Source of the DNA: an uncultured Nitrospinota bacterium
Lineage (GTDB): Bacteria; Nitrospinota; Nitrospinia; CAJXCL01
NCBI GenBank assembly: GCA_964394335.1
Contig: CAYMVZ010000001.1
Coordinates: 7,360-71,359, forward strand
Direction: 5' to 3'
DNA length: 64,000 nt
Program-made: the position numbers and the translations under genes
Part shown: positions 1 through 64,000 of the stretch, in pieces
Position numbering within the stretch: the first letter of the stretch is position 1
Layout: each line of letters begins with the position of its first letter
The notes under the pieces: model-generated
Seen by the model: the letters and a program-made list of their open reading frames with translations, nothing else
Databases searched by the model: none
What the model was told of the DNA's origin: nothing

Positions 1-15
1 ATTATTTATTTTGGA

Positions 16-1281
16 TTGGCCTTATTAGGCATTGTTTACCTTTATAAGCAAAACAGGAAAGTTTTTTATTTTATCATTTCTTTATTAGTTTTTCCTTTGC
101 TTTCCGGACAGCTTGTTTTGGCTAATTATCAAGCGAGGTATTATTCATTCGTCCTCCCGTTTTACTTAATCCTAATATCCTGTGGATTTTTTCAACTGTT
201 TGTGTTATTTCGACTGAAATTCAAATATATCTATCCACTTTTTACTGGAATTTTGTTGTTTGGCTACTTACTACAGGCTCGCGGGGCATGGTCTGAAGAT
301 TTTTTGCTCTCTTTAGTAGGTTTGCCGGACTTAAAAAGAGTCAATAAATATGTCAGCAAGAGAATTAAAGAAGGTGATATAGTATTAAATTGTTCTTATA
401 TTGTAAAATTGTCCTCAGAAAAAGTATCTCTCCCCTATGGAAACAGCATTCAAACTTACTTTAAGAACTATTACAAGAATCACCGGCTTTCTTTTCTGGT
501 TGATAAAAATAATAGGTTTGGCATTTGGTTTGTCACTATAAAACCTCTTAATTTATCTAAAAATTTGCCTTTCTACTTCCCACTTGGTTTCAAGCCCGAA
601 CTAATACATAAAATTGGGACAGCATATATATATTTTGGAAAAGTGGATTTTTCTTTGCCTGAAAACAAAAGAGAAGCATTAAGTTCTCCTTTTTGGCATT
701 TTGTTAAAGCTAATAGATTAAATAAAAATGGTAAGTTAGACGAAGCAATACCCTATTATAAAATGTTTATAAAAGCGAATAAAAATAAAGAAAGAGCATT
801 TAATAATTTAGGTGTAATTTTTGCTCTAAAAGGAAATATAGATAAAGCAATTTATTATTTTAATAAAACGATTCAAGTAATTGAAGCTGATGAAAATTTT
901 CAAAGGGGTTCTAATGTAAAATTTATCAACACTCCAACAAACATCAAAGGTGGGACGGCTAAACTAAAATATATTGTTGATAAAAAAAATGGCAAAAGGT
1001 TTCTTTCGAAGCATGAACTAATGATATATATGCCACATTTAAACTCCGCACCTTATTTCAATTTAGGTTTTACGTATCTGATTAAATATAGTTTGACAGC
1101 AGATTTAAAATATTTAAATGCTGGCAAAAAATATCTTAAGCTGGCAAATTATTATTATCCAAATCGTGAAGAAGAAATCAATGAGACCTTAAAGAGAATT
1201 TTAAACCCAGTAAATATTTCTAAATATAAAGCAGCGCCATTAATAATTCAAAATTTATTAGGGATAGCAGACCCCTTTTAG
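16..1281 (+). CDS. Integral membrane protein with C-terminal TPR repeats (GT-C/PMT-like glycosyltransferase C-terminal region?). The ORF is open to the window edge, so it is probably 5'-partial.
   Basis: Hydrophobic N-terminal segments. TPR-like repeats, e.g. AIPYYKMFIKANKNKERAFNNLGVIFALKGNIDKAIYYFNKTIQ. Confidence 0.4.
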   Translation: MALLGIVYLYKQNRKVFYFIISLLVFPLLSGQLVLANYQARYYSFVLPFYLILISCGFFQLFVLFRLKFKYIYPLFTGILLFGYLLQARGAWSEDFLLSLVGLPDLKRVNKYVSKRIKEGDIVLNCSYIVKLSSEKVSLPYGNSIQTYFKNYYKNHRLSFLVDKNNRFGIWFVTIKPLNLSKNLPFYFPLGFKPELIHKIGTAYIYFGKVDFSLPENKREALSSPFWHFVKANRLNKNGKLDEAIPYYKMFIKANKNKERAFNNLGVIFALKGNIDKAIYYFNKTIQVIEADENFQRGSNVKFINTPTNIKGGTAKLKYIVDKKNGKRFLSKHELMIYMPHLNSAPYFNLGFTYLIKYSLTADLKYLNAGKKYLKLANYYYPNREEEINETLKRILNPVNISKYKAAPLIIQNLLGIADPF

Positions 1282-1312
1282 TATACCATTTTATGCAAAT
1301 AGCATTGTCTTT

Positions 1313-3415
1313 ATGAAATTTACAAAAAGTATTTTAAAATACTCTTTTTTTATCGTAATCTTGCTGTTTGGTTCGTTAGAAAATGCTCAAGCGTATATTG
1401 GGCCGGGAGCGGGCTTTGCTTTTATATCTTCCTTTTTTATTCTTTTCATCACATTTTGTTTAGCGGTATTTTACTTTATTACCTGGCCTTTTCGGTTTGC
1501 TTTTAAAGCGTCAGTCCGGAAGATAAGACAAAATAAAGTAAAAAGCGAAATCAAGCAAGTGGTGGTTGTCGGTTTAGATGGCATGGATCCTAAACTGACA
1601 AAAAAGTTTATGGAAAAGGGGAAACTTCCAACTTTCCAGAGATTAAAGGAAGAGGGAACATTTCTTCCCTTGTCTTCAAGTAATCCGCCAATTTCTCCTG
1701 TTGCCTGGTCTTCATTTATGACAGGAGTTGACCCTTCTTACCATAACATCTTTGATTTCTTCACGCGGAACCCACTTACTTATTTACCCATGCTCTCTTC
1801 CGCTGAGATAGGAACAGCTTCAAAAGTTGTTCCTCTTGGTAAGTATAACATTCCTCTTGGAAAGCCAAGGGTGAAACTTTTAAGAAAGAGTAAGCCCTTT
1901 TGGACAATCCTGGGTGAATACGGTGTTTTCAGTTCTGTTATTCGTGTTCCGATTACTTTTCCGCCGGAAAAGTTTCATGGTGTACTCTTATCCGGGATGT
2001 GCGTACCGGATTTGAAAGGATCTCAAGGTATGTTTTCTTTTTATACTACGAACGGAACATATGTGAAAAATGAAACAGGAGGCGCACGTCACCCTGTTAC
2101 ACTGAAAGATAATACGATTGATACCTATGTCTCTGGACCTAATAATTTTCTTCTTAAGGAGGGAGACGAGCTAAAAGTTCCGCTTTCCATAAAAATTAGT
2201 AAAGATAATAAAAAGGCTGAAATCAATATTTGCCGCCAGAGTTTTGAGTTAGAACCTGAAACCTATTCACCCTGGATCAAAATAACTTTCCGTCCTGGTC
2301 TGGGAATGAAAATCACTGGAATTTGCCGTTTTTATATAAAGAGTTTAACTCCGAATTTTGAACTTTATGTTTCACCCATTAACATTGATCCTGAAAAACC
2401 TGCCCTCCCGATATCGCATCCATTTATTTACGCTACGTATCTTTCTAAACTGACAGGATGTTATGGCACTCTAGGACTTTCTGAAGACACATGGGCGCTG
2501 AATGAAGGCGTTATTGATGAAAATAGTTTTTTAAAACAGACCGATCTCCTTTATGAGGAGCGTGAAAATATGTTCTTTAAAGTATTAGACAGGTCTCCAA
2601 AAGGGTTTTGTGTCTGTGTGTTTGATACTTTAGATCGCGTTCAGCATATGTTCTTCCGCTGTCTTGATAAAAACCATCCTGCAAACAATGGAAAGGAAAC
2701 AAAAAAATATGAAAATGTAATTGAGGATTATTATGTTCGAACGGACAAACTTCTTCAAAGGGTTTTAGAAAAGACGGACGATAAAACTGTTGTTATGGTT
2801 ATGTCCGACCATGGGTTTACTCAGTTTAAAAGAGGGGTTAACCTTAACACATGGTTTTTTCAAAACGGATATCTCGCTCTCAAAGATGGTAAAACCATAA
2901 GCAGAGATTGGTTTATGGATGTCGACTGGAAAAAAACCAGGGCGTTCTCTCTTGCCCTGGCAGGGATTTTTATAAATAGAAAGGGAAGGGAATCGCATGG
3001 AATTGTTAACGATGGAGATGAACTGCAAAACTTAAAACAGGAGTTAATACAAAAACTATCAGGATTTATAGATGAAGATGCAGGAAAAACAGCAATCCGG
3101 GAAATTAGAGACACGGAAAGCATATATTCCGGGCCTTACACCGCTGACGCACCCGACCTTTTAGTTGGTTATAACGCAGGTTACAGAACTTCATGGGCAT
3201 GTGCTACCGGGCAGGTGACAGAATCGGTGTTTGAAGATAACACCAGACACTGGAGTGGAGACCACGCTGTTGACCCGAAAATTGTTCCTGGTGTACTTTT
3301 TGTAAATAAAAAAATTAATACACGATCCCCAGACATAAAAAACATCGCACCCACTATAATAAAGTTGTTTGGTATCCCCATTCCCTCCTATATGAAAGGA
3401 AAGCCTTTTATTTAG
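1313..3415 (+). CDS. Membrane-anchored alkaline-phosphatase-superfamily enzyme, type I phosphodiesterase / nucleotide pyrophosphatase-like.
   Basis: N-terminal signal/TM segment. VVVGLDGMDP metal-binding start of the alkaline-phosphatase fold. Nucleophile-region pattern SSSNPPISPVAWSSFMTG. Paralog of 7011..8990. Confidence 0.6.
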   Translation: MKFTKSILKYSFFIVILLFGSLENAQAYIGPGAGFAFISSFFILFITFCLAVFYFITWPFRFAFKASVRKIRQNKVKSEIKQVVVVGLDGMDPKLTKKFMEKGKLPTFQRLKEEGTFLPLSSSNPPISPVAWSSFMTGVDPSYHNIFDFFTRNPLTYLPMLSSAEIGTASKVVPLGKYNIPLGKPRVKLLRKSKPFWTILGEYGVFSSVIRVPITFPPEKFHGVLLSGMCVPDLKGSQGMFSFYTTNGTYVKNETGGARHPVTLKDNTIDTYVSGPNNFLLKEGDELKVPLSIKISKDNKKAEINICRQSFELEPETYSPWIKITFRPGLGMKITGICRFYIKSLTPNFELYVSPINIDPEKPALPISHPFIYATYLSKLTGCYGTLGLSEDTWALNEGVIDENSFLKQTDLLYEERENMFFKVLDRSPKGFCVCVFDTLDRVQHMFFRCLDKNHPANNGKETKKYENVIEDYYVRTDKLLQRVLEKTDDKTVVMVMSDHGFTQFKRGVNLNTWFFQNGYLALKDGKTISRDWFMDVDWKKTRAFSLALAGIFINRKGRESHGIVNDGDELQNLKQELIQKLSGFIDEDAGKTAIREIRDTESIYSGPYTADAPDLLVGYNAGYRTSWACATGQVTESVFEDNTRHWSGDHAVDPKIVPGVLFVNKKINTRSPDIKNIAPTIIKLFGIPIPSYMKGKPFI

Positions 3416-3609
3416 TAAACGCAATAGATAAGTTGACAATGTTAAAAAACAGATTCCCGCGGGAATGACAGGAAAGAACGCATAAATGACATAAAAATTT
3501 GAGAGGTTTTTTTTGGAGTAAAAGTACAGTAAAAAATTATTTAAAAAACTTTCACAATTTTTAATTTTAGCAATTGATTTATATTCTATTAAATTAGAAG
3601 GAGAGTAAA

Positions 3610-6600
3610 ATGTACTATGATTTTAAAAAAATATTGTTATTAATTTGTCTTACCTTTTTGATTATTCAAAATGGTTGCACGAAAGATAATAATGATTTTT
3701 CTCATTATGATTTTGTTAGAAATATAGAAAAAGCAAATATTCATATTTCTACGAAAAATGAGAACTTTTCTGCTATAGAAATGGAAACAGGAATATTTGA
3801 ATCATTAGATCAGCAGAATGTTTCAGAAAACGGTCAGGATGATTGGCAAGCCATTAAAACTGAGACAACAGAGACACTTATACAATATTCGAGAAGGAGT
3901 CAAAATACAAACAGCATTTTATCATTAGATCCACTTCAAATAAATGATGGGATCATCAGTGCGGAGATCAAATTTGATGCTTCACCCGCAGAAAATATTA
4001 AAACCAAAACAGAAAGAACGCTTGACACTTTGCTTGAATATAATAGTTTTAATAACCTGGAGGATGTTGTGACCAGCAATATTAAAGCTGTTCATGGAAA
4101 CTGGTTTCACATAGAAGATTTTCTTGTGGAAAATTCACTCCCCGAAGAAAAGTATTTTACTGAGGTAAAGAGTCTTTCAAAAAATGCCAAATACTTACTA
4201 TTTGAATTGGAACCCTTTTTTGAAGGAATAATGCAGACTGAAATTAATTTAGGAAAAGAATATTCTGAAGGAGGTGTTTTTATTTCTTTTTCGGAAAGCG
4301 GACAGGAGGGATATTTTATCACCATAGATTTCAATGGTTTTGTTATTCTTTCAGATACTAAGGGAGAAGAAGGAAGAAGATATATTACTCATTCAAAAAT
4401 CCCAGAGGAAGTCTTTAAATTAATCAGAAAAGATTCTTGGATTAATTTTACAGCTGTTTTTTATAAAGATTATCTTCTTGTGTACATAAAAGGTTTGTCC
4501 GCTAAATATGTTAAAATATTTACTCTTTTTGATGCATTAGGACACCATCTTACCCGCCAAAACAGGCCAGCGCTTTTTGGATTAGCCAAAGGCAATGGTC
4601 ATATTGTTAGATTTAGAAATATAAAATTTAAAAAAAAGGTTGATTTTCCCAAAACCTTTGAAAACCCTTTACCAGAAGCAGGAGTAGTCTTTAGATACTC
4701 GGAAGGTTCTGGATATGGTATTGCGTTAAATATGGATGGTTCCCTGTCGATTTTTACATTAAATAACGGGCTGGCAGATAGGGAAATCACAAAAAAGATT
4801 CTTGGGGAAAAACTGGATTATGATAAATGGTATTCCCTAAAAATGTTAATTTGGAAAAACTATGTTGCAGTTTTTTTGGAAAGAAAGTTTAAATTCATAG
4901 TTTCACTGGAAAGTAATGATTTAAATGGTAAAAGATTAGGGCTATATGCAAATAATTTAAAGAATGCCTCTTTTAAAAATTATTCTTTTACTAAAAATAT
5001 AAGCTTTCGATCATTAAGCGAAATGAGAAAATCAATTGGAATGATTGAGAAGGAAAATCTATATCTCGATTTTAATGAGGGCCATAAAAATACTGATTTT
5101 CGTTTAAACCCAAGGTTTAATAAATTTGTCAAAAAAGTAAAGTTAAATAGTGACACTCGGAAAGCTTTATATTTACCTTATCCAGGTTCTTTCTCTTACG
5201 ACATCAATATTCCTCCAAATGGCATATTGATATTTAGTTATGCTTTGGCGCCTCAGATATTGGATAAAGAAGGTTATTCTCATCTTTTTGAAGTATTAAT
5301 TGAGGGAGAAAATGGTAGAGCAAAAAAAATATTTAACAAGGAATTGAACCCCATGGATGCTTTAGATAAAGGATGGCACAATGAGAGAATAGATTTATCT
5401 GAGTATGCAGGGGCAAAAGTAAAAATAATGTTTCAAAATGAGAGAACCCAAAAAGATGGAGGAGTATTTTTAAAAAACTTTGCTTTTTGGGGCAATCCCG
5501 TAATTTTTAAGCCTAAAAAAGATAATGATATTAACGTCATTTTGATTTCAATTGATACATTAAGAGCAGACCATTTGAGCTCCTACGGCTACTCAAAAAT
5601 TACCAGTCCATTTATTGATAAATTGGCTAGCCATGGAACCCTTTTTAAAAATGCTATAAGTCAGGCGCCATGGACGCGGCCGTCTCATATGTCTATTTTC
5701 ACGTCTCTTTTTGCTTCCTCTCATGGAATAGGCTTGGAATATGAGCGCAAATATAAAAATCATAAAGAAAGATTACCCGAAATCATTGAAACTTTGCCGG
5801 AAAGATTGAAAGATAATGGATATTTTACTGCAAGCTTTAATGGCGGTGGACATATTAGCTCTGATTATGGTTTCTCGCAAGGGTTTTATACTTACAACGA
5901 ACAATGGCCTCATATTAATGAATCGTACGAGCCTTTATCAAGATGGATACGGGAAAACCATGATATGAAATTCTTTTTGTTTTTTCATGCTTTTGATGTT
6001 CATGATTATGATGAGAATCATGAAGTGGGAACATTTAAGGATATTATTTCTCCAAAAGATCATAAGCTGTATATAATAGACAAGTATGACTCCTCGATTA
6101 AATATACTGACAAATTTGTTCGATTGCTGGTAAATGATTTGCAGGAATTGAATCTGCTGGATAACACCTTAATTGTGTTTACGAGTGATCATGGGGAAGA
6201 GTTTTGGGATCATAAAAAGTTTGAGCATCCATTTAACGGTCATTCCAGGTATTTATATAAATCTTTAATAAACATTCCTCTTATTTTTTACTTACCGGGT
6301 AAAATTCCACAGAACAAAATAATTGATGAAAAAGCAATGTTGATTGATATTTACCCTACCATACTTGATATTTTAAAAATAACAATACCGAAACATACCC
6401 AGGGAATAAGCTTGCTACCGCTAATTAATGGAGATGTTTCATCTTATCAAAAGAAGCGGCCTTATGCATTTAGTGAGGAACACTTTGTAAGAGATCGGAT
6501 TGCAGTTATGTCCAACAAATATAAATTTATTTTAAGAAAAGAAGCGAATAAAGAAACTTTATCTTCCGGTAATTATAGAAAATGGAAGGTTTCAAATTTA

Positions 6601-6828
6601 GCAAAAGAAAAGCAGAGTCTTTTGTTTAACGTTAAATTAGATCCGGCAGAACAAAATAATATTATTGCAGAAAACAGGGATATTGAAAAACAAATGCTTG
6701 AAGAAATAGAACTATTGGAGCAAGGAGGCAGAATAAATTACATGAAATTTCATAACAAGAATACTGGTAAATTAAAAATAGATAAAGATACAGAAAATAG
6801 GTTGCGAGCGCTAGGGTATATAAATTAG
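3610..6828 (+). CDS. Large lipoprotein (1072 aa): tandem beta-sandwich/lectin-like domains followed by a C-terminal alkaline-phosphatase-superfamily (sulfatase/phosphotransferase-like) domain.
   Basis: Lipobox LIIQNGC. C-terminal ILISIDTLRADHLSSYGY...TSDHGEEF, typical of PF00884-like domains. The canonical sulfatase C/S-x-P-x-R motif is not obvious. Confidence 0.6.
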   Translation: MYYDFKKILLLICLTFLIIQNGCTKDNNDFSHYDFVRNIEKANIHISTKNENFSAIEMETGIFESLDQQNVSENGQDDWQAIKTETTETLIQYSRRSQNTNSILSLDPLQINDGIISAEIKFDASPAENIKTKTERTLDTLLEYNSFNNLEDVVTSNIKAVHGNWFHIEDFLVENSLPEEKYFTEVKSLSKNAKYLLFELEPFFEGIMQTEINLGKEYSEGGVFISFSESGQEGYFITIDFNGFVILSDTKGEEGRRYITHSKIPEEVFKLIRKDSWINFTAVFYKDYLLVYIKGLSAKYVKIFTLFDALGHHLTRQNRPALFGLAKGNGHIVRFRNIKFKKKVDFPKTFENPLPEAGVVFRYSEGSGYGIALNMDGSLSIFTLNNGLADREITKKILGEKLDYDKWYSLKMLIWKNYVAVFLERKFKFIVSLESNDLNGKRLGLYANNLKNASFKNYSFTKNISFRSLSEMRKSIGMIEKENLYLDFNEGHKNTDFRLNPRFNKFVKKVKLNSDTRKALYLPYPGSFSYDINIPPNGILIFSYALAPQILDKEGYSHLFEVLIEGENGRAKKIFNKELNPMDALDKGWHNERIDLSEYAGAKVKIMFQNERTQKDGGVFLKNFAFWGNPVIFKPKKDNDINVILISIDTLRADHLSSYGYSKITSPFIDKLASHGTLFKNAISQAPWTRPSHMSIFTSLFASSHGIGLEYERKYKNHKERLPEIIETLPERLKDNGYFTASFNGGGHISSDYGFSQGFYTYNEQWPHINESYEPLSRWIRENHDMKFFLFFHAFDVHDYDENHEVGTFKDIISPKDHKLYIIDKYDSSIKYTDKFVRLLVNDLQELNLLDNTLIVFTSDHGEEFWDHKKFEHPFNGHSRYLYKSLINIPLIFYLPGKIPQNKIIDEKAMLIDIYPTILDILKITIPKHTQGISLLPLINGDVSSYQKKRPYAFSEEHFVRDRIAVMSNKYKFILRKEANKETLSSGNYRKWKVSNLAKEKQSLLFNVKLDPAEQNNIIAENRDIEKQMLEEIELLEQGGRINYMKFHNKNTGKLKIDKDTENRLRALGYIN

Positions 6829-7010
6829 TTCTTCATTTTTTCACCATAGTAATTTGTTTTTTTAGGCTTGCCTTGAGTTGTTGCAAAATGCGCCTGAATT
6901 GCCATAGCTTATCTCAGGTGGTTGCTATAAGCAACGCCGGGAGGAGCTCCATAGTTGGCTTCTTTTTAGGAATAATAATTACTTGAGTCGCAGTTTCTAT
7001 AATTATAGGT

Positions 7011-8990
7011 TTGATGAAGAAAAAAAACATTTTTGAAAATTTGAACTGGAAAATATTAGCGTTGATAGTGTTTGTAATATCACTTGGCTATTATGGTTTT
7101 AGTGAAAGCGCTTTTAAGAATGTTCAAAAAAAAGTACTGGTAATCGGTTTTGACGGAATGGACCCTAAACTTCTTGAACGCCTGGTTCAGGAGGGGAAAA
7201 TGCCGAATTTCGAACGCCTGATGAAAGCAGGTGACTTCAAACCTCTTAAGACAAGCATACCACCGCAAAGCCCTGTAGCCTGGTCTAATTTTATAACAGG
7301 AATGAACCCGGGCGGGCACGGTATTTTTGACTTTATCCATAGAGAAATTAAGACTATGATTCCTTATCTTTCGACTTCAAAAACAGAGGACGCAAAAAAA
7401 AAGATTACCATAGGAGACTGGGTAATACCTCTTTCAAGCGGAAAAGTCACGTTATTGAGACATGGGAAAGCTTTTTGGGAAGTTTTGGAAGATTATGGAG
7501 TGCCAACTACAATTTTTCGAGCTCCGGCAAATTTTCCGCCAATAAATGTTCCGGTGAATCAACTTTCCGGCATGGGAACTCCTGATATCCAGGGAACTTA
7601 TGGAACATTTTCTTTTTATACTGATGGAGACACAGGTGAATTTGAAGACGTTTCCGGGGGCAAGGTTTTCCCCGTCAGGGTAATGAATGATAAGGTTGAA
7701 GCCAAAATATTTGGTCCACAAAACGTATTCAAAAAAAGTAAACCGCAAACCTTTATTGATTTTTCAGTTTATTTAGATCCGGAAAATCCTGTGGCCAAAA
7801 TCACTGTTCAGGATCATCAAATTCTACTTAAAGAAGGGGAATGGAGTGATTGGGTTGCGTTGGACTTTGAACTTATTCCTTTTTTGGAAAGTGTGAGAGG
7901 CATCTGCCGTTTTTATTTAAAAGAGGTTCATCCGGATTTTAAATTATATATCACGCCGATTAATATTGATCCTTCTTCTCCGGCAATGCCCATTTCAACA
8001 CCTGTTAATTACTCGGAGGAACTGTACGAAGAAATAGGCTATTTTTATACCCAGGGAATACCGGAGGATACAAAAGCATTAACGGAAAAAATCTTTGATG
8101 ACAGCGAGTTTCTTCAACAGGCTAAAATTGTTTTTAACGAAGAACTGGACATGTTCGATCATGAGTTAAGCCGGTTTAAAAAAGGTGTCCTGTTTTTTTA
8201 TTTCGGACGAGTGGATCAACTGTCACACATGTTCTGGCGGACTATGGATTTAGATCATCCGGCTCATGAACCAGCGACTGAACATCGCATGGTAATTGAA
8301 AATATATATCTGGAAGCAGATGCTGTCCTTAAAAAAGCTCTTAATATACTGGATAGCAATACCACTATCATTGTTCTATCCGATCATGGTTTTGCGCCAT
8401 TTTACAGGAGCTTCAATCTCAACACATGGCTTAAAAATGAGGGATATGTTTCGCTTGTTAATGATTTGGCGGGAGGTTTTTTGCAGAATGTCGACTGGTC
8501 TCAAACCCGTGCATACGGCATGGGATTTAACGGGTTATATTTGAATCTTGAAGGGCGGGAAGGAAATGGTATAGTGCAACCCGGAGTTGAGAAGAATGCG
8601 CTAATGGAGGAAATATCGAAAAAATTGCTTGCCATTCGTGATTTGGAAACAGGGAAACAGGTAATTTCCAGGGTTTACAGAGCTGAGGAGATATATAAAG
8701 GGCAATATGTAAAAGAAGCCCCTGATCTTATTATTGGCTACAATAAAGGTTTCCGCGCATCTACTGAAACAGTGTTAGGCAAATTTCCTAAGGGACTTTT
8801 AAAAGATAATGTCGATAAATGGAGCGGTGATCATTTAATTGAAGCTAAATTTGTGCCGGGGATTCTTCTTTCTAATAAGAAAATCCAATCTGCTAATCCG
8901 GCTTTATATGATATTGCGCCGACAATATTAGCTGAGTTTGGTATTCCTAAACAGGAGTGGATGGTTGGAAAGAGGGTATTTAACAATTAG
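7011..8990 (+). CDS. Membrane-anchored alkaline-phosphatase-superfamily enzyme (phosphodiesterase / nucleotide pyrophosphatase-like); paralog of 1313..3415.
   Basis: VLVIGFDGMDPKLLERL, TSIPPQSPVAWSNFITG, LSDHGF. Collinear similarity to ORF 1313..3415 along the whole length. Confidence 0.6.
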   Translation: MMKKKNIFENLNWKILALIVFVISLGYYGFSESAFKNVQKKVLVIGFDGMDPKLLERLVQEGKMPNFERLMKAGDFKPLKTSIPPQSPVAWSNFITGMNPGGHGIFDFIHREIKTMIPYLSTSKTEDAKKKITIGDWVIPLSSGKVTLLRHGKAFWEVLEDYGVPTTIFRAPANFPPINVPVNQLSGMGTPDIQGTYGTFSFYTDGDTGEFEDVSGGKVFPVRVMNDKVEAKIFGPQNVFKKSKPQTFIDFSVYLDPENPVAKITVQDHQILLKEGEWSDWVALDFELIPFLESVRGICRFYLKEVHPDFKLYITPINIDPSSPAMPISTPVNYSEELYEEIGYFYTQGIPEDTKALTEKIFDDSEFLQQAKIVFNEELDMFDHELSRFKKGVLFFYFGRVDQLSHMFWRTMDLDHPAHEPATEHRMVIENIYLEADAVLKKALNILDSNTTIIVLSDHGFAPFYRSFNLNTWLKNEGYVSLVNDLAGGFLQNVDWSQTRAYGMGFNGLYLNLEGREGNGIVQPGVEKNALMEEISKKLLAIRDLETGKQVISRVYRAEEIYKGQYVKEAPDLIIGYNKGFRASTETVLGKFPKGLLKDNVDKWSGDHLIEAKFVPGILLSNKKIQSANPALYDIAPTILAEFGIPKQEWMVGKRVFNN

Positions 8991-8993
8991 CAA

Positions 8994-9233
8994 TTGGAAA
9001 AACAAGAAATAAAGGTAAGTAAGAGGGAGGTAGTAAAAATGTTTGGAAATAAAATCAAATTAGATGCAGATTTGCTGGAAAGATGTAAACAGGTCGCTGA
9101 AAAAAGAGGGTACAGCTCTGTAGAAGAGTTTATTGCCCATATTCTGGAAAAAGAGCTGAGAGGCAAAGAAACTACTTCTGATGAAGATGAAGAGGAGATT
9201 TCAAAGCGACTCAAGGGGCTTGGTTATCTTTAA
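8994..9233 (+). CDS. Small ribbon-helix-helix (CopG/Arc/ParD-like) protein with an acidic C-terminus.
   Basis: KIKLDADLLERCKQVAEKRGYSSVEEFIAHILEKEL fits an RHH beta-alpha-alpha pattern. Start overlaps the upstream stop. Confidence 0.35.
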   Translation: MEKQEIKVSKREVVKMFGNKIKLDADLLERCKQVAEKRGYSSVEEFIAHILEKELRGKETTSDEDEEEISKRLKGLGYL

Positions 9234-10061
9234 ATGTATTATTTCAATTTTATCTTAAATAAGTTTTTTTCTATCTTGTTTCTCCCTTTTCAATCTCTTG
9301 CTCCTTTTTGGCCTTTGTTTTTTATTTCTGTGTTGACAGGAATCCTTATGCTTTTGGGATTTAGGTATACCTCCCATCAGGACAAGATAAGAAAAGAAAA
9401 GGAAAAAATAAAAGCGCACTTGATGGAAATGCGTATTTTTAAAGATGACCTGGCTATTCTGATGTCCGCGTTCATGAACGTACTGCTTTATAACGCAAAA
9501 TATATAAAACATCTTATAAGACCCATGCTTTTTTTAATCCTTCCAATGGTCTTTATGCTAATTCACCTGAATTTCTGGTTTGGCTACCGACCGCTGAAGA
9601 TGGAAGAAGCCGCTATTTTGTCAGTTAAATTGTCAGAGAAAGAAACCGATAGTTTATCAAACGTGGAAATCGAAGTAGATGATGGAATATTCATAGAAAC
9701 TCCGCCTCTCAGGATTTCAGAAACAAGAGAAGTAAATTGGAGGATCAGGGTAAAAGAGCCGGGTGTGCATACCGTAAAAATTAAAACATCGGGTGTTACA
9801 TTTCAAAAAAAAATTATTGCCTCAGAAAAACAATTTAAACCGGTGTCGCCCCGTAAAGTAGTTTCAAACTTCTGGGACATTCTTTTAAATCCGGGCGAAA
9901 AGCCTTTTAGCAAAAATTCATTGGTAAAAGAAATAGCGATAAATTATCCATCCAATAAAATTGGATTTTTTGGATGGAAGACGCACTGGCTCATATTGTT
10001 TTTTGTCTCATCAATCGTCACGGGATTTGCGTTTAAGGGATTTTTTGATGTTGAGATATAG
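9234..10061 (+). CDS. Hypothetical multi-pass membrane protein.
   Basis: Several hydrophobic helices. No recognisable motif. Confidence 0.4.
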   Translation: MYYFNFILNKFFSILFLPFQSLAPFWPLFFISVLTGILMLLGFRYTSHQDKIRKEKEKIKAHLMEMRIFKDDLAILMSAFMNVLLYNAKYIKHLIRPMLFLILPMVFMLIHLNFWFGYRPLKMEEAAILSVKLSEKETDSLSNVEIEVDDGIFIETPPLRISETREVNWRIRVKEPGVHTVKIKTSGVTFQKKIIASEKQFKPVSPRKVVSNFWDILLNPGEKPFSKNSLVKEIAINYPSNKIGFFGWKTHWLILFFVSSIVTGFAFKGFFDVEI

Positions 10062-10115
10062 TGCGAGGAATAGGGATATTGGTATTTACTTAATGCAATA
10101 AACCTGCAATTAGCC

Positions 10116-10144
10116 TTGACAGCTCTATCCCGCCTTGTTAGTAT
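10116..10144 (+). promoter_or_regulatory. Sigma70-type promoter upstream of rpmH.
   Basis: TTGACA, 17 nt spacer, TAGTAT; about 90 nt upstream of the rpmH start. Confidence 0.5.
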
Positions 10145-10235
10145 GAAAATTGCGGTTTCGAGGAGATTCACTGAGAGTTTATTAGACCGTTTTTATCAAT
10201 TTGATTAATCTGGCTTTTTTTATCAGGAGATTTTT

Positions 10236-10370
10236 TTGAAAAGAACCTATCAGCCAAGCGTTATTAAGCGGAAAAGAACTCACGGATTTATGGCGCGAAT
10301 GAGTTCCACAGGGGGTAGAGCAGTCCTGCGAAGGAGGAGAGCAAGAGGCAGAAAAAGATTAGCTGTTTGA
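10236..10370 (+). CDS. rpmH: 50S ribosomal protein L34. TTG start; not in the ATG-based ORF track.
   Basis: Translation [47 protein letters not shown] at 10368-10370 overlaps the rnpA start. Confidence 0.9.
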
Positions 10371-10720
10371 AATTGAAAAATAATCGTTTTTCCAGACATG
10401 AAAGACTTAAAACCTCATCTGAGTTTAAGCGGATAAAAAAAAAGATACATCTGCGCTTCAATCAAGGTCCCCTCAAAATATACATCCTCAAGCAGAGCTT
10501 GGAATATTCCCGGATTGGTATCATCGTTTACAAAAAAGCCGGCAAAGCGTTTTATAGAAATAAAATAAAAAGATGGGTGCGTGAGCTTTTCAGGAATAGC
10601 AAAAATGATTTTGAGGAGATGAGAGATATTCTGTTTGTTGTTGGTCAAGGTACAGAATTAGTTGACTTCACGTTTTTGCGGGAATCTTTTTTGACTGCTT
10701 TGCAGAAAAACCGGGAATAA
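10367..10720 (+). CDS. rnpA: RNase P protein component.
   Basis: Position after rpmH. Basic 117 aa protein. TTG start overlapping the rpmH stop (TTGA). Confidence 0.85.
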
Positions 10721-10951
10721 ATGCTAAAAAAAATATCAGCAGCCCTTATAAAAATTTATCAATATATTATATCACCGGTTTTGCCACCGTCATGTCGCTT
10801 TTATCCTACTTGCTCCGAGTATGCCCTGGAAGCGATTAACGAATTTGGATTTGCTAAAGGACTGCTACAAGCCATTAAAAGAATTTTCAAATGTCACCCT
10901 TTTCATGAGGGTGGCTATGATCCAATAATTTTAAAAGAAGAGAGGAAGTAA
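10721..10951 (+). CDS. yidD: Membrane protein insertion efficiency factor YidD.
   Basis: ISPVLPPSCRFYPTCSEYA motif. Position between rnpA and yidC. Confidence 0.85.
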   Translation: MLKKISAALIKIYQYIISPVLPPSCRFYPTCSEYALEAINEFGFAKGLLQAIKRIFKCHPFHEGGYDPIILKEERK

Positions 10952-10961
10952 ACAGTTTATT

Positions 10962-12602
10962 ATGGAACTTAGGTTACTTTTAGCTATTGTGCTGTCCTTC
11001 GCTGTTTTTGTGGCATGGGGTGCTTATATCAGTAAGAAAGAAGCTAAAAACATCGCAAGAATTCAGCAGCAAGAAGGTGAAAAAAAGAGCTTTGAAAAAC
11101 AAAGAGTTGTCCCGCAAATGCCGTTAAAAGAGGAAATAGAACAGCCGCTGAAAAAAGAAATCCCGACTGTTTCTGATGTAGAAGTTGTCAGATCAGAAGA
11201 AACGAAAGATATTTTTATAGAAACAGACTTATATAAAATTGTCATTACCAATGAGGGTGCGTCATTTAAAAACTTAAAGTTGAAAAAGTATTTAAACAAA
11301 AAAAAAGAGCCCCTCGAAATCGTTGACCAAATTCAGGATTCCGTAAGGCCACCATACCTGAGCGCTTTTGATACCCGTGTAATGGACGTTGTAAATTTGA
11401 GTGTTTATCAGACAAAGGCGGAGTCCATTACATTATCAGAATTTTCTCCTGAAAAAACTGTTTCTTTCACGTTAGAAACCCCGTCCGGCATGAAAATTCA
11501 AAAAGATTTTACTTTCTATTATGACCGGTATCAGATTGATTTTGATGCGAATATAACTGATCGAAGTGGAACCCTGGCTGATAAAAAATATTACTTCAAC
11601 TGGGGGCCGGGGTTTGGGAATGAAGATGAGAAAAGGGAATTCGTTTTTACGGGTCCCATGTCTTATTTAAACAACCTTGTAATTAAACATGACCCGGATG
11701 ATTTCGACAGGGAATTTATTTTTTCAGGTAACTTAAGCTGGGTATGCCTTCAGAACAAGTATTTTGTGACAGCGCTGCTCCCTAATAACGGAATTAACGG
11801 CGGTAGAATCGGCAAAAATCCAAATGGTAAACTTTCGGTAGGATTACAGTTAATTAATAATTCTAACAGCTCAATGAGCGGCAACGCTACTTTATTTGCC
11901 GGACCCAAAGAAGAAAATATTTTAAAATCTTATAATGTGCATCTTGAGGAGGCTGTAGATTTTGGATGGTTTGGAAACAAATTTAGCTGGCTGGTGAAAC
12001 CACTCATAAAAGTTCTCAGGTTTTTTTATAGCTATACACATAATTACGGGGTTGCAATTATTTTGATTACTGTTGTTATAAAAATCATTTTCTTCCCTTT
12101 GAGCCAGAAAAGTTTTCGATCCATGAATGAAATGAAGAAGGTTCAGCCGTATATTAAGATCATTCAGGAAAGATATAAAGACGACAAGGCAATGTTAAAC
12201 CAGGAGATGATGAAGATTTATAAAGAGCACAAGGTCAATCCCTTAGGCGGCTGTATGCCCATGCTATTGCAGATCCCTGTTTTTATCGCGCTTTATAATG
12301 TTTTGCTGGTCTCTATTGAACTCCGGGGGGCGCCTTTTATGCTGTGGATACAGGACCTCTCGGAAAAAGATCCTTATTACGTTACTCCAATTTTGATGGG
12401 TGCATCAATGTTTGTTCAGCAGAAAATGACTCCAACCATGGGAGATCCGATGCAGGCAAAAATGATGCAGTTCCTGCCTGTGCTTTTTACTTTTATGTTT
12501 TTGAATTTTCCGGTTGGCCTGGTTATCTATTGGATAGTGAACAACGTTTTGACTATAGCGCAGCAATATTATATGAATCATTATGCTGCTGTTAAAAAAT
12601 AG
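10962..12602 (+). CDS. yidC: Membrane protein insertase YidC.
   Basis: Large periplasmic domain followed by a conserved C-terminal five-TM core (…PLGGCMPMLLQIPVFIALY…). Synteny. Confidence 0.9.
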   Translation: MELRLLLAIVLSFAVFVAWGAYISKKEAKNIARIQQQEGEKKSFEKQRVVPQMPLKEEIEQPLKKEIPTVSDVEVVRSEETKDIFIETDLYKIVITNEGASFKNLKLKKYLNKKKEPLEIVDQIQDSVRPPYLSAFDTRVMDVVNLSVYQTKAESITLSEFSPEKTVSFTLETPSGMKIQKDFTFYYDRYQIDFDANITDRSGTLADKKYYFNWGPGFGNEDEKREFVFTGPMSYLNNLVIKHDPDDFDREFIFSGNLSWVCLQNKYFVTALLPNNGINGGRIGKNPNGKLSVGLQLINNSNSSMSGNATLFAGPKEENILKSYNVHLEEAVDFGWFGNKFSWLVKPLIKVLRFFYSYTHNYGVAIILITVVIKIIFFPLSQKSFRSMNEMKKVQPYIKIIQERYKDDKAMLNQEMMKIYKEHKVNPLGGCMPMLLQIPVFIALYNVLLVSIELRGAPFMLWIQDLSEKDPYYVTPILMGASMFVQQKMTPTMGDPMQAKMMQFLPVLFTFMFLNFPVGLVIYWIVNNVLTIAQQYYMNHYAAVKK

Positions 12603-12631
12603 TTTCAGGGAAATAGTTTGTCATTGAGGTT

Positions 12632-12673
12632 CCTGCTTTTGCAGGAAGAAACTCCAGCGGGGAGCTTCAATTT
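12632..12673 (+). repeat. Mini-copy of the dispersed repeat family (hairpin + GGGGAGCTTCAATT module) just after yidC.
   Basis: cctgcttttgcagg...cggggagcttcaattt matches the 3' module of copies at 31545 and 37689. Confidence 0.4.
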
Positions 12674-12740
12674 TTATGCGTTGGTAGAAATTCCTTTTTC
12701 TACACACAGTATGGATTATTAAAACAAAGGAGGTTTTTAT

Positions 12741-13256
12741 ATGGGCTGGTTTTTTAAATCAAAATCTAACAAAGAAGATGAAAATGGCGAATCCACGGAA
12801 GCAGAAACGAAAAATCAGGAACCTGTTGAAATATTGAATAAACTGCTTTCAATGATGGACTGTAAAGCAACTATAGCGCAGGAAGTAGATGAAAAAGAAA
12901 ATATTATTCTGAATATCAGCACTGATGAAGCAGGAAGAATTATAGGGGAAAAGGGCGAGACCCTATATTCCTTGCAGTACTTGATTAATAAAATTCTTTA
13001 TACAAAAAACAAGGACAACCCTAAAATAATAATTGACGTTGACCATTACCGTTCTAAAAGAAAAGAAAAGCTGATCGAAATGGGCCAAATGGCTGCGGAA
13101 AACACAAAAAAATCAGGAAAGGCGTCTTCTCTTCCTCCGCTTAATGCCTACGAGCGAAAAATCGTTCATGAAAGCCTTCAAGATGATAATGATGTGAATA
13201 CACAAAGCGAAGGTGAGGGATATTATAAAAAGATTTTTGTCTCGTTAATAAAGTAA
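12741..13256 (+). CDS. jag: Jag/KhpB-like RNA-binding protein (KH + R3H).
   Basis: R3H-type motif NAYERKIVHESL. Position between yidC and mnmE. Confidence 0.75.
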   Translation: MGWFFKSKSNKEDENGESTEAETKNQEPVEILNKLLSMMDCKATIAQEVDEKENIILNISTDEAGRIIGEKGETLYSLQYLINKILYTKNKDNPKIIIDVDHYRSKRKEKLIEMGQMAAENTKKSGKASSLPPLNAYERKIVHESLQDDNDVNTQSEGEGYYKKIFVSLIK

Positions 13257-13265
13257 AATACGTCA

Positions 13266-14837
13266 ATGCATACCGAAGATACTATTTCTGCCATTTCCAC
13301 TCCGTTAGGAAAGGGGGGCATAGGAATAGTCCGGCTCAGCGGTACTCTCTCTCTCCAGATAGTAAAAAGAACCTTTGTTTGTCTTAACGGCAATATAAAT
13401 GCTCTTTCAGTCTCTCATAAAGTTTATCCCGGCAAAATAATAGACCCCTCTACAAAAAAAGCGATAGATGAAGTGCTGGTTACTATAATGAAAACCCCTA
13501 ATTCTTACACAAAGGAAGATGTTGTGGAGATCAGTTGCCATGGCGGGATGGCGGTATTGTCGAAAGTTCTTGATTTGACTTTAAAAGAGGGCGCGCGCTT
13601 GGCTTTGCCCGGTGAGTTTACCAAAAGAGCGTTTCTTAACGGTCGTATTGATCTCACCCAGGCGGAAGCTGTAATTGACATTATAAATGCTAAAACCGAA
13701 AGCAGTCTTTTTAATACAGTAAGCCAGCTGAACGGTTCTGTTTCAAATGAGATTGAAAGCATTAGATCCCTTCTCGTAGACGCATCTTCAAAGCTGGAAC
13801 TGTCTATTGACTTTTCAGAGGAAGATGTTCCGACCCAGCCTTTAGAAGAAATAAAAAAATCACTTATAGACGCAAAAGAAAGAATAGAATCATTGGTTGA
13901 TTCATACAGTAGTGGACGTCTTTTAAGGGAAGGGATTAAGGTGGTTATTGCCGGAAGAACTAACGCAGGCAAATCAAGCCTGTTTAATTTGCTGCTTAAA
14001 AAAGATCGTTCTATTGTTACACATTATCCAGGCACCACACGGGATTTTATTGAAGAAGAGCTGTCATTAGAAGGGGTGACGTATAAAATTTTTGATACTG
14101 CCGGTATCCGCAAGGTGGCAGGGCCACAGCCACAATTCGGCAGGAAAGCCGAATTGGACGGATTTCAAAGAAAGGCCGCCCGAAGGGTTGAGGCCAGGGA
14201 TGGCCAAAATCAAATAGGGCCACCGCCCTCTTGCCTAACAAAACCTTTGCTAAAAAAAAACAAATATACAGATTTGCAGCACATATCCAACCATGAGATT
14301 GAGTCCGAAGGGATAGCAAGATCATACGAACTAATTGAAAATGCGGATATTACTTTATTAATAATACCTGCGTCCGAGGACTTGACTGAAGAAGATATCT
14401 TTCTTATAAGCACCATCAATAAAAAAAACAAAGAATGCTTGTATGTTTTAAACAAAATTGATTTACAGCAGCAGGTTGATTCAAAACGAATATCTGAAAT
14501 TTCCGGAATAGCGTCTGAAAAAATATTAAAAATATCGGTGAAGAAAAATATTGGAATCAATCAATTAAAAAACAGGATAAAACAATTGATCACCGATAAT
14601 CAGGCTGGCCTGGACACAGAGAAAACCGTAATTTGCAATGTGCGTCACAAAAATTTATTAGACAAGGCATTAGAGTCAGTCAAAACCGCCAAAGACGCTT
14701 GCGTGAAAAAGGCTTCTGAAGAATTCATTACCTTTGATGTTTCAAAGGCGTTAAATTCTTTGGATGAGATAACCGGACAGTCTTACTCAGATGAGGTTTT
14801 AGATAAAATATTTAATGAGTTTTGTATTGGAAAATAG
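13266..14837 (+). CDS. mnmE: tRNA modification GTPase MnmE (TrmE), carrying a ~60 aa in-frame insertion after switch II.
   Basis: N-terminal domain. G motifs GRTNAGKSS / DTAGIR. C-terminal FCIGK. 523 aa versus ~455 typical. Confidence 0.9.
   Translation: MHTEDTISAISTPLGKGGIGIVRLSGTLSLQIVKRTFVCLNGNINALSVSHKVYPGKIIDPSTKKAIDEVLVTIMKTPNSYTKEDVVEISCHGGMAVLSKVLDLTLKEGARLALPGEFTKRAFLNGRIDLTQAEAVIDIINAKTESSLFNTVSQLNGSVSNEIESIRSLLVDASSKLELSIDFSEEDVPTQPLEEIKKSLIDAKERIESLVDSYSSGRLLREGIKVVIAGRTNAGKSSLFNLLLKKDRSIVTHYPGTTRDFIEEELSLEGVTYKIFDTAGIRKVAGPQPQFGRKAELDGFQRKAARRVEARDGQNQIGPPPSCLTKPLLKKNKYTDLQHISNHEIESEGIARSYELIENADITLLIIPASEDLTEEDIFLISTINKKNKECLYVLNKIDLQQQVDSKRISEISGIASEKILKISVKKNIGINQLKNRIKQLITDNQAGLDTEKTVICNVRHKNLLDKALESVKTAKDACVKKASEEFITFDVSKALNSLDEITGQSYSDEVLDKIFNEFCIGK
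14111..14295 (-). repeat. In-frame, reverse-orientation copy of the dispersed repeat family inserted within the mnmE coding sequence.
   Basis: ccgaattggacgg...aaaggccgcccgaagggttgaggccagggatggc is near-identical to the reverse complement of 37530-37590 (ggcctcaacccttcgggcggctttcc...caattcgg). Local GC-rich, hairpin-rich. Confidence 0.6.
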
Positions 14838-15027
14838 TTTGTTCAACTCTTAAATCCACTCTCCTATGGGTTTGATAGCGAAGTTTGGTCTTCCCATACC
14901 TTACTATCGCTGCTTCAGGGTCGGTTGCAAATATATGCCGTTTATTAACCTCTCAACGATCTTGAACTTTTTCATCATCAGCTTCTCTCTCCTCAAGCCT
15001 ATTTTCTAATTCCTAATAGCTTTTCTT

Positions 15028-16368
15028 TTAATGTCCCTTAGCAGTAAAAAATTCGTAGGTATTTCCTCCTCTTTCTTTGGCGCGATGCATAGCGATATCG
15101 GCGTTCTTAAATATCGTTTCCATATCCTTTCCATCGGTGGGGCAAAGTGAGATACCGATACTAAAACTGCAATTAAGTTCTATACCTTTAACGTCGAAAG
15201 GAGGTTCCATGGTTTTAGCAATTCTTCGGGCCAACTTTTCGGCTTCGTCCTCGTCACTCAAATTGGCCAGCATGACAATAAGCTCATCCCTTCCCAGGCG
15301 ACCCAAGGAATACTCCTTACGAAGACAGACTTTAAGACGTTTAGCCACTTTCATTAATAACTCATCTCCAACCTGATGGCCAAGAGAGTCGTTAATATTT
15401 TTGAAATTGTCTAAATCCATGTAAAGGATAGCTAATATATTATCACGCCGGGACGCATGGGCATACATCATATCGAACCGGTCTTTAAGTAAATTTCGGT
15501 TAGGTAGACCCGTTAAACTGTCAATCAAAATCATCTGTTCTATCTGGCGCTCTGTTGCTTTACGCTCGGATATGTCCTCTAAAACAGCCAACAATAAAGG
15601 AGGTTCTTCCATATCTAAAAACTGCAACCGAACTTCTACAGGATACAATGTCTTATCCTGCCGCTCAATTTGAGCTTCAAATGAAATCAGGGTTTGGGTC
15701 TCAGATTTCAAAGGTTTTATTTTCTTCAGGAACTCTTCTTCACTTACGTCCGCAAACAAGTCGTATAGCTTTAAACTTTCTAAAGTTTCCAGAGAGTATC
15801 CTGTATTTTGAGCTGCTTTCAAATTTATCTCCACAATCTCATAATTTTCTGCGTCCATTACGAAGAAATCATTTGAGGCATCGTCCAAAATGCTCTTAAA
15901 GCGTTTTGACCTTTTTTGTTGATGGCCCAATTGCTGGTAGCCCGAATCCAAAATTTCTAAATCCTCTTTGGTCCGGCTGGACATTGTTTTAAGAAGATCC
16001 ATCAATGTGGCATGATTGGAAGTCAAATACTTGTGAAAAGGCTTATCACTAATTTTTATAAGCTTAGTATCTATTAACGCCTTAATTGAAGCGGAACGAT
16101 ATTTGTTTCCCAACAAGGCCATTTCTCCGACATGTTCTCCAGCAAAACAACTGGCTATAATTTTATGTTTTTTAAAAACTTTCAAGCATCCTGTCAAAAT
16201 GATGTACATTGCATCTCCCAGATCATCTTCTTGAAAGAGCATTTCTTCCGGTTTTAAAGAAACTTCTTCACAGGCCTCTGCCAAAGATTTAAGATCGGGC
16301 AGATTTTCTAATAAAGGAACTTTTTTTAGGAGTTCAATAATGCTTTGCTTGACCATTAGTGGATTCAC
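15028..16368 (-). CDS. cNMP-binding domain - PAS - GGDEF-domain protein with a degenerate GG(D/E)EF motif (GRDEL).
   Basis: N-terminal GEMALL...RSASIKA cNMP signature. C-terminal LTGLPNR...DLDNFKNINDSLGH...RLGRDELIVML. Confidence 0.7.
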   Translation of the reverse strand: MNPLMVKQSIIELLKKVPLLENLPDLKSLAEACEEVSLKPEEMLFQEDDLGDAMYIILTGCLKVFKKHKIIASCFAGEHVGEMALLGNKYRSASIKALIDTKLIKISDKPFHKYLTSNHATLMDLLKTMSSRTKEDLEILDSGYQQLGHQQKRSKRFKSILDDASNDFFVMDAENYEIVEINLKAAQNTGYSLETLESLKLYDLFADVSEEEFLKKIKPLKSETQTLISFEAQIERQDKTLYPVEVRLQFLDMEEPPLLLAVLEDISERKATERQIEQMILIDSLTGLPNRNLLKDRFDMMYAHASRRDNILAILYMDLDNFKNINDSLGHQVGDELLMKVAKRLKVCLRKEYSLGRLGRDELIVMLANLSDEDEAEKLARRIAKTMEPPFDVKGIELNCSFSIGISLCPTDGKDMETIFKNADIAMHRAKERGGNTYEFFTAKGH

Positions 16369-16484
16369 TTGATATTTTTTTTATATCAGACAATTTAAAC
16401 CAAAACAACGAAATTGTCAATAGCCCAAAAAGCTTATTATTCAGATATTTAAACATGGATAGCACGTGCATTCCTGTTTTTTTT

Positions 16485-16506
16485 CCCGCAGGGAGCTTCA
16501 ACAATT
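16485..16506 (+). repeat. Mini-copy of the repeat-family 3' module (cgcagggagcttcaacaatt).
   Basis: Shares the GGGAGCTTCAA core with the other copies. Confidence 0.3.
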
Positions 16507-16731
16507 ATCTAATGTTAAGCAAATTTTTTAGGAATTCACCCTAACATACCAAAAGTTTTCTCATGCCCATCCTACCATCCCATCAAAAATAGCTTTTTGG
16601 CTGCGGCCATGCCGCGCTAAACTGCGTACACATAGCAAAATAAATGGGGTCAGGCGGATTCGATAAAGCATAATATTCCTTAAAGTTTATGATATAATAT
16701 ACCGTTTTTAAAAAAAGGCCTAAAATTACTA

Positions 16732-17418
16732 ATGGACAATTCATCACTCCCTCAAGCTAAAGGAGCCAACGGTCATAACACGCTGAAAGTAAATGAGATA
16801 TTTAAATCAATTCAGGGAGAATCCACTTATTCCGGTTTTCCTTGTACCTTTATTAGGCTAACCGGCTGCAACCTGAGATGCGAATATTGTGACACCACGT
16901 ATGCTTATGACGAAGGCAGGGAATTCCTAATTGATGATCTTTTAAGGGAAGTCGAAAAATTAAATTGTAACTTAGTTGAAGTGACCGGGGGAGAACCACT
17001 TCTTCAAAATAATGTTTTTGAGCTTTTTGATCGACTTGTAAGTAAAAATTTTTTTGTGCTGTTGGAAACCAATGGAACGGTAAGTCTAAAAAATGTAAAC
17101 CCATCTGTTATAAAAATAATGGATATTAAGTGTCCGGGCAGCGGGTTTTCTGACAATACGGATTGGCACAACCTTAAATATTTATCACCTGAGGATCAAA
17201 TCAAATTTGTAATTAGCAGCAGAGGAGATTTTGATTGGGCAGTAAAAGTAATCAAAGAAAAAGATCTGGAAAAATTATGTACTATTTTATTTTCTCCAAA
17301 TCATAACCAACTAAAAAGTAAAGATCTGGCCAACTGGATTTTAGAGGAAAATGTCAACGCCCGTTTTCAACTTCAACTTCACAAATATGTTTGTGAGGAA
17401 AACATAAAAGCGGTATAA
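16732..17418 (+). CDS. queE: 7-carboxy-7-deazaguanine synthase QueE (radical SAM).
   Basis: CTFIRLTGCNLRCEYCDT cluster; size 228 aa. Confidence 0.85.
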   Translation: MDNSSLPQAKGANGHNTLKVNEIFKSIQGESTYSGFPCTFIRLTGCNLRCEYCDTTYAYDEGREFLIDDLLREVEKLNCNLVEVTGGEPLLQNNVFELFDRLVSKNFFVLLETNGTVSLKNVNPSVIKIMDIKCPGSGFSDNTDWHNLKYLSPEDQIKFVISSRGDFDWAVKVIKEKDLEKLCTILFSPNHNQLKSKDLANWILEENVNARFQLQLHKYVCEENIKAV

Positions 17419-17445
17419 TTAACAGCACTAAAGAGCCACGAAGAC

Positions 17446-17600
17446 GTTAAGACACAAAGGAAAGGAGAAATGGAGCATGGGGAGATGTGAAGAAAAAAAA
17501 TTTAGACGCTGTTTAATTCTTGTTTTTTTCAGCGCCTTATGCAACTCTCTCCTATTCTCCTCTTTTTTTCCTTTCTCCTGATTTTTTTGTGTCTTTGTGT
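17446..17600. repeat. Long imperfect inverted repeat (gacacaaaggaaaggagaa ... ttctcctttctcc...gtgtctttgtgtc) between queE and the T2SS cluster.
   Basis: The arms are reverse complements about 100 nt apart. Possible terminator or sRNA. Confidence 0.3.
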
Positions 17601-17667
17601 CTTAGTGGCAATGAAGCAAAAAGTTGTTAAAAAAACTTCCTTAAATAATTCTTACAAGTAATAGTGT

Positions 17668-18387
17668 ATGACACAAATTGAACAATTAATTAATCTTTTC
17701 AGAAAAAAGTTTGCAATACCGAACCTGATTATTTGCATTGGTATATTATTTTTCCTGGGAAAGATGTCATCAATCTGGTTCAGTCCGGCTAAAGAACCAG
17801 GTATAAAGTTAGCCAAAATCAACCTGGGGGGAAAAAGCGGTTTTTTTTCAAAAAGGAGGAATGTTTTATTATCGGATTATGAGGTTATTCCTAAAAAAAA
17901 TCTATTCAGATCGAGCCGCGCGGAGTGGGTTCCCCCAGCCCCACCGGCACCCAAACCACCGCCTCCTCCGCCACCGCCACCGGCCAAGCTTACTCCTCCT
18001 CCCGAAATAACAGTCAGCGGCATTCTTGAAGGAAGCATCTTTACAAAGAGGGCGATTCTTGAAGGAAAATATTTTACGCCTAAAGCTTCAGAAAAAAAGG
18101 AAATAAAAAAGAAAGGGTATAAATTATACGATATGATCGGGCAGTACAAAATTAACAACATTAATAATGATAAAGTAGTGCTGATTGACCCTAAAGGTAA
18201 ATCGTATGAATTTTATATGAATAAAAACGGAATAAAAAGAAAAGAAATATTAAGTAAACCGAACAAATTAAAAGGAGAAAATCTTTTAGGCGCCGCTGTT
18301 AAAAAATGGGAGCCTCCTGAAGAACCATTTCCTCATGTGTCCGGAGCGGTAATAATAAATCCACGGCAACATATTTCAGGTAATTAG
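17668..18387 (+). CDS. T2SS-associated bitopic membrane protein with a proline-rich linker (GspC-like?).
   Basis: N-terminal TM. PPAPPAPKPPPPPPPPPAKLTPPPE. Position directly upstream of gspE. Confidence 0.35.
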   Translation: MTQIEQLINLFRKKFAIPNLIICIGILFFLGKMSSIWFSPAKEPGIKLAKINLGGKSGFFSKRRNVLLSDYEVIPKKNLFRSSRAEWVPPAPPAPKPPPPPPPPPAKLTPPPEITVSGILEGSIFTKRAILEGKYFTPKASEKKEIKKKGYKLYDMIGQYKINNINNDKVVLIDPKGKSYEFYMNKNGIKRKEILSKPNKLKGENLLGAAVKKWEPPEEPFPHVSGAVIINPRQHISGN

Positions 18388-18395
18388 ACATATAT

Positions 18396-20114
18396 ATGAA
18401 TAACAAAATTGAGTCAATAGAACAAATCTTGCTGAAAGAAAAAATGATTTCCGAAAAAATGTTGCAAGAATTGCAGACCAGGAAAATCACGAGCGGAAAC
18501 CATATCGGAAAATATTTGGTAGATATGGGGTATATCCATGAAGAAGATCTAACAAAAGCTATAAGCAAGCAGCTGAATATCGCTTGTCTTAAAAAAAGGG
18601 ACTATCCCGAGTCTCCTGTCCCCATTGAAGATTTAAATATTCCATTAAACTATTTAATTGAGCACAAATGTTTGCCTGTAAAACTGGATAAAGACAAGCT
18701 TACGATTGCCATGGTAGATCCATTGGATTTTTATACTATTGACAACCTTAAATTGACCCTCGGCTTCAATGTAGAAGTTTGCCTTTCCCCTGAGAAAGAT
18801 ATTATTGAAACGCTTGAACATTGGTATGGAAGCGGTGCATCTGTCATGGAACGAATAGTGGGAAACATGGGAGAAGAGGAATTAGAACTTTTGAGTTCCT
18901 CTGATTCACAAGATGTGGAGCATTTAAAAGACATGGCTTCTGAAGCGCCGGTTATTAAACTGGTAAATTTAATTATCAGCAGGGCTGTAGAAATTGAGGC
19001 CAGCGATATTCATTTTGAGCCTTTTGAAAGCGATTTGAGAATTAGATATCGTATTGATGGTGTGTTGCATGATATGGAATCTCCTACCAAGCGACTTCAG
19101 AATGCTATTACATCCAGGATAAAGATTATGGCAAAACTTAATATTGCCGAGCGCCGCTTGCCCCAGGATGGCCGTATTAAGCACAGGGTGTCAGGTAAAG
19201 AAATAGATATGCGGGTATCCACAATTCCTACCATTTATGGTGAAAGTGTAGTGTTAAGAATACTGGACCGCGGGAATGTGGTTTTAGATTTGACCAAACT
19301 TGGATTTCCCGCAGATTCTTTAAAAAGATTTGATAACATCATAAGCAAACCTTATGGTATGCTGCTGGTCACAGGCCCTACCGGGAGTGGAAAAACAACG
19401 ACATTATATGCTTCTTTAAATAAATTAAATTCCTCCGAAAAGAAAATAATAACCATTGAAGATCCCATTGAGTACCAACTTCACGGTGTAAATCAGATTC
19501 ACGTTAAACCTCAAATTGGCTTAACGTTTTCCAGCGGTCTTCGCTCCATTGTTAGGCAGGACCCGGATATTATAATGTTAGGGGAAATAAGAGATGCCGA
19601 AACAGCGGACATAGCGATTCAGGCAGCGTTGACCGGTCATATGGTTTTTAGCACTGTGCATACCAATGATTCTGCAGGGGCAATTACGCGACTTTCAGAC
19701 ATGGGAATTGAACACTACTTAATGGCTTCTGCCCTGGTAGGAGTTTTGGCTCAGAGGCTGGTTCGTAAAATCTGTTCCCATTGCAAAAAGCTTGCTAAAA
19801 TTAGCAAAAAGAGTTTGGAGGAAATGGATTCAGAAATAAAAGACATTTTAGATGTTAATAATCTCTATGAAGGAGAAGGTTGTGAAAAATGCAACCGAAC
19901 GGGATATCGAGGAAGAATAGGGATTTATGAGCTGCTTTTAATTCATGAGGAAATTCATGATATGATTCTTAATAAAACAAGTTCTGTACATATCAAGGAA
20001 AAAGCGCGATTACTGGGAATGACCACATTGCGAAGAGACGGCTGGCAAAAAGTAAAAGATGGTGTTACATCTGTTTCAGAAATTTACCGGGTTACATTGG
20101 AAGAGGAAATATAA
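18396..20114 (+). CDS. gspE: Type II secretion ATPase GspE.
   Basis: T2SSE_N-like N-terminal domain. Walker A GPTGSGKTT. Tetracysteine CSHC...CEKC. Confidence 0.85.
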   Translation: MNNKIESIEQILLKEKMISEKMLQELQTRKITSGNHIGKYLVDMGYIHEEDLTKAISKQLNIACLKKRDYPESPVPIEDLNIPLNYLIEHKCLPVKLDKDKLTIAMVDPLDFYTIDNLKLTLGFNVEVCLSPEKDIIETLEHWYGSGASVMERIVGNMGEEELELLSSSDSQDVEHLKDMASEAPVIKLVNLIISRAVEIEASDIHFEPFESDLRIRYRIDGVLHDMESPTKRLQNAITSRIKIMAKLNIAERRLPQDGRIKHRVSGKEIDMRVSTIPTIYGESVVLRILDRGNVVLDLTKLGFPADSLKRFDNIISKPYGMLLVTGPTGSGKTTTLYASLNKLNSSEKKIITIEDPIEYQLHGVNQIHVKPQIGLTFSSGLRSIVRQDPDIIMLGEIRDAETADIAIQAALTGHMVFSTVHTNDSAGAITRLSDMGIEHYLMASALVGVLAQRLVRKICSHCKKLAKISKKSLEEMDSEIKDILDVNNLYEGEGCEKCNRTGYRGRIGIYELLLIHEEIHDMILNKTSSVHIKEKARLLGMTTLRRDGWQKVKDGVTSVSEIYRVTLEEEI

Positions 20115-20117
20115 ACT

Positions 20118-21338
20118 ATGACTGTTTTTGCTTATCAAGCAACAGATCGGCATGGAAAACTCATTAAAGGTAAAATTGATGCGGTAGAAAAACAACAGGT
20201 TGTTGCGGCTTTGCAAAAACAGAATGTTTTACCGATTGAGATTAAACAGAAAAAGGAGTTTTTGCCAAGTTCCTACAGTCTGTCGTTTTCCAATCCATTT
20301 AAAGAGGCCGGCAATAACGACATAATGTTATTCACCCGGCAACTATCAACACTGTTAATGTCTGGAATCACCCTCGATCAAAGCTTGTTTATCTTAACCG
20401 ATCTCACGGAAAAAGAAAAATTCAGAGATGTTATAAAAACTCTAAGGGAAAAGGTGCATGGCGGCAGTACTTTTGCCGATGCCCTTACTAAATATCCAAA
20501 AATATTTACGAGACTCTTTATAAACATGGTGAGGGTTGGAGAAACTGGAGGAGTTTTAGGTGAAGTTACCGAGAGATTATCTGATTTTTTGGAGAAAACT
20601 CAAAAGCTAAAAGAAAACATACAATCTGCCATGATTTATCCGGCATTGTTAGCATTAATTGGCGGTTCAGCTGTAGTCGTATTAATGATTTTTGTTATTC
20701 CAAAATTCGCAAAAATTTTTTCAGATATTGGACAAACTATTCCTCTTGCTGCCGCAGTATTAATAGGCACGAGCTCTTTTCTCTCTAACTACTGGTGGAT
20801 TGTCCTTTTTTTTATCATCCTTTCCTGCTATTTGGGATGGCATTACATTAATACTCCAGAAGGCAAATACCAGTTGGACACCCGGGTATTGAAAATTCCT
20901 TATATTGGTAGTTTAGTGAGAAAAATAGAAATATCCAGATTTTGCAGAACTTTTGGAACTTTAATTAAAAGCGGTGTCCCGGTTTTGCAGAGTCTATTAA
21001 TAGTTAAGGAGGTTATTAATAACAGGGTCATTTCGCAATCTCTGGAGAAAATACATTCTGGAGTTAAGGTGGGAAAAGGAATCTCAGGGCCACTAAAAGA
21101 AAGTAATTCCCTGCCTCCTCTCGCTATCCACATGATTTCTATTGGAGAGGAAACAGGGAATCTTGAGGAGATGTTATTCAAAGTCTCTGATATATTTGAT
21201 AATGAGATAGAAGTTTCGATTAAAAATATTATTTCTTTAATAGGGCCTTTATTGATACTTATAATGGCTTGTATCGTGGGTTTTATAGTTCTTTCCTTGC
21301 TGACAGCAATATTTAGTATTAATGAAATACCTTTCTAA
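20118..21338 (+). CDS. gspF: T2SS inner-membrane platform protein GspF.
   Basis: Duplicated GspF/PilC-type domain; 406 aa; position. Confidence 0.85.
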   Translation: MTVFAYQATDRHGKLIKGKIDAVEKQQVVAALQKQNVLPIEIKQKKEFLPSSYSLSFSNPFKEAGNNDIMLFTRQLSTLLMSGITLDQSLFILTDLTEKEKFRDVIKTLREKVHGGSTFADALTKYPKIFTRLFINMVRVGETGGVLGEVTERLSDFLEKTQKLKENIQSAMIYPALLALIGGSAVVVLMIFVIPKFAKIFSDIGQTIPLAAAVLIGTSSFLSNYWWIVLFFIILSCYLGWHYINTPEGKYQLDTRVLKIPYIGSLVRKIEISRFCRTFGTLIKSGVPVLQSLLIVKEVINNRVISQSLEKIHSGVKVGKGISGPLKESNSLPPLAIHMISIGEETGNLEEMLFKVSDIFDNEIEVSIKNIISLIGPLLILIMACIVGFIVLSLLTAIFSINEIPF

Positions 21339-21852
21339 AAAATCTCCCTCTGGTTACAGCTTGATTGAATTAATTGTTGTGTTGGTATTGATAGGATTAC
21401 TCTCAGCACTCACAATGCCTCTTTTAATATCATCTATAACTAAAACAAGATTCAAAACTTCAGCGAAAGAATTAGCTACAACATTTCGTTTCGCGAGAAG
21501 CCAGGCAATAAGTACTAAAAAACCATATTATTTCTATGTAGACTTAGACAATTCTTCATATTGGATTTCATCAGACGTAGAAAATGTGGAAGGCAAGGAC
21601 TTCTTTGATGCTGAAGATGCTCGTGAAGCCGCTGTCAATATTCGACATACTTCAAAAGAAATTATAATAAAAAAAGTTGATGCAGCATTATCCACTATAG
21701 AAGAAGGTATTGTTGAAATTCCTTTTTATCCTCAAGGAAATACTATTGATGTAATAGTGTATTTGGAAAAAAGAAACGAATCGAACTCAGAACGTAATTA
21801 TGAAATCCATCTTGATGAAATTACTGGTAGGGTTAAAATTGTAAAAAAATAG
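21322..21852 (+). CDS. gspG: Major pseudopilin GspG.
   Basis: Prepilin N-terminus SGYSLIELIVVLVLIGLL. Confidence 0.75.
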   Translation: MKYLSKKSPSGYSLIELIVVLVLIGLLSALTMPLLISSITKTRFKTSAKELATTFRFARSQAISTKKPYYFYVDLDNSSYWISSDVENVEGKDFFDAEDAREAAVNIRHTSKEIIIKKVDAALSTIEEGIVEIPFYPQGNTIDVIVYLEKRNESNSERNYEIHLDEITGRVKIVKK

Positions 21853-21879
21853 CATACGGTTTTTCCAAAATTAAAAAAA

Positions 21880-22563
21880 ATGAATATTTTAGTCTTTTTA
21901 CAGAGTTTTAGTAAAAACAAATGGCTCAAGAGAGGTTTAAACCAATTATTATATTCTGCAAGAGGATTTACATTAATAGAGGTTATAGTCTCCCTGGCTA
22001 TTATGGGCATTAGTATTGTTACTATCTTACAGCTATTTTCAGGGGGATTACGTTCAATAAAAGTTTCAGATGATTACCTGAGGGCAGCGATACTTGCTCA
22101 AAATAAAATGAATGAACTTGAATCTAAATTCAACATTTTAATTAATCAAGAGGGTGTGTTTGAGCAAGACGAACGCTATAACTGGTCACTTTCAGTGGAA
22201 AATTATGATCTTGCCGGATTACATCCTCAATTTGAAAATCTGAAAGACGAGAATACAGGGAAATCTGTTTTTGTTGATAAAGTAAGGTTAAAAGTATTTT
22301 GGGACACCAGACATGGACAACGTGAGATGGAACTTGTTACATTAAAATCTTCGGTGATGGCAAATCCTTCATCAAAAGACTTCTTACTCGGCATATATTC
22401 ACGAGCACTTGCTCCTTCAAGGGGTAAGCAATTTGGAGAGCAGAATCTCCCGAGCGCTCAATCAGAAGGCGAGTACGTTCAATATGAGATAAGCGGCGTA
22501 AAATATACTGTAAAGAGGTACATTTCTGGCGCGGAGATAAAGGCTGAGATAAGCGGAAACTGA
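21880..22563 (+). CDS. Minor pseudopilin (GspH/GspI-like).
   Basis: RGFTLIEVIVSLAIMGI prepilin-type N-terminus. Confidence 0.6.
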   Translation: MNILVFLQSFSKNKWLKRGLNQLLYSARGFTLIEVIVSLAIMGISIVTILQLFSGGLRSIKVSDDYLRAAILAQNKMNELESKFNILINQEGVFEQDERYNWSLSVENYDLAGLHPQFENLKDENTGKSVFVDKVRLKVFWDTRHGQREMELVTLKSSVMANPSSKDFLLGIYSRALAPSRGKQFGEQNLPSAQSEGEYVQYEISGVKYTVKRYISGAEIKAEISGN

Positions 22564-22591
22564 ATTAGTTAATCATTAAATAGAACTCCCT

Positions 22592-23326
22592 GTGAAAAAA
22601 AAAACGGATAGACATTTTAAGACTCTCTTTAAAGACGTAGAAGATGGCTTCACGCTTCTGGAACTGATTGTAACTCTCACAATATTAACTATCATTGTTG
22701 TCTTAGCTTTTGGAGCATTCCGCCTTGGAATCAAAGCATGGGAAACAGGTGATGAAAGAGTGGACTTTTTATACAGAATGAAATACCTCGTGGATTTGAT
22801 GGAAAAGGAGATCAGCTCAATACATCCTTACTATTTCCGACAGGATAATGAAAAGGACGATAAAAAACTTGACTTTCAAGGACAACCGAATCTTATCAGT
22901 TTTATATCATCCGTAAAAAGGAGTGATCTTTCCCTTTCGGGGGATAAATTGCGGAAGGTTTCTTTTTATTTCGAAAAAGATAAAAATCTTTTGATAATGA
23001 GGGAAGAAATTATTCAACCTTATGTTCCTTTCATCGAATCCGGTAAGAAAAAAATCAGATCTATCACATTAGCAAAAGATGTCAGTGACCTTAGATTTAG
23101 ATATTTTATGTTAAATAACACAAATCGCGATATTGAGAATGATGGAGAATGGGTAGCAAATTTCTCGTCAATTGAAGAGGATAAATTACCCAGAGCTGTT
23201 GAAATAACTATAGCTATGGAAACAGAAAGGGAAGAATTCAATAATAAGGTTAAAACATTTTATCTGCCACCTTTCATAGTTTTATTAAACGCAGGAATGG
23301 AATTTAGATTTATTAACATAGAATAG
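22592..23326 (+). CDS. Minor pseudopilin GspJ-like.
   Basis: DGFTLLELIVTLTILTII prepilin-type N-terminus. Confidence 0.55.
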   Translation: MKKKTDRHFKTLFKDVEDGFTLLELIVTLTILTIIVVLAFGAFRLGIKAWETGDERVDFLYRMKYLVDLMEKEISSIHPYYFRQDNEKDDKKLDFQGQPNLISFISSVKRSDLSLSGDKLRKVSFYFEKDKNLLIMREEIIQPYVPFIESGKKKIRSITLAKDVSDLRFRYFMLNNTNRDIENDGEWVANFSSIEEDKLPRAVEITIAMETEREEFNNKVKTFYLPPFIVLLNAGMEFRFINIE

Positions 23327-23329
23327 TAG

Positions 23330-24499
23330 ATGGCATTGACAAATAAACATCAACAATTTAGCGATCAAAACCATCTTTTGTGGAGACGCAAAGTCGCGGC
23401 ATTATGTTCTCTATCGAGTTTTTTAAAACCACAAAAGATCTCCACACCTTTGCAAGGCATCTCGCACATTAGATTATATTTTCACAGGTTATTTTATCTC
23501 GAAGAAGGAATTGCATTGATAATGACTCTCTGGATTATGGTTCTATTAATTGCTATTGCGACGGAGTTTACGCACGCAACCAGAACAGAAATTAATACTA
23601 CAAAAAACTTTAAAGAAGAAATCGCGAGCTATTATCTTGCTCAAGCAGGGATAAACCTTGCAATTACAGAAATTCTCCAGGATGCAGAATTCCATGCTCT
23701 TGATGAAGAGGGGGAGATTGTATTTGGTAGAAAAAGCTTTAAAGAAAACGTTCAGGATACAGAAAACTTTGCCGTTAAAGGATTAGAGGAGAATGCATCC
23801 GATAGAGCGAATGTGGTGAATCTAATTAGTTCGGAGAACAGAAAAGAAATTAACTTAGGGACCGGCGGGTTTTCGTACTCAATTAAAGACGTTAATGGGA
23901 AACCGAATTTAAATATTATCCCAAGACGAACCATCATAAAAATATTAGAGCTCTCAGGAATGGGTGCAGGAAGCTTAAGAGATACTATCGCCGATTCAAT
24001 AATGGACTGGCGGGATAAAGACGACTTGCATCGTTTTAATGGCGCAGAAGATGATTACTATCTTACTTTGTCTCCTCCTTATGAATGTAAAAATGATTTT
24101 TTTGATTCGGTTGAAGAACTGATCTGGGTAAAAGGCATGACTGAGGAAATTTTATATGGAACAGAAAATACGAAAAAAAACAAAAAATCAGGTCAAGAAT
24201 TCCTTGGGATTTATGATATGCTAACAGTTGAGAATATCGAATTTATAAATCCTAATACCGTTGATGAAAATTTGCTGGAGATTTTCTACCCTCCCGACGA
24301 AGCTGAAGTAATTCTTCTTGCAAGAATGCAAAACGGGAAATACGATAATTCTAAATCAAGTCATTTTATTGTTGAATCAACAGGTTTTTTAAATGATAGT
24401 CCAATAAAAAGAACCATAAAAGCTACATTTGAAAAAATTGGTCATGGAAACCAATCATTGATACTTTCAAAATATTGGAATGATAACAAAATAAAGTAA
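23330..24499 (+). CDS. Minor pseudopilin GspK-like.
   Basis: Hydrophobic TLWIMVLLIAIATEF N-terminal helix; size and position after the J-like gene. Confidence 0.55.
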   Translation: MALTNKHQQFSDQNHLLWRRKVAALCSLSSFLKPQKISTPLQGISHIRLYFHRLFYLEEGIALIMTLWIMVLLIAIATEFTHATRTEINTTKNFKEEIASYYLAQAGINLAITEILQDAEFHALDEEGEIVFGRKSFKENVQDTENFAVKGLEENASDRANVVNLISSENRKEINLGTGGFSYSIKDVNGKPNLNIIPRRTIIKILELSGMGAGSLRDTIADSIMDWRDKDDLHRFNGAEDDYYLTLSPPYECKNDFFDSVEELIWVKGMTEEILYGTENTKKNKKSGQEFLGIYDMLTVENIEFINPNTVDENLLEIFYPPDEAEVILLARMQNGKYDNSKSSHFIVESTGFLNDSPIKRTIKATFEKIGHGNQSLILSKYWNDNKIK

Positions 24500-24503
24500 T
24501 GGT

Positions 24504-25994
24504 ATGAAGCAATTGTATATTGAAAAATCCATTGGTATTGATTTCCAAAAAGAAATAACTTCAATAGCCCTATTAGGAAAAACTTTGCGAGGCATGGAAC
24601 TACTTGACTATCATGTCTGGCAAAACAGCTCAAACGGGTCAGATGAATCAGAACGTCAATTTATAGCTAATTTAAATAATTTTTTGAAAAAAAACAGTCT
24701 AAAAAACATCAGGGGCGCGTTTTGTTTTCCAAGACATGACATTATTCTGAAATATATAGATATTCCAACTCCTAAAAAAGAAAATATTAAAGATATTTTA
24801 GAATATGAAATTGAAAGGCATGTGCCTTTAACAAAAGATGAGATTTATTACGACTTCCAGATTATAAAGCAAAGAGACGAAAATTTGTATAATGTTCTAA
24901 TTGCTGTTTCCAAGAAATCTCAGGTTGACCACTTTATTAATCTTCTGAAAGAGGCCTCCATAATTCCTTCATTGGTTAGTTTGTCTACTGTATCAAATTT
25001 TAATCTGCTTTCTTTTATTGAATATGACCGGAAAATTCTTAATGCAGTTATTGAAATTGGTTTCAGGGGTGTTAACATCTCTTTTATTTTAGACGGCTCG
25101 GTTGTTTATACGAGGAGTATACCCTCATCGGGAAATGATGCCTGGAAAAAATTCCTTTTAGAAAAAATTGTATCTAACGTTGCATTAGAGACTGCTGCCA
25201 GAAATTTTACAGAGTTTTTAATTAGAGAAATTAATTTATCCCTTGCCAGTTGCCGGGAAATTGTTTCAGAACAAACTATAGATTGTTTTTATCTAAGTGG
25301 TGGGGGTTTGTTGACCGAGTCCATAAAAAAGCATTTGGAACAGGGTATAACGGGGAGAGTACAAATATTGGATCCCCTGGTTAAGCTTCAAAGCAGGAGT
25401 TATGATATTTCCGAAAAGGACAGAAATTTTCTTGCTAATGCAATTGGCGCTGGCATTCAGAATCATATAAAAAGTGAGTTTCATATAAACTTTCTCCCGG
25501 AAGCGCTTAAGAAATATGCGGAGGATCATAGCTTAAAAACAATGTTGATCCTTTCAGGCATTTTTATATTCGTGCTTTTTACAACTTTTGCAAGCGTTTT
25601 TTTTAAAGAATATTTGACTTTAAATGAGATAGAAAATGAAATTAAAAAAATTAAAAAAGAAGTTATATTAGCTGATAATTTTGAGCGGGAGTATGAACAA
25701 ATAAGCCGTCAACAGCTTTTTCTTAAAGAGATCCAAAAGAGTAATCCAAGCCGCTTAATAATTTTAAAAGAATTAACAACAATTCTTCCTCCTGACGTGT
25801 GGCTGCAAAATTTAGCGATAAAACAAAGTACTGCTGTGATTACAGGCACTGCAGATTCAACTTCAAAGCTTGTTCCTCTTTTAGAGCAATCGGACCTTTT
25901 CACTAATGTACATTTTGTTGATTCCATTAGCCATGTAAAAGACAGAGAACAATTTAAAATGAAACTTCCATTAAAAAGTCTGACGGTGAAATGA
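24504..25994 (+). CDS. GspL-like (PilM/PilN-type actin-like cytoplasmic domain + TM + periplasmic domain).
   Basis: Size 496 aa; single internal TM; position. Confidence 0.5.
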   Translation: MKQLYIEKSIGIDFQKEITSIALLGKTLRGMELLDYHVWQNSSNGSDESERQFIANLNNFLKKNSLKNIRGAFCFPRHDIILKYIDIPTPKKENIKDILEYEIERHVPLTKDEIYYDFQIIKQRDENLYNVLIAVSKKSQVDHFINLLKEASIIPSLVSLSTVSNFNLLSFIEYDRKILNAVIEIGFRGVNISFILDGSVVYTRSIPSSGNDAWKKFLLEKIVSNVALETAARNFTEFLIREINLSLASCREIVSEQTIDCFYLSGGGLLTESIKKHLEQGITGRVQILDPLVKLQSRSYDISEKDRNFLANAIGAGIQNHIKSEFHINFLPEALKKYAEDHSLKTMLILSGIFIFVLFTTFASVFFKEYLTLNEIENEIKKIKKEVILADNFEREYEQISRQQLFLKEIQKSNPSRLIILKELTTILPPDVWLQNLAIKQSTAVITGTADSTSKLVPLLEQSDLFTNVHFVDSISHVKDREQFKMKLPLKSLTVK

Positions 25995-26548
25995 ATACGA
26001 CCAGTAGAGAAAAAATTTTTTTATATGTGGGAGGAGTGCTTTTTGGATTTACAGTATTATACTTAGTGATTGTTAAACCAATCTACAGTAAACATATAGA
26101 GATTCAGAGTAAAATTGAACAAAAAGGAATGCTCCTTAAGCGATATAAAGCTATTCTTAAACGGGATGATCAACTTAAGAAAAGAGTAGTTTACATTAAG
26201 AAAGAATTTGATAGAATGGCGAAGGTTCTATTGGTTAGTGCCAAGCCTTCTTTAGCAGCATCCGAGTTGCAAGCGATACTCGAAGACATTATTAAAAAAG
26301 CACGCTCTACAGTAACAAATATTAAAAATAATAAGCCTATTGAAAAGGAAGCATTTTATCAAATTCCGATTGAAATAACTGTTGATTCAACATTAAGAGA
26401 GCTTAAAGATATTATTTATCAAATTGAAAACTCAGACAAGTTTTTGATTGTTAGAGATGTAAATATTCGGCTGGTAAAATCCGGAGATCCGGAAAAATTA
26501 AAAACTAAATTTATTATAGATGGATTTGCTAAAAAAAATCTCAGCTAA
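25991..26548 (+). CDS. GspM/PilO-like bitopic membrane protein.
   Basis: N-terminal TM; 185 aa; start overlaps the upstream stop. Confidence 0.45.
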   Translation: MNTTSREKIFLYVGGVLFGFTVLYLVIVKPIYSKHIEIQSKIEQKGMLLKRYKAILKRDDQLKKRVVYIKKEFDRMAKVLLVSAKPSLAASELQAILEDIIKKARSTVTNIKNNKPIEKEAFYQIPIEITVDSTLRELKDIIYQIENSDKFLIVRDVNIRLVKSGDPEKLKTKFIIDGFAKKNLS

Positions 26549-26563
26549 AAAAAATCAAATTAT

Positions 26564-26612
26564 TGAAGCTCCCCTTAGCAAGCTACTGGGAATGCGCTCG
26601 CTAAACACTTTC
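26564..26612 (-). repeat. Mini-copy (reverse orientation) of the dispersed repeat core gaaagtgtttagcgagcgcattc...ggggagcttcaa.
   Basis: Reverse complement matches 37597-37620 joined to the GGAGCTTCAA module. Confidence 0.45.
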
Positions 26613-26638
26613 ATTAAAAATGAAGAGGATAAATCAGA

Positions 26639-29581
26639 GTGATTAATACCGATCGCGTGACCGCAGGTCGCAATAAAATTTTGATATGCGTTGTCGCTTG
26701 TTTAGTCTTAGTTTTATCTTCCTCATGTGCAGAGAAAAAATCTGCCATAGACAAGCTAATTGTTCAAAAACCGAGTGATGAAACCAAAAGAAAAGTTGAG
26801 GAAGAAAAAATAAGACAAAGAGAGGAGAAAAGAACGGTTGAAGTAATCGAGAAATCAGAGAAAGATGCTTCTCCAGTAGAAGAAATCAAAGAACAAAAAG
26901 AGCAAAAAATTGGTAAAACTCTGGATTCCATTTCAAAGGCTATTTCAAATATTTCCGGGAAATCTCCAGAAGTTAAGAAAGACAAACAAATTGAAAAGCA
27001 TGTTAAAAAAGAAACCATCACAGGTGATTTTGAACACGTATTAATGGAGTCGAAAGTATTATCTCTCGCGCAAAAAAAACCGAAAAAAATACAACAACCC
27101 CAGGTGCCAAAAAATATTCAAATTGAAAAAGAAGTTTCTTTAAACTTTGAATCAACTGACATTAAAGATATTATTATCACATTTTGTGATTTGTTAAAAA
27201 TCGATTATATTTTGGATCCAGGCATATCCGGTAAAATAACATTACAAACATTTAAAAAAGCCAAAGTTAAAGATTTATTTAATATTTTAGAAAAGATACT
27301 AATATTAAACAATTTAACAGTTATAAAAACAGGAAATTTTTATCGCTTTATGCCGGTTGAGTCAGCTAAAAAGGAATCACTAAATATATTTTTCGGTAAA
27401 GATAGCTCCCTTGTTCCGTCACGGGACAGATTAATTATTCAGATAATACCTTTAAAACATATTTCCACAAGTTCAGTGAAAAGTATTATCACCCCTTTAT
27501 TATCCGAGCATGCCAGCTTTTTAGATGTTGCTGAAACTAATAATCTGATGATTATCGACACGGCCACCAATATTAAACGGCTGTTAGGCATTATTGAGAT
27601 AATAGATGTAGAATCTGCTGAAAGTTTGCAGGTAAAGCTTTTCCCTCTCAAACATTCTGATGTGAACGAATTCGCGGTAGATATAAAAGAAATATTTGAT
27701 TCAATGGGCTATGCCTCAGAGGGGCCGTCCAGAGCAAAACCGAAAGTTGCGCCGAAAGCTAAACCTGCACCCAAGGCTAAACCCAGGGCTCCAACCAGGA
27801 ATACATCCATTGACAGCTCCTCTGTAATAAATTTTGTTCCTATTAAAAAAATAAACTCCTTGTTAGTTGTAAATCCTTTTCCAGAGCTTCTTCCAGACAT
27901 CAAGTTCTGGATATCAAAATTAGATAGACCTTTTAAACTCTTTATAGGAAAAGACAGTACACTTATTCCTGAGACAAATGAGAAAATTTTACAAATAATA
28001 CCATTAAGTTTCGTTACACCGGATTCACTGAAAGAAATTATTACCCCTATGATGACCTCGGAAGGAACCTTATTAACAACTCCTGATCAAGGTGGTCTGA
28101 TTATTATTGACTTTGTAAATAATATTAAGTGGATTTTAGAAATAATTAATGTATTAGATATAAACACGCTGGATAAAATACAGGTAAGGTTAGTCCTTGC
28201 GGAACATGCTGATGCGGAAGAAATAGCAAGTACTTTAACTGAAATGTTTGATTCATTAGGCTACACCGCTCAAGAGACGGGCTCTAGTTTGAAATTTGTT
28301 CCAGTTGAAAGATTAAATGCTTTAATAATAATCAATCCTTTTTCAGAACTTCTACCTAATATCGAATCCTGGATTTCAATATTAGATACTCCTGCCATGG
28401 AAGGCCTGGAAGAAAAAACTTTTATTTATTACGTTCAAAATACAAAAGCTGGTGCCCTGGCATCGCTTTTAACTACATTATATCAACCAGACACCTTGAC
28501 AAGCAGTAGAGAAGTAACGGACAAGAGGTTTAGAGTAAGCAAAAAAGGGTCTCGAAAAGAAAAAACTGCAAGCAAAGAAAAAAAAGTAAAAGGTAAAACT
28601 AAACCTTATCAAAAAAAACCGTCAATTAAAGTCAAAACCCTTCAATCACAAGACGTTGTCGGTGAAATCCTTTTTGTCGCGGACGAGTTTACCAACGCGC
28701 TTATAGTTAAAACGCTTCCCAGGAATTATCCTGCAATATTGGAAACTATTAAGCTACTTGATTTAATGCCTCTGCAGGTGATGATTGAAGTGCTGGTAAT
28801 ACAATTGACTATAGATGACCAAACAAGGGCAGGGATTGACTGGGCATTTAAAACCGGAAGTCTTGCTGTGGGTTCTGCAGCAGCGTCTCAATCTGTTTCC
28901 GTTGGGGCAGTTTTAGGGCAGTCTGCGACAGCTGTCCTGAGCCAGGGGTTTTCTATTGTTGCGCAATCAGAAAATTTTACCGCCTTGCTCCAGGCATTTG
29001 CTGAAGATTCTAAGCTAAATGTATTATCAAATCCAATTCTTATAACTTCCGAGAATAAACCTGCATCTATTAATATTACCAATGACATACCGATTGAGAC
29101 ATCAACCATTTCCACGCCAACAGCAGGACAGCCTTTGACTGAAACATCTATTCAGTATAGAAGTGTTGGCATTAAGCTAAATATCACTCCTCAAATCAAT
29201 AGAGACCGTTTTGTTGCTTTAGAAATCAGTCAGGAATCGAGTAATGTTAATGAAGCCGCATCATTCTCTCAACCCGCTTTTTTTACTCGCAGCACCGATA
29301 CCAATGTCGTTGTAAAAGATAAACAAACTCTGGTTATCGGAGGGTTAATGGAAACAACGAAAAGCCATTCTAATACCGGGGTTCCTATTTTAAAAGATAT
29401 ACCCTTTTTTGGTCGACTTTTTAAAGCAAAGTCAGACAGACTTCGTAAAACAGAATTGATAATTTTTATAACTCCTCATGTGATTGCTGATATTTCCGAA
29501 GCTAATCAAGCTACAAAGAGTTTCAGATCGAAATTATTAAATATAACGAAAGACTTTAAATTAAAAAAAAGAATAAATTAA
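26639..29581 (+). CDS. gspD: Secretin GspD (980 aa) with duplicated N-domains and a K/P/A-rich linker.
   Basis: C-terminal secretin motifs (…VVVKDKQTLVIGGL…VPILKDIPFFGRLF). Lipoprotein-like N-terminus. Internal repeat of the …IIPL…SLKEIITP… domain. Confidence 0.85.
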   Translation: MINTDRVTAGRNKILICVVACLVLVLSSSCAEKKSAIDKLIVQKPSDETKRKVEEEKIRQREEKRTVEVIEKSEKDASPVEEIKEQKEQKIGKTLDSISKAISNISGKSPEVKKDKQIEKHVKKETITGDFEHVLMESKVLSLAQKKPKKIQQPQVPKNIQIEKEVSLNFESTDIKDIIITFCDLLKIDYILDPGISGKITLQTFKKAKVKDLFNILEKILILNNLTVIKTGNFYRFMPVESAKKESLNIFFGKDSSLVPSRDRLIIQIIPLKHISTSSVKSIITPLLSEHASFLDVAETNNLMIIDTATNIKRLLGIIEIIDVESAESLQVKLFPLKHSDVNEFAVDIKEIFDSMGYASEGPSRAKPKVAPKAKPAPKAKPRAPTRNTSIDSSSVINFVPIKKINSLLVVNPFPELLPDIKFWISKLDRPFKLFIGKDSTLIPETNEKILQIIPLSFVTPDSLKEIITPMMTSEGTLLTTPDQGGLIIIDFVNNIKWILEIINVLDINTLDKIQVRLVLAEHADAEEIASTLTEMFDSLGYTAQETGSSLKFVPVERLNALIIINPFSELLPNIESWISILDTPAMEGLEEKTFIYYVQNTKAGALASLLTTLYQPDTLTSSREVTDKRFRVSKKGSRKEKTASKEKKVKGKTKPYQKKPSIKVKTLQSQDVVGEILFVADEFTNALIVKTLPRNYPAILETIKLLDLMPLQVMIEVLVIQLTIDDQTRAGIDWAFKTGSLAVGSAAASQSVSVGAVLGQSATAVLSQGFSIVAQSENFTALLQAFAEDSKLNVLSNPILITSENKPASINITNDIPIETSTISTPTAGQPLTETSIQYRSVGIKLNITPQINRDRFVALEISQESSNVNEAASFSQPAFFTRSTDTNVVVKDKQTLVIGGLMETTKSHSNTGVPILKDIPFFGRLFKAKSDRLRKTELIIFITPHVIADISEANQATKSFRSKLLNITKDFKLKKRIN

Positions 29582-29711
29582 AAAAGTCCTGCATGCCTGA
29601 CACACCGTAACTGCAACCAAAATGAATTATATCCCTTAAATCCCCTCTGAGGGACTAAGGTGGATATAAACTTCTTCAAAAAAAAGATTTCTCAGAGTAT
29701 AATAGCTTATA

Positions 29712-31238
29712 GTGAAACAAGATAGAATCGTTATATTCGACACTACCTTAAGAGATGGTGAACAATGTCCAGGAGCTAGTTTAAACACCGGCGAAAAGTT
29801 GGAGATTGCGCGGCAGCTTGCGCTTTTAAAAGTTGACGTTATTGAAGCTGGTTTCCCAATTGCCTCTCCCGGGGATTTTGAAGCAGTTAGCACTATCGCA
29901 CGGGAAGTCAAAGGTTCTACTATTGCTGGATTGGCTCGCGCGCTCAAGAAGGATATTGACGCTGCCGCTAAAGCCATCGAAAAAGCCAGAAAACCTCGCA
30001 TCCATGTCTTTTTAGCCACCTCTAAAATCCACAGAGAATTTAAGCTCAAAAAGGCAAAACAGGAAATTCTCAAGCAGGCTATTCAATCGGTAAAATACGC
30101 AAAAAAATTTGCTGACGATATTGAATTTTCTCCCGAAGACGCCTCCAGAACGGAGCAGGATTTTCTCAATGAGGTGGTGGAAGCTGTTATTGACTCAGGC
30201 GCTACCACGGTAAATATTCCTGATACAGTAGGTTATGCCCTTCCCGGTCCTTTTGGCGAGCTTATTAAAAACATCGTTGATAACGTACCCAATATAAAAA
30301 AAACCATAATAAGCGTCCACTGCCATAATGATCTTGGCCTTGCCGTTGCAAATTCCTTATCCGCGGTGAAAGCCGGGGCGCGCCAGGTTGAGTGTACAAT
30401 CAATGGGCTCGGGGAAAGAGCAGGTAATGCTGCTATGGAAGAGCTTGTCATGGGTCTTAAAACCAGGAAAGAATATTTTGGTGTGAAAACAGAAATTGAG
30501 ACAAAGCGCTTTGTCGGCATCAGTAAGTTGACGGCTAATTTGACCGGACTACACGTGCAGCGAAATAAAGCAATTGTCGGAGCAAACGCTTTTGCCCATG
30601 AAGCCGGAATTCATCAACATGGTATTTTATCCAAAAGAAACACTTATGAAATTATGGACCCTAAAGACGTGGGATGGGATAAATCTAACCTCGTAATGGG
30701 TAAACATTCCGGACGACACGCCTTTTTAGCACGGGTGAAAGAAATGGGATTTAAATTGTCAAAAGAAAAACTGAACACTGCCTTTGAACGATTTAAAATT
30801 CTTGCTGATGAAAAAAAAGAAATTTATGATGAAGACTTGCGCGCAATCATAGAAGACCAGTTAGGCAAAGAAGAAATCCAATACTTCTCCCTTGAAAAAT
30901 TCAAGATACTGGTAGAGACAGAGACCACGCCCGACGCGAATGTTACCTTAAAGTTTTATGATGGAAAAATCAAAAGCGCCAGGGCTTCCGGTGACGGACC
31001 GGTGGATGCCATTTTAAACGCCATTGATAAAATTACTAAGCTCAAATGCCGTTTGTCCGATTATGAAATCCGCGCTGTAACAAAGGGTAGAGACGCGTTA
31101 GGAGAAGTGAACCTCCAGGTAGAGCATAAAAAGCAAAAGGTGAGAGGAAAAGCCGCGGGAACGAATATTATAGAAGCAACCACATGCGCGTATCTCAGTG
31201 CTGTCAACCGCCTGATTAAAAAACAGCAGGAAGCGTAA
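29712..31238 (+). CDS. leuA: 2-isopropylmalate synthase (or citramalate synthase) of the LeuA family. GTG start.
   Basis: VIFDTTLRDGEQ and HCHNDLGLAVANS motifs; 508 aa. Confidence 0.8.
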   Translation: MKQDRIVIFDTTLRDGEQCPGASLNTGEKLEIARQLALLKVDVIEAGFPIASPGDFEAVSTIAREVKGSTIAGLARALKKDIDAAAKAIEKARKPRIHVFLATSKIHREFKLKKAKQEILKQAIQSVKYAKKFADDIEFSPEDASRTEQDFLNEVVEAVIDSGATTVNIPDTVGYALPGPFGELIKNIVDNVPNIKKTIISVHCHNDLGLAVANSLSAVKAGARQVECTINGLGERAGNAAMEELVMGLKTRKEYFGVKTEIETKRFVGISKLTANLTGLHVQRNKAIVGANAFAHEAGIHQHGILSKRNTYEIMDPKDVGWDKSNLVMGKHSGRHAFLARVKEMGFKLSKEKLNTAFERFKILADEKKEIYDEDLRAIIEDQLGKEEIQYFSLEKFKILVETETTPDANVTLKFYDGKIKSARASGDGPVDAILNAIDKITKLKCRLSDYEIRAVTKGRDALGEVNLQVEHKKQKVRGKAAGTNIIEATTCAYLSAVNRLIKKQQEA

Positions 31239-31286
31239 ACACGATTTATATACTGCACCTACCCAAAAGAGAATCTATTTGATTTC

Positions 31287-31590
31287 GGCAAAGCTGAGCT
31301 TAGCTCTGCCTTCCATGGCCTCAACTCGTTGGACGGCTTTCCTTCGGAAGCCGTCCAATTAGCTCCGCCCCGCTAAGCGTGGCTCCGCAGATTCGCCCAA
31401 AGGAGAGTAGCTACGAAGACTTGAATTCGGTTTCCCCTACTGAAAGTGTTTAGCGAGTGCATTCTCAGCAGCGTGCTGCGGGAATAGTGAGCGAACTTGA
31501 AATAAATTTATACTCTACACTGAAGCTTCTCTGTTGCTTGCTACGGAGAGCTTCAATTGTGGTTGTGACCCGTGGCCACTCTGCGATCTC
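31287..31590 (+). repeat. Long copy A of the modular dispersed repeat, upstream of the hut operon.
   Basis: ggcaaagctgagcttagctctgcc...gaaagtgtttagcgagtgcattc...gagagcttcaattgtggttg. Collinear with 37507..37728 plus an ~80 nt extra insert. Confidence 0.6.
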
Positions 31591-31688
31591 AGCGCTCCTT
31601 GCTGTGATTAATATCGACTCTTTCTTCAAATCTTCCAAAGGTTTTCCCTCATGATTTATGATAAAATTTAATCAGACTATCGTCTTTA

Positions 31689-33230
31689 TTGTTCAAATGG
31701 GAAAGCGATATGACTGAAAAATTTCAATATGGTCTTGATCAACTAACTATCACAAAAGCGCTTCAACTTGCAAGAGATGAAATGCAGGGAATTCTATCGG
31801 ATAAAGCCGTTTCAAATGTATCTAAAAGTTATGATGCGGTTCAAAAAATCGCTGAAGGAGAAAAACTTGTCTATGGCATCAATACCGGGCTTGGGTCTTT
31901 ATGTACCAGGAAAATTTCTAAAAAAGATATCAGAAAGCTCCAGGAAAACCTGTTAAAAAGTCATAGCGTAGGGGTGGGAGAACCTGTTACAAATGAACTC
32001 GCAAAACTCATGCTGATCCTGAAAGTTCATTCTCTCTGCTATGGTTATTCAGGAATTTCTCTCAAAGTCGTCGAAAGAATCTGCTGGCACATTGAACATA
32101 ATTGCATACCTCTGGTTCCCGCCCAGGGTTCCGTTGGAGCATCAGGTGACCTGGCGCCATTAGCTCACCTTTTTCTCTCTTTGCTCGGCCTGGGTATGCT
32201 CTCGGAAAACGGCAAAAACTATCTTCCTGCTCTGGATGTTTTGAAAACGCATCAACTTTCAGCTTTAACGCTGGGGCCCAAGGAGGGGGTGGCTTTAATT
32301 AATGGAACCCAGTTTATTTCAGCACATGCAATTGCAGTTTCCGAAAAGTTTGCTCGTTGCCTGGAGTATGCAGACCTTATTGGAGCACTCAGCCTGGAAG
32401 CGATGCTGGAATCTCATAAACCCTTTGTTGAAAAACTCCATCAGCTCCGGCCTCACCCCGGAGCACTAACCGTTGCAAAACGAATGAGAACAATTCTAAA
32501 AGGATCTCAAGTTGTTAAATCACATGAGCATTGCGGACGAGTTCAAGATCCCTACTCGGTCCGGTGCATCCCCCAGGTGCATGGCGCCTCCAGAGACGCT
32601 CTTGATCATCTTAATGAAAAACTGGTGTGTGAACTGAACTCGGTTACTGATAATCCTATCATCTTCAGTGCTGAAGACACAATAAGCGGTGGGAATTTTC
32701 ATGGCCAGCCTCTTGCCATGCCGTTGGATTACGTCAGCCTGGCGGCTTCAGAACTGGGCAGTATTTCCGAACGGCGCACTTACCTTCTTCTTGGAGGAGA
32801 TGCGGGTCTTCCAACGTATCTGATGAAAGAATCCGGGCTAAATTCAGGTTTTATGATTACCCAATACTGCGCTGCCGCCCTGGTCAGTGAAAATAAATCG
32901 AACTGTTTTCCTGCCAGTGCGGACAGTATTCCAACATCTATGGGGCAGGAGGATCATGTAAGTATGGGATCGATCAGCGGACGAAAAGCCCTGACCATTG
33001 TGAAGAACCTGGAGAAAATTCTTGCGATTGAACTATTGTGCTCGGCTCAAGCTTTTGATTTTAGAAGACCGGTTCAATCCAGTGAAATCCTTGAAAGGTT
33101 TCACTCTTCAATCCGAAAAAAAATACCTCATTTAAAAGAAGATACGGTAATGTCAGACTATATTGAAACGGCAACGAAATTTGTTTCAAATGATGATTTG
33201 TTTAAAGCAAGCATTAAGGAACTGTTATGA
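31689..33230 (+). CDS. hutH: Histidine ammonia-lyase.
   Basis: [12 protein letters not shown] (the Ala-Ser-Gly triad that autocatalytically forms the MIO cofactor); size. Confidence 0.9.
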
Positions 33231-34918
33231 GTTGTAAAATTGATTCAAAAACCTTTGAAACTTTTCTTTCTCAATACGCTTCACATCCTGTCTATAAAGC
33301 ACCGCGGGGAAACCAGCTTCATGCCAAATCATGGCAAACTGAAGCACCTCTAAGGATGCTTCTCAATAATCTTGATGAAGAGGTCGCGGAATCTCCAAAA
33401 GATCTGGTGATTTACGGAGGTACGGGTCAGGCGGCCAGAAACCCTGAAGCGTTGAAAAAAATAATCCAGTGCCTTTTATTGTTAGAGGAGAATCAAAGTC
33501 TTCTGATTCAGTCCGGTAAAGCGGTCGGCATCCTCAATACTGGTCCGGACTCACCCAGAGTATTTATCGCGAACAGCAACCTCGTTCCCCATTGGGCAAC
33601 TTGGGAACATTTCAATGAATTAAAAAAACGCGGGCTGATAATGTATGGTCAAATGACCGCGGGAAGCTGGATCTATATTGGGTCCCAGGGTATTGTTCAG
33701 GGAACTTTTGAAACCTTTTCCGCCTGTGCCAAAAAATATTTCGGAGGAACGCTTAAAAACCGGTTCCTGCTAAGTGGAGGTCTGGGAGGAATGGGTGGTG
33801 CGCAACCGCTCGCGGCAACCATGAGCGAAGCCGCGTTTTTGGGAGTGGATGTGGATGCAAGCAGAATTCAAAAAAGGCTCGATGCCCGATACCTTGACAA
33901 AATGACCCACTCTTATGAAGAAGCAAAATCCCTGATTTTAGAGGCAAAGGAAAAAGGAGCGTCTCTTTCCGTGGGATTAGTCGCCAATATTGCGGATATT
34001 GTACATCAGCTACTGAATGACAATATCCTTCCGGACGTGGTTACAGACCAAACCTCTGCTCACGATCCTCTCAACGGATATGTCCCCACAGGTCTGAGTT
34101 TGAAAGAGGCAATTGAACTTAGAAAAACCGATCCCGAACAATATCAGCAAAGATCTCTTAATACAATGGCAACACATGTCAGGGGAATACTTGAAATGCA
34201 GAAACAGGGAGCTGTCGCGTTTGATTATGGGAATAACCTGAGAGAATTTGCCAAACAGGGTGGGGAAAATGACGCGTTCAATATACCGGGGTTTGTTCAG
34301 GAGTATATACGTCCTCTATTTTGTGAAGGAAAAGGGCCCTTTCGCTGGGTTGCTCTATCGGGAGATCCAAAAGATATAGAAATGACCGACCGGGCTATAC
34401 TGGAAACATTCCCTGAAAACCGGCATCTGCATTTATGGATTAAAAAGGCTCAAGAGAAAATTGCATTCCAGGGACTACCCGCTCGAATCTGCTGGCTTGG
34501 ACTGGGAGAACGAGAAAAAGCAGGACTTGAATTCAACCGGCTTGTGAGAGAAAAAAAGATTTCTGCTCCTATCGTCATTGGCCGGGACCACCTGGATTGT
34601 GGTTCTGTTGCCTCACCGAACAGAGAAACTGAAGGGATGAAAGACGGTTCAGATGCAATTTCCGACTGGGCTATTCTGAATCTATTAACCAATGCTGCAT
34701 CAGGAGCTACATGGGTTTCCTTTCACCATGGAGGAGGAGTAGGAATCGGATATTCACAGCACGCTGGACTGGTTATTCTTGCGGATGGTTCCGAACGAGC
34801 GGAAAGTTGTCTTAAACGGACTCTATATAATGATCCTGCTACCGGAGTAATCAGACACGCGGATGCGGGTTATGAAAAAGCCATAAAAGTTGCAGAAGCG
34901 TTTGGATTAGCAATATAG
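33227..34918 (+). CDS. hutU: Urocanate hydratase.
   Basis: 563 aa; conserved urocanase blocks ([23 protein letters not shown]). Confidence 0.9.
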
Positions 34919-36160
34919 ATGAACAACTCGATTATAATAGGTCCTTTTAAACAAATCCTGACGATGGACAGGCTACCTGATTCCGGTCCCATTCGTGATG
35001 ACTCCCTTGAGATTATTTCCAACGGCAGTGTTTTGATTGAGAATCAAAACATTGTAAAAATTCTTCCCAAAAATAATTCTAAAAAAGCATCCCATTCCCC
35101 GGAGATTAAGGTTGATGAGCTTCAGGAGGATGCGGTTCTTATGCCGGGGCTCATTGACGCTCATACACATATCTGTTACGCGGGTACAAGAGAAGAGGAT
35201 TATGCAAGAAGGCTATCGGGAGAATCCTATCTTGAAATCGCGAAACAGGGAGGAGGAATTTTAAACACCGTTAGAAAAACAAGAGCCGCGTCGCAACAAG
35301 AGTTAGAACAAAGTCTAATGGAAAGAGCCCGAACCCACCTTCTCAGGGGTGTTACCACCTGTGAGGTGAAAAGCGGATATGGATTAACAAAGGACGCGGA
35401 ACTGAAAATGTTGAGAGCAATCCACGCTCTTAATCAAAAGGGAAGCCTGCCTGACTTAGTACCAACATGCCTGGCCGCCCATGTGAAACCTGAAGAGTTT
35501 CAGGATCATAATGAATATCTTAACTATATACTTCACGAATTATTACCCGCAATCAAATCCGAAAACCTGAGCGATAGAGTCGATATTTTTATAGAAGAGG
35601 GCGCTTTCAACCCGGAAATTTCCCTGAAATTTTTAAAACAGGCGAAAGCAAGTGGGTTTTCCGTCACCATTCACGCGGATCAATTTTCCAAAGGCGGTTC
35701 TGAAGTAGCTTCAAAAGTGGGAGCAATCAGTGCTGATCATCTTGAAACATCTGAAGATCGTGAGTTTGAAATGCTCAAATCGGCAAACGTTATTGCAAAT
35801 GTTCTGCCGGGAGCGTCCACAGGTTTGGGAATGCCCTTTGCGCCTGTTCGTAAGATGCTAAATGCGGGACTCACAGTTACAATTTCTTCCGACTGGAACC
35901 CCGGGTCCGCTCCCATGGGAGATCTGCTGACGCTGGCTTCCATGCTGGGTGCTGATAAAAAACTCACAACGGCAGAAACCCTTTCCGCATTGACAAATCG
36001 AGCGGCAAAAGCCCTGGAATTGAATGACCGGGGCCTAATCAAAACAGGATATCTTGCGGATATGATTGCCTATCCATGTAGCGATTATCGTGAGATATTG
36101 TATCATCAGGGTAGTTTGAAACCACATCGAATCTGGAAAAATGGGGAAAAAGTAAAATGA
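34919..36160 (+). CDS. hutI: Imidazolonepropionase.
   Basis: Amidohydrolase HTH motif (PGLIDAHTH); 413 aa; synteny. Confidence 0.85.
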   Translation: MNNSIIIGPFKQILTMDRLPDSGPIRDDSLEIISNGSVLIENQNIVKILPKNNSKKASHSPEIKVDELQEDAVLMPGLIDAHTHICYAGTREEDYARRLSGESYLEIAKQGGGILNTVRKTRAASQQELEQSLMERARTHLLRGVTTCEVKSGYGLTKDAELKMLRAIHALNQKGSLPDLVPTCLAAHVKPEEFQDHNEYLNYILHELLPAIKSENLSDRVDIFIEEGAFNPEISLKFLKQAKASGFSVTIHADQFSKGGSEVASKVGAISADHLETSEDREFEMLKSANVIANVLPGASTGLGMPFAPVRKMLNAGLTVTISSDWNPGSAPMGDLLTLASMLGADKKLTTAETLSALTNRAAKALELNDRGLIKTGYLADMIAYPCSDYREILYHQGSLKPHRIWKNGEKVK

Positions 36161-37200
36161 ACTTCAAACCACATTATAAACCACCAGACAAAAATAGATG
36201 GCAGGGGCGGGTTGACCCGGATGAAAACAGCTTGAGGCTGCATCAAGTTATTCAGTTTCTTGATCTCAAAGAACTTCATGTAACAGAGGTTGCAACCCAA
36301 TATTGTCAATCCACTGAAAAGTATAAAAAGATTGCGCTCATCGGATTTTGCTGTGATGAGGGAATCCGAAGAAACAAGGGAAGGACTGGCGCGAGGGAAG
36401 GCGCGAGTGCCATCAGAAAAGCGCTTGTTGATATACCGATACATTTTAATGAAAAAGAGACTCTGGTTTTGGACGCCGGTGATATCCTTTATAAAGAGAG
36501 CGCAATAACTTCCGGCGAACCCCTCCTCTCCACACAACTTGCCTTATCCACTGCAATTCAAATCTTATTATCCAACGGGTTTTTTCCTATCATTCTCGGA
36601 GGCGGGCATGAGGTTGCGTTTGGTCATTTTCATGGAATCCACTCCTTTCTTCACTCTCGTGAAAACAATAAACCAATAAAGAACATAGGGATTATAAATT
36701 TTGACGCTCATTTCGATCTGAGAGCTTTTCAAAATAACCGGGGAACTTCAGGAACGCCTTTTCTCCAAATCGCGAAATTATGCGGACAAGAGCAGTTTCA
36801 TTATCTTTGTCTTGGAATTCAAAAAACAGCAAACACAAAAAAACTTTTCCATACTGCCGAAGAATTAGGAGTTCAATATATTATTGCGGATGAGATTAAT
36901 GAAAGGGAGCGGCAAACGGAAATTATAACTAAAATCGAAACCTTTATTCAAAAAAATGAATTCATTTACCTGACTATCTGTCTCGATGTTTTTGATTCCG
37001 CCTTTGCCCCGGGAGTCAGTGCACCGGCTTCAAACGGTCTGGTTCCTCAATATTTTTTCCCTATCATGAAGAAAATATTAAGTTCAAATAAGGTCATAGG
37101 TATGGATGTAGCTGAGTTATCTCCCGCACATGACATTGATCAACACACAGCCAAACTGGCTTCTTTGATATTTTTTAATTTAATATCAGAATCTCTATAA
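36157..37200 (+). CDS. hutG: Formiminoglutamase (arginase family).
   Basis: GGGHEVAFG, DAHFDL and SLDVFD manganese-ligand motifs; end of the hut operon. Confidence 0.8.
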   Translation: MNFKPHYKPPDKNRWQGRVDPDENSLRLHQVIQFLDLKELHVTEVATQYCQSTEKYKKIALIGFCCDEGIRRNKGRTGAREGASAIRKALVDIPIHFNEKETLVLDAGDILYKESAITSGEPLLSTQLALSTAIQILLSNGFFPIILGGGHEVAFGHFHGIHSFLHSRENNKPIKNIGIINFDAHFDLRAFQNNRGTSGTPFLQIAKLCGQEQFHYLCLGIQKTANTKKLFHTAEELGVQYIIADEINERERQTEIITKIETFIQKNEFIYLTICLDVFDSAFAPGVSAPASNGLVPQYFFPIMKKILSSNKVIGMDVAELSPAHDIDQHTAKLASLIFFNLISESL

Positions 37201-37506
37201 TAATTTAACCGCGGAGTACGCAGAGGAAAAAAATTTTTTTTATTCGTATTAATTTCAGCGTCCTCCACGTCCTCTGCGGTTAAGAACTTTGGGCGGAAGC
37301 CCTTTGGGTTGCGACAACTTGCCGCTCTATGTTATTCTGTATTACAAACTTGTTAAATTGTGTTTTTATAGCAAAGCTGAGCTTAGCTCTGCAAAGTTTT
37401 TTAATACACCCCGTCCCGGCGGGACACCCCTCTTGTTAGAGGGGAATTCTCTTCCTAAATTCCCCCTTAAAAAAGGGGGATAGAGGGAGTTGTAATTTTG
37501 ATTATC

Positions 37507-37728
37507 GGCAAAGCTGAGCTTAGCTCTGCCATACATGGCCTCAACCCTTCGGGCGGCTTTCCTTAGGAAACTGCCCAATTCGGTTTTCCGTACCGAAAGT
37601 GTTTAGCGAGCGCATTCACCGCAGCTTGCTGCGGGGTTAGCGAGTGAACTTAAAATAAAATCATACTCTACACTGAAGCTCTGCTACGAGGAGCTTCAAT
37701 TGTGGTTGCGGCCCTGCCGCTCTGCGGT
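37507..37728 (+). repeat. Long copy B of the modular dispersed repeat, downstream of the hut operon. Partial fragments also at 37275..37290 and 37370..37395.
   Basis: Collinear with 31287..31590 and shares all modules. Confidence 0.6.
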
Positions 37729-37752
37729 TAATAAGAAAAAGTATTTATAAAT

Positions 37753-38769
37753 ATGAAAACTGCAAAACAAAATTATCAAATCATCAAGGAGCTGGAATCT
37801 AAAGCAATAGAAAACCGGCCGCTTGATAATGAAGAAGCTGTTTTTCTCTCCAACCTGAATGACCAGGATATTTTTGACCTAATTGCTTCTGCTAACCGTA
37901 TCAGGGAAAAGTTTAAAGGTAAAAAAATCAGTCTTTGTTCTATTGTAAACGCAAAGTCAGGACGCTGTCAGGAAAACTGTATTTTTTGTTCCCAATCTAT
38001 CCATTTTAAAACAAACATTGATGAATACCCTTTGATTAATAGTGAAGAGATACTTCAAAAGGCTGATGAAGCCTTAAGCCATGGAGCTCAGAAGTTTGGA
38101 ATAGTTACAAGCGGCAAGACACTTAGCACAGAGCAGGAATTAAATGAAATCTGCAAGACCATTAAAACACTTAAAGAAGACGGCAAAATCCACCGTTGTG
38201 CTTCACTCGGAATGTTAGGCCGTGTCGAATTAATAAAACTAAAAGAAGCGGGTCTTGAAGAGTATCATCATAATCTCGAGACCGCGCGAAGTTATTTCCC
38301 GAAAATTTGCACAACACATAACTATGAAGAAGACGTCGAGACAGTAAAGACAGCAAAATCCATCGGCCTCAGAACCTGCTGCGGTGGAATTTTTGGATTA
38401 GGCGAGTCTCCTGAACAGCGAATAGAGTTAGCTTTTACATTAAGAGAATTAGACGTCGATTCCGTGCCGATAAATTTTTTGCATCCCATTAAGGGAACCG
38501 GGACAGAAAACCTTCCTCCATTAAAGCCGCTTGAGATTCTAAAGATCATTGCCATCTATCGTTTTCTACTCCCCGCGAAAGACATAAAAATTGCGGGGGG
38601 GAGAGAGCATAACCTGAGAGATTTTCAATCAATGATCTTCGCCGCCGGAGCAAATTCTACCATGGTAGGAAATTACTTGACTACCAAAGGCAGGGCTTAT
38701 CAGGACGATTTACAGATGATCAAAGACATGGGCTTAGAACCGGTCTCCAATGGATTTAAAATCTCTTAA
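37753..38769 (+). CDS. bioB: Biotin synthase.
   Basis: Radical SAM CQENCIFCSQ; 338 aa. Confidence 0.9.
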   Translation: MKTAKQNYQIIKELESKAIENRPLDNEEAVFLSNLNDQDIFDLIASANRIREKFKGKKISLCSIVNAKSGRCQENCIFCSQSIHFKTNIDEYPLINSEEILQKADEALSHGAQKFGIVTSGKTLSTEQELNEICKTIKTLKEDGKIHRCASLGMLGRVELIKLKEAGLEEYHHNLETARSYFPKICTTHNYEEDVETVKTAKSIGLRTCCGGIFGLGESPEQRIELAFTLRELDVDSVPINFLHPIKGTGTENLPPLKPLEILKIIAIYRFLLPAKDIKIAGGREHNLRDFQSMIFAAGANSTMVGNYLTTKGRAYQDDLQMIKDMGLEPVSNGFKIS

Positions 38770-38772
38770 AAT

Positions 38773-38900
38773 CGGGCTGTCCGAGAACAATGAAAGGGAG
38801 CATGTTGTCATTCTGAGCGATGCGAAGAATCTCATGTTTTCAATACGTTGCCAGTAGGAGATTCTTCGGCAAAGCCTCAGAATGACATTTTCGGACAGTC
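38773..38900. repeat. MITE-like long imperfect palindrome with TGTCATTCTGAGC...GCTCAGAATGACA arms.
   Basis: gggctgtccgag...tgtcattctgagcgatgcgaagaatctc // gagattcttcggcaaagcctcagaatgaca...tcggacagtc. Confidence 0.5.
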
Positions 38901-38948
38901 TAATATCAGGATTAGAGTTCATCATAGGAGTGTTAATCCCTAGTGTAC

Positions 38949-38985
38949 TCGCCCCTTATGTCATTCTGGTTCCCAATCAAGTTGG
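38949..38985. repeat. Small palindromic element atgtcattc-tgg-ttcccaa tcaag ttgggaa tgacat (same TIR family).
   Basis: Reverse-complement symmetry seen directly. Related copies at 3458..3475, 40713..40752 and 42246..42276. Confidence 0.45.
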
Positions 38986-39211
38986 GAATGACATTACCTG
39001 ATCGGGAATCTAGTTGAGCACTGATCGCTGGGGTTCGTTATTCTCCTTGGTCTTACCTGCCTGTGTTAATTCGTACCCCCATTGCAGAATTGCAAAAATA
39101 TCAGCCTATATTGGATAAATTTGCAATATCGCATTATAATCAATGGTTATAACTCCTAATTCAATAGCAAAATCACTTGACAAAAGATGTCATACATTGT
39201 AAACATGCCGT

Positions 39212-39481
39212 ATGGTTTTCTATGAAAGTGAAATCAAAAAGGCCGTAAAAAAAGGAACTATCCCCAAAAATGTATTTAAAAGATTTGATAATGTGTTTAT
39301 TTCTTTAGATATTACAAATGATTTAGCTCTTTTTGATATTAAAAAATTAAAGTCATCGGGGGAAAAAACTTACTATCGATTGAGGAAAGGAAAGTATAGA
39401 GCTTTTTTTTTGTCGAAAAGAAAAATTACTATGTAATTTCATTAGCTAAACGCGAGGAGGTATATAAAAAATGGGGGTAGT
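39212..39481 (+). pseudogene. RelE/ParE-superfamily (BrnT-like) toxin gene disrupted by a -1 frameshift in a T9 homopolymer (39403..39411).
   Basis: Annotated frame ends ...YRLRKGKYRAFFLSKRKITM. Adding one T gives ...YRAFFFVEKKNYYVISLAKREEVYKKWG, matching the conserved RelE C-terminus and overlapping the antitoxin start. Confidence 0.5.
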
Positions 39482-39689
39482 TTCGGTTAGATTTAACAAA
39501 GAGGAAGAAAAAATAATAAAAAAACTGTCGGACCATTTTCATGCTGATAAGTCAGCATTAATAAAAAAATCCTTATATGAGCTTTATGAAAATATGGAGG
39601 ATATTAGTATAATAAAAAAATATGAGGCAAAAGAGAAAAAAGGGAAAGTTGCATTTTTCACTGCTGATAAGATTTTAACGCATGATTAA
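39471..39689 (+). CDS. Ribbon-helix-helix antitoxin (BrnA/CopG-like).
   Basis: VSVRFNKEEEKIIKKLSD...KSALIKKSL RHH pattern, immediately downstream of the toxin. Confidence 0.5.
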   Translation: MGVVSVRFNKEEEKIIKKLSDHFHADKSALIKKSLYELYENMEDISIIKKYEAKEKKGKVAFFTADKILTHD

Positions 39690-39894
39690 AAGGTAAGGAG
39701 TTATAACCATCGCATCAAGACAGACGTGAAACAGCTTGTCGCCGTTCTATGCTTTGTCAGCTATCAAAGCTTTTCTGATATTCTATCGCATTCCAGTTAA
39801 GTTTCACGCTGCCTACGCGTGTCGTTAGATAAAAGGGGTCATCTTTCCTTGACTACATATATTTTAAAGCAGCAGTCAAATATCAATAAATCAG

Positions 39895-39925
39895 TTGTCG
39901 GGTGTCAGGTGTCAGGTGTCAGGAA
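39895..39925. repeat. Tandem heptamer repeat gtcRggt x4. A related degenerate copy is at 42296..42325.
   Basis: tcgggtgtcaggtgtcaggtgtcagg. Confidence 0.4.
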
Positions 39926-40051
39926 AAAATTTTCAATTTACAGTTATATCAAAAAGTCTCAAGTCTGTTTTTGACTCTATGGCAACGAAAAAAAGCCAGA
40001 AAATGCTTGCCACCTTCCGGCTCTTAGAAATTTAGTTTTGCTGAGGAATAA

Positions 40052-40450
40052 TTAGCGGTTTCCACGTCCTCCGCCAGGCCTGTCACGACGGCTCCCGCCA
40101 AAATCGCCACGTTTCTTGCCGCCACCAGGTCCGCCACCAGGTCCACCTCCACGTCCGCCACCGTAACCGCTTCTTTGTCCAACATATCCACCTGGTCGTT
40201 TACCCTTGGACTTTGGACGCGCTTCATTGACGGTAATAGTCTTACCACCCAGGTCAGTACCATTAAGTCCTTCAATGGCTTTCAAAGCCTCTTCCTTTTC
40301 AGGCATCTCCACAAAACCAAAACCTTTGGAACGGCCGCTATCTCGATCCACAATAATAGTTGCGGATTCAACTTTCCCATAAGTTTCAAAAGCGGCTTTC
40401 AGCTCGTCTTCTTTCAACTCGTAGCTAAGAGCACCAACAAATATTCTCAC
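40052..40450 (-). CDS. RRM-type RNA-binding protein with a glycine-rich C-terminus. GTG start with an upstream GGAGGG SD; the 165 aa track ORF is over-extended.
   Basis: RNP-2 IFVGAL and RNP-1 KGFGFVEM. RGG/G-rich tail. Confidence 0.8.
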   Translation of the reverse strand: MRIFVGALSYELKEDELKAAFETYGKVESATIIVDRDSGRSKGFGFVEMPEKEEALKAIEGLNGTDLGGKTITVNEARPKSKGKRPGGYVGQRSGYGGGRGGGPGGGPGGGKKRGDFGGSRRDRPGGGRGNR

Positions 40451-41066
40451 TATTTCCCTCCCTTTTTTTTGCCATAGTTCAGTCGAATCAAAAGTCTGTC
40501 CATGGCGTTGAAACATATATTGATGGCATCTTCTTTTTGCGGATACCATCCCTTAACCGTACTTTCATTCTATCAGAGGCGGGATCTAAAATCAAAAAAG
40601 GTTAATTTTTCAAAAAAGGAGGTTCAGAGCAACTGGCATTACTGCAAAAAATTTTCATAGCAAATCTCTAAAATGCCATTTACTAAGAGGAGCACAAAAT
40701 AGTTTACTCTGGATTCCCGATCAAGTCGGGAATGACAATTGTGTCATCCTTACTATCATTCCCGCTTAAGCGGGAATCTATCTTCTAATAGTTCAGTTGA
40801 AAAAATGTAAATAATAATATGCTTTCCTTAGTATATTTTTCTTCTTTGGATACATGATCAAGCTTGCAGGGCAAATTTATTAAAACTATATCTATCAAAT
40901 CATTTAGTCCTTATTTGTTTTTTAAAACCAAAATGGAGATATTGATTATGTCACGTTGTTATGATTGAATAGTTCAATGCCCACTGCGTATATTAATATC
41001 ACTACAAATTTATTATTAATAATTCTTAGCTTGGTCCGACACTAAACATAGTGTCTCAGTGTAGTC

Positions 41067-42197
41067 ATGAGTAGATTTCAACCCCTTTTATATTTGGTTG
41101 CCCTGTTTCTTAGCAGTAGCTGTACAGTTTATCCGAATCCTAACATAGGAAAAGCCCTTTATATTGGCGATGAGGTTCTAAAGGATTATCGCCCAACGAC
41201 AACACTGGTAACCGAAAAACATCTTATTTCAAAGGCAAAATACCCTGTTGTCGATATTCACACTCACTTTGGTCTTGACCAGGATCCAGAAGCAATATTG
41301 CGTTCAATGGATGCTTTAGGTGTAAAACGTGTAGTTAATTTGAGCGGCGGTTGGGGTGAAAAGCTTGACAAAATTCTTCAGAAGTTTAAAAATTCTGCCC
41401 CAGAACGTTTTATTATCATGTGTAATATAGATTTTTCCCGAATAGATGAAGCAGATTTCGGGAAAAAAATGTCGACATTCTTAGAAGAAGCCCACTCCAA
41501 AGGCGCGGAAGGATTGAAAATCTTCAAGAGTCTTGGTTTAAGCATCAAAGATAAATCAGGCAAGATTGTACCAGTTGATGATCCTCGTTTAGATGCGATC
41601 TGGACGAAAGCGGGAGAATTGGGGATGCCTGTTCTCATCCACGTAGCTGATCCGGCAGCTTATTTTGAGCCAATTGATCGCTTCAATGAACGTTGGCTGC
41701 AACTGAAACGTCATCCGGACTGGAGTTTTTATGGAAATGAGTTTCCATCAAAAGATTCGATTTTGAAGCAAAGAAATAATGTTATTGCTAAGCATCCCAA
41801 CACCTTATTTATAGGGGCTCACATTGGGAACAGCGCAGAGGATTTGAAATATTTATCGGAACTGCTTGATAAATATTCAAACTTTTATGTCGATATCTCT
41901 GGCAGAGTGGCAGAATTGGGAAGACAACCTTATTCAGCACGGAAATTTTTCATTAAGTACCAGGATCGTATTTTATTCGGAACAGATCGTTACCCCGGTA
42001 AAACCGTCCAACCAAGGTACAAAATATATTACCGATTTTTAGAGACTGCAGATGAATATTTTGATTATTACAAACATCCATTCCCGCCTACCGGCGAGTG
42101 GAAGATTTATGGTATATTCCTGCCGGATAAAGTATTGCGGAAGTTGTACTCTGAAAACAGCGAAAAAATATTCAAATATGATGCGGTTTCCCATTAG
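41067..42197 (+). CDS. Lipoprotein of the amidohydrolase-2 (TIM-barrel metal-dependent hydrolase) family.
   Basis: Lipobox LFLSSSC. VDIHTHFG metal-binding start; 376 aa. Confidence 0.6.
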   Translation: MSRFQPLLYLVALFLSSSCTVYPNPNIGKALYIGDEVLKDYRPTTTLVTEKHLISKAKYPVVDIHTHFGLDQDPEAILRSMDALGVKRVVNLSGGWGEKLDKILQKFKNSAPERFIIMCNIDFSRIDEADFGKKMSTFLEEAHSKGAEGLKIFKSLGLSIKDKSGKIVPVDDPRLDAIWTKAGELGMPVLIHVADPAAYFEPIDRFNERWLQLKRHPDWSFYGNEFPSKDSILKQRNNVIAKHPNTLFIGAHIGNSAEDLKYLSELLDKYSNFYVDISGRVAELGRQPYSARKFFIKYQDRILFGTDRYPGKTVQPRYKIYYRFLETADEYFDYYKHPFPPTGEWKIYGIFLPDKVLRKLYSENSEKIFKYDAVSH

Positions 42198-42597
42198 CAG
42201 ACAGCTATGAGCGGTTAGAGTTCAGCTTAATACGCAATGACATGGCACAGCTAAGCTTTGTCATTCTGTCAAAAAAATTCAGCATTACGCACCCCGCTAT
42301 ATCAGTTGTCAGATGTCAGTTGACAGGGATCAGGAATTGAATAGAGCAATCAACTTTCAGCAAAATCCTACCGAGAAGGGAATACACCCTTTTTCCTGCT
42401 CCGCAGAAGACCTGATAATAATTATAAAGGATTTTACTATTCAAAAAAAAAACAAAACACTACATATTGTAGTTTCTTTTTTTTTTTATACAATTTGTAG
42501 TGTTTTTTTATTTACTTTTTAAATTTAAGCCATATAATTAGTAAATTAGCTGTAAAAAAAATTATCTTTCTTACACAATAAAATAGAGGGGAAAACA

Positions 42598-45500
42598 ATG
42601 TACTTAAAAAGTTTAGAAATGACCGGTTTTAAGTCGTTTGTTGATTCCACCAAGTTGGAATTTCCCGGTGGTTTATCTGCTGTAGTCGGCCCTAATGGTT
42701 GTGGGAAGAGTAATGTTATAGATGCTATACGCTGGGTCATTGGGGAATATAGCACAAAAACATTGCGCGGCAGCAGGATGGAAGACCTGATTTTTAGTGG
42801 CAGCGATTCCAGAAACCCTATCGGAATGGCTGAGGTAGCACTGACCGTGGGAAATCTCCCGGCCAAAGTCTCTTTTACCGGTCTTGACGGGCTGGATGAA
42901 GTGACAGTAACACGCCGTTATTTCCGATCCGGTGAAAGCGAATATTTTATTAACAAAACTCCATGCCGGATGAAAGATATTATTGATTTATTTTTAGATA
43001 CAGGCATTAGTTCCAAATCATTTTCAATCATAGAGCAGGATCATGTAGCTCAAATTATTAATTCTAAGCCTATTGAACGCAGAGCCTTGATAGAAGAAGC
43101 GGCCGGAATTATGAAATATAAGCACAGAAGAAATGAGGCCCTCAGAAAACTGGAACATACCAATCAGAACCTGCTTAGAATTAACGACATTGTCAGTGAA
43201 CTGGATAAACAAAAACGCTCCTTGAAACGACAGGCCAAAAAGGCTGAGGTTTATAAAAAATTTAGAAAAGAAGCCAGGGAATTGGGTCTTGCCATTTCTT
43301 CTATTGAATACAAAAACCAGAAAGAAAAATTTGACGCTCTGGAAGAAAAATTAACCGGACAAAAAGACCGGCAGGAAGAGCTCATTGCCAAAAACGCATC
43401 TTTGCAAAATAAAATCGAAATACATAAAGCTGAAACTGACGAAACGGAAAGACAATTGAACCTTTTTAACCAACAAAATTATGAAATCAAAGGAAAAATA
43501 GAAAACTTTGAAACCCGTATCGACATGATGAAAAAACAGATCGTAGACCACGAAACTAACGGGAAAAAAGCGGAAGAATATATTAAAAAATGTCAGGAAG
43601 ATATTGAAAATATTAATCAGGAAATCGAAAATCAAAGAAAAAATCTGGAAGTACTCGATAATGAACTTTCTTTAAAAGAAAAAGTGTTCAGTGAAAAAAA
43701 TGATGTCTTGAAAAAACTCAAAAACTCTCTTCAGGATAAAACAGACCATCTCGAAGACCTGGAAACAGACTTGGTGGATATTCTCAATGTTCACTCAAAT
43801 ATATTAAACAATGAAGCATCCCTTACTACTCACCGTGACATCTTAGAGCAAAACAAAGAGAAGTTATTTAATGAACTGACAGAATCAGAAAAAGCATTTA
43901 CCGGGCTTAATGATGCCGTTGAAAAAAACAGGGAATCATTATCTAAAGCTAAAGAAAACCTTCTGAAAGCAAAAGAAGAAAAAGAAGTTCTTGTTTTACA
44001 ATTGGAAAACGAAAAAAACCAGTTAAAAGAAGTGGAAACCAATTTGAATAAGACAAGAAGTGTTTTCACTGAAAATACAGCATTGCTGAATTCATTGAAT
44101 GAACTTTATAAAAATTTTGAGGGTTTTCACGAAGGAGTAAAATCTTTAATGAAATCTAAGGGCGCCGATGAAAGGGTTCAGGGAATTCATGACATTTTGA
44201 TCAATACTGTTGAAGTCCCTTCAGATTACGAAGTTGCCTTTGAAGCCGTACTGGGTGAAAAAATCCAGGGAGTTATTATGGATTCCCAAAATGAATCTCT
44301 AAAGGCTGTTCAATATTTAAGGGAAACTGATTCAGGTCGTTCCACTCTTTTTCTGTTAAAACCTAAACTTCAGTCAAAGCCTGCACTGTCGCTTAACGGC
44401 AGCAGAGGTATTGTTGGAAAGCTATCGGATCTAATTAATTATGAAGATAAATACAAAGAAGTTATGGAATACTTACTGGGAAATGTTGTCGTCGCGCAAA
44501 ATATCGAGTCCGCGCTTTCTCTATGGGAAGAAATGGGAGATAACTGCACAATAGTAACTTTAGGAGGTGATGTTATCGATTCTCACGGGACAATTACAGG
44601 CGGTGTGCCGGTTAATAATGGAGCAAGCCTTCTTACAAAAAAGCGAAAAATTGCTGAATTGATAGAAGAAACGCAAAAATTAGAAAAACAGGTTAATTTG
44701 TTGGAAGAAAAGCAAAACTCCATAAAAGAAACGATTGCAAGCATAGAGAACGAGCGGGAGAGATTAGAACAAAAGAACAATCAGGCAGAACTGGATTTCC
44801 GTGTTGAAGAAAAAAAGAATCAACAGCTTAATGAAAACGCTGCGCGAGCTCGTGATAAAGTGGAAACATGTAAATTTGAAAAGGAACAGTGCGAGCGAGA
44901 GGAAAAAGAGTTAGGTGAGCGCCTGGAACAACTGAAAATTGAATTAAGGGAACTCAATGACAATAAATCAAAAAAAGAAGAGGGAATAAAAATTTTAAGA
45001 GAAAGTATTACATCCATCCGATCAGAATTGGAATCCTTAACCCAGCAAGTAAATAGTATTGACGTAGAAAGGACTTCTCTTAAAGGGAAGAAAGAAAATG
45101 TTCTGCTTGATGTTCAAAGGCTTGAGTCCAATATGAAATTAACGCAAAACCGCGTTGAACAAAAAGAAAACGAGAAAAAAGAATATGAACATAAAAAATC
45201 GGAACTGATGTTGGAAATACAAAAAAGTGAAAAAAAAGTTGACCAATTAATAATAGAAAAAAATGGCCTTGAAAAAAAAGTTGTCGAAATAGGAGAAACA
45301 CTGGAAGAAAAATTGCTGGAACTGAAGGAACTGCAGATCCGGTCTAAATCATCTCAGGCTGAGCAGGAAGAAGTGAGTGAAGAGGTCAGCCGCCTTGAAG
45401 TCAACCGGGCTGAAATCGTAAAAGACTTGCAATACCTTGTGGAAAAGGTAAAGGATGAATTCTTCGTGACAAAAGAACAAATGCTTCAAATAGATACCGG

Positions 45501-46152
45501 TGAATTCGATCTGGAAACGGGGAAAGCTAAATTGGAAGAGATGAAAATAAGATTAAATAAAATAGGCGAAGTCAACCTTGCCGCCCTGGAAGAGTACGAA
45601 AGAGTGAATGAACGTCATACATTTTTATCAAACCAGCAGGTAGATCTCCAGCAATCTATCGCAGATCTGCAGAAAACAATAGACAAAATTAACACCACCA
45701 CAAAAAAGAAGTTTTCAGAGACTTTTGCACTAATCAACGAAAATTTCAAAAAAATATTCAGCCGTTTTTTCAAGGGAGGTCAGGCAGAGCTGATTCTTTC
45801 TGATAGTGATCTAATAGAAACAGGAGTTGATATCTATGTTAAACCACCCGGGAAAAAACTTCAGAATCTCGACTTATTGTCAGGTGGTGAAAAAGCTATG
45901 GTGGCAATTTCCCTGTTGTTTGCTATTTTTGTTGTTAGGCCAAATCCTTTCTGTCTGCTGGATGAAGTTGACGCAGCCCTTGACCAGGCAAATATAGTAC
46001 GATTTAAAGAAATGCTTATGGAAATGAAAAATAATACTCAATTTATCCTTATAACACACAGCCAGCAAACCATGTCTTTTGCGGAAAGATTGTACGGTAT
46101 TACAATGGAAGAAAAAGGCGTGTCCAAAATTGTTTCGGTGAACATGAACTAA
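42598..46152 (+). CDS. smc: Chromosome partition protein SMC.
   Basis: Walker A GPNGCGKSN. Long coiled coils. Signature LSGGEKA. Walker B LLDEVDAALD. Confidence 0.9.
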   Translation: MYLKSLEMTGFKSFVDSTKLEFPGGLSAVVGPNGCGKSNVIDAIRWVIGEYSTKTLRGSRMEDLIFSGSDSRNPIGMAEVALTVGNLPAKVSFTGLDGLDEVTVTRRYFRSGESEYFINKTPCRMKDIIDLFLDTGISSKSFSIIEQDHVAQIINSKPIERRALIEEAAGIMKYKHRRNEALRKLEHTNQNLLRINDIVSELDKQKRSLKRQAKKAEVYKKFRKEARELGLAISSIEYKNQKEKFDALEEKLTGQKDRQEELIAKNASLQNKIEIHKAETDETERQLNLFNQQNYEIKGKIENFETRIDMMKKQIVDHETNGKKAEEYIKKCQEDIENINQEIENQRKNLEVLDNELSLKEKVFSEKNDVLKKLKNSLQDKTDHLEDLETDLVDILNVHSNILNNEASLTTHRDILEQNKEKLFNELTESEKAFTGLNDAVEKNRESLSKAKENLLKAKEEKEVLVLQLENEKNQLKEVETNLNKTRSVFTENTALLNSLNELYKNFEGFHEGVKSLMKSKGADERVQGIHDILINTVEVPSDYEVAFEAVLGEKIQGVIMDSQNESLKAVQYLRETDSGRSTLFLLKPKLQSKPALSLNGSRGIVGKLSDLINYEDKYKEVMEYLLGNVVVAQNIESALSLWEEMGDNCTIVTLGGDVIDSHGTITGGVPVNNGASLLTKKRKIAELIEETQKLEKQVNLLEEKQNSIKETIASIENERERLEQKNNQAELDFRVEEKKNQQLNENAARARDKVETCKFEKEQCEREEKELGERLEQLKIELRELNDNKSKKEEGIKILRESITSIRSELESLTQQVNSIDVERTSLKGKKENVLLDVQRLESNMKLTQNRVEQKENEKKEYEHKKSELMLEIQKSEKKVDQLIIEKNGLEKKVVEIGETLEEKLLELKELQIRSKSSQAEQEEVSEEVSRLEVNRAEIVKDLQYLVEKVKDEFFVTKEQMLQIDTGEFDLETGKAKLEEMKIRLNKIGEVNLAALEEYERVNERHTFLSNQQVDLQQSIADLQKTIDKINTTTKKKFSETFALINENFKKIFSRFFKGGQAELILSDSDLIETGVDIYVKPPGKKLQNLDLLSGGEKAMVAISLLFAIFVVRPNPFCLLDEVDAALDQANIVRFKEMLMEMKNNTQFILITHSQQTMSFAERLYGITMEEKGVSKIVSVNMN

Positions 46153-46154
46153 TA

Positions 46155-46688
46155 ATGAAACGTTATGCCCGTGATAAAAAAAATACACGCCTGATTTTAT
46201 ACCTTTTGATCATGCTTTCTGTAGGTTGTGGTGGTTATCGTTTAGTGGGAACAGGTTCCGGGGTTGCAGGAAGCGCAAATAAGATTGCTATCCCTGTCTT
46301 TAAAAATAACACGTCCGAACCAGGTATTGAAAGAAATGTAACTGCCAAAGTTAGAGAAGAATTTATTCAGAATGGCAAGCTTCGGGTAGTGCGTAAAAAA
46401 AATGCAGACTTAATATTTACAGGTAATATTAACCACTATGAGTTAAGACCCGTCTCTTTTGATACAAATGATAATGTTACGGAATACTGGGTAATCATGA
46501 ATATCGATGTGAAGGTAAAAGACACGTCTGAAAATAAATTTTTAATAGACCAGACATTCAAAAGCAAATGGACTTATGAAGTTTCATCCGCGTTGCTATC
46601 CTCTGAAAGGGCCCGGATTGAGGCAATTGATGAAGCCTCCAGCGACTTTGCAGAAAAAATGATCGGCATTGTTGTCGAAGGTTTCTGA
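46155..46688 (+). CDS. lptE: LPS-assembly lipoprotein LptE-like.
   Basis: Lipobox LSVGC followed by GGYRLVG (compare the GFHLRG motif). Position immediately upstream of holA, as in the leuS-lptE-holA arrangement. Confidence 0.55.
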   Translation: MKRYARDKKNTRLILYLLIMLSVGCGGYRLVGTGSGVAGSANKIAIPVFKNNTSEPGIERNVTAKVREEFIQNGKLRVVRKKNADLIFTGNINHYELRPVSFDTNDNVTEYWVIMNIDVKVKDTSENKFLIDQTFKSKWTYEVSSALLSSERARIEAIDEASSDFAEKMIGIVVEGF

Positions 46689-46737
46689 TAAATTAAAATC
46701 TCTGCGTGTTTTGCGTGCCCTGCGGTAAAATAAAAGA

Positions 46738-47736
46738 ATGACTGAACATGCCATACTGAAAGAGATTCAATCAGGTAAAATCTCGCCTTTATATCTTTTT
46801 TTCGGTTCTGAAGAGTATCTTATTGAAGACACATTAAAACAAGCCATCAAAATCCTGGTTGATCCATCCTCAAAAGATTTTAACTTCAATATTTATCATG
46901 CCGAAGGGAGTGCGCCATCAGAAATTCTCGACACAGCGCGTACACTTCCATTTATGACAAAGCACCGTGTAATAATAGTAAAAAGAGTTGACGCAGCCAA
47001 GAAGACCTTTATGGAAAACCAGCAGTTCCTCAATTATTTAGAATCCCCCTATAAGGAAACGTGCATAATATTTACAGCCAGTGAGATAGACCAGCGTAAA
47101 AAATTCTTTAAAAACATTTCCAAAACAGGAAAAGCCGTTCACTTTAAAAAATTAAAAACATACCAGACTGCAAAATGGATAACGGAAAGAACCAAAACAA
47201 ACGGCTATCAGATTGATTCCTCGGCATCAGAATACCTGGCAGATGCTTTTAATAATAATTTAAAACGAATAAATACGGAATTGGAAAAAGTATTTCTTTA
47301 TGCCGGGAAAAAAAAATCAATTGATTCGGATACAGTTCAGCTGGTTGCAGGAAATCCTAAAGTCGATTCTATTTTTGATCTCACCGAATCAATTGGGGAA
47401 AAGAGTATTGACAATTCTCTAAGTAAAATGGAAAACCTGTTGTCCCATGGCGCTCTACCTCTCCAGACCCTCGGGATGATTACGAGACAATTCCGGTTAA
47501 TCTGGCAAGCCAAGGCGCTAACCAAAAAAAAGGTCTCCCCTACTGAAATATCGAACAAAATTGGAGTTCACACTTATTTTGTGGGCAAGATCATTTTGCA
47601 GGCAGGAAAATTTACCCGGGAAAACCTTATCTACGCGTTCGAGAGGCTATTGCAGGCAGATGTAGAACTAAAATCCACAGCCCGATCTCCCGTCCTTATT
47701 ATGGAATCGCTGGTCATAGACCTTTGCTTATCCTGA
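46738..47736 (+). CDS. holA: DNA polymerase III delta subunit.
   Basis: LYLFFGSEEYL N-terminal motif; size 332 aa; synteny with lptE. Confidence 0.75.
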   Translation: MTEHAILKEIQSGKISPLYLFFGSEEYLIEDTLKQAIKILVDPSSKDFNFNIYHAEGSAPSEILDTARTLPFMTKHRVIIVKRVDAAKKTFMENQQFLNYLESPYKETCIIFTASEIDQRKKFFKNISKTGKAVHFKKLKTYQTAKWITERTKTNGYQIDSSASEYLADAFNNNLKRINTELEKVFLYAGKKKSIDSDTVQLVAGNPKVDSIFDLTESIGEKSIDNSLSKMENLLSHGALPLQTLGMITRQFRLIWQAKALTKKKVSPTEISNKIGVHTYFVGKIILQAGKFTRENLIYAFERLLQADVELKSTARSPVLIMESLVIDLCLS

Positions 47737-47832
47737 GGACTAAAACGACGAAGGATCTCTTGAAGAAGACACTTCGCTCTGCTCAGGGCAAATACGAGCA
47801 ATATATTAAAATCCAATAGCGGTCGTATTTAA

Positions 47833-48099
47833 CTATGAAGCTAACGCGTTGACTTTTTTGGAAAGGCGGGAAATTTTTCTTGAAGCGGTTCTTTTACGCA
47901 AAACGCCTTTTGATGCTCCTTTAGAAATCAGAGAAGATGCCTTCTTCAGTGTCTCTTCTGCCGCAGCTTTATTATTGCCTTTTAGAGCATCATCCAGCTT
48001 TTTCAGGGTGGACTTAATCCTTGTTTTCTTGCTTGCGTTCCTGATGCTTCTTACCTTGTTTTGCCGTGCCCGTTTTTCTGCTGATTTATGAGTTGCCAA
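47833..48099 (-). CDS. rpsT: 30S ribosomal protein S20.
   Basis: MATHKSAEKRARQNKVRS... basic 88 aa. Confidence 0.9.
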   Translation of the reverse strand: MATHKSAEKRARQNKVRSIRNASKKTRIKSTLKKLDDALKGNNKAAAEETLKKASSLISKGASKGVLRKRTASRKISRLSKKVNALAS

Positions 48100-48513
48100 A
48101 CTAAAAGTCTCCTTTGGTTAAAATTATATAATAAAGAAATCAGATAATAACATAAATTAAAAAAAAATCAAAGAGGGTTTCTACAGTAGGATCGATTGTG
48201 AGGTTAGTCAAGTAAAAGGTATTACACATAATCTGTTAGGGCGACCCTTGTGAGGTGGAAGCATAGATAGAAACCTTTCGATATGCTTAGGATGACAAAT
48301 TGGGAAGAGAAACTAAATTTTATGGGGCACCCTCTTTAGAGGTTATACACCCCGTCTCCTTCGGAGCCACCCCTCTCTATAGTGGATTTAATTGGAACAT
48401 TAGTTAAATTTTCATGGAAGCTCACCACAAAGCCGTAAAGTTCATAAAAGATAATATAAAAATCACTATTTGCCGGATAAATAAGGTATATGATATGATG
48501 TTTTTTCGATAAA

Positions 48514-48548
48514 TTGAAGCTCCCCGCAGCAAAAGGCTACTGGGAATC
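48514..48548 (-). repeat. Mini-copy (reverse orientation) of the repeat-family hairpin + GGGGAGCTTCAATT module.
   Basis: Reverse complement ttcccagtagccttttgctgcggggagcttcaatt. Confidence 0.4.
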
Positions 48549-48577
48549 AAATGTGGAATATTTACACTTTCACTTGA

Positions 48578-49435
<858 letters not shown>

Positions 49436-49446
49436 AATCAATTTGT

Positions 49447-50103
49447 TTATTCATTCCATTTGGTTCCGTCCCATGTCCACATTCTAATAATACCGGTTGA
49501 AGCCACTATAACAGCACAGCTTCTGCCGATAGAATCATTAATATTGTAGACATAAACACTTCCTCCAAAACCGGATGGTATGCCTTTTGGCAAAAATTTA
49601 ATTCTTTTTGATCCGCCAGCAAAACCAACTCCATCAGCTAAAACCCCGGATGAAAATGAGCCATTCGTTGGGGTTGAAGACGGAGGATTTGTGGCGGGAA
49701 GTCCAAATGCAACCCCAAAAGGAAGAGCAACTGCAGTAAATGATTCACCGCCTGAATTTAGCCAGCTATCCTGCATTGTAAAATGAGATGCGGTAAATTC
49801 GTTTTCACCATTGGCATTGTTTTTTTCTCCAAAATCCTTATCGTCATCCGTATCCAAATAAACAGTATAATGCTTATCGGAAACATCTCCACCATCCATA
49901 TCAAAATCAATATAAGCGCTTTTTCCAGTGCTAATAGCTCTCATTTTTGCCAATTGCATGGCGGAGAAAATATTCTTGCAGGCAATTTTTTCTTTTGGAG
50001 TTCTTAATATTGAATAACTCAATATTAATAAAATCATCATAATTCCTAAAACAGCAAAAAGTTCGATCAGGCTAAAGCCTTTATTGTTTTTATATCGACC
50101 CAT
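49447..50103 (-). CDS. Solitary prepilin-type pseudopilin / minor pilin (GspH/FimT-like).
   Basis: KGFSLIELFAVLGIMMILLIL N-terminal methylation motif. Confidence 0.65.
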   Translation of the reverse strand: MGRYKNNKGFSLIELFAVLGIMMILLILSYSILRTPKEKIACKNIFSAMQLAKMRAISTGKSAYIDFDMDGGDVSDKHYTVYLDTDDDKDFGEKNNANGENEFTASHFTMQDSWLNSGGESFTAVALPFGVAFGLPATNPPSSTPTNGSFSSGVLADGVGFAGGSKRIKFLPKGIPSGFGGSVYVYNINDSIGRSCAVIVASTGIIRMWTWDGTKWNE

Positions 50104-50311
50104 AAACCCACTTTCACTAAGAACTGTATCAATGCATTAATATTCATTTTATATTTTTTTTGTTTTATTTAACAATATAATAAATATATAACATAATCAA
50201 TGCTATCTTGGTAAAAAATGCTCTTTTTATGAACTTGTTTTATGACTTAATTGATAATTACTGAGCAAAAATTAGTTGTAAATTGCTCAAAAGTTTAGTA
50301 TCTTCAATGGC

Positions 50312-51196
50312 ATGTCGACTTTTTTTGGAATAATCAGCGGTGCAGCGCTATTATTTTATGCAATAATCCAACAGGGTGGCTTCGCAGTTTTTATAAACCC
50401 TGCGGCTTTGATGATTGTTATGGGAGGAACCCTGGCGGCTCTTTTTATAAGCTTTCCTTTGCCGAGAGTATTGAAAGTGGTGTCGGCATCGTTGCAAGTT
50501 TTCAGGAAGGATATTGAAAAGCCGCTCTGGGCTATTGCTGTGATTGTCCGGTTGGCTGTCAAGGCGAGACAAAAATCTTTGATGAGCCTGGAAAAAGATA
50601 TGAAAACACTTAAAAACCGTTTTTTAAGGATGGGGTTGGAAATGATTATTGACGGTCATCCAGGGGAAGTCATCAGAGATGTTCTTGAAACAGAATCGGA
50701 CTTTATCCAGATAAGGCACAGGAGCGGGGCTCATATTTTCCACACGTCAGGGAAATTTTCTCCGGCGTTTGGGCTTATAGGCACCCTGATAGGGCTTGTC
50801 GCTATGATGCGAGGTTTGGGAGGAGGGGGTGAGGATGCCACGAAACAACTGGGATCTGGCATGGCAGTGGCCTTGTTGACTACTTTTTATGGTGCGATGA
50901 TGGCTAACCTGTTTTTTTTTCCGGTTGCGGAAAAGCTTCGATCCCGATCTGAGGACGAGTCGTTAACCACCAGGATTATTATAGAAGGGATTCTTATGAT
51001 ACAGGCTGGGATAAATCCCAGGATGATAGAAAGAAAATTAAATTCGTTTCTGCCGCCCCATCTCAGAGCAAAGCATTTTGATCGCGCAGTCAAACAGAGT
51101 AAAACAAGGGGAAAAACAAGACCGTCAAGTGAAGATGCATTTGGCTCCGCGGCAGGGGGAGGCGGAGCTACTGCCGCTACGGAGGATGATTTCTAA
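50312..51196 (+). CDS. motA: MotA/PomA-family proton-channel stator protein (4 TM).
   Basis: TM1-2, long cytoplasmic loop, TM3-4 (SPAFGLIGTLIGLVAMM / AVALLTTFYGAMMANL). Confidence 0.7.
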   Translation: MSTFFGIISGAALLFYAIIQQGGFAVFINPAALMIVMGGTLAALFISFPLPRVLKVVSASLQVFRKDIEKPLWAIAVIVRLAVKARQKSLMSLEKDMKTLKNRFLRMGLEMIIDGHPGEVIRDVLETESDFIQIRHRSGAHIFHTSGKFSPAFGLIGTLIGLVAMMRGLGGGGEDATKQLGSGMAVALLTTFYGAMMANLFFFPVAEKLRSRSEDESLTTRIIIEGILMIQAGINPRMIERKLNSFLPPHLRAKHFDRAVKQSKTRGKTRPSSEDAFGSAAGGGGATAATEDDF

Positions 51197-51212
51197 AACA
51201 TTGAGATAACTT

Positions 51213-51914
51213 ATGCCAGATGAAAAACCCGGACAGATAGCAAAAAGACAAAAGAAGAACTATGGCTTTTTCAGTTCATCGGGCGGAGATGACGACCCCG
51301 GATGGATACTTACTTATGCCGATATGACTACTCTGCTGATGACTTTTTTTATTTTTTTATTATCTATCTCAAGTCCGGATCCAAAAAAATACGAGGAAAT
51401 GATGCGGCGTGTCGGAGATGCCCTTGGGGGTGGGGAAGGGGCATTTGAAGCAGTAGAAGAAGAAACTCTCGAAAGCATCATGAAAAAAATAGAAGGTTAT
51501 ATTGAAAATGAGAACCTGACAGACGATATTGTCATCACTAAAGACCCTCGAGGAATTGTGATTTATGCCGGCAGCTTTATTGCTTTTGAATCAGGAGAGA
51601 CCGAACTCTTAGAAGCAACTGAAATATTTCTCAAAAATTTTTCGAAGATCCTTAAAAAATCATCCTATAAGATAATTATAGAAGGTCATACCGATGATGT
51701 GCCGTTTCAATCAGAAAAATTTCCTTCCAATTGGGAACTTTCCGCAAACAGGGCAGGCGCTGTGGTCAGGTTCCTTATCAACACAGGGAACATTTCTCCC
51801 TCACGTCTTATTCCTTCCGGATATGCAGGATTTAAACCCCGTTTCCCGTCTACACCGGAAAATCGAGTAAAAAATCAAAGGATCGAAATTGTTGTTTTGA
51901 GAGAAAAATTTTAA
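51213..51914 (+). CDS. motB: MotB-family stator protein with a C-terminal OmpA-like peptidoglycan-binding domain.
   Basis: WILTYADMTTLLMTFF with the conserved TM Asp. IEGHTDDVP...NWELSANRA. Confidence 0.7.
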   Translation: MPDEKPGQIAKRQKKNYGFFSSSGGDDDPGWILTYADMTTLLMTFFIFLLSISSPDPKKYEEMMRRVGDALGGGEGAFEAVEEETLESIMKKIEGYIENENLTDDIVITKDPRGIVIYAGSFIAFESGETELLEATEIFLKNFSKILKKSSYKIIIEGHTDDVPFQSEKFPSNWELSANRAGAVVRFLINTGNISPSRLIPSGYAGFKPRFPSTPENRVKNQRIEIVVLREKF

Positions 51915-51989
51915 AAGTACGCGTTCAGCAGCGAGGGTACAAGCAATATACGATTCTTAAACTGAAAAGAGACAGCCGAAGTCTTATCA

Positions 51990-54200
51990 TCACAGAATGT
52001 GCTCTTCCCCGAGCACTGCAAGTTTTTTAGTAGCATCATTTAATCTCGACAAAAGAGAACTAATAATTTTAAACGAAATGTCCGGATAATTGTCCAATGT
52101 CTCTCTTATTTTATCACCAGGAAACACCTTAACAATGCTCTTTCCTTTTGAAATAATAGTAGCGTTTCTTGCGGTCCCCAGCAGAGCGCTCATCTCTCCA
52201 AAATATTCTCCTGGCTGGGAAATTTCCGAGATTTTGACGCCATCCTTTAATATTTCCAGTCTTCCCTGCATTAACTGGTAAAAATTGGTATCCGTATTTC
52301 CTTCGTTAATAATTAAATCATCGTTCTCAAAAATTAATTCATCTGGATTTAAAAGATAGCCAGGAAGAGCTTCCTTAACCAGTACTGTATTTTTTAAAAC
52401 CTCATCCACAGTAGTTGTTCCTTCTTTGACCTTTTGGATAGCCTCCATCCTTAAAGTTATCATCCCTTCCTTGATTGCGGTTTTTCTCAACTGGTCTTCC
52501 GGGACCTGGGCGGTAATAGCTTTTTTTACTTCTTCTGTAACCGTCATAATTTCATAAACCGCGACACGACCCTTGTATCCTTTTCCGTTGCATTTAGGGC
52601 ACCCTTTACCCCGCATAATTTTAATGTCGTCAATTTCTTTTTCATCAAACCCTATTCCTATTAAAAACTGTTTATCTTTTTTGACATTAGGGTCTTCTTC
52701 TTTGCAGTCTACACAAATGCGACGCATTAATCTCTGAGCGACTACCATGGTCAATGCAGAGGACACCATGTACCCCGGGATGCCAATATCTATAATTCTT
52801 CCTACTGTTGAAGGGCAGTCATTAGTATGCAGGGTGCTGAAAACGAGGTGTCCTGTCATAGCTGCTTTGATGGCGATTTCAGCTGTTTCCGCGTCTCTAA
52901 TTTCTCCTACCAGAATAATTTCCGGGTCTTGCCTTAAAAATGACTTCAAGGCAGCGGCAAAGGTCATCCCCACTTCATTTCGAACCAGAACCTGGTTAAT
53001 GCCGGGAAAGTTAAACTCAACAGGGTCTTCAGCAGTTAATATTTTCGTATCCACACTGTTAAGAGAGTTAATTGCGGAATAAAGCGTGGTTGTTTTACCA
53101 CTACCGGTCGGACCTGTAACCAGTACGAGCCCAAACGGCTGCTTAATAGCTTTTTCGAAATTTGCAAATCCCTCAACAGTAAAACCAAGTTTTGTGAGAT
53201 CAACATTTAAATTGCCCTTGTCCAAAATACGAAGAACAATGGATTCTCCAAATAAAGTCGGCAAAACAGAAACACGGAAGTCAACGGATTTGCTCTTTCC
53301 AAGACGCATTTTTATTCTGCCATCCTGTGGAACTCGTCTTTCGGCAATATTTAAATTGGATAGTATCTTAAACCTGGAAACTAAAGCATTCTTAATCTGG
53401 ATAGGAAGGTTAAGGGAGACATAAAGGGCTCCATCCTGTCTGTATCTCACACGAAACGTCTTTTCATATGGTTCGATGTGAATATCGCTGGCTCCGAGTC
53501 TAACAGCCTTTGTTAATATTCCATTTACCAGTTTAATAATCGGCGCTGCCTCTGCGGTCAGCTCATCTTTTATTTCCTCTTCTTCCTCTACAGTTACCTC
53601 ATCAGCAGCCTCAGAAACAAGGGAACCGATATCATCAACTTCCTTAATTTCTATTGCTGGTTCTCCTCCATCTTTTGAAATATCCTTAAAAAAACTTTTG
53701 TACTCCTCTTCACTAATCTTGTAATATTTTTTATATGCATTAATTATATCTTTTTCTTTTGAAACTACTGCTTTAATAGAAAGCTTGGTTAAAAGCTGAG
53801 TCTCTTCAATAGCTTCGTTATCAGTTGGGTCAGCCATAGCCAGAGTTAACACATCGTTGGCTACACGAATTGGAAACACCAGGTATTGTTTAGCCTGTTC
53901 ATAAGTTAAAATTTTCATTGTAGCCGGGTTAATCATTAATTCAGATATATTGACTATAGGATAATTGAGCTGACGGCTGAGAAACGACAAAAGCGTATCT
54001 TCATCGATATATCCAAGTTGAATAAGGACGTTTCCCATCTTGGCATCAATTTTTTTTCGTGCTGCAATAGCTTCATTCAGCTGATCTTTTGTAATCTGTC
54101 CTTCTTTCCTAAGCATCTCTCCAAGTTTTTCGTACTTTACCGCACTTTTGCTGACACTTTTTTTGAAAGAAGTTTTCCTTTCTGCAGTTGCTTGAGCCAT
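51990..54200 (-). CDS. PilB/GspE-family secretion ATPase fused to a C-terminal cNMP-binding domain.
   Basis: T2SSE_N-like N-terminus. GPTGSGKTT. CVDC...CPKC zinc motif. C-terminal GEYFGEMSALLGTARNATIIS cNMP signature. Confidence 0.8.
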   Translation of the reverse strand: MAQATAERKTSFKKSVSKSAVKYEKLGEMLRKEGQITKDQLNEAIAARKKIDAKMGNVLIQLGYIDEDTLLSFLSRQLNYPIVNISELMINPATMKILTYEQAKQYLVFPIRVANDVLTLAMADPTDNEAIEETQLLTKLSIKAVVSKEKDIINAYKKYYKISEEEYKSFFKDISKDGGEPAIEIKEVDDIGSLVSEAADEVTVEEEEEIKDELTAEAAPIIKLVNGILTKAVRLGASDIHIEPYEKTFRVRYRQDGALYVSLNLPIQIKNALVSRFKILSNLNIAERRVPQDGRIKMRLGKSKSVDFRVSVLPTLFGESIVLRILDKGNLNVDLTKLGFTVEGFANFEKAIKQPFGLVLVTGPTGSGKTTTLYSAINSLNSVDTKILTAEDPVEFNFPGINQVLVRNEVGMTFAAALKSFLRQDPEIILVGEIRDAETAEIAIKAAMTGHLVFSTLHTNDCPSTVGRIIDIGIPGYMVSSALTMVVAQRLMRRICVDCKEEDPNVKKDKQFLIGIGFDEKEIDDIKIMRGKGCPKCNGKGYKGRVAVYEIMTVTEEVKKAITAQVPEDQLRKTAIKEGMITLRMEAIQKVKEGTTTVDEVLKNTVLVKEALPGYLLNPDELIFENDDLIINEGNTDTNFYQLMQGRLEILKDGVKISEISQPGEYFGEMSALLGTARNATIISKGKSIVKVFPGDKIRETLDNYPDISFKIISSLLSRLNDATKKLAVLGEEHIL

Positions 54201-54369
54201 AAATTACACCTCTTGCATATTTAATGATTGCTTAATTCGATATTATAAAATATATAGCGATTAATCAAGTCAATATTAATTTGCGCCTTTTTATTCACTC
54301 CAAAAACTTGTGGCTATATGTTTTGCCCCACTTGCTACGGAATGGAATTTCTGCAATAATCTTGACTAA

Positions 54370-55158
54370 ATGTTTGTAACTATTGTTGAAAATAATGAAA
54401 TCTCTACCGGTTACTTTCGTCTTGTCATTCATTCCCCCGAGTTAGCCGAGAATACAAAACCCGGACAATTTATTATGGTGAAGGTTGGTGATAATTATGA
54501 TCCCCTGCTCCGCCGTCCCATGGGGATTTATAAAATCTCAAACAAAGATAATAACCCTTGCGTGGAACTCCTTTACCAGGTAGTAGGTAAGGGCACTGCC
54601 ATAATGCAGAAGATGAAAAAAGGAGAGCAGCTGGATATCTTAGGTCCGTTTGGCAATGGTTTTGCGATTCCGCAAAATATTAAAATAGCAGTTTTTGTAG
54701 CAGGGGGCATTGGGATTGCCCCGCTCGTTTTGTTAGCAGAAAAAATGGTAAAGGAGGTAACGGATTTAAAGACTTATCTTTTTATCGGTGGAAAAAGCAA
54801 AAATGATGTTTTATGCATCAATGATTTTGAAAAATTAAATACTGAAATCAGTATTACAACAGAAAACGGCTCTCTTGGAAACCAGGGGCTTGTGACAAAC
54901 TCTTTAAGGAAATTTATTGATCAAAAAGCGAACGGTCAAACATCGCTCTTTGCATGCGGTCCTTACCAGATGCTTAAAGCAGTATCGGAACTAACTGCTA
55001 AGAAGAATATTCGCTGCCAGGTTTCCCTTGACCGGAGAATGGCCTGTGGCTTTGGAGCTTGTTTGGGATGTGTTATTAAAGTAACCCAGGGGAATAAGGG
55101 ATCATATAAAAATGTTTGCACTGACGGGCCTGTTTTTGATGCAAACGAAATTTACTGA
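54370..55158 (+). CDS. pyrK: Dihydroorotate dehydrogenase electron-transfer subunit.
   Basis: FAD/NAD-binding pattern. C-terminal CGFGACLGCV 2Fe-2S cluster. Upstream of pyrD. Confidence 0.8.
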   Translation: MFVTIVENNEISTGYFRLVIHSPELAENTKPGQFIMVKVGDNYDPLLRRPMGIYKISNKDNNPCVELLYQVVGKGTAIMQKMKKGEQLDILGPFGNGFAIPQNIKIAVFVAGGIGIAPLVLLAEKMVKEVTDLKTYLFIGGKSKNDVLCINDFEKLNTEISITTENGSLGNQGLVTNSLRKFIDQKANGQTSLFACGPYQMLKAVSELTAKKNIRCQVSLDRRMACGFGACLGCVIKVTQGNKGSYKNVCTDGPVFDANEIY

Positions 55159-55191
55159 TAAAAATTTGCCTTTACCTTTTTTTTCTAATTC

Positions 55192-56127
55192 ATGTCGACA
55201 GAGCGTAAAAAAGAGAACATAAATCTATCAGTTGAAATAGCAGGGATTCAGTTTCAAAATCCAATATTAACTGCCTCCGGAACTTTTGGCTATGGCCTGG
55301 AATATGCTGATTTTATTGATTTAAACCGATTAGGTGGGATAGTAGTCAAAGGGCTTTCCATAAAACCCTCTTATGGAAATTCCCCTCCCCGCATAGTCGA
55401 AACCGCTTCCGGCATGTTAAATTCCATTGGTTTGCAAAATATTGGAATTGAGGTGTTTGTACATGAAAAACTTCCTCTTCTTAAAAAGTTTAATACTAAT
55501 ATTATTGTGAATTTTTTTGGTGATACTCAGGATGAATATGTCCTTGCAGCGGAAAGATTAAATGACGTTGCAAAAATTGCCGCCCTGGAAATGAACATTT
55601 CTTGTCCAAATGTAGAAAAAGGCGGTCTTACCTTTGGTACTGACCCCAAAGTAACGGAGGAGCTTGTTAGAAAAGTAAAAAAAATTACCTCTTTACCACT
55701 TATTGTTAAACTATCTCCTAATGTCACGGATATTGTTGTTATGGCAAAGGCTGCCGCGAATGGGGGAGCTGACGCTTTATCTATTATCAATACTTTACTT
55801 GGCATGGCTATAGATGTTCATTCACGCCGTCCCATGCTGGCAAACATTACCGGAGGTCTTTCCGGTCCTGCCATTAAACCTGTTGCCTTGCGAATGGTAT
55901 GGCAGGTGGCTAAAACAGTAAATATACCGATAATAGGTATAGGCGGTATTATGAACTCTCAGGACGCACTGGAATTTATCATTGCCGGCGCTAGCGCCGT
56001 TCAAGTTGGCACCGCCAATTTCATTGATCCTTCAATGTCAGTTAAAATTCTTGAAGGGATTAAAAATTATTGTGAAAAGGATAAGATAGGGGATATCAAA
56101 GACCTGATTGGAACATTAAGAAGCTAA
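55192..56127 (+). CDS. pyrD: Dihydroorotate dehydrogenase catalytic subunit (class 1B).
   Basis: IAGIQFQNPILTASGTFGYG; 311 aa. Confidence 0.85.
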   Translation: MSTERKKENINLSVEIAGIQFQNPILTASGTFGYGLEYADFIDLNRLGGIVVKGLSIKPSYGNSPPRIVETASGMLNSIGLQNIGIEVFVHEKLPLLKKFNTNIIVNFFGDTQDEYVLAAERLNDVAKIAALEMNISCPNVEKGGLTFGTDPKVTEELVRKVKKITSLPLIVKLSPNVTDIVVMAKAAANGGADALSIINTLLGMAIDVHSRRPMLANITGGLSGPAIKPVALRMVWQVAKTVNIPIIGIGGIMNSQDALEFIIAGASAVQVGTANFIDPSMSVKILEGIKNYCEKDKIGDIKDLIGTLRS

Positions 56128-56405
56128 CTCTTCTTTGAGCTCTTCTAAAGTCGCGTACAATGTTTCGAAGCTGCTTTAATAGTGCTTTCCTTCTTATTAT
56201 CAATTCTTTTACCTGTAAATTTTCATAAGTTCTTCTTCAACACTGAAATGGACAAATAAAAGTTACTTTCATAATATTATCCGGTCATACGCAACTGTTT
56301 AAAAAGTTAATTTAAATTAGGTAAAATTATATAAAGGCACTTATTTGCATATCTTGTAATAGTCCAATATAATAGGTTGAAAAATAGACCAGTTTTTTTC
56401 CATTT

Positions 56406-56711
56406 ATGTCACGAATATCCCCGTATACCATTTTAAACATTTTTCGTTCATTCAGAACGCTTCCATTCTGGATTAAACTCATATGGAGGCTCTTTAAGGA
56501 CAGGAGAGTCCCGTTTCGCATAAAATTAATTCCTTTAGCGGCTCTTGTCTATCTTATTTCCCCGCTTGATTTTCTACCGGATTTACTTATTCCGATATTT
56601 GGATTTGCAGACGATTTGGCTATTTTATTTTTTTCATTCAGCATATTTATTAGACTCTGTCCCCAGAATGTGGTTGCCGAGCATATAGCAGAGATAAATA
56701 AGAGGGAATAA
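56406..56711 (+). CDS. DUF1232 (YkvA-like) small membrane protein.
   Basis: LIPIFGFADDLAILFF motif. Confidence 0.5.
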   Translation: MSRISPYTILNIFRSFRTLPFWIKLIWRLFKDRRVPFRIKLIPLAALVYLISPLDFLPDLLIPIFGFADDLAILFFSFSIFIRLCPQNVVAEHIAEINKRE

Positions 56712-56818
56712 GGTAATAATGGTTACTAATAAAAAAGATAGGAAATAAACAGATATTTAGAACAATTTTAAAAATCACTATAACGATTAATAACCACGGA
56801 TTGTGCAGATAAAAAATA

Positions 56819-57940
56819 ATGAAAGCTTTACTGGCATTTGCAGACGGAAGAATATTTGAAGGGCGCTCTTTTGGGGCTACTGGAGAAGCAGTAGGTGAGT
56901 TGGTTTTTAATACCAGTATGATGGGATACCAGGAGATTCTTACAGACCCTTCTTATGAAGGACAGATGGTGGTTATGACTTATCCGCTTATTGGTAATTA
57001 TGGCGTTAATTCAGAAGACTTTGAATCTGCAAGACCGTGGGCCAGAGGCTTTGTTGTAAAAGAAAACAGCGGTATTCACGTCAACTGGAGGTCAAAACTC
57101 TCTTTAGATCAATTTTTAAAAAAACATAAAATTATTGGAATAGAAGGAGTTGATACCAGGGCCATAACTATCCACATACGGAACAAGGGAGCCCAGGAAG
57201 CAGTAATATCCACCACAGACTTAAACCCGGAAAGCCTTGTAGAAAAAGCCGGCCAATCCTCAGGTTTAGTTGGAAAAGACATGGTTAAGAACGTTACCTG
57301 TTCTAAAAAATATTCCTGGACCGAGGGAACCTGGGAACTGGGAAAGGGTTATAGTCAAAACCATTCTTCAGTGAAAAAGTTTAAAGTTGTTGCTTATGAT
57401 TTTGGAATTAAAAAAAATATTTTGAGAATGCTTATACAGCACGGTTGTGAAGTAACAGTGGTGCCGGCTTTTACAAAATCAAATGAAGTTTTACCTCTTA
57501 ATCCTGATGGTATTTTTTTATCTAATGGACCCGGAGATCCGGCAGGAGTGCCTTACGCAATCAATAGTGTAAAGCAATTAATCGGGAAAAAACCAATTTT
57601 CGGGATTTGTCTTGGGCACCAGATTCTTTGTCTGGCGTTAGGCGCAAAATCTTTTAAACTTCGCTTTGGGCACCGGGGAGGCAATCAACCGGTGATTGAC
57701 TTAACAACCAAAAAAGTTGAAATAACTTCACAGAACCATGGGTTTGCCATAGTTAATGAGAGTTTGTCCGAAGATTTAGAACAGACGCATATCAATTTAA
57801 ACGATAAAACATTAGAGGGTGTACGCCATAAAACACTTCCGATATTTTCCGTCCAATATCATCCTGAATCTTCACCGGGTCCCCATGATGCCGGTTATCT
57901 TTTTGAAAATTTTATTAAAATGATGAAAGGTGCTTTCTGA
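56819..57940 (+). CDS. carA: Carbamoyl-phosphate synthase small subunit.
   Basis: GICLGHQ glutamine amidotransferase active site; 373 aa. Confidence 0.9.
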
Positions 57941-58561
57941 ATGTTTCAAGAATATATGGATAAGCTTGTAGAGGCGGTAGCCACAAAAGAATTTTCTGAA
58001 GAAGTTATTAAAGCAAAAAAAGAATATTTCTCTAAAGTTGGAGAAATTTTTGAAGATGATACATATTTTGAAAATAAAATGGTTTCATTTACGGAATGGT
58101 ATTGTTTTGATCGAATATCTGAAAAATATCAAAAATCCCCCCTTGAACATTTTATTGATAGCAACATGCTATCCTGGAATAAGGAAAAATTAGATATTTA
58201 CACAGGTTTTTTAAAGAATATTCATTCAGTTTTTTACATAAATAAAATAAAAAAAAGTGAAGTTGTTATTCAAGATATGTGTGATTCAAATAAATTCACA
58301 ATCTCTATGAATCAATCAAATCTTATCTTTCACAAAAGAGACGTCTTTGAAGCCCGTCTTATTCCCTTTAAGGAAAAATATTTTTTTTCCGGTTCTTTTT
58401 GCTTCCATCCAAAGCAGTTATATAGAAAAATTAGAAAAACTTTAAAGAAAAAATCAATTAATCAGACAGAAAAAATGGAATTTCTATTCCTTCTTTCCTC
58501 AATGAGTTTAAAATTAGAACGATCAAGAAACATAAACTATAAAGATATTTATAAGATTTAA
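57941..58561 (+). CDS. Hypothetical 206 aa protein inserted between carA and carB. Start overlaps the carA stop (TGAATG).
   Basis: Intact ORF with no recognisable motif; translationally coupled position. Confidence 0.4.
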   Translation: MFQEYMDKLVEAVATKEFSEEVIKAKKEYFSKVGEIFEDDTYFENKMVSFTEWYCFDRISEKYQKSPLEHFIDSNMLSWNKEKLDIYTGFLKNIHSVFYINKIKKSEVVIQDMCDSNKFTISMNQSNLIFHKRDVFEARLIPFKEKYFFSGSFCFHPKQLYRKIRKTLKKKSINQTEKMEFLFLLSSMSLKLERSRNINYKDIYKI

Positions 58562-58608
58562 CAGTTAGGGTACTGCCGCTTAGTGGCTGAACCAGCATTT
58601 TATAAACT

Positions 58609-61600
58609 ATGCCAAAACAAACAGATATTAAAAAAATATTGCTGATCGGTTCGGGACCCATTGTGATAGGGCAGGCATGCGAGTTTGATTATTCTGGAAC
58701 GCAGGCATGTAAAGCATTAAGAGAAGAAGGTTTTTACATTATTCTTCTTAACAGCAACCCTGCCACTATTATGACTGATCCGGAAATAGCGGATAGAACT
58801 TACATTGAACCTATTACTCCTGAAATTGTTAAAAAAATAATCGAAAAAGAAAAACCAGACGCTATTCTGCCTACCATGGGAGGACAAACAGCATTAAACA
58901 TTGCATTGAATGTTGCTGAAGACGGTTTTCTCAAAAAACATGGGGTGCAGTTAATTGGAGCTAACGAAAAAACTATTAAAAAAGCGGAAGATAGAAACCT
59001 GTTTAAAGAGGCTATGTGGAATATCGGCTTGAATGTTCCGAAAAGCAGCTATATCAATTCACAGACAGAAGCGATGAGTGTGATAAAAAAAATAGGTTTC
59101 CCGGCCGTCATAAGGCCATCTTTTACTTTGGGAGGTACAGGAGGCAATATCGCTTTCAACCAAAAAGAATATGAAAACTATGTGGCCTGGGCTCTCGATG
59201 CCAGTCCGGTTAATCAAGTTTTGATTGAGGAATCAGTCCTTGGATGGAAAGAGTATGAACTGGAAGTCATGCGTGACAAAAAAGATAACGTGGTCATTGT
59301 TTGTTCTATTGAAAATTTTGACCCTATGGGTGTTCATACAGGCGATAGTATTACCGTTGCGCCGGCCCAGACTCTTACTGATAAAGAATATCAAATAATG
59401 AGAGACGCATCTATCCGGATTATTCGAGAGATTGGAGTGGAGACAGGTGGCTCCAACATCCAGTTTGCTGTAAACCCGGAGAATGGACATCTGACTGTAA
59501 TTGAAATGAACCCCCGTGTTTCACGTAGTTCCGCGCTTGCTTCCAAGGCTACGGGCTTTCCTATAGCCAAAATAGCCGCTAAACTCGCCGTGGGCTATAC
59601 ATTAGATGAAATTCAAAACGATATTACCCGGGAGACCCCGGCTTCATTTGAACCTACTATTGATTACTGTGTGGTTAAATTTCCCCGTTTTAATTTTGAA
59701 AAGTTTCCGGATGCAAACCAGACACTTACCTCACAAATGAAGTCAGTAGGCGAAGCTATGTCTATCGGACGCACATTTAAAGAAGCATTACAGAAATCGA
59801 TGAGATCGCTTGAAATAGATAGTTATGGATTTGAAAGCCATTTTTCAAAAAACCAGATACCACAAATTAAAAAACTGGAGATTATAAAAGAAAAGCTTAC
59901 CGTGCCTAACTGGGAAAGGGTCTGGATTATTGCCGATGCTCTCCGGATGGGTATGTCTATAGGGGAAATTTTTAATCTTACAAAAATAAACGAATGGTTC
60001 CTTTATAATTTAAAGGAAATTGTGGATTTTGAAGAAGAGATAAAGAGAAAAGGAAAAAAAAAGCTGCCGGAGAAATCCATTCTTGCGCGGGCGAAGGAAC
60101 TTGGGTTTTCTGATGTACGACTGGGAAAGCTGCTTCAATTGGATGAAAAAAGTATCCGAAAGGAAAGACAACTGAGAGGGATAAAAGCTACCTTTAAGAA
60201 TGTGGATACCTGCGGCGCTGAATTTGAGGCGTATACCCCTTACTTGTACTCAACTTACGAAAGTGAATGTGAGGCCAAACCTACTGATAAGAAAAAAATG
60301 ATGATCCTTGGGGGAGGGCCTAACAGGATAGGACAAGGCATTGAATTTGATTATTGCTGTGTTCATTGCTCCTTTGCGCTTAAAGAAGAGGGATATGAAA
60401 CAATTATGGTCAATTGCAACCCGGAAACGGTAAGCACTGACTATGATACATCAGACCGCCTTTATTTTGAGCCTTTGACATTTGAAGATGTTATGAACAT
60501 AGTTGAAGTTGAAAAACCATGGGGAGTCATTGTGCAGTTTGGTGGCCAAACGCCATTGAAACTTGCTGTCTCACTAAAAAATGCAGGTGTTAAGATTTTA
60601 GGGACTTCCCCTGAAAGTATTGACAGGGCAGAAGACAGGCAGTTATTTAAAGATTTGATCCATAAACTTAATTTGAGACAACCTGACAACGGAACCGCAA
60701 CGTCCATGGAAGAAGCTGAAAAGGTTGCTGAAAAAATCGGGTACCCTGTTGTTGTGCGCCCCTCTTATGTTTTAGGAGGCCGGGCAATGGAAATCGTTTA
60801 TGACAGGGAAAGCATCGAATCCTATATGAGTAATGCAGTACAGGCGTCCCCTGATCACCCGGTATTGATAGACAAGTTCCTGGATTCTGCTGTGGAAGTT
60901 GATGTAGATGCAATTTCAGACGGACATCAAGTGGTTGTTGGAGGGATTATGGAACATATAGAAGAGGCAGGCATCCATTCGGGTGATTCAGCCTGTTCCT
61001 TAATGACCAGAACTATACCGGAAAATGTACTCGATGAAATCAGGCGGCAAACAAGGCTCCTGGCTCTCGAACTTAATGTTATAGGGCTGATAAATATTCA
61101 GTTTGCAATCAAAAAGGAGGACGTTTATATTCTCGAGGTTAATCCCAGGGCGTCACGAACAATCCCTTTCGTAAGCAAGACAATTGGAGTCCCTCTGGCA
61201 AAACTGGCAGCAAAAGTAATGGCAGGTAAAACCTTATCCGAGTTGGGATTTACAGAAGAAGTAAAAATTAATCATATCGCAGTAAAAGAATCGGTTTTTC
61301 CTTTTATCAAATTTCCTAATGTCGATACCATCCTGGGGCCGGAGATGAAATCCACCGGGGAGGCAATGGGCATCGACAAAACTTTTGGTCTGGCATTTGC
61401 CAAATCGCAGGCGGCCTCCGGAACAAGCCTTCCTTTAACAGGCACTGTCTTTCTCAGTGTAAAGGATGAAGACAAACCCTCTGCAGTCAAAATTGCCCGG
61501 CAATTATCCCAATCAGGATTTAAAATAATGGCAACAAAAGGAACAGCCAATGCAATTAGAAAAGCCGGGATGGAAGTGAAATCCGTGTTGAAAGTAAAAG

Positions 61601-61830
61601 AAGGCCACCCCCATATTGTAGATCATTTAACCAATAAAGAAATTGACCTTGTTGTGAACACCACCTTTGGCAAGCAGGCTATTATAGATTCTTATTCACT
61701 CCGGCGGACCTCTTTAACACGCGGTATTCCTTATTGCACTACTATAGCAGGCGCTTTTGCCGCTATATCCGCAATTCAAACTTTACAACAGCAATCATTG
61801 GATGTCTGCCCAATTCAAGAATATTTTTAG
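58609..61830 (+). CDS. carB: Carbamoyl-phosphate synthase large subunit.
   Basis: Duplicated ATP-grasp halves; 1073 aa. Confidence 0.95.
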
Positions 61831-62001
61831 CAGGTGTGATTTTTTTTTTGAAATTCGGGGGTTTAATCGGGTTTCCTAAAACGGTAAAGTTTTTCATTTC
61901 GACTGAAAGGAGAAATCCTTAACTTCTATCTGATCAATAGCTTAGGATTTCTCGCTCCGCTCCAACTGACGGCATAGAAAATCATCACTCTAAGGGTGGT
62001 A

Positions 62002-62436
62002 CTAAGATTCATGGTAGGTCACATGCATATGTTCAAAAACGCGCTGGATTTCTTTCTTAGACATAACAACAGGAGGGCGGATCTGTTTTTTTGCTCTGAC
62101 AGGATCAATATCATCAGAAAGCGGAAGGTCCAATACTTGTTTGTAAAGAAAAATAATAGCATTTAAAGCTTGTCTTTGGGTTGCAGCCGCAACCTTTCTG
62201 TTACTTGCCAGATGGCTTAAAAACTTTTCAATCTCAGTTTTGCCCATTTCTTTAGGATGTTTTTTATAGTCATAGAATTTCAGGTAATGAACAATCCACT
62301 CACAATAGGTCTGTTCAGTTCTATAAGCATAATGATGATATCTTAATACTTGTCTGACCTGATCCATCAGTTTTAATTTTGGATCGGGTCTAAATTTACT
62401 CTTGCTTTCCATAGAAACATTTAATAAAGTATTCAA
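62002..62436 (-). pseudogene. intI: Truncated integron-type tyrosine recombinase (intI N-terminal SAM-like domain only, 144 aa; catalytic domain missing).
   Basis: …RTEQTYCEWIVHYLKFYDYKKHPKEMGKTEIEKFLSHLASNRKVAAATQRQALNAIIFLYKQVL…IRPPVVMSKKEIQRVFEHM aligns residue-by-residue with the IntI1 N-terminus. Only ~170 bp remain before carB. Confidence 0.6.
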
Positions 62437-62647
62437 AAAAAAACAAGCATCATCAAAATTTCCATGTTTGATGCTTTAATATTCAATAACATAGAAAATT
62501 GCTACAATATTCAATATATATGTAAAACATGGAAAACACAACCATTTTTTTCCATGTTTTGCTATTCAATATACCAATAGGTGGAAAATATTACATGCTA
62601 TAAGGGTAATAGATAGAAACTGTTTCCATCTATCAACAATGTTAGGA
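62437..62647 (+). promoter_or_regulatory. attI-like region with direct repeats (ttccatgtttgatgc / ttccatgttttgc / aaaacatggaaaac), ending in the core site GTTAGGA at 62641..62647.
   Basis: Located between the divergent intI remnant and the first cassette ORF. GTTAGGA is the exact inverse of the attC R'' TCCTAAC at 63204. Confidence 0.4.
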
Positions 62648-62654
62648 TTAAAAA

Positions 62655-63209
62655 ATGAAAATTGAATGGTCTGTAGTAGCTACAATAGCAGCGCCAATTA
62701 TTGCATTGTTTATTGGCGCCGCTCTAGATTCTTATCTTAGAAAAAAATCTAAGCTCATTGCTTATTTTGGCCATATTGCCGACTTTAGAATTAAAAAAGT
62801 AAATACTACTGCTGTATATACGCACAGTTTAGTCATTAGAAATGCAGGGAAATTAGCAGCTAACAATGTACGCCTAGGACATTATGCTATGCCTCCTGAT
62901 TTTCATATATCTCCTGCAATAGAACATGAAGTAAAAAACATACCGGACTCAGGTCAGGAAATTCTATTTCCAAAACTGGTGCCAAACGAACAGATAACCA
63001 TCTCTTATCTTTATTTTGTTGCAATCGAAGCAGGTCGAATCCATTCTTATTTAAAAAGCGACGAAGGATTCGCAAAAGTAATACCTGTCATTACGCAGCA
63101 AAGATTTCCGAAATGGGTTGGTAATTTAACAGTTATTTTGGCTTTAGTTGGAATAATAGCTTTGCTCTACATTTTCTACTCATTTATAAGTGGCATAGAA
63201 AAATCCTAA
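62655..63209 (+). CDS. Integron cassette ORF: 184 aa protein with N- and C-terminal TM helices, unknown function.
   Basis: Starts 8 nt after GTTAGGA. Stop overlaps the attC R'' site. Confidence 0.45.
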   Translation: MKIEWSVVATIAAPIIALFIGAALDSYLRKKSKLIAYFGHIADFRIKKVNTTAVYTHSLVIRNAGKLAANNVRLGHYAMPPDFHISPAIEHEVKNIPDSGQEILFPKLVPNEQITISYLYFVAIEAGRIHSYLKSDEGFAKVIPVITQQRFPKWVGNLTVILALVGIIALLYIFYSFISGIEKS

Positions 63210-63333
63210 CAATTTGGTGCACATGACAGTGAACAGTGAGTCGCCGTTTCATAAGACCCACTGCTATCAAAGGTTTCTGTATTTCAGAGTTTATATTGCC
63301 TTTGTTCACTGCCTGTGACCAAGGTCGTTAGGC
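63204..63333 (+). other. attC recombination site (~130 bp imperfect palindrome).
   Basis: R'' TCCTAAC (63204-63210) and R' GTTAGGC (63327-63333). Inner arms ttggtgcacatgacagtgaacag versus ctgttcactgcctgtgaccaa. Confidence 0.5.
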
Positions 63334-63370
63334 GGCAGTACGGATATTTCTCACAGATCAGGGGTTGAAC

Positions 63371-64000
63371 TTGAGTACACTGTCCCACCAAGAAGCAAGG
63401 CGAACGTATGATCGAATCGGTTCGCGGCAAGACTCGCAGCGGTTCTACGAGGACCAGGCCACTTCGCTGGTCCTGCAACACGGAGATTTCACTTCCGCGG
63501 AGTCCGTATTCGAGTTCGGCTGTGGAACCGGTCGCTTCGCGCTGCGCCTGTTCGCGGAATATCTACCTGACACAGCCCACTACCGTGGAGTAGACGTAAG
63601 TCCCAGAATGGTTCAACTGGCTCAAACCCGCCTTGCGCCACACTCATCGCGGGCGGAGGTTATCCTTACTGAGGGCGAACCTCCGGTTGAGGAACCCGCC
63701 GAGTCCTACGATCGATTCATATCAAACTACGTCTTTGATCTACTGTCCCACGAGGATATCCGGGCCGTTCTTCGAGAAGCCCATCGGATTCTTCGCCCGG
63801 ACGGTTTGCTCTGCTTGTCAGGAATTTCCAGCGGGATCGGTTTTGTCTCGCGGATCGTGGCGGGCATGGTGAGCTGGATTCAGTCTATTCGCCCCTCTCT
63901 GGTGGGCGGTTGCCGCCCTGTCGATCTTCTACCATTTCTGCCGCAGTCAGAATGGCAGGTGCAACATCATTCGAAGGTGGTGGCTTTTGGTATTTCATCA
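63371..64000 (+). CDS. Class I SAM-dependent methyltransferase on a GC-rich gene cassette. TTG start after an AGGGG SD; 3'-partial. The ATG-based track splits it into wrong frames.
   Basis: Continuous open frame …EFGCGTGRFALRL…YDRFISNYVFDLL…ILRPDGLL… (motifs I, post-I, II). GC far above the flanks. Confidence 0.55.
   Translation, partial: MSTLSHQEARRTYDRIGSRQDSQRFYEDQATSLVLQHGDFTSAESVFEFGCGTGRFALRLFAEYLPDTAHYRGVDVSPRMVQLAQTRLAPHSSRAEVILTEGEPPVEEPAESYDRFISNYVFDLLSHEDIRAVLREAHRILRPDGLLCLSGISSGIGFVSRIVAGMVSWIQSIRPSLVGGCRPVDLLPFLPQSEWQVQHHSKVVAFGISS

What the first reader, a model, noticed from the sequence alone, without database searches (positions are those of the whole stretch)
14111..14295. 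Dispersed repeat element inserted in frame inside the mnmE G domain
MnmE here is ~60 aa longer than usual. The extra segment (KVAGPQPQFGRKAELDGFQRKAARRVEARDGQNQIGPPPSCLTKPLL...) sits right after switch II (DTAGIR). Its DNA is GC-rich and hairpin-dense (aattcggcaggaaagccgaatt, gcccgaagggt, ggccagggatggcc). The stretch ccgaattggacgg...aaaggccgcccgaagggttgaggcc is almost identical to the reverse complement of the intergenic repeat at 37530-37590. The reading frame and the C-terminal CIGK are preserved, as with Rickettsia palindromic elements (RPEs) that add peptide segments to proteins.
Basis: seen in the sequence. Interest (0 to 1): 0.7.

Follow-up and report, generated by a model that had tools for sequence, protein, structure and literature searches.

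The report
Mobile hairpin repeat inside mnmE gene
A 171-base copy of a previously undescribed hairpin-rich repeat family of marine Nitrospinota-type bacteria sits in frame inside the essential tRNA-modification GTPase gene mnmE, adding a floppy 57-residue loop next to the catalytic site; the same family is also in frame in at least four other genes, much as known for Rickettsia palindromic elements.

Summary
Confirmed. mnmE (13266-14837) carries a 171-nt insert, refined to 14114-14284, between the G3 motif DTAGIR and the catalytic Glu of switch II.

**It is a repeat copy.** It matches intergenic copies in a related MAG along its whole length (85.5% over 166 nt, E 3e-48). It partly matches window copies at 37.3-37.7 kb and 31.3-31.6 kb.

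**It is derived.** An ortholog nested inside the insert-bearing clade has an empty site. Others carry 75- or 90-nt in-frame derivatives.

**The gene still works.** mnmE stays under purifying selection. AlphaFold models the insert as a low-confidence loop on an otherwise normal fold.

**The family.** It is a chain of covarying hairpins built from modules, with no terminal inverted repeats. It lies in frame in four more genes (TPMT, DUF1848, a SAM methyltransferase, a radical-SAM/SPASM gene), using three different frames.

**Target site.** Three empty/filled pairs place each insertion immediately 3' of YCRCAG. The element itself ends in ...ACAG.

**Mechanism (inferred).** This asymmetry, together with apparently clean loss, points to IS200/IS605- or REP/RAYT-like single-strand transposition. 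No transposase was found.

**Verdict.** The RPE analogy holds functionally, but this is not an RPE. It is a new member of a known kind.

The parts
13266..14837 (+). mnmE (trmE) coding sequence, 523 aa, carrying the insert
   Evidence: ORF list. Pfam TrmE_N, MMR_HSR1 and MnmE_helical. Orthologs. PDB matches 3GEE and 1XZP.
14108..14113 (+). Host target hexamer CCGCAa. It reads CCGCAG in the empty-site ortholog, and the element starts immediately 3' of it.
   Evidence: Empty site in L005 reads ATCCGCAG|TTCC. The same YCRCAG sits 5' of TPMT, rSAM and intergenic copies.
14114..14284 (+). Full-length 'long-form' repeat element, 171 nt, translated as K283-H339
   Evidence: Collinear match to intergenic copies L052:3515-3680 (85.5%, E 3e-48) and L105:2760-2945. 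nhmmer score 207 bits. Ortholog DNA alignment.
14115..14127 (+). Left-end hairpin H1 (GTGGC-agg-GCCAC). The first GGGCCAC direct repeat is at 14121.
   Evidence: DNA fold. H1 varies by compensatory changes between subfamilies. GGGCCAC positions.
14136..14216 (+). 81-nt core module, absent from the short-form inserts of orthologs. It holds hairpins H2 (14134-14155), H3 (14156-14181) and H4 (14192-14205) and the family-invariant GGGTTGAGGCC. It is flanked by CAAT/CAAAT.
   Evidence: Codon alignment of window against L009/L010. The same core is present or absent in the rSAM gene. Covariation: 9 pairs change on both sides and 91.7% of cells are paired. Invariant columns.
14216..14229 (+). Hairpin H5 (AGGGC-cacc-GCCCT). 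The second GGGCCAC repeat is at 14217, 96 nt from the first.
14238..14284 (+). Right-end region: a degraded H6 hairpin, an A9 run and the terminal ..GATTTGCAGCACAT (family consensus ..GATTTGCAGTACAG)
   Evidence: Alignments with L052, L105 and ortholog inserts.
37337..37721 (-). Composite intergenic copy between the arginase-family gene and the biotin-synthase-like gene. It is a long form with extra modules: a ~110-nt module, two GCAGAGCTAAGCTCAGCTTTGC palindromes and a further hairpin. It is preceded by CCGCAG (37722-37727). Boundaries are approximate.
   Evidence: Sequence, blastn, module scan, flanking genes.
37262..37330 (-). Adjacent short-form-like copy (ATAGAG|CGGCAAGTTGTCGC...AAAGGGCTTCCGCCC). 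Boundaries are approximate.
   Evidence: Sequence. LE2 motif hit at 37301-37325.
31253..31580 (-). Composite intergenic copy between leuA-like and aromatic amino-acid lyase genes, preceded by TCGCAG (31581-31586). Boundaries are approximate.
   Evidence: Sequence. Repeat families D1, D2, D10 and D17. nhmmer. Flanking genes.
26571..26616 (+). Solitary copy of the ~110-nt module's conserved part (..GAATGCGCTCGCTAAACACTTTC), intergenic
   Evidence: Inverted-repeat pairs I3 and I4. Module scan.

Best explanation
Window 14114-14284 is one complete copy of a dispersed, non-autonomous, hairpin-chain repeat element. The family occurs in low-GC (about 38%) marine MAGs labelled Nitrospinota.

History at this site (shown unless marked):
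- The element landed in mnmE immediately 3' of the host sequence CCGCAG.
- Its length is a multiple of three and one frame is free of stops, so it is read through by the ribosome. Read-through is inferred, not measured.
- It adds a 57-residue, probably disordered loop inside switch II. The loop sits between the R275 and E276 equivalents of E. coli MnmE, six residues before catalytic E282 (E346 here).
- The host gene has stayed functional: it remains under purifying selection.
- The insert has since been remodelled in frame in sister lineages, to 90 nt without the 81-nt core and to 75 nt. It is absent from one lineage nested among the carriers, which I read as clean loss.

Nature of the family (shown):
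- It is modular: left hairpin, an optional 81-nt core, further hairpins, a right end, and other optional modules.
- It has no terminal inverted repeats.
- It is in frame in at least four other genes, using three different reading frames. The peptide is therefore a by-product of a DNA-level element.

Mobility (inferred, about 0.4 on its own): it moves by a single-strand, HUH/Y1-transposase-type route, as in IS200/IS605 PATEs or REP/RAYT. That route inserts 3' of a short specific target, recognises subterminal hairpins, and can excise precisely.
For: **Repeat identity**
- blastn within the window gives E 1e-14.
- Whole-length intergenic matches in L052 and L105.
- nhmmer finds 36 hits in 247 kb.

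**Derived and polymorphic**
- Empty site in L005.
- NJ tree places the empty allele inside the filled clade with 100% and 99.8% bootstrap.
- There is no divergent tract around the site.
- All five filled lineages share the odd junction CGCAAGGTGGC, which argues for a single origin.

**Gene still functional**
- dN/dS is 0.11-0.25 over the core and 0.04-0.17 in the 40-codon flanks.
- E346 and G349 (E. coli E282 and G285) are conserved: invariant among the 15 close orthologs, and G349 nearly invariant in the 69-sequence alignment.

**Loop model**
- AlphaFold gives pLDDT 27-38 for residues 285-341, with the rest confident (mean 78.8).
- PDB alignments break exactly at the insert.

**Read-through**
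- The insert and all its derivatives are multiples of 3 and free of stops.
- P(open frame) for shuffles of the insert is 0.058.
- Intergenic copies mostly carry stops in all frames.

**Other in-frame hosts**
- TPMT and DUF1848 Pfam domains are each split into two stretches.
- TPMT orthologs of 221 aa lack the 46-aa insert.
- The rSAM gene shows alleles with no insert, +25, +30 and +52 aa.

**Structure**
- 91.7% of cells pair and 9 pairs change on both sides. Only 0-2 of 500 shuffles reach those values, and slid controls give 25-49% paired.

**Target**
- Three empty/filled pairs and 12 independent left flanks read YCRCAG, and right ends read ..ACAG.

**Literature**
- Switch II roles of R275, E282 and G285: PMC3695501.
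Against: - No transposase was found. The search covered only 292 kb and used query sequences recalled from memory.
- The 3-nt CAG shared by the target and the right end could be an ordinary target-site duplication made by a DDE transposase.
- Translation through the insert is inferred from frame conservation only. There are no transcript or peptide data.
- The insert is more conserved between deep lineages than neutral drift predicts: 5 of 90 nt differ against dS 0.69. A simple 'neutral passenger inherited vertically' model does not explain this.
- The in-gene copies were found in loci chosen because they hold the repeat, so their frequency is biased upward.
- The 81-nt core could be lost by replication slippage between CAAT/CAAAT rather than by enzymatic excision.
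Confidence: 0.75

Rival explanations
1. The element and insertion are as described, but it is a classical MITE. A DDE transposase moves it and makes a 3-bp CAG target-site duplication at a preferred target.
For: In all three empty/filled pairs the host CAG (or CAA) before the insert is matched by CAG at the element's 3' end. Left flank and right end change together between subfamilies, CAG...CAG against ATAAAG...TATAAG, as duplicated targets would. The element is small, multi-copy and non-coding.
Against: No terminal inverted repeats were seen on inspecting the ends, and the folds show only local hairpins. Target conservation is one-sided: about six nt on the 5' side and nothing consistent on the 3' side. 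That is atypical for DDE targets. Positions -4 to -6 of the left flank (YCR) are not mirrored at the right end.
Confidence: 0.2
2. The mnmE insert has been exapted. The loop or its DNA/RNA now has a selected role, for example tuning G-domain dimerisation or GTPase timing, or acting as a nucleic-acid signal. It is not a tolerated passenger.
For: Inserts persist in five lineages whose mnmE differ by dS up to 0.9. The insert diverges less than the flanking gene in deep pairs: L009-L010 differ at 5 of 90 nt against 16% for the core, and L006-L010 at 5 of 75 nt against 17%. It sits in the mechanistically critical switch II (PMC3695501).
Against: dN/dS inside the insert scatters around 1, from 0.3 to 3.8. 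The insert has been shortened twice and is absent in one nested lineage. AlphaFold sees no fold. The same element uses other frames in other genes. Hairpin H6 is degraded in the mnmE copies. Ectopic gene conversion from other copies could explain the low divergence.
Confidence: 0.15
3. Different family variants (long, short, 75 nt) inserted independently and repeatedly into the same CCGCAG hotspot of mnmE. On this view there was no single ancestral insertion followed by remodelling and loss.
For: Target specificity is strong. Short and long forms both exist elsewhere as family variants, and the same long/short polymorphism is seen in the rSAM gene. It would explain both the low insert divergence and the nested empty allele without any excision.
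Against: All five filled alleles share the same atypical junction, CCGCA-AG-GTGGC, where the family has CCGCAG-AGCGGC. They also share the same degraded H6 arm. Both point to common descent.
Confidence: 0.15
4. The insert is removed before or during translation, by an intron-like, ribozyme or ribosomal-bypass route, so MnmE protein is of normal length.
For: The segment is GC-rich and strongly structured inside an AT-rich gene. This is superficially like the bypassed GC-rich inserts of some yeast mitochondria (my own knowledge, not tested here).
Against: Every in-gene copy and every derivative keeps the frame and has no stop. That would be unnecessary if the segment were removed. No Rfam family comes near threshold. 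The element is far too small for an intein or a group I/II intron.
Confidence: 0.03
5. Assembly or binning artefact: a chimeric contig joins a repeat into mnmE.
For: Repeats can mislead assemblers.
Against: The identical 523-aa product is on 6 contigs from independent assemblies (ENA, JGI and Tara) with the same neighbours. The TPMT insert allele is seen on 16 contigs. Orthologs carry related inserts at the same codon.
Confidence: 0.01

Closest known systems
Rickettsia palindromic elements (RPE-1 to RPE-10; Ogata et al. 2000, 2002, as summarised in PMC2229807 and PMC10969869)
   Same: Both are small (about 100-180 nt), multi-copy, structured repeats found between genes and also fused in frame into conserved housekeeping genes. 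In both, the gene is kept functional and the added peptide is tolerated.
   Different: The host is a free-living marine Nitrospinota-type lineage, not Rickettsia. The architecture is a chain of five or six local hairpins built from optional modules, not one long stem-loop closed by about 12-bp terminal inverted repeats. Three reading frames are used rather than one conserved peptide per family. There is a clear one-sided target, YCRCAG. The insert lies inside a catalytic switch region.
REP / BIME elements and REPINs mobilised by RAYT (Y1 HUH) transposases (my own knowledge; BIMEs are mentioned in PMC2229807)
   Same: Both have GC-rich imperfect palindromes in an AT-richer genome. Both have a conserved short motif immediately 5' of the first hairpin (GTAG in REPs, YCRCAG here; one copy reads CCGTAG). 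Both form mosaic clusters that combine several motif types. Neither has terminal inverted repeats.
   Different: REPs are by definition extragenic, whereas here at least five genes carry in-frame copies. No RAYT has been found. In three cases the 5' motif belongs to the host rather than to the element.
IS200/IS605-family transposons and their transposase-less derivatives (PATEs) (my own knowledge)
   Same: Insertion is 3' of a specific 4-6-nt target. There are subterminal hairpins at both ends and no inverted repeats. Clean loss of the element is possible. The target-like sequence recurs at the right end.
   Different: No TnpA or TnpB has been identified. The left hairpin starts only 1-2 nt after the target. 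Absence of a duplication cannot be shown, because the target and the right end share CAG.
Bacterial MITEs with intragenic in-frame copies (ERIC, the 107-bp Correia element, YPAL/RU-2, Anabaena MITEs; PMC2229807, PMC10969869)
   Same: They are non-autonomous, 100-200 bp, with highly structured transcripts and occasional in-frame fusions to host ORFs.
   Different: Those elements have terminal inverted repeats and usually TA or other duplications. This family has neither a TIR nor a palindromic target.

Membership tests
MnmE/TrmE GTPase (host gene) | TrmE_N domain, G domain with G1-G4 motifs, helical domain and C-terminal CIGK | tested here: met
   Pfam hits PF10396, PF01926 and PF12631. GxxNxGKS, DTAG, NKxD and FCIGK are invariant in the alignments. 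PDB matches at E 1e-87.
Rickettsia palindromic element (RPE) | Occurs in Rickettsia genomes | tested here: not met
   All real copies are in low-GC marine MAGs labelled Nitrospinota (one labelled 'Nitrospirae') or in marine metagenomes. Sequence similarity to RPE consensus sequences was not tested, because no RPE library was available.
Rickettsia palindromic element (RPE) | 105-146 bp element folding into one long stem-loop through terminal inverted repeats of about 12 bp (PMC2229807) | tested here: not met
   The DNA fold and the RNA centroid are chains of local hairpins. The left end AGCGGCAGG and the reverse complement of the right end CTGTACTGC do not match.
Rickettsia palindromic element (RPE) | In-frame fusion into conserved protein-coding genes, with the gene retained | tested here: met
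   Found in mnmE, TPMT, DUF1848, a SAM methyltransferase and a radical-SAM/SPASM gene. mnmE dN/dS is 0.11-0.25.
Rickettsia palindromic element (RPE) | Each family encodes one conserved peptide (PMC10969869) | tested here: not met
   Three forward frames are used: VAGPQPQFGRKAELDGF (mnmE), RQVAATTIRHGKPNWT (L043, L081, P0244) and NCAKKTQFYKFA (L057, L105).
MITE | Terminal inverted repeats | tested here: not met
   No end-to-end complementarity in the alignments or folds.
MITE | Target-site duplication of fixed length | tested here: inconclusive
   CAG occurs on both sides in three empty/filled pairs. This cannot be told apart from 'target ends in CAG and element ends in CAG'.
MITE | Small, multi-copy, no transposase gene | tested here: met
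   Elements are 75-400 nt. There are 36 nhmmer hits in 247 kb, and the elements themselves hold no long ORF.
REP/BIME | Mosaic clusters of several palindromic motif types | tested here: met
   Modules LE, CORE, PAL, the ~110-nt module and RE occur in different combinations and nestings.
REP/BIME | Extragenic location | tested here: not met
   Five different genes carry in-frame copies.
REP/BIME | Associated RAYT (Y1 transposase) gene flanked by the repeats | tested here: inconclusive
   tblastn with recalled E. coli RAYT and IS608 TnpA sequences found nothing at E<1 in 292 kb. No Y1_Tnp domain among 10 window ORFs scanned. Most of the genome is not available.
IS200/IS605-derived PATE | Insertion immediately 3' of a specific short target sequence that belongs to the host | tested here: met
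   Empty sites read ATCCGCAG^ (mnmE, L005), TTACCGCAG^ (TPMT, L125) and TCTTCACAA^ / TGCTCGCAA^ (rSAM, L128 and L127). Twelve independent left flanks read YCRCAG.
IS200/IS605-derived PATE | Subterminal hairpins at both ends, no inverted repeats | tested here: met
   H1 lies 1-2 nt from the left end. H6 lies about 17 nt from the right end, with compensatory variants AAAACTTC/GAAGTTTT and AAAATTGTG/CACAATTTT.
IS200/IS605-derived PATE | Precise, footprint-free excision | tested here: inconclusive
   The empty allele L005 is nested within the filled clade and reads CCGCAG|TTCC. The 81-nt core is present or absent in situ at two loci. Slippage between short direct repeats, or recombination, could do the same.
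Intein / self-splicing intron | Splicing domains or a ribozyme core | tested here: not met
   The 57 aa have no Pfam hit beyond MnmE. No Rfam match comes near its gathering score.

The most novel reading that the evidence does not exclude
The family is a nested pair of still-active mobile modules: an outer element that targets YCRCAG and an 81-nt core that targets ..CCA inside it. Both would move through single-stranded DNA by HUH-type chemistry. They would insert into and excise cleanly from coding sequences of a free-living marine bacterium. The result would be reversible, in-frame length alleles of conserved enzymes, for example 0, 75, 90 and 171 nt in mnmE and 0, +25, +30 and +52 aa in a radical-SAM gene. 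Concerted evolution or nucleotide-level selection would keep in-gene copies unusually conserved. That would be the first RPE-like 'protein-coding repeat' system outside Rickettsia with a readable insertion and excision mechanism.
Probability: 0.25. Interest if true: 0.75.

Novelty: new member of a known kind. Interest (0 to 1): 0.55.

Why it matters
In-frame colonisation of housekeeping genes by small repeats has been regarded as a speciality of Rickettsia. This is a sequence-unrelated family doing the same in abundant free-living ocean bacteria.

It comes with natural allele series at three genes: empty, short, long, and a further-shortened form in two of them. It also has an unusually clear one-sided target site. 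Together these make two old questions testable:
- How do such elements move?
- How do proteins tolerate them?

The specific site is striking. A 57-residue loop sits six residues from the catalytic Glu, inside the switch II segment that rearranges during K+-dependent G-domain dimerisation. The gene is nevertheless under strong purifying selection.

There is also a practical side. These inserts inflate protein lengths and can confuse annotation, binning and homology modelling of Nitrospinota MAGs.

Tried and rejected
- **Rfam.** The gathering-threshold scan of the whole window, and E-value scans of 14050-14350 and 37180-37780, gave only far-sub-threshold chance hits. This is not a known RNA family.
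- **Genome-contig scan.** The pattern GCCGYCCNANSRGTTGAGGCC was too loose. Only 18 loci from 3 MAGs were real.
- **Metagenome-contig scan.** GGCAGGGCCRCANCCACAATT returned only 10 loci, of which 6 were real and 3 were the same pntA spacer. It added just three new left flanks.
- **Transposase search.** tblastn with IS608 TnpA and E. coli RAYT sequences recalled from memory found nothing at E<1. Pfam on 10 window ORFs found none either. This is a weak negative.
- **Search for an autonomous copy.** I looked for left and right ends separated by an ORF and found none.
- **'Open in all frames' idea.** I considered that the element might be inherently open in all frames. It is rejected: intergenic copies carry stops in most frames.
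- **Nested insertion into an older 75-nt insert.** I considered that the window's long insert arose this way. It is rejected for the 75-nt form, which lacks half of H5; I read that form as a further deletion of the 90-nt short form. For the 81-nt core, gain against loss remains open.
- **RNAalifold long-range helix.** The helix at columns 37-41/98-102 shows no covariation, so I dropped it.
- **First tree script.** It timed out and was redone.
- **Ogata 2002 (PMC186582).** The paper is not held.
Full report
**1. The observation**

The ORF at 13266..14837 (+) encodes a 523-aa protein. Pfam finds TrmE_N, MMR_HSR1 and MnmE_helical, and the protein ends in FCIGK. It lies in the usual rnpA-yidD-yidC-jag-mnmE neighbourhood.

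The closest database proteins come from marine MAGs labelled Nitrospinota. Most are 466 aa long. In the alignment the window protein carries 57 extra residues directly after DTAGIR.

phmmer alignments to the solved MnmE structures 3GEE and 1XZP stop at query residue 283-284 and resume at 342. The PDB chains are uninterrupted or skip at most two residues, so the segment is a pure insertion relative to known structures.

The DNA of the segment is 61% GC, in a window that averages 38%. The identical 523-aa protein is encoded on six contigs from independent ENA, JGI and Tara assemblies, so this is not an assembly artefact.

**2. It is a copy of a dispersed repeat**

- Within the window, blastn links 14136-14204 to the reverse strand of 37528-37597 (83% over 70 nt, E 1e-14, with one exact 22-mer).
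- It also links to 31308-31360 (79%). The left end 14105-14137 matches 37698-37730.
- A pattern scan of species-representative genomes found real copies only in three low-GC MAGs: DASCNB01 'Nitrospinota', CAJXCL01 'Nitrospirae', and CBDUII01. All other hits were chance matches in high-GC genomes.
- Two intergenic copies in CAJXCL01 match the mnmE insert along its whole length. L052:3515-3680 lies between pntAA and pntAB (85.5% over 166 nt, E 3e-48). L105:2760-2945 matches at 78% over 187 nt.

The 171 nt are therefore one complete element, not a patchwork. An nhmmer profile finds 36 hits in 247 kb of window plus related loci. That sample is biased, because the loci were selected for carrying the repeat. 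In the unbiased 64-kb window there are three element loci plus solitary modules.

**3. The insertion is derived and polymorphic**

DNA of five orthologs was aligned.

| Locus | State at the site |
|---|---|
| L005 (P0004) | Empty: GGCATCCGCAG\|TTCCAAC |
| L006, L008 | 75 nt |
| L009, L010 | 90 nt |
| window | 171 nt |

All filled alleles share both ends: CAAGGTGGCAGGGCC... and ...ACAGATTTGCAGTACAG.

A neighbour-joining tree of the protein without the insert columns puts the empty allele inside the filled clade. Support is 100% for {window, P0001, P0002, P0004} and 99.8% when P0003 and P0005 are added. L005 is 93.7% nt-identical to L006, with no divergent tract around the site.

All filled alleles also share an atypical left junction, CCGCA-AG-GTGGC, where the family consensus is CCGCAG-AGCGGC. 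This argues for one ancestral insertion followed by in-frame remodelling and one clean loss.

**4. Consequences for MnmE**

Numbering against E. coli follows PMC3695501.

- The insert (K283-H339) lies between the equivalents of R275 and E276.
- E346 corresponds to catalytic E282. G349 corresponds to G285 and R352 to R288.
- E346 and G349 are invariant among the 15 close orthologs; in the 69-sequence alignment they are nearly invariant (at least 90%).
- In E. coli this stretch is switch II. Its helix Gα2 elongates and tilts during K+- and GTP-dependent G-domain dimerisation, and R275 stabilises E282.

mnmE remains under purifying selection in insert-bearing lineages. dN/dS is 0.11-0.25 over 466 codons and 0.04-0.17 in the 40 codons on each side of the insert.

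AlphaFold2 with a 69-sequence alignment gives a confident MnmE fold (mean pLDDT 78.8). Residues 285-341 score pLDDT 27-38, which indicates an unstructured excursion.

Inside the insert, dN/dS scatters around 1, from 0.3 to 3.8 on small counts.

**5. Anatomy of the family**

Alignments of about 20 copies show a chain of hairpins:

- H1: GCGGCAA-g-TTGCCGC, or GTGGC-agg-GCCAC.
- H2: AATTCGG...CCGAATT, with the variant AATTTTA...TAAAATT.
- H3: GGACGGTTTCC-gaa-GGAAAGCCGCCC.
- An invariant GGGTTGAGGCC.
- H4: GGCCATGGATGGCC.
- H5: AGGGC-ttcc-GCCCT.
- H6: AAAACTTC...GAAGTTTT, or AAAATTGTG...CACAATTTT.
- A tail ending in ..TACAG.

On alignment A3, 91.7% of cells pair and 9 pairs change on both sides (22 cells). 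Only 0-2 of 500 shuffles reach these values. Sliding the partners drops pairing to 25-49%.

The single-sequence fold z-scores are -2.5 (RNA) and -3.9 (DNA). There is no end-to-end pairing and there are no terminal inverted repeats.

The family is modular.

- An 81-nt core (H2-H4; window 14136-14216) is missing from 'short-form' copies. Those copies share the same junction CCA|AA(T/G)GGG in three different genes: mnmE of L009/L010, TPMT in L057, and rSAM in L105.
- The core also occurs alone, for example directly after what looks like a tRNA 3' end in L057.
- Other optional modules are the palindrome GCAGAGCTAAGCTCAGCTTTGC and a ~110-nt unit. Both are present in the window's copies at 31.3 and 37.5 kb.

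No Rfam family matches.

**6. Other genes carry in-frame copies**

ORF-context analysis plus Pfam found copies inside four more genes. All lie in the sense orientation.

- A thiopurine methyltransferase (L057). The TPMT domain is split into two stretches.
- A DUF1848 protein (L081). The domain is split.
- A SAM-dependent methyltransferase (L043).
- A radical-SAM/SPASM protein (L105).

The TPMT allele with the 46-aa insert is on 16 contigs. Orthologs about 95% nt-identical (221 aa) lack the insert.

The radical-SAM gene shows a full allele series at one site: no insert, +25, +30 and +52 aa. The +52 allele contains the 27-aa core. This long/short polymorphism parallels the one in mnmE.

Three different forward frames are translated in different hosts. 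Intergenic copies mostly have stops in every frame. A shuffled insert has an open frame with probability 0.058. The peptides are therefore by-products of a DNA-level element, filtered by selection for read-through.

**7. Target site and likely mobility mechanism**

Three empty/filled pairs can be read.

| Gene | Empty site | Filled site |
|---|---|---|
| mnmE | ATCCGCAG^TTCC (L005) | - |
| TPMT | TTACCGCAG^GATATC (L125) | CCGCAG-AGCGGCCAAGGG...GCAGTACAG-GGTATC (L057) |
| rSAM | TCTTCACAA^AGAACA (L128) | TCACAG-CGTGGCCAAGGGGCC...GCAGTACAG-AGGACA (L126) |

Twelve independent left flanks read YCRCAG. Nothing consistent follows the right end. A second subfamily has ATAAAG on the left and ..TATAAG at its right end.

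The features are these:
- a one-sided host target;
- subterminal hairpins;
- no inverted repeats;
- mosaic nesting;
- apparently clean loss.

I infer a single-strand, HUH/Y1-type route, as in IS200/IS605 PATEs or REP/RAYT. That comparison rests on my own knowledge of those systems, and I put about 0.4 on it.

The alternative is a DDE-mobilised MITE with a 3-bp CAG duplication. It cannot be excluded, because the target and the right end share CAG.

No transposase was found in 292 kb. The queries were recalled from memory, so this is a weak test.

**8. Unexplained**

In deep lineage pairs the mnmE insert is more conserved than the surrounding essential gene. L009 and L010 differ at 5 of 90 nt in the insert, against 16% in the core and dS 0.69. 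Yet hairpin H6 is degraded and the insert's dN/dS is about 1.

Possible explanations are ectopic gene conversion from other copies, recent lateral spread, or a nucleotide-level role. None was tested.

Whether the 81-nt core is gained or lost in situ is also open. It is flanked by CAAT/CAAAT, so replication slippage could remove it.

**9. Comparison and verdict**

Functionally this is the RPE phenomenon: a selfish repeat fused in frame into conserved genes and tolerated there (PMC2229807, PMC10969869). It fails the RPE membership features that I could test: host, single palindrome with terminal inverted repeats, and one conserved peptide. It also fails the TIR criterion for MITEs. Structurally it is closest to REP/BIME or PATE-like elements, which are normally extragenic.

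A full-text search found no description of such repeats in Nitrospinae.

I rate it a new member of a known kind, with moderate interest. It shows RPE-like behaviour outside Rickettsia. The insertion site inside a catalytic switch is unusual. The natural allele series and the clear target make the mechanism testable.

Noticed in passing
L105:6246-7181 (-), L126:501-1490, L127, L128: A radical-SAM/SPASM gene shows the same kind of same-site allele series as mnmE: no insert, +25, +30 and +52 aa. The +52 allele (P0244) comes from the same Tara sample (SAMEA2619970) as one of the window-type mnmE contigs.
   Followed up: yes
L057:5095-5202: A solitary 81-nt core module starts directly after a sequence that looks like a tRNA 3' end (GGTTCGATTCCCGCCGCCTCCACCA|CAATTCGG). 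This suggests the core has its own target, ..CCA. The tRNA was not checked with ARAGORN.
   Followed up: partly
window 14253-14261: The insert contains an in-frame run of nine A (CTA AAA AAA AAC), against seven in the orthologs. This is a potential slippage or frameshift-prone site inside an essential gene.
   Followed up: no
window 62002-62436 (-): A 144-aa ORF carries only the N-terminal SAM-like domain of a phage-type integrase (PF13495). It is probably a truncated integrase. In the related contig L009, integrase and Mor genes flank the rnpA-mnmE cluster.
   Followed up: partly
window 39212-39689 (+): Two adjacent small ORFs of 74 and 72 aa. The first ends with a ..YYRLRKGKYRAFF motif reminiscent of RelE/ParE-type toxins, so this may be a toxin-antitoxin pair. 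Not scanned against any library.
   Followed up: no
window 40052-40549 (-): An RRM_1 (RNA recognition motif) protein with a long Gly/Arg-rich tail. It sits next to a ~1.3-kb stretch (38770-40050) that holds only small ORFs.
   Followed up: partly
window 12653-12677 and 16484-16508: A short motif, TCC(A/C)GC(G/A)GGGAGCTTCAA, recurs after yidC and near the GGDEF gene. It resembles the GAAGCTC...GAGCTTC hairpin that opens the ~110-nt module at 31539-31563 and 37682-37706. It may be a further solitary module or a terminator.
   Followed up: no
window 18944-19029 versus 53462-53547; 1991-2047 versus 7566-7622: Two pairs of 57-86-nt similar stretches lie inside ORFs. One pair is inverted at 74% and the other direct at 70%. 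They are most likely paralogous genes (for example the two neighbouring ORFs at 1313-3415 and 7011-8990) and unrelated to the repeat family.
   Followed up: no
P0121 (same protein as L057:3912-4712): NCBI labels the insert-bearing TPMT 'Gammaproteobacteria bacterium', and one repeat-rich MAG is labelled 'Nitrospirae'. The neighbouring loci are Nitrospinota-type. Taxonomic labels for this lineage are inconsistent across sources.
   Followed up: no

Follow-up and report, generated by a model that had tools for sequence, protein, structure and literature searches.

Based on the comparison of the window (the whole stretch of 64,000 nucleotides analysed here) with related genome and metagenome loci, we consider it probable that the two repeats flanking the hutHUIG operon, copies A and B, are independent members of a dispersed, mobile family of nested hairpins, and that their bracketing has no cassette function. 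Judged by sequence, both copies are best described as mosaics of a lineage-specific, non-coding repeat family of MITE/REP/RPE-like character, specific to the Nitrospinota; the bracketing of hut is most likely incidental, and the junction is a variable one with an ordinary mosaic of repeats. The four hut genes each match an NCBIfam equivalog above cut-off, and NCBIfam identifies leuA as the upstream and bioB as the downstream neighbour of the block:

31689-33230, plus strand: hutH
33227-34918, plus strand: hutU
34919-36160, plus strand: hutI
36157-37200, plus strand: hutG

Copy comparison defines a base element of ~95 nt, made of a left arm (CTGTACTGCAAACTTGTAAAATTGTGTTTTTTTAGCAAAGTTTTTGTT), hairpin H0 (GGGC-NNNN-GCCC), TTTGGTTG, hairpin H4 (GYGGC-loop-GCCRC) and CTCTGCG. 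This base element hosts a ~95-nt multi-hairpin core, E, consisting of TATTTGATTTCGGCC-ATCCATGGCCTCAAC followed by hairpins H2 and H3, and E itself takes up optional modules at defined positions: M1 (20 nt, placed at a GC), insA (43 nt, between H2 and H3; 63 nt in copy A owing to a nested 20-nt insert, P2) and X (50-117 nt, within the 3' arm of H3). Element sizes range from 95 to 310 nt and module combinations vary, M1 being present in 17 copies, insA in 6 and X in 3-4. The composite of insA with nested P2 is found again at the unrelated loci L092, L110 and L142, and composite variants are copied to new sites as units. Each E copy is a single asymmetric multi-hairpin unit and not an inverted doublet of 20-35-nt palindromes. 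No terminal inverted repeats are evident: CTGTACTGCAAAC... and ...GCCRCTCTGCG, the two consensus ends, do not form a reverse-complementary pair, and the hairpins are internal only.

As claimed in the preliminary description of this DNA, two same-strand repeats bracket hutHUIG, and every module quoted there was found where it had been placed. Both repeats are composite, the module identities in copy A being taken from comparison with about 100 copies:

31275-31585, plus strand: copy A, composite
31275-31288, plus strand: copy A, E linker
31288-31309, plus strand: copy A, M1
31310-31360, plus strand: copy A, 5' part of the E core with hairpin H2
31361-31423, plus strand: copy A, insA, with nested P2 at 31369-31388
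31424-31444, plus strand: copy A, 5' arm of hairpin H3
31442-31557, plus strand: copy A, long X module
31557-31585, plus strand: copy A, 3' end of E with hairpin H4
37490-37730, plus strand: copy B, composite
37490-37508, plus strand: copy B, linker
37508-37529, plus strand: copy B, M1
37530-37597, plus strand: copy B, E core with H2 and the 5' arm of H3
37595-37700, plus strand: copy B, long X
37700-37730, plus strand: copy B, 3' end of E with H4

The two copies have ~215 nt in common at 87% identity, in pairwise blocks of 76 nt (87%), 104 nt (87%) and 33 nt (88%) with identical orientation throughout; A holds additional blocks of 63 nt and 10 nt relative to B, indels are present, and exact matches reach 26 nt at most. 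Among the shared motifs, GCAAAGCTGAGCTTAGCTCTGC lies at 31288, 37371 and 37508 (0 expected from shuffles), GAAAGTGTTTAGCGAGYGCATTC at 31442 and 37595, with a third, previously overlooked copy at 26590-26612 on the minus strand, and GAGCTTCAATTGTGGTTG at 31548 and 37691. Neither copy contains an ORF or encodes a protein. A and B both represent the rare X-bearing form, with X at the same internal point. The X of B is 95% identical to that of L128 and 90% to that of L092, and only 80% to the X of A, whose own best match is L156 (86%); since B's X is nearer to L128 and L092 than to A's X, the two are not sister copies. Their shared X placement could alternatively reflect exchange between them, and not independent site-specific insertion.

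The repeat-family fragments previously noted between 37200 and 37500 are real, and four elements can be resolved there (the first four lines below); further members lie elsewhere in the window:

37205-37283, plus strand: inverted pair of the element's 3'-terminal motif, TTAACCGCGGAG...CCTCTGCGGTTAA, with an A/T-rich loop between
37291-37331, plus strand: mini element, H0 (GGGCGGAAGCCC) fused to the 3' end (TTTGGGTTG + H4 + CTCTATG)
37335-37400, plus strand: left arm of the base element (TTCTGTATTACAAACTTGTTAAATTGTGTTTTTATA), with a solo M1 (37371-37392) inserted at its GC
37406-37489, plus strand: module Y, two GC-rich hairpins (CCCCGTCCCGGCGGGAC / CCCCTCTTGTTAGAGGGG ... CCCCCTTAAAAAAGGGGG)
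14111-14281, minus strand: full-length element in mnmE, comprising left arm, H0, E core and H4
26562-26612, minus strand: solo short X module, between gspM and gspD
12652-12671, plus strand: X remnant (CTCCAGCGGGGAGCTTCAAT), between yidC and a KH/R3H gene
48513-48544, minus strand: X remnant, a hairpin plus GAGCTTCAAT

The inverted pair at 37205-37283 is missing from the orthologous position in the sister species (L055). The mini element is internally deleted and corresponds to the base element lacking the E core, and module Y is a separate repeat family with other occurrences in L139, L004 and L086. In L156, the spacer orthologous to that between yidC and the KH/R3H gene contains a complete 117-nt X. 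The mnmE copy and the two X remnants had been overlooked in the preliminary description.

The copy in mnmE is informative about mobility. Its 171 nt correspond to 57 codons, inserted in frame immediately after the DTAGIR motif, and an mnmE orthologue of 466 aa in L155 represents the empty site (..atccg|cagttcc..). Larger orthologues of 491, 499/500 and 523 aa carry in-frame inserts of 75, 99/102 and 171 nt at this single point, and a DUF1848 gene is split by another in-frame copy. Given an empty site in one relative and intermediate sizes in others, the elements of this family are or were mobile. The comparison of empty and filled mnmE sites allows a target duplication of at most 2 nt (TG/CA), or none. 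No integrase or transposase is found among the window genes, and when 1.29 Mb of loci were searched with tblastn, a single Y1_Tnp gene emerged (L015:2371-2871; PF01797, 32.9 bits). This gene belongs to a Brocadiaceae MAG, has an M1-bearing hairpin 80 nt away and is flanked by different hairpins of its own; the Nitrospinota loci searched yielded no Y1 transposase or RAYT. The elements would spread at the DNA level through an enzyme acting in trans and encoded outside the window, the leading candidate being a hairpin-recognising single-strand transposase (HUH/Y1, RAYT or IS200-like). After insertion, copies would decay, lose internal parts and recombine.

The E core is present in 3 copies in the window, plus fragments, at 29 places in the genome loci of three MAGs and in 82 copies in 537 kb of metagenome loci. 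The density of core copies is put at ~1 per 20-35 kb; copy-number estimates are drawn from loci chosen because they contain a copy, and not from a closed genome. Copies occur in intergenic spacers of every geometry and also within genes; with respect to neighbouring genes, 12 are co-directional in the same sense, 15 antisense, 14 divergent and 7 convergent, that is, without orientation bias. The preliminary description had conceded that the bracketing might be coincidental if the family proved common, and this is what we find: it is dispersed, intergenic as well as intragenic. At the observed density chance alone would yield several same-orientation bracketing pairs in each genome, and further gene blocks with same-orientation copies on both sides are seen in L110 and L137. 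For the window itself, the chance that two E-bearing spacers are adjacent is ~0.08 (25/325 pairs, 26 spacers), and ~0.04 with matching orientation, which is mildly unlikely, although the test is post hoc.

It is unlikely that the repeats are functional RNA or regulatory elements, such as terminators, 3'-UTR stabilisers, sRNAs or a leader or promoter of hutH or bioB. Such roles would fit the folding of A and B, which is more stable than that of shuffles (z = -3.3 and -2.9), their sense orientation between co-directional genes, and the one terminator-like hairpin scored within X of B. They would also fit the compensatory changes in H3 and H4, whose covariation score is attained by 0/500 shuffles (at pair 57/65, 19 copies have UA and 16 have CG; 5/5 pairs of H4 covary), and the G.T pair of H2, retained in 43/44 copies. 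However, the stems contain G.T and A.C mismatches at equal frequency, the wobble-type mismatches being without strand asymmetry, and Rfam gave no match at gathering score across the window and only chance-level ones at E<=5 over 31000-38000; together with the absence of orientation bias, this argues for a function at the DNA rather than the RNA level. The location of some copies inside coding regions, the lack of promoter- or terminator-like excess in copy A, and the absence of most modules from the orthologous repeats of the sister species, although the 100 nt directly upstream of hutH are ~91% conserved there, also speak against a regulatory role.

There is only a slim chance that hut forms a recombination-bounded cassette, whose deletion, amplification or transfer would proceed by homologous A x B recombination or by a transposase working at the outer ends, as in a composite transposon. 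Apart from the shared orientation and rare X-bearing form of A and B, the case for it comes from the hut locus in relatives. The position of hut after leuA is lineage-specific: in four more distant relatives (LeuA 83-91% identical) four different genes follow leuA. The nearest named relatives of HutU are from Bacteroidota and Deferribacter (70-73%), with no Nitrospinota among the named ones. Contigs of strains that are almost the same (99.94%) depart from the window sequence within the right-hand cluster, at 37565 (L003, L005) and 37424 (L004). These variant contigs nevertheless retain hut, only the downstream neighbour changing, and they may be assembly paths through the repeats. The sister species, at 88-91% nucleotide identity, has the arrangement leuA-[short E+M1]-hutHUIG-[H0+linker+M1, truncated]; because the bracket is kept at ~10% divergence with different modules, it is old and stable and not a recent cassette. 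In the more distant relative L087, hut is located elsewhere, with only a mini element upstream and no repeat downstream. The identity shared by A and B, about 80-87% with indels, is short in its exact stretches (26 nt or less), and homologous deletion across them would therefore be at most rare. No duplication surrounds the A-hut-B unit as a whole. Exact-protein look-ups with LeuA and BioB yielded no solo repeat at an empty, hut-less site, which the preliminary description had proposed to look for: every contig encoding an identical LeuA or BioB carries hut or ends in repeat. The composition of hut is not anomalous (GC3 0.385-0.403; window mean 0.341, sd 0.053; within about 1 sd) and no tRNA was found; hut shows the patchy phyletic distribution and variable neighbours of a genomic island and not its tRNA, integrase or atypical composition. 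Of the earlier suggestion that hut is a mobile or acquired module, the variable junction, the lineage-specific position and the lack of Nitrospinota among the named relatives of HutU stand, whereas the non-sister copies, the old bracket and the lack of a hut-less site count against it.

Nor do the copies look like those of a composite transposon or excisable cassette, which would encode a transposase or be near-identical: they have no ORF, are 80-87% identical and match exactly over <=26 nt.

An origin of the repeat arrangement in faulty assembly is hardly credible: contigs of several assemblies do break or branch at these repeats, but the whole 21-kb region is the same or 1 nt different in the independent assemblies JGI 3300020423 and ENA ERZ841001, and L003 and L004 also have the left copy. 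The repeat clusters sit at a rearrangement-prone leuA-bioB junction, with elements accumulated on either side of hut.

We also observed that M1 (AAAGCTGAGCTTAGCTCTGC) is an invariant 20-nt insert that recurs across several phyla in the loops of hairpins unrelated to one another. It has spread through Nitrospinota, Planctomycetota (Scalindua, Brocadiaceae), Saccharibacteria and other Patescibacteria, unrelated phyla in which a MAG holds tens of copies. The entry point of M1 is a GC dinucleotide, mostly one in the apex of a hairpin already present, and in three different host repeats an empty and a filled form exist that differ by precisely 20 nt. Its divergence is 1.9% per site vs 13-17% in the same host copies. 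M1 and P2 (AAAGCCCCGCTGAGCGTGGC) have the common pattern GC + (NNNGC)x4 and both contain GCTNAGC. We tentatively suggest that M1, possibly with P2, may be a self-contained 20-nt mobile or templated insertion, a reading we hold possible but short of likely; if true, a conserved sequence-specific trans-acting enzyme or templated repair process must exist. We know of no transposition mechanism for an element as small as M1 (20 nt). Its closest analogue, and that of P2, seems to be the small dispersed repeats (SDR) of heterocystous cyanobacteria (Elhai et al. 2008, Genome Res 18:1484). SDR reportedly are ~20-nt units forming discrete insertions nested in other repeats. Unlike these, M1 is invariant, multi-phylum and placed at a GC in unrelated hairpin loops, and the sequences are apparently unrelated.

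The family as a whole is reminiscent of several known systems. With Correia/NEMIS and other bacterial MITEs it shares small, non-coding, multicopy and dispersed elements, strong secondary structure and presence/absence polymorphism, but it has neither clear terminal inverted repeats nor an unambiguous target-site duplication, and no related autonomous insertion sequence is seen among the window genes. It resembles the REP/BIME/REPIN of Proteobacteria and the pneumococcal BOX/RUP/SPRITE in its short imperfect palindromes, modular mosaic intergenic clusters and nested or adjoining insertions; however, the Nitrospinota E is a 95-170-nt multi-hairpin unit whereas REP is a 20-35-nt doublet, and inverted-doublet organisation is lacking here, save perhaps at 37205-37283. 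The proposed mover of REPINs is a single-copy Y1 (RAYT) transposase acting in trans (PMC3116915, PMC10969869), whereas no RAYT was found in the searched loci of this lineage. The Rickettsia palindromic elements (RPE) are non-coding palindromic repeats found in intergenic regions and in frame within conserved genes that are left intact (PMC10969869). The present elements are similar in size (about 100-170 nt) and in their in-frame position in intact conserved genes, here mnmE and the DUF1848 gene. They differ in host phylum and in sequence, which is presumably unrelated (homology across phyla is not expected), and in consisting of separable nested modules, one gene site having 0, 75, about 100 or 171 nt.

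For hut itself these results are of little consequence: there is no reason for a mobile-cassette label, and the spacers should be annotated as repeat mosaics. The repeat system explains assembly fragmentation and branching at particular spacers, provides natural in-frame insertions of graded size in the conserved GTPase MnmE, and reveals an invariant 20-nt insert common to several phyla. It is also a clear example of selfish DNA built hierarchically, with modules inside modules, in a lineage of marine nitrite oxidisers that is uncultured and ecologically important.

The comparison of sequences bears out that the complete hutHUIG operon (31689-37200) is flanked by two long repeat copies on the same strand (+), copy A (31275-31585) and copy B (37490-37730), with leuA upstream and bioB downstream of the whole block. 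In pairwise comparison, the two copies have in common blocks of 76 nt (87%), 104 nt (87%) and 33 nt (88%), and copy A contains in addition one 63-nt and one 10-nt block. The window is otherwise ordinary core chromosome (rnpA-yidC-jag-mnmE, a type II secretion operon, leuA, bioB, smc, lptE, holA, pyrD, carAB), in which no tRNA, transposase or integrase was found. Identical contigs of 83 kb occur in Tara Oceans and JGI marine metagenomes; LeuA shares 61-64% identity with Nitrospina and other Nitrospinota, and 79-96% with a closer, small uncultured clade. After bioB, gene calling gave just two short genes (74 aa; 72 aa, DUF6290) in 1.28 kb (38770-40051), which may form a toxin-antitoxin-like pair. 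The G+C content climbs to about 0.50-0.54 over 63001-64000, where no ORF is listed, probably reflecting a gene that runs past the window end.

The family resolves into nested modules when some 100 of its copies are compared, which come from 66 metagenome stretches and three genome bins (Nitrospinota Fu_MAG_119, a Tara bin and bin CBDUII). The base element of ~95 nt consists of a left arm (CTGTACTGCAAACTTGTAAAATTGTGTTTTTTTAGCAAAGTTTTTGTT), the hairpin H0 (GGGC-NNNN-GCCC), TTTGGTTG, the hairpin H4 (GYGGC-loop-GCCRC) and CTCTGCG. Many copies also have a ~95-nt core, E, located between H0 and TGGTTG and made of TATTTGATTTCGGCC-ATCCATGGCCTCAAC and the hairpins H2 and H3. Optional modules are inserted in E: M1 (20 nt) interrupts TCGGCC at its GC; insA (43 nt), which in some copies has the 20-nt P2 nested within, separates H2 from H3; and X (50-117 nt) lies in the 3' arm of H3, between CCGAA and TTGTGG. 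The composite of insA with P2 was found again at unrelated loci, and composites are thus copied as units. Terminal inverted repeats, or long-range pairing of the H0 and H4 regions, proved inconsistent when ~20 copies were inspected by eye. Copy A is composed of E, M1, insA (with P2) and a long X, and copy B of E, M1 and a long X. The modules quoted in the preliminary description are present far above chance (0-0.1 matches in shuffles), and the fragments that it placed near 37200-37500 correspond, at 37205-37489, to an inverted pair of 3' termini, a mini element made of H0 and H4, a left arm carrying a solo M1, and a member of a separate family, Y. The first four lines below give members that it had overlooked (L-numbers designate comparison loci or contigs from MAGs and metagenomes).

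26562-26612, minus strand: 51-nt module between gspM and gspD
14111-14281, minus strand: complete element copy within mnmE
12652-12671: repeat remnant
48513-48544: repeat remnant
31288-31309, 37371-37392 and 37508-37529: M1 units
31369-31388: P2 unit
37406-37489 and 48330-48390: Y family, short G/C-run hairpins (CCCCTC..GAGGGG, CCCCCTT..AAGGGGG), also in L139, L004 and L086

Among 44 short copies, H3 and H4 carry compensatory changes: pair 57/65 reads UA 19 times and CG 16 times, and 5/5 pairs of H4 covary. The covariation score was reached by none of 500 shuffles, and slid controls were far lower. Conservation extends to H2, where 43 of the 44 copies keep a G.T pair. A closing stem of E (GGCCTCAAC/GTTGCGGCC), predicted by MFE single-sequence folding, is not claimed, since it displays no covariation and competes with the covarying H4. 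Apart from the G.T pair of H2, G.T and A.C mismatches are equally frequent, and wobble pairs consequently assign no strand. Promoter and terminator scans revealed no excess in copy A and nothing beyond weak hairpins in copy B. Covariation devoid of wobble asymmetry, an orientation unbiased with respect to the adjacent genes (12 co-directional same-sense, 15 antisense, 14 divergent, 7 convergent) and the lack of any Rfam match, at gathering score or at E<=5, fit hairpins whose importance lies in the DNA itself, like those of REP or MITE-type elements; a strand-specific RNA is not a fit.

The 20-nt unit M1 (AAAGCTGAGCTTAGCTCTGC, at a GC) is nearly invariant at its three window sites and in L006-L081. 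Among species-representative genomes, 76 stretches have an exact match to the 22-mer GCAAAGCTGAGCTTAGCTCTGC, with 5-22 stretches in single MAGs; according to the titles of the MAG records, the M1-bearing genomes belong to Nitrospinota, Candidatus Scalindua, Brocadiaceae, Planctomycetota, Saccharibacteria and Patescibacteria. M1 always resides within another, phylum-specific hairpin, in the loops of unrelated hairpin repeats. Empty and filled versions of three host repeats differ by exactly 20 nt at GC (cattcccGCgaaagcgggaat, ggttcaatctGCaagattgaac, ttaaGCctcgta), and the E core provides a fourth such pair (TCGGCCATCC). In the same copies, divergence per site is 1.9% in M1 versus 13-17% in the adjacent H3. 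P2 (AAAGCCCCGCTGAGCGTGGC and variants), besides its window copy, is present in L026, L064, L066, L085, L092, L110 and L142, and often either forms a tandem with M1 or lies nested within insA. Both units have the layout GC+(NNNGC)x4 and contain GCTNAGC, a pattern counted 332 times in the loci versus twice in shuffled sequence, nearly all occurrences being M1 or P2. A phage vector for M1 was rejected, no exact match being present among viral contigs, and the searched literature held nothing relevant on the M1 sequence or on Nitrospina repeats. The 1.29 Mb of loci contain a single Y1 (IS200/RAYT-like) gene, in a Brocadiaceae MAG (L015:2371-2871), retrieved with a RAYT query and verified by Pfam (PF01797, 32.9 bits). 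Hairpins of its own (CACAGGCAGGGATGCCTGTG) flank the gene, and an M1-bearing hairpin follows 80 nt downstream. It comes from a phylum other than that of the window, and we regard its link to M1 and the repeats as a lead, not as evidence.

The 171-nt full element of mnmE (13266-14837; protein of 523 aa) is in frame, directly after the DTAGIR motif. The MnmE orthologues of the clade measure 466 aa (no insert, L155), 491 aa (L156), 499/500 aa (500 in L158) and 523 aa, and these lengths all differ at one point, where the empty site reads ..atccg|cagttcc.. in DNA and the inserts are of 75 nt (base element, L156), 99-102 nt (~100 in L158) and 171 nt (base element and E core). Empty and filled sites gave no unambiguous target duplication. 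A DUF1848 gene (394 aa; L115:4810-5994, also L112, L133 and L040), whose Pfam match is broken into two stretches by an antisense E copy, apparently holds a second in-frame intragenic insertion, and TPMT of L137 (3143-3946, 267 aa), with a match likewise in two parts, may provide another. Such in-frame intragenic insertion of repeats is reminiscent of the Rickettsia palindromic elements (PMC10969869). The yidC-jag spacer is a further orthologous spacer with differing repeat states, with a 20-nt X remnant in the window (12603-12740) versus the full 117-nt X in L156 (2217-2475).

The surroundings of hut vary among relatives. Four of them have four different genes after leuA: an unrelated ORF (L159, LeuA 91%), an outer-membrane efflux protein (L160, 86%), a metallophosphoesterase (L086, 85%), and a histidine kinase, response regulator and hemerythrin followed by bioB (L085, 83%). 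In L087 (HutU 85%), hut has other neighbours, and the only repeat upstream of it is a mini element. Some contigs of other assemblies match the window at 99.94% identity through hut and then part from it within the repeat cluster on the right: L003 and L005 do so at 37565 (locus positions 6760 and 3082) and continue into ABC-transporter permeases and PEPCK, L004 does so at 37424 (locus position 6628) and continues into cobU, and the L084 contig starts within the cluster. These switches may be strain rearrangements or assembly paths through repeats. Given the relatives' differing neighbours and the contigs diverging inside this cluster, hut is in a variable, repeat-rich junction. The suggestion that the repeats mark hut as acquired finds a mixed answer: its variable position and the nearest named relatives of HutU beyond the clade (Bacteroidota and Deferribacter, 70-73%) speak for it, whereas hut composition is unremarkable and leaves a recent transfer unsupported. 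Likewise, the position after leuA does vary among relatives, but the solo repeat envisaged at a hut-less leuA-bioB junction was not encountered, contigs with identical LeuA or BioB either carrying hut or ending in a repeat.

The preliminary description had itself allowed that the bracketing would be coincidental if the repeat were ubiquitous. Core copies number three in the 64-kb window and 16 extra in 537 kb (66 stretches each picked for carrying one), a density of about one per 20-35 kb, i.e. roughly 10^2 per genome, which the extra copies match without local clustering above background. At this density, several pairs in adjacent spacers are expected per genome by chance. Other blocks are bracketed as well, for instance a transglutaminase gene among three same-strand copies (L110) and TPMT with two more genes (L137). 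The family is thus dispersed, but the chance of adjacency within the window alone is ~0.08, and the case is not overwhelming either way.

The X module of copy B is 95% identical to that of an L128 copy and 90% to L092, versus 80% to the X of copy A, whose own best match is L156 (86%); the longest exact match between A and B is 26 nt. That the X of B is nearer to L128 and L092 than to A means that A and B are not duplicates of each other. The sister species Nitrospinota Fu_MAG_119 (L055; 88-91% nucleotide identity over leuA-hutG) has repeats at both places with different content: on the left a short E+M1 that lacks insA, P2 and X, and on the right, where the locus extends 180 nt past hutG, H0, the linker, M1 and then directly left-arm sequence. 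The 100 nt upstream of hutH are conserved between the two species and the repeat interiors are not. The bracket was in place before the two species diverged, and no constraint acts on its modules. There is no indication of A and B working as a pair, and the repeats at the hut flanks are best read as an incidental accumulation at a rearrangement-prone junction. The repeats themselves add a new and richly nested member to an already known class, that of small non-coding palindromic repeats.

What the first reader, a model, noticed from the sequence alone, without database searches (positions are those of the whole stretch)
51990..54200. PilB/GspE-type ATPase with a C-terminal cyclic-nucleotide-binding domain
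The 736 aa protein has a T2SSE_N-like N-terminal domain, the full secretion-ATPase core (Walker A, Asp/His boxes, tetracysteine) and then, after the zinc motif, a canonical CAP-family cNMP domain (FGEMSALLGTARNATIIS). It is a second E-type ATPase in addition to the T2SS gspE at 18396. Direct cAMP/cGMP input into a pilus or secretion motor is an unusual fusion, as far as I know.
Basis: partly seen in the sequence, partly recalled or inferred. Interest (0 to 1): 0.6.

Follow-up and report, generated by a model that had tools for sequence, protein, structure and literature searches.

The report
Pilus motor fused to cNMP sensor
This gene encodes the ATPase that extends type IV pili, permanently fused to a cAMP/cGMP-sensor domain; the fusion is conserved across two bacterial phyla, apparently undescribed, and suggests these signals act directly on the pilus motor.

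Summary
Window 51990-54200 (-) is one uninterrupted 736-aa ORF. It carries an MshEN N-domain, a complete secretion-ATPase core and a C-terminal cyclic-nucleotide-binding (CNB) domain (Pfam 47.8 bits against a cut-off of 27.5). The CNB model (pLDDT 90.5) matches only CNB structures.

The protein is specifically a PilB: it passes the type IV-A PilB equivalog and fails GspE. The paralog at 18396 is the GspE.

The fusion is not an artefact. All top 120 homolog clusters (57-100% identity) carry the three domains. So do 38 sampled species genomes, one Nitrospinae and 37 Desulfobacterota, including cultured Desulfobacter latus and Desulfobulbus rhabdoformis. The ligand-contacting residues G668, E669, R678 and A680 are invariant. 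The junction and the CNB barrel are as conserved as the ATPase core.

The gene stands alone, with no conserved neighbours. Every named database entry calls it simply "PilB", and no paper found describes the fusion.

The most likely mechanism, which is inferred, is that cAMP or cGMP binding allosterically gates pilus extension, possibly together with c-di-GMP.

Verdict: a new variant of a known kind, of moderate interest, and directly testable.

The parts
51990..54200 (-). Complete CDS of the PilB-CNB fusion protein (736 aa plus the TGA stop)
   Evidence: One ORF. It is 100% identical to database protein P0001, which was seen on 4 contigs from NCBI, JGI, ENA and Tara. It passes the PilB equivalog TIGR02538, 729.3 against 675.65.
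54129..54200 (-). N-terminal basic, Ser/Lys-rich tail (residues 1-24, ...KTSFKKSVSK...)
   Evidence: It is disordered in the AF2 model, pLDDT about 32. A similar KKSSFKK / SSLKATVKDQSGAG motif recurs across the family. Its function is unknown.
53970..54128 (-). MshEN_N module: two 24-residue c-di-GMP-binding motifs (K25-R48 and K54-Q77) separated by a 5-residue spacer
   Evidence: NCBIfam NF053729 scores 55.4 bits against a cut-off of 38. Motif 2 fits the relaxed motif of Wang et al. 2016 (PMC5013675) at 11 of 11 constrained positions and motif 1 at 9 of 11. The model shows a four-helix arrangement, H25-32, 38-51, 55-62 and 67-78.
53709..53969 (-). MshEN C-subdomain (GSPII / N1 domain, residues 78-164)
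   Evidence: Pfam PF05157, 66 bits.
53556..53708 (-). Acidic flexible linker (residues 165-215, 37% Asp+Glu)
   Evidence: pLDDT is below 50 over residues 175-218. It is the least conserved segment, with mean pairwise identity 0.38.
52395..53555 (-). Secretion-ATPase core (N2D plus CTD, residues 216-602) with Walker A (53091-53114), Asp box, Walker B and His box
   Evidence: Pfam T2SSE, 437 bits. All motif residues are invariant in 32 homologs. Coordinates were verified.
52590..52715 (-). Tetracysteine zinc-binding motif (C496, C499, C534, C537)
   Evidence: All four cysteines are invariant in the alignment. Two CxxC pairs are present in all 38 PilB-like fusion ORFs from the genome scan.
52341..52385 (-). 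Conserved junction motif VLVKEALPGYLLNPD (residues 606-620), occupying the place of the usual N-terminal helix of a CNB domain
   Evidence: It is the most conserved segment of the whole protein, with mean pairwise identity 0.78. E610, P613, Y615, L616, P619 and D620 are invariant. Part of it, residues 609-613, has low confidence in the full-length model.
51993..52340 (-). Cyclic-nucleotide-binding domain (residues 621-736): beta-barrel, phosphate-binding cassette and two C-terminal helices
   Evidence: Pfam PF00027, 47.8 bits. phmmer against PDB finds the CNB domains of PKG and PKA at E 3.6e-18. The domain-only AF2 model has pLDDT 90.5 and pTM 0.80. All 50 listed Foldseek PDB hits are CNB domains, with TMq up to 0.80.
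52158..52202 (-). Phosphate-binding cassette FGEMSALLGTARNAT (residues 667-681)
   Evidence: F667, G668, E669, R678 and A680 are invariant in 32 homologs down to 57% identity. An FGEM...R-x-A string is present in all 38 genome-derived fusion ORFs. It aligns with [20 protein letters not shown] of Plasmodium PKG.

Best explanation
The gene encodes the assembly (extension) ATPase PilB of a type IVa pilus system, and it carries its own cyclic-nucleotide receptor. The hexameric motor core (N2D plus CTD with a zinc motif) is flanked by two second-messenger modules. On the N-terminal side is an MshEN domain with the tandem c-di-GMP-binding motif. On the C-terminal side, after a strongly conserved 15-residue junction, is a PKA/PKG/CAP-type CNB domain with an intact phosphate-binding cassette. 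The proposed mechanism is that 3',5'-cAMP or cGMP binds in the beta-barrel. This repositions the cassette and the C-terminal helices, as in other CNB proteins. The change is relayed back through the conserved junction to the ATPase C-terminal domain, as it is in HCN and SthK channels where the CNB domain also sits C-terminal to the effector. The result would be a change in ATP turnover or ring dynamics, and therefore in pilus extension. c-di-GMP at the N-terminus is probably a second, lineage-variable input. What is shown: the domain identities, the single ORF, the fold, the invariance of the ligand-contacting residues, and the taxonomic spread. What is inferred: ligand binding, which nucleotide binds, the direction of the effect (activation or inhibition), and the relay path.
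For: The protein is a PilB by the curated equivalog model, and the T2SS paralog lies elsewhere in the window. The CNB domain is supported at three levels: profile, sequence to solved structures, where the best hits are cNMP-binding PKG and PKA domains at E 3.6e-18, and fold. The residues that contact the ribose-phosphate in characterised CNB domains (G668, E669, R678, A680; the assignment rests on established knowledge of PKA and CAP) are invariant across 32 homologs and are present in all 38 genome ORFs. Selection on the module is strong: the junction has identity 0.78 and the CNB barrel 0.65, compared with 0.68-0.74 for the ATPase core and 0.45-0.55 for MshEN. The architecture is fixed in all top 120 homolog clusters and spans two phyla, including cultured isolates. 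There is experimental precedent that a ligand-binding accessory domain of PilB communicates allosterically with the ATPase domain: c-di-GMP and ADP act as mutual allosteric effectors in C. thermophilum PilB (PMC6957770). A second canonical cNMP receptor lies in the same window (15028-16368), so the organism very likely uses cNMP signalling.
Against: There are no binding or activity data. No adenylate or guanylate cyclase gene is present in the 64-kb window. No pilC, pilT, pilM-Q or pilA gene lies within 10 kb of the gene, either here or in 40 related loci, so the link to a particular pilus machine rests on the equivalog score alone. The interdomain geometry is unresolved: the full-length model has pTM 0.45 and a low-confidence stretch at 609-613. 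The residue after the cassette arginine varies across the family (N, T, S, A, G, V), so cAMP and cGMP cannot be distinguished. Some very divergent family members have a degenerate cassette (P0171, P0163) or a degenerate Walker A (P0219), so the coupling is not universal.
Confidence: 0.6

Rival explanations
1. The CNB-fold domain does not sense cAMP or cGMP. It might bind another ligand, for example c-di-GMP as in Xanthomonas Clp or a pyrimidine cyclic nucleotide, or it might be a ligand-free structural or oligomerisation module. One version would have its long C-terminal helix pairing neighbouring protomers as the C-helix does in the CAP dimer.
For: Many bacterial CRP/FNR-type CNB folds bind ligands other than cNMPs (established knowledge). 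The highest TM-scores are to CAP, including its long dimerisation helix, with TMq 0.79-0.80. The C-terminal helices are much less conserved (0.46) than the barrel. No cyclase gene was seen in the window.
Against: The cassette G-E...R-x-A is canonical and invariant, which is the hallmark of true cNMP binders. The best sequence matches are the cNMP-binding domains of PKG and PKA rather than FNR, CooA or Clp types. A purely structural role would not explain why the ligand-contacting residues are invariant.
Confidence: 0.15
2. The protein works mainly as a signalling hub rather than a regulated motor. As proposed for Myxococcus PilB in exopolysaccharide control, the nucleotide-dependent conformation of PilB would be read out by other partners, and the CNB domain would tune that output (biofilm or EPS) rather than pilus extension itself.
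For: PilB acts as a regulator of EPS in M. xanthus (PMC5544727, title and abstract listed) and has been proposed as a dual-function protein (PMC6957770). The gene is always detached from other pil genes.
Against: All catalytic motifs are invariant, which argues for a working ATPase. The two roles are not mutually exclusive, and no partner gene is conserved nearby.
Confidence: 0.15
3. The ATPase powers a machine other than a type IVa pilus, for example the T2SS-like cluster at 17.7-29.6 kb as an alternative cNMP-controlled engine, or an MSHA-like or other type IV filament.
For: No T4aP platform or retraction genes are visible near the gene. The only platform protein in the window, at 20118, belongs to the T2SS-like cluster and scores just under the GspF cut-off, 413 against 424. 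A GspH-like pseudopilin gene lies 2 kb away.
Against: The protein passes the PilB equivalog and fails GspE, and the T2SS-like cluster has its own GspE-class ATPase. The adjacency to the pseudopilin and to MotAB is not conserved even at 82% identity.
Confidence: 0.08
4. The fusion is a sequencing or assembly artefact joining two separate genes.
For: None. The short 'stand-alone' CNB proteins that resemble this domain (P0274, P0151) looked at first like separate genes.
Against: The same architecture is found in all top 120 independent clusters and in 33 full-length ORFs from different species, including isolate genomes. The 'stand-alone' cases lie in assemblies where every neighbouring gene is fragmented by frameshifts, so the artefact runs the other way.
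Confidence: 0.01

Closest known systems
Type IVa pilus assembly ATPase PilB (e.g. Myxococcus xanthus, Chloracidobacterium thermophilum, Geobacter)
   Same: It has the same MshEN/GSPII N-domain, N2D, CTD with Walker A/B and Asp and His boxes, and tetracysteine zinc motif. It scores above the curated PilB equivalog threshold.
   Different: It carries an extra domain of about 130 residues (junction plus CNB) after the C-terminal helices of the ATPase. The gene is detached from pilT, pilC and the other pil genes in every locus examined.
MshE/PilB-type c-di-GMP receptors (MshEN domain; Wang et al. 2016, PMC5013675)
   Same: It has a tandem pair of 24-residue motifs with a 5-residue spacer at the extreme N-terminus of a secretion ATPase, and it passes NCBIfam NF053729.
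   Different: Motif 1 has non-hydrophobic residues at two constrained positions, R31 and Q35, and both motifs start with Lys rather than Arg. In several subclades motif 1 is further degraded, so this input is variable. These receptors sense a cyclic dinucleotide at the N-terminus, whereas the new module is a cyclic mononucleotide sensor at the C-terminus.
CNB domains placed C-terminal to their effector: HCN, CNG and SthK channels; also bacterial CNB-enzyme fusions such as the cAMP-regulated EAL phosphodiesterase Bd1971
   Same: It has the same fold and the same cassette. As in HCN and SthK, the CNB domain follows the effector, so any signal must travel back through the N-terminal linker of the CNB domain.
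   Different: The effector is a hexameric AAA+-like secretion ATPase, not a channel or a phosphodiesterase. The usual N-terminal helical bundle or C-linker is replaced by a short, family-specific junction motif (KEALPxYLLNPD).
cAMP control of type IV pili through CRP-family transcription factors (Vfr in Pseudomonas, SyCRP1 in Synechocystis)
   Same: It makes the same physiological link, between a cyclic mononucleotide and type IV pili (established knowledge; a cAMP-bound Vfr structure is among the fold hits).
   Different: In those systems cAMP acts on transcription through a separate DNA-binding protein. Here the receptor domain is covalently part of the motor, which implies post-translational control.

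Membership tests
Type IV-A pilus assembly ATPase PilB (TIGR02538) | Full-length score above the curated equivalog cut-off | tested here: met
   729.3 bits against a cut-off of 675.65, over residues 25-606
Type IV-A pilus assembly ATPase PilB (TIGR02538) | Walker A, Asp box, Walker B and His box of secretion ATPases | tested here: met
   GPTGSGKT, KILTAEDPVEFNF, DPEIILVGEIRD and TGHLVFSTLHTND are all present, and their core residues are invariant in 32 homologs
Type IV-A pilus assembly ATPase PilB (TIGR02538) | Tetracysteine zinc-binding motif in the CTD | tested here: met
   C496, C499, C534 and C537 are invariant
Type IV-A pilus assembly ATPase PilB (TIGR02538) | Genomic association with T4aP genes (pilC, pilT, pilMNOPQ, pilA) | tested here: not met
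   No platform, alignment-complex, stator or pilin homolog was found within about 10 kb in 40 fusion loci, and only one weak secretin hit (L035). The window neighbours are kdsA, a GspH-like pseudopilin, motAB and pyrKD, and they are not conserved. Clustering is common but not obligatory for PilB, and whole genomes could not be searched.
Type IV-A pilus assembly ATPase PilB (TIGR02538) | Hexameric ATPase that drives pilin polymerisation | not testable with these tools
   This needs biochemistry or genetics
Type II secretion ATPase GspE (TIGR02533) | Full-length score above the curated equivalog cut-off | tested here: not met
   562.8 bits against a cut-off of 630.25. The paralog at 18396-20114 passes with 678.4.
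Cyclic-nucleotide-binding domain (PF00027; CAP/PKA/PKG/HCN family) | Profile score above the Pfam gathering threshold | tested here: met
   47.8 bits against 27.5, E 1.5e-12, covering residues 624-705 and profile positions 4-89 of 89
Cyclic-nucleotide-binding domain (PF00027; CAP/PKA/PKG/HCN family) | Eight-stranded beta-barrel with a short cassette helix, followed by the B and C helices | tested here: met
   The domain-only AF2 model has pLDDT 90.5, seven DSSP strands of 3 or more residues, helix 64-69 at the cassette, and helices 90-99 and 101-130. All 50 listed Foldseek PDB hits are CNB domains, with probability 1.00 and TMq 0.58-0.80.
Cyclic-nucleotide-binding domain (PF00027; CAP/PKA/PKG/HCN family) | Intact phosphate-binding cassette (G-E ... 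R-x-A) | tested here: met
   The cassette reads FGEMSALLGTARNAT. G668, E669, R678 and A680 are invariant in the family.
Cyclic-nucleotide-binding domain (PF00027; CAP/PKA/PKG/HCN family) | N-terminal helical element (A helix / N3A) preceding the barrel | tested here: inconclusive
   Only a 4-residue helix (614-617) precedes strand 1. The position is taken by the conserved junction motif.
Cyclic-nucleotide-binding domain (PF00027; CAP/PKA/PKG/HCN family) | Binding of cAMP or cGMP | not testable with these tools
   This needs ITC, DRaCALA or a co-crystal
MshEN c-di-GMP receptor domain (Wang et al. 2016; NF053729) | Profile score above the curated cut-off | tested here: met
   55.4 bits against 38, over residues 25-77
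MshEN c-di-GMP receptor domain (Wang et al. 2016; NF053729) | Two 24-residue motifs [RKPN]hGxxhhxx[GAS]hhxxxxhxxxhxx[QNKRYWST] joined by a 5-residue spacer | tested here: inconclusive
   The spacer is exactly 5 residues. Motif 2 fits 11 of 11 positions and motif 1 fits 9 of 11, with R31 and Q35 at hydrophobic positions.
MshEN c-di-GMP receptor domain (Wang et al. 2016; NF053729) | c-di-GMP binding | not testable with these tools
   This needs a binding assay

The most novel reading that the evidence does not exclude
PilB-CNB is a two-messenger coincidence detector built into a molecular motor. c-di-GMP at the N-terminal MshEN module and cAMP or cGMP at the C-terminal CNB module would jointly set the activity of the same hexameric ATPase. 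The unusually conserved junction motif (KEALPxYLLNPD) would act as a new kind of relay between a CNB domain and a secretion ATPase. This would be a previously unrecognised, post-translational route from cyclic mononucleotides to type IV pilus dynamics, used across Nitrospinota and sulfate-reducing Desulfobacterota.
Probability: 0.3. Interest if true: 0.7.

Novelty: new variant of a known kind. Interest (0 to 1): 0.55.

Why it matters
Type IV pili drive attachment, twitching, DNA uptake and, in Desulfobacterota relatives, possibly extracellular electron transfer. The known second-messenger control of the extension motor is either by c-di-GMP (the MshEN domain, or FimX-PilZ) or indirect, through cAMP-dependent transcription factors. 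A CNB domain built into PilB would mean that cAMP or cGMP can switch pilus extension within seconds, without new gene expression. It would also add a secretion ATPase to the short list of effector types that CNB domains regulate directly (kinases, channels, GEFs, transcription factors and a few enzymes). The family is large, the key residues are invariant, and cultured hosts exist (Desulfobacter latus, Desulfobulbus rhabdoformis, Desulfurivibrio), so the hypothesis can be tested now. It also flags a systematic gap in annotation: every named database entry calls these proteins plain "PilB".

Tried and rejected
1. A word-indexed homolog search with the C-terminal 136 aa alone, meant to count fusion clusters, returned only 51 candidates, mostly fragments. 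It is unusable for counting.

2. The exhaustive search of 50%-identity representatives with the same query collapses the whole family into a handful of representatives, so it gives no family size. It did reveal divergent fusion variants.

3. The apparent stand-alone CNB genes P0274 and P0151 were examined as possible natural split versions. They were rejected because both contigs have every neighbouring gene fragmented by frameshifts.

4. A functional link to the adjacent MotA/MotB-like stator and GspH-like pseudopilin was considered. It was rejected as a conserved partnership because the neighbourhood differs even at 82% identity and no homologs occur near 40 other fusion loci.

5. A feed-forward loop from cNMP through the diguanylate cyclase at 15028 to c-di-GMP and then PilB MshEN was considered. 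It is weakened because the GGDEF signature there reads GRDEL and there is no RxxD I-site.

6. The promoter and terminator scan around the gene found nothing above shuffled expectation, 8 sites against 7.2.

7. The AFDB fold library was unavailable.

8. Nine literature searches found no description of the fusion. One of them returned only noise.

9. cAMP or cGMP specificity could not be inferred, because the residue after the cassette arginine varies across the family.
Full report
OBSERVATION. Window 51990-54200 on the minus strand is one uninterrupted ORF of 736 codons, from ATG to TGA. Pfam places MshEN (PF05157, the family formerly called T2SSE_N) at residues 78-164, the secretion-ATPase family T2SSE at 216-602 (437 bits), and cNMP_binding at 624-705 (47.8 bits against a gathering score of 27.5, E 1.5e-12).

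WHAT THE ATPASE IS. Against NCBI's curated models the protein passes the equivalog for the type IV-A pilus assembly ATPase PilB (729.3 against 675.65) and fails the GspE equivalog (562.8 against 630.25). The other E-type ATPase in the window, at 18396-20114, does the reverse: GspE 678.4 against 630.25, PilB 652.2 against 675.65. That paralog sits in a T2SS-like cluster with an F-type platform protein, pseudopilins including J- and K-like ones, a PilM-PilN fusion, an M/PilO-like protein and a 980-aa secretin. So the window holds one GspE and one PilB, and the finding concerns the PilB.

Residues 25-77 pass the NCBIfam model for the MshE-type c-di-GMP-binding motif (NF053729, 55.4 against 38). 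I compared them with the relaxed 24-residue motif published by Wang et al. 2016 (PMC5013675). The second motif (K54-Q77) fits all 11 constrained positions and the spacer is exactly five residues. The first motif (K25-R48) fits 9 of 11, with R31 and Q35 at hydrophobic positions. Binding of c-di-GMP is therefore plausible but not assured. In several subclades motif 1 is further degraded, to 7-8 of 11.

IS THE C-TERMINAL REGION REALLY A CNB DOMAIN? Three independent tests agree that it is.
- By sequence, the 136 C-terminal residues find the cNMP-binding domains of PKG and PKA in the PDB at E 3.6e-18. The cassette aligns residue for residue with that of Plasmodium PKG.
- By structure prediction, the domain modelled alone has pLDDT 90.5 and pTM 0.80. 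It shows a beta-barrel, a short helix at the cassette and two C-terminal helices. The same region is confident in the full-length model.
- By fold comparison, all 50 listed Foldseek hits in the PDB are CNB domains: HCN2/4, CAP/CRP, Vfr, GlxR, SthK, PKG, CNG channels and the cAMP-regulated EAL enzyme Bd1971. Probability is 1.00 and TM-score reaches 0.80.
The refutation criterion "not a cNMP-binding fold" is therefore not met.

IS THE FUSION REAL? All of the 120 best homolog clusters, from 100% down to 57% identity, carry the same three Pfam domains. The named ones are mostly Nitrospinota/Nitrospinae MAGs, and all are annotated only as "type IV-A pilus assembly ATPase PilB". The window protein itself is on record from four contigs in NCBI, JGI, ENA and Tara.

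It returned 38 genomes in which the CNB match lies in a PilB-like ORF. In 37 of them the ORF carries a Walker A and two CxxC pairs; the 38th (L019) is cut by the contig end before the Walker A. Thirty-three ORFs are full-length (738-918 aa) and five are cut by contig ends. One of the 38 is a Nitrospinae genome. The other 37 are Desulfobacterales or Desulfobulbales (Desulfobacter, Desulfotignum, Desulfobacula, Desulfamplus, Desulfobulbus, Desulfocapsa, Desulfopila, Desulfofustis, Desulfurivibrio). Cultured strains are included: I read the single ORFs directly in Desulfobacter latus AcRS2 (744 aa) and Desulfobulbus rhabdoformis DSM 8777 (749 aa).

Two short proteins looked like stand-alone versions of the domain. 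Both turned out to be pieces of frameshifted pilB-CNB genes, in assemblies where every neighbouring gene is also fragmented. The artefact hypothesis is refuted.

SELECTION ON THE MODULE. In a 32-sequence alignment, F667, G668, E669, R678 and A680 are invariant. From established knowledge of PKA and CAP, these are the positions that hold the ribose-phosphate of the cyclic nucleotide. Mean pairwise identity by segment is as follows:
- junction (606-620): 0.78
- N2D: 0.74
- ATPase CTD: 0.68
- CNB barrel: 0.65
- c-di-GMP motif region: 0.55
- CNB C-terminal helices: 0.46
- MshEN C-subdomain: 0.45
- acidic linker: 0.38
The CNB barrel is thus as constrained as the catalytic core. The short junction VLVKEALPGYLLNPD, which replaces the usual N-terminal helix of a CNB domain, is the most conserved stretch of the whole protein. 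A passive tether would not be conserved like this, so I take it as the likely relay element. That is an inference.

CONTEXT. The gene is monocistronic here. It is convergent with a MotA/MotB-like pair (50312-51914) and divergent from pyrK-pyrD. A GspH-like pseudopilin gene lies at 49447-50103. None of this is conserved. A homolog at 82% identity sits between prfA and ilvD, and others sit among dxs, nifU/nifS/thyX or folate genes. A BLAST of nine window proteins against all ORFs of 40 fusion loci found no platform, PilM/N, MotA/B or GspH homolog nearby. pilB-CNB is therefore a stand-alone gene, and its machine must be encoded elsewhere in the genome. No nucleotide cyclase is encoded in the window. 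A second protein with a canonical cassette is encoded there: cNMP_binding-PAS-GGDEF at 15028-16368. This indicates that the organism uses cNMP signalling. Its GGDEF signature reads GRDEL and it has no RxxD I-site, so it may not make c-di-GMP. That weakens an otherwise attractive feed-forward scheme.

MECHANISM. The best-supported reading is a type IVa pilus extension motor with a built-in cyclic-nucleotide receptor. cAMP or cGMP would bind the barrel. The cassette and C-terminal helices would rearrange as in other CNB proteins. The change would pass back through the junction to the ATPase C-terminal domain, the topology used by HCN and SthK channels, where the CNB domain also follows the effector. 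ATP turnover or ring dynamics would change, and with them pilus extension. There is experimental precedent for allosteric communication between an accessory ligand-binding domain and the ATPase domain of PilB, for c-di-GMP and ADP in C. thermophilum PilB (PMC6957770).

The architecture, the fold, the conservation and the distribution are shown. Ligand binding, ligand identity, the sign of the effect and the relay path are inferred. The residue after the cassette arginine varies (N, T, S, A, G, V), so specificity cannot be called. The full-length model does not fix the interdomain geometry, with pTM 0.45.

The rivals are a non-cNMP or structural role for the CNB fold, a signalling-hub role for PilB, service to a machine other than T4aP, and an assembly artefact. 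Each is weighed in its own section of this report.

DIVERGENT RELATIVES. The exhaustive representative search found more distant T2SSE-CNB fusions, with 37-38% identity in the CNB domain. Some have a degenerate cassette (P0171: FFCE...H; P0163: FGL...R). One has a degenerate Walker A but a canonical cassette (P0219: GPRDSGKT). The nearest CNB domains outside the ATPase family are tandem-CNB proteins of about 250-290 aa in Syntrophia, Desulfomonilia and Desulfosoma. They are candidates for the donor of the domain.

COMPARISON WITH WHAT IS KNOWN, AND NOVELTY. PilB, the MshEN c-di-GMP receptor and the CNB domain are each well known. cAMP control of type IV pili is known at the transcriptional level, through Vfr and SyCRP1 (established knowledge). 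Nine full-text searches found no paper that describes a CNB domain fused to PilB or to any secretion ATPase. The library lacks most subscription journals, so this is absence of evidence within that library only. Every database name seen ignores the extra domain. I rate the finding a new variant of a known kind: a conserved, unannotated regulatory architecture of a known motor.

INTEREST. I score interest as moderate, 0.55. A specialist would find the direct cNMP-to-motor link noteworthy and easy to test, but the parts and the general logic, a sensor domain fused to an enzyme, are familiar.

Noticed in passing
window 15028-16368 (-): This 446-aa protein has cNMP_binding (60.9 bits, canonical cassette GEMALLGNKYRSAS), PAS and GGDEF domains. 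It is a second cNMP receptor in the window, divergent from the T2SS-like cluster. Its GGDEF signature reads GRDEL and it has no RxxD I-site, so it may be a degenerate, non-catalytic GGDEF.
   Followed up: partly
window 17668-29581 (+): A T2SS-like cluster: an unassigned 239-aa ORF; a GspE-class ATPase whose MshE-type c-di-GMP motif scores just below cut-off (36.2 against 38); a GspF-like platform protein just below the GspF cut-off (413 against 424); four pseudopilin-like genes, two of them J- and K-like; a PilM-PilN fusion; an M/PilO-like protein; and a 980-aa secretin.
   Followed up: partly
window 50312-51914 (+): A MotA/PomA-like and MotB-like stator pair lies next to pilB-CNB. All flagellar equivalog scores are below their cut-offs, and no flagellar genes are seen in the window. 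The adjacency is not conserved in relatives. What this stator powers is unknown.
   Followed up: partly
window 49447-50103 (-): An isolated 218-aa GspH-like pseudopilin or minor pilin with an N-terminal methylation motif sits alone between kdsA and motA.
   Followed up: no
window 31689-37200 (+): A histidine-utilisation operon: an aromatic amino acid lyase (HutH-like), urocanase, an amidohydrolase and an arginase-family protein. Its GC content is 0.43-0.46, against 0.33-0.40 in most of the window, so it may be horizontally acquired.
   Followed up: no
window 1313-8990 (+): Three large neighbouring ORFs of 700, 1072 and 659 aa match the type I phosphodiesterase / nucleotide pyrophosphatase family, and the middle one also matches sulfatase. 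This looks like a paralogous cluster of secreted phosphoesterase or sulfatase enzymes, close to a T2SS-like system.
   Followed up: no
L005 144-2519 and L038 5437-7941 (Desulfobacterales genomes): Directly upstream of pilB-CNB lies a second E-type ATPase with a GAF-MshEN-T2SSE architecture. It is another sensor-fused secretion ATPase, 41-44% identical to the query in the core.
   Followed up: partly
L081 12226-13788 and L085 10223-11800: In two separate lineages at 59-60% identity (L085 carries a Nitrospinota-named protein; L081 is unnamed), a TolC-like outer-membrane efflux protein gene (PF02321, about 520 aa) follows pilB-CNB after a gap of 15-30 bp, so the two may be co-transcribed.
   Followed up: no
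P0219, P0171, P0163 (distant representatives): These are divergent T2SSE-CNB fusions in which one half looks degenerate. P0219 has GPRDSGKT and altered Asp and His boxes but a canonical cassette. P0171 and P0163 have altered cassettes. They may be pseudo-enzyme or pseudo-receptor derivatives.
   Followed up: partly
window 54129-54200 (-) and homologs: A conserved basic, Ser/Lys-rich N-terminal tail lies ahead of the c-di-GMP motif. It reads KKSSFKKxI in Nitrospinota and SSLKATVKDQSGAGK in Desulfobacterota. It is predicted to be disordered and its role is unknown.
   Followed up: no
window 62002-62436 (-): This 144-aa ORF matches only the N-terminal SAM-like domain of phage integrases. It may be a truncated integrase or a remnant of one.
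   Followed up: no

What the first reader, a model, noticed from the sequence alone, without database searches (positions are those of the whole stretch)
62002..64000. Degenerate chromosomal integron next to carB
A minus-strand ORF at 62002..62436 aligns with the N-terminal SAM-like domain of integron integrases (RTEQ..W...F...HP..MG..E...FL..LA....V.A.TQ.QAL.A..FLY..VL...P...........P.V....E...) but stops after 144 aa. Beyond it only frame-shifted remnants remain before carB. Divergently there is a repeat-rich attI-like region ending in GTTAGGA, then an ORF, then an attC-like imperfect palindrome bounded by TCCTAAC and GTTAGGC, then a second ORF with its own SD. This is the canonical intI-attI-cassette-attC-cassette layout with a decayed integrase. 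The array may continue past the window.
Basis: partly seen in the sequence, partly recalled or inferred. Interest (0 to 1): 0.65.

Follow-up and report, generated by a model that had tools for sequence, protein, structure and literature searches.

The report
Decayed two-cassette chromosomal integron beside carB
This is a real but broken integron (a bacterial gene-capture device): its recombinase gene has lost the catalytic half, two captured gene cassettes remain frozen between carB and metH, and an intact second integron from the same sample could still move them, which makes it an ordinary though well-documented example of integron decay.

Summary
Window 62002-62436 (-) encodes only the N-terminal SAM-like domain of an integron integrase. 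It matches TIGR02249 positions 1-118 of 315. A conserved, repeat-rich attI follows and ends in G|TTAGGA.

- Cassette 1 is a 184-aa membrane ORF with a 130-nt attC.
- Cassette 2 is a 218-aa methyltransferase with 55-59% GC, in a host of about 38% GC.

An attC covariance model built only from other loci hits 63204-63333 at 120.8 bits. Comparative contigs place the cassette junctions exactly at G|TT.

Two details were wrong. No catalytic-domain remnants remain before carB, so the loss was a deletion. The array does not continue: cassette 2 and a 73-nt attC end about 107 nt past the window, and metH follows.

Close relatives have carB-metH with only a degenerate attC between them. An intact integron (449-aa IntI, same attC family) lies on another contig of the same metagenome. 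Its composition is indistinguishable from the window's, so it is probably the same genome. A lone toxin-antitoxin cassette sits at 39146-39830.

Verdict: a new member of a known kind, namely a CALIN with a recognisable intI stub. Interest is modest.

The parts
58609..61830 (+). carB (1073 aa), the left chromosomal flank of the integron island
   Evidence: ORF list. Pfam CPSase domains in the called genes.
61831..61871 (.). Conserved carB-downstream flank. Homology with integron-free relatives L091 and L092 ends at 61871.
   Evidence: blastn of L091/L092 against L001 gives 94% identity up to L001 9217, which equals window 61871.
61872..62024 (.). Unique 153-nt junction segment. It contains an imperfect inverted repeat (61894-61924 / 61939-61969) and the last about 7 codons and the stop of the truncated ORF. 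It holds no integrase catalytic-domain remnant.
   Evidence: No copy elsewhere in the window or in any fetched locus except the same contig. tblastn finds nothing. Inverted repeat I1. Homology to L087 and L088 stops at about 62022-62024.
62002..62436 (-). Truncated integron integrase gene (delta-intI). It keeps the N-terminal SAM-like DNA-binding domain only and lacks the whole catalytic domain. The likely start is ATG 62412.
   Evidence: Pfam PF13495 at E 2.5e-31. TIGR02249 positions 1-118 of 315, 125 bits against a cut-off of 265. Identical in four independent assemblies.
62437..62647 (+). attI region. It has conserved repeated motifs (TTTCCATGTTT in both orientations, ATATTCAATA x3) and the recombination core ...CAACAATG|TTAGGA. 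The AGGA of the core doubles as the ribosome-binding site of cassette 1.
   Evidence: Repeats. Three-way alignment with L087 and L088 gives 83% mean identity, and homology to L087 ends right after GTTAG.
62642..63327 (+). Cassette 1. ORF 62655-63209 encodes 184 aa with predicted N- and C-terminal membrane helices and has no family hit. The cassette also includes its attC.
   Evidence: No Pfam, NCBIfam or PADLOC hit. The exact protein occurs on 10 marine contigs. The boundaries come from attI and attC1.
63204..63333 (+). attC1 (130 nt). R'' is TCCTAAC, the reverse complement of the cassette's first bases GTTAGGA. It has an unpaired central spacer, an L box with an extra-helical G and a second extra base on the R''-L'' arm, a large terminal structure, and R' GTTAGGC.
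   Evidence: Model R1, built from 8 attCs of L089/L090 only, gives 120.8 bits at E about 2e-24 over its full length. Fold z = -4.4. The family stem shows 13 of 25 pairs with compensatory changes and 89% of cells paired, against 35-49% when slid.
63328..64000 (+). Cassette 2, cut by the window end. It is a class I SAM-dependent methyltransferase of 218 aa, with TTG at 63371 and a stop at window-equivalent 64027. GC is 55-59% against a host value of about 38%. Its 73-nt attC2 lies at window-equivalent 64035-64107 (L001 11381-11453), with R'' GCCTAAC as the reverse complement of GTTAGGC.
   Evidence: Pfam methyltransferase domains. GC profile. L001 and L002 extension. attC2 fold z = -3.1. The same cassette occurs at 88.6% nt identity in high-GC arrays L103-L106, with homology starting at the R' boundary.
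39146..39830 (+). Separate lone cassette (SALIN type). It starts at G|TTATAA and carries a 74-aa RelE/ParE-like ORF (39212-39436), a 72-aa RelB/DUF6290 antitoxin (39471-39689), and an attC at 39701-39830 of the same family (R'' TTATAAC, R' GTTAGAT).
   Evidence: R1 hit of 49.9 bits at E 1.4e-8 over its full length. RelB NCBIfam and DUF6290 Pfam hits. Sequence.

Best explanation
The locus is a small sedentary chromosomal integron that has lost its own recombinase. It sits in the carB-metH intergenic region of an uncultured low-GC marine bacterium whose nearest named relatives are Nitrospinae-type MAGs.

**What is present.** A deletion removed the whole catalytic domain of intI. It left an open 136-144-aa N-terminal DNA-binding stub, the attI site, and two co-oriented cassettes transcribed away from intI.

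- Cassette 1 is a 184-aa membrane protein. Its 130-nt attC belongs to the attC family of an intact integron found on a second contig of the same metagenome. That contig has the same composition as the window and is probably the same genome.
- Cassette 2 is a methyltransferase of foreign, high-GC origin with a short 73-nt attC. It is the kind of cassette that circulates in gammaproteobacterial-type arrays.

**Inferred history.** Both cassettes were captured at attI by G|TT single-strand recombination while a full-length IntI was available. Cassette 1 entered last, because it is attI-proximal.

**Current state.** The platform cannot recombine by itself. Any remaining mobility, such as attC1 x attC2 excision of cassette 2, would need the 449-aa IntI of the other integron acting in trans.

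**Shown:** the anatomy, the boundaries, attC family membership, the foreign origin of cassette 2, the absence of the catalytic domain, and the end of the array.

**Inferred:** the order of events, trans-activity, expression from a promoter in the attI/intI 5' region, and same-genome status of the intact integron.
For: - **Integrase stub.** TIGR02249 is the best hit, but only over profile positions 1-118 of 315. There is no catalytic remnant. The same truncated allele appears in 4 independent assemblies at 99.9-100% identity.
- **attI.** It is conserved in L087 and L088. The junction with a different first cassette in L087 falls exactly after GTTAG.
- **attC1.** An independent covariance model gives 120.8 bits. 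Family covariation is strong: 13 of 25 pairs are compensatory, and 0 of 500 shuffles reach the observed score. The extra-helical G in L'' and the second extra base lie on the R''-L'' arm, as defined in PMC2727003.
- **Cassette rule.** R'' is the reverse complement of the cassette's own start in 8 of 10 cassettes examined. The other 2 have one mismatch.
- **Cassette 2.** It has a GC anomaly. Homologues are 70-92% identical, and the named ones are Gammaproteobacteria or Woeseia MAGs. In L103-L106 the same cassette sits between attCs, and homology begins at the cassette boundary.
- **End of the array.** metH, TAtT and accC follow.
- **Empty site in relatives.** L091 and L092 have only a degenerate attC there, at 55 and 44.8 bits.
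- **Intact integron L093.** It comes from the same metagenome (3300020423). Its IntI scores 446 bits on TIGR02249. Tetranucleotide correlation with the window is 0.990, against 0.991 for the window's own contig. It shares a 21-nt REP element with the window.
Against: - No sigma-70-like promoter was found in 61800-63500, so cassette expression is unsupported.
- Same-genome status of the intact integron rests on composition, one shared repeat and co-occurrence in a sample. It does not rest on physical linkage.
- The only contig suggesting a different second cassette (L003) is exactly window sequence up to attC nucleotide 27 and exactly L090 sequence afterwards. It may therefore be an assembly chimera through the 28-nt shared arm.
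- The intact IntI is only 43% identical to the stub. It may not recognise this attI.
- IntegronFinder's own attC model could not be run.
Confidence: 0.87

Rival explanations
1. The integron is not a dead relic but still operates. The intact 449-aa IntI of the second integron (L093) shuffles cassettes at this platform in trans, so cassette content at the carB locus varies within the population.
For: - attC1 belongs to the attC family of the intact integron.
- A lone cassette with the same attC type lies in the same contig.
- L003 joins cassette 1 to the second cassette of the intact integron.
- Short contigs L005 and L006 break at or inside attC1, as expected if the assembly graph branches there.
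Against: - L003 is consistent with a chimera through a 28-nt identical arm at 2x coverage.
- Every long assembly (L001, L002, L004) shows the same two cassettes.
- attI recognition is normally specific to the cognate IntI (established knowledge), and the two IntIs share only 43% identity.
Confidence: 0.2
2. The N-terminal stub is not a pseudogene. It is a retained, selected stand-alone attI/attC-binding protein, for example a regulator or competitor of the resident integrase.
For: - Three alleles (window, L087, L088) are disrupted in three different ways, with breakpoints within about 60 nt just after the domain boundary.
- All three keep the 122 aligned N-terminal codons open.
- dN/dS is 0.11-0.21 at dS 0.17-0.37.
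- The attI motifs are conserved alongside.
- The resident intact IntI itself carries an extra N-terminal SAM-like stretch.
Against: - Low dN/dS is equally expected if most divergence accrued while the genes were intact and the truncations are recent.
- Only three alleles are available, two of them from low-coverage short contigs.
- Relatives L091 and L092 have lost the stub entirely.
- No expression data exist.
Confidence: 0.08
3. The high-GC second cassette in a low-GC contig, or the truncated gene, is a metagenome mis-assembly. Alternatively, the 'integron' is a chance combination of a Xer-like recombinase fragment and palindromes.
For: There is an abrupt GC jump at 63330. This is metagenomic contig data.
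Against: - The same junctions occur in four assemblies from different projects and assemblers. These include a 12.6-kb contig spanning carA to TAtT at 99.6% identity.
- The GC jump coincides to the base with the G|TT cassette boundary.
- The stub scores far higher on the integron-integrase model than on XerC/D models: 125 bits against 23-25 bits.
- The covariance-model E-value is about 2e-24.
Confidence: 0.02

Closest known systems
Sedentary chromosomal integrons with inactivated intI at a fixed chromosomal site, for example the Xanthomonas integron next to ilvD (recalled from the literature, not re-read here)
   Same: It occupies a fixed position between housekeeping genes. The integrase gene is degenerate. 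The array is short, strain-variable or decaying. Cassettes mostly have unknown function.
   Different: The host is an uncultured low-GC marine lineage near the Nitrospinae. The integrase here lost its whole catalytic domain by deletion while the N-terminal domain stays open. A second, intact integron of a different IntI lineage appears to coexist.
[quoted passage not shown] 2016, PMC4889954)
   Same: There are two attC sites with no functional IntI nearby. This is how IntegronFinder would most likely class it, because its IntI call and its pseudogene search both rely on the C-terminal profiles.
   Different: A recognisable intI N-terminal stub and an attI are still attached, so the origin by integrase loss is directly visible. 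In that survey only 15 of 279 CALINs had a detectable intI pseudogene, and an N-terminal-only stub would have been missed.
Vibrio-type chromosomal integron attC families (VCR-like, about 120-130 nt, homogeneous within a host)
   Same: attC1, the lone cassette's attC, and the attCs of L089, L090 and L093 form one 129-131-nt family. The stems are conserved, the terminal structure is large, and toxin-antitoxin cassettes are present.
   Different: The sequence family, IntI lineage and host are unrelated. The arrays seen are short, at 3-5 cassettes.
SALIN / attG-inserted isolated cassettes (Loot et al., bioRxiv 10.1101/2022.09.11.507474)
   Same: The RelE/RelB-like cassette at 39146-39830 is a single attC-bearing cassette far from any integrase.
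   Different: It is not part of the finding's locus. Its insertion site was not characterised here.

Membership tests
Complete integron (intI + attI + at least one attC; IntegronFinder sense) | An integron integrase with the tyrosine-recombinase catalytic domain and the IntI-specific C-terminal insertion | tested here: not met
   Only TIGR02249 positions 1-118 of 315 are present, at 125 bits against a cut-off of 265. There is no PF00589 hit. tblastn finds no catalytic remnant.
Complete integron (intI + attI + at least one attC; IntegronFinder sense) | An attI site adjacent to and divergent from intI, with cassette insertion at G|TT | tested here: met
   L087 shares the attI up to ...CAACAATGTTAG and then has a different cassette. 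The region is conserved in 3 alleles. Recombination activity itself is not testable here.
Complete integron (intI + attI + at least one attC; IntegronFinder sense) | Co-oriented cassettes, each one ORF plus one attC | tested here: met
   Cassette 1 is 62642-63327. Cassette 2 is 63328 to window-equivalent 64101. Both lie on the + strand, and each ends in an attC.
Integron integrase (NCBIfam TIGR02249) | The N-terminal domain matches IntI better than XerC/D or other tyrosine recombinases | tested here: met
   TIGR02249 scores 125 bits and PRK15417 94 bits, against 25.5 bits for XerA and 22.9 bits for XerD.
attC recombination site | R'' (RYYYAAC) and R' (GTTRRRY) boxes. R'' must be complementary to the R' rebuilt from the cassette's own first bases. 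| tested here: met
   attC1 pairs TCCTAAC with GTTAGGA. attC2 pairs GCCTAAC with GTTAGGC. The first base of TCCTAAC and the last of GTTAGGA depart from the strict consensus. The rule holds in 8 of 10 cassettes across loci, and the other 2 have one mismatch.
attC recombination site | An imperfect hairpin with an unpaired central spacer, 2-3 extra-helical bases on the R''-L'' arm (G in L''), and a variable terminal structure (PMC2727003) | tested here: met
   The covariance-model alignment of 63204-63333 shows the spacer AA/GUC, a bulged G in GGU-G-CAC, a second bulged A, no bulge on the R'-L' arm, and a terminal region of about 66 nt. Fold z = -4.4.
attC recombination site | Detected by a covariance model of attC sites | tested here: met
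   A home-made model from 8 attCs of other loci gives 120.8 bits at E about 2e-24. This model is family-specific, and it does not detect the short attC2.
attC recombination site | Detected by the IntegronFinder or HattCI general attC model | not testable with these tools
   That model is not available here. Rfam has no hit in the window.
CALIN | At least two attC sites within 4 kb and no IntI detected by both IntI profiles | tested here: met
   attC1 and attC2 lie about 700 nt apart. The C-terminal domain is absent.
SALIN (for the 39.7-kb element) | A single attC with no integrase or other attC nearby | tested here: met
   The only other R1 hit in 64 kb is at 39701-39830. The neighbours are bioB and an RNA-binding protein gene.

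The most novel reading that the evidence does not exclude
The integrase N-terminal domain is deliberately kept as a stand-alone protein. In this intI lineage the catalytic half has been removed at least three independent times, just past the domain boundary. The DNA-binding half and its attI motifs stay intact and show low dN/dS. This would suggest a domesticated attI/attC-binding factor. It might silence or tune the local cassettes, or modulate the resident two-SAM-domain IntI of the second integron.
Probability: 0.08. Interest if true: 0.6.

Novelty: new member of a known kind. Interest (0 to 1): 0.3.

Why it matters
**What the locus shows.** It is a clean natural snapshot of how integrons die. 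Three states of one chromosomal site can be compared:
- stub + attI + two cassettes in the window;
- other stub alleles in L087 and L088;
- only a degenerate attC in L091 and L092.

**A survey blind spot.** CALIN-type arrays can carry N-terminal-only intI relics. Surveys based on the C-terminal profile would not see them.

**Cross-lineage transfer.** A high-GC, gammaproteobacterial-type cassette has moved into a low-GC genome of a Nitrospinae-like mesopelagic lineage. That genome probably also carries a second, intact integron with an unusual N-terminally extended IntI.

None of this changes the concept of integrons. The value is descriptive and comparative.

Tried and rejected
- **Rfam.** A gathering-threshold scan of the whole window gave no hits. 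Rfam has no attC family.
- **Promoters.** The sigma-70 promoter scan of 61800-63500 gave 0 sites, so no Pc candidate could be named.
- **Catalytic-domain remnants.** I suspected 'STTLRVMIFYAV' in another frame might be a relic of the ...STTMIYTHV box. tblastn at E up to 100 gave nothing credible, so I dropped the idea.
- **L003 as proof of cassette shuffling.** I rejected it as decisive. It switches from 100% window sequence to 100% L090 sequence inside a 28-nt shared attC arm.
- **Genome-collection scan with CarB.** It found no close relative, with a best of 68% identity, so the host species is not among the GTDB representatives reachable by that scan.
- **Host identity.** CarA homologues gave only Nitrospinae, Nitrospirae and delta-type MAG names at 63-69% identity.
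- **More distant relatives L096 and L098.** Other genes follow carB there, and there are no R1 hits. They are uninformative on the ancestral state.
- **PADLOC on cassette proteins.** It returned only a generic methyltransferase-domain similarity to mad2.
- **The 153-nt junction segment.** I searched for other copies in case it was a MITE or IS scar. None were found.
Full report
**Observation**

The sequence is as described.

- **Integrase stub.** The minus-strand ORF 62002-62436 is 144 aa from TTG and 136 aa from the ATG at 62412. It hits Pfam Phage_int_SAM_4 at E 2.5e-31. In NCBIfam its best hit is the integron-integrase model TIGR02249. The hit covers only profile positions 1-118 of 315 and scores 125 bits against a cut-off of 265. 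Xer models score 23-25 bits. It is therefore the N-terminal domain of an integron integrase and nothing more.
- **attI-like region.** An A+T-rich region (62437-62647) lies divergently from the stub. It carries TTTCCATGTTT/AAACATGGAAA motifs in both orientations and three ATATTCAATA direct repeats. It ends in GTTAGGA (62641-62647).
- **Cassette 1 ORF.** A 184-aa ORF (62655-63209) follows. It has no family hit.
- **attC-like palindrome.** A 130-nt imperfect palindrome (63204-63333) is bounded by TCCTAAC and GTTAGGC. As single-stranded DNA it folds with z = -4.4, and 0 of 200 shuffles fold as well.
- **Cassette 2 ORF.** A methyltransferase ORF starts at TTG 63371 behind AGGGG and runs off the window. 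G+C jumps from about 0.38 to 0.55-0.59 at the palindrome's right end.

**Extending the contig**

The exact 184-aa protein is on 10 public marine contigs.

- L001 is JGI 3300020423 contig Ga0211525_10000100 (83 kb). It is 100% identical to the window and extends it by 9.2 kb.
- L002, L004 and L005 come from other projects and repeat the same structure at 99.6-100% identity. Mis-assembly is therefore excluded.

Beyond the window, in window-equivalent coordinates (L001 + 52654):

- the methyltransferase ends at 64027;
- a 73-nt attC (GCCTAAC...GTTATAA) occupies 64035-64107, with fold z = -3.1;
- about 200 nt later comes metH on the opposite strand, then TAtT, accC and accB.

The array has two cassettes and does not continue.

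**Is the palindrome an attC?**

A metagenome scan for the left arm of the palindrome found two contigs.

- L089 is an array of toxin-antitoxin cassettes.
- L090 is a Tara contig with an integrase, an attI with GTTAGG repeats, and three cassettes.

I took eight 129-131-nt sites from these two contigs, with none from the window. They align with a consensus stem of 25 pairs. Thirteen pairs show compensatory changes. Overall 89% of cells are paired, against 35-49% when the partners are slid. Of 500 shuffles, 0 reach the observed covariation score.

The covariance model built from them (R1) finds window 63204-63333 over its full length at 120.8 bits, E about 2e-24.

The alignment shows the features that define attC sites in PMC2727003:
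- paired R boxes;
- an unpaired central spacer;
- a bulged G inside the L'' box and a second bulged base, both on the R''-L'' arm;
- a long terminal structure.

In addition, each cassette's R'' box is the reverse complement of that cassette's own first seven bases. This is expected if cassettes are circles closed at G|TT.

- Cassette 1 pairs GTTAGGA with TCCTAAC.
- Cassette 2 pairs GTTAGGC with GCCTAAC.
- Across the window, L089 and L090, 8 of 10 cassettes obey the rule exactly and 2 have one mismatch.

**attI and the cassette junctions**

The closest relatives of the stub are P0002 (92% identity, contig L087) and P0003 (89%, L088).

- **attI junction.** L087 is 93% identical to the window across the stub and the attI region up to ...CAACAATGTTAG. 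It then carries a different first cassette, a DUF4145 ORF. This places the attI crossover at G|TT of 62641-62643.
- **Cassette 2 junction.** Cassette 2 has hundreds of 70-92% identical homologues. The named ones are Gammaproteobacteria or Woeseia MAGs. In contigs L103-L106 the same cassette (88.6% nt identity) sits in a high-GC array between short attCs. Homology to the window starts at the GTTAGGC boundary and ends inside the attC.

Cassette 2 is therefore a horizontally acquired member of a widespread cassette family.

**The integrase is deleted, not frame-shifted**

Homology with L087 and L088 stops at about 62022-62024, around codon 137-141.

I ran tblastn with the full-length IntI of L090 and with the C-terminus still present in L087. 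It finds nothing in 61780-62024.

Of the 171 nt between the stop codon and carB, the 41 next to carB are ordinary flank shared with relatives that lack the integron. The remaining segment, 61872-62024, is unique.

**The site in relatives**

- **Close relatives.** Two contigs with at least 90% identical CarB (L091, L092; flanks 92-94% nt identity) have carB followed by metH, with about 550 nt between them. They have no stub, no attI and no cassette ORF. They do have a degenerate attC of the same family, at R1 55 and 44.8 bits. The island from 61872 to window-equivalent 64287 (2416 nt) is thus a variable, decaying integron locus.
- **More distant relatives.** L096 and L098 (CarA 81-82% identity) have other genes after carB and no R1 hits.

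**A second, intact integron**

The L090 integrase is 449 aa. It passes TIGR02249 at 446 bits, and it has an extra N-terminal SAM-like stretch.

Its longest contig is L093 (Ga0211525_10000214, 60.8 kb). This contig comes from the same metagenome as the window.

- Its tetranucleotide correlation with the window is 0.990. The window's own contig extension gives 0.991, and the two halves of the window give 0.980.
- It shares the 21-nt repeat AAAGCTGAGCTTAGCTCTGCC with the window.

It is probably the same genome, but this is not proven. Its attCs belong to the family of attC1. The stub is only 43% identical to this IntI, so the two platforms belong to different IntI lineages. Cury et al. report that about 20% of integron-bearing genomes encode more than one IntI.

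**Mechanism**

*Shown.* The platform lacks any catalytic residues, so it cannot recombine by itself.

*Inferred.*
- Both cassettes entered at attI while a full-length enzyme existed, and attI-proximal cassette 1 entered last.
- Residual mobility would depend on the other integron's IntI acting on the attC sites.
- Expression would come from a promoter in the attI/intI 5' region. No sigma-70 consensus was found there. The AGGA of the attI core lies 8 nt before the ATG of cassette 1.

*Caveat on L003.* L003 appears to show cassette 1 followed by the 422-aa cassette of the intact integron. However, it is exactly window sequence up to attC nucleotide 27 and exactly L090 sequence afterwards. It may be an assembly chimera through the 28-nt shared arm at 2x coverage. 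I do not count it as evidence of shuffling.

**An odd point**

The window, L087 and L088 carry three different disruptions.

- The window has a truncation after EHMH.
- L088 has a truncation 5-6 nt further on.
- L087 has an in-frame internal deletion 15 codons later, plus a frameshift.

All three keep the N-terminal 122 aligned codons open. dN/dS is 0.11-0.21 at dS 0.17-0.37. Recent independent truncations of previously functional genes explain this adequately. A retained function for the stub is not excluded, but it is weakly supported.

**Comparison and verdict**

In IntegronFinder terms this is a CALIN: two attCs and no IntI. It has an intI relic that the published pseudogene screen, based on C-terminal profiles, would miss.

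It resembles the decayed fixed-site chromosomal integrons known from other bacteria. The differences are the host lineage (nearest named relatives are Nitrospinae-type MAGs at 65-69% CarA identity), the mode of integrase loss, and the coexisting intact integron.

It is a new member of a known kind.

Noticed in passing
window 39146-39830: This is a lone integron cassette, 22 kb from the integron, lying between bioB and an RRM RNA-binding protein gene. It starts at G|TTATAA. It carries a 74-aa RelE/ParE-like ORF, a 72-aa RelB/DUF6290 antitoxin, and a 130-nt attC of the same family (R1 49.9 bits, E 1.4e-8). No integrase is nearby, so it is SALIN-type.
   Followed up: partly
L093 10001-11350 (= L090 3680-5029), same metagenome as the window: This is an intact integron integrase of 449 aa with an N-terminal extension of about 135 aa. 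The extension gives a second Phage_int_SAM_4 stretch, so the SAM-like domain appears duplicated. Its attI has several GTTAGG repeats. The cassettes encode 81-, 422- (zinc ribbon), 359- (DUF4062) and 251-aa proteins.
   Followed up: partly
L091 5559-5683 and L092 4353-4478: Close relatives have no integron between carB and metH. They retain a degenerate attC there, with R' mutated to GTAATGC, surrounded by REP-like repeats.
   Followed up: yes
window 31290, 37510; L093 192; L091 5490; L092 4284: A 21-nt repeat, AAAGCTGAGCTTAGCTCTGCC, recurs in intergenic regions of this genome and its relatives. Other palindromic REP/MITE-like units lie at window 38807-38886 (GTCATTCTGAG...CTCAGAATGAC) and near 38985 and 40729 (GGAATGACA).
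   Followed up: partly
L001 11454-11485 (window-equivalent 64108-64139) and L089 1231-1262: The 32 nt right after attC2 (AAAAAGGGGTCAAGTCCACTCTTGACTGCATTA, a small hairpin) recur at 97% identity inside an ORF-less cassette of L089. The stretch between attC2 and metH may therefore be the relic of a third cassette.
   Followed up: partly
L089 (minus strand) about 1110-1210 and L090 (minus strand) about 2950-3040: A conserved pair of hairpins (CCCATTTATTACTTGCTTCGCTTCGTAAAAAATGGGAC...TCCTGCATTT...GCAGGGA) lies just upstream of attC sites in two different cassettes. Its function is unknown. It could be a terminator or a small RNA.
   Followed up: no
L003 1-2083: This contig is exactly window sequence up to attC1 nucleotide 27 and exactly L090 sequence from there on. 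It is either an assembly chimera through the 28-nt shared attC arm or a real attC-mediated exchange between the two integrons.
   Followed up: partly
L088 592-667: Directly after the truncation point of that intI allele lies a near-perfect inverted repeat, with 18-nt arms GGGTCAAACCTTATTTAT / ATAAATAAGGTTTGACCC that blastn extends to 24 nt at 96% identity. It may be the scar or end of the element that caused the truncation.
   Followed up: no
window 57941-58561: A 206-aa ORF (Pfam DUF7986 in the precomputed calls) is inserted between carA and carB. Its start overlaps the carA stop. It is conserved in relatives L096 and L098 but absent in L091.
   Followed up: no
one search hit list (P0021, P0047, P0055, P0108 and others): All 120 listed homologues of the stub are 251 aa or shorter, well below a full-length integron integrase (about 320 aa). 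Some lie on long contigs, and in several the sequence looks frame-shifted. Part of this is contig-end truncation, and the search may favour short proteins. I did not quantify it.
   Followed up: no
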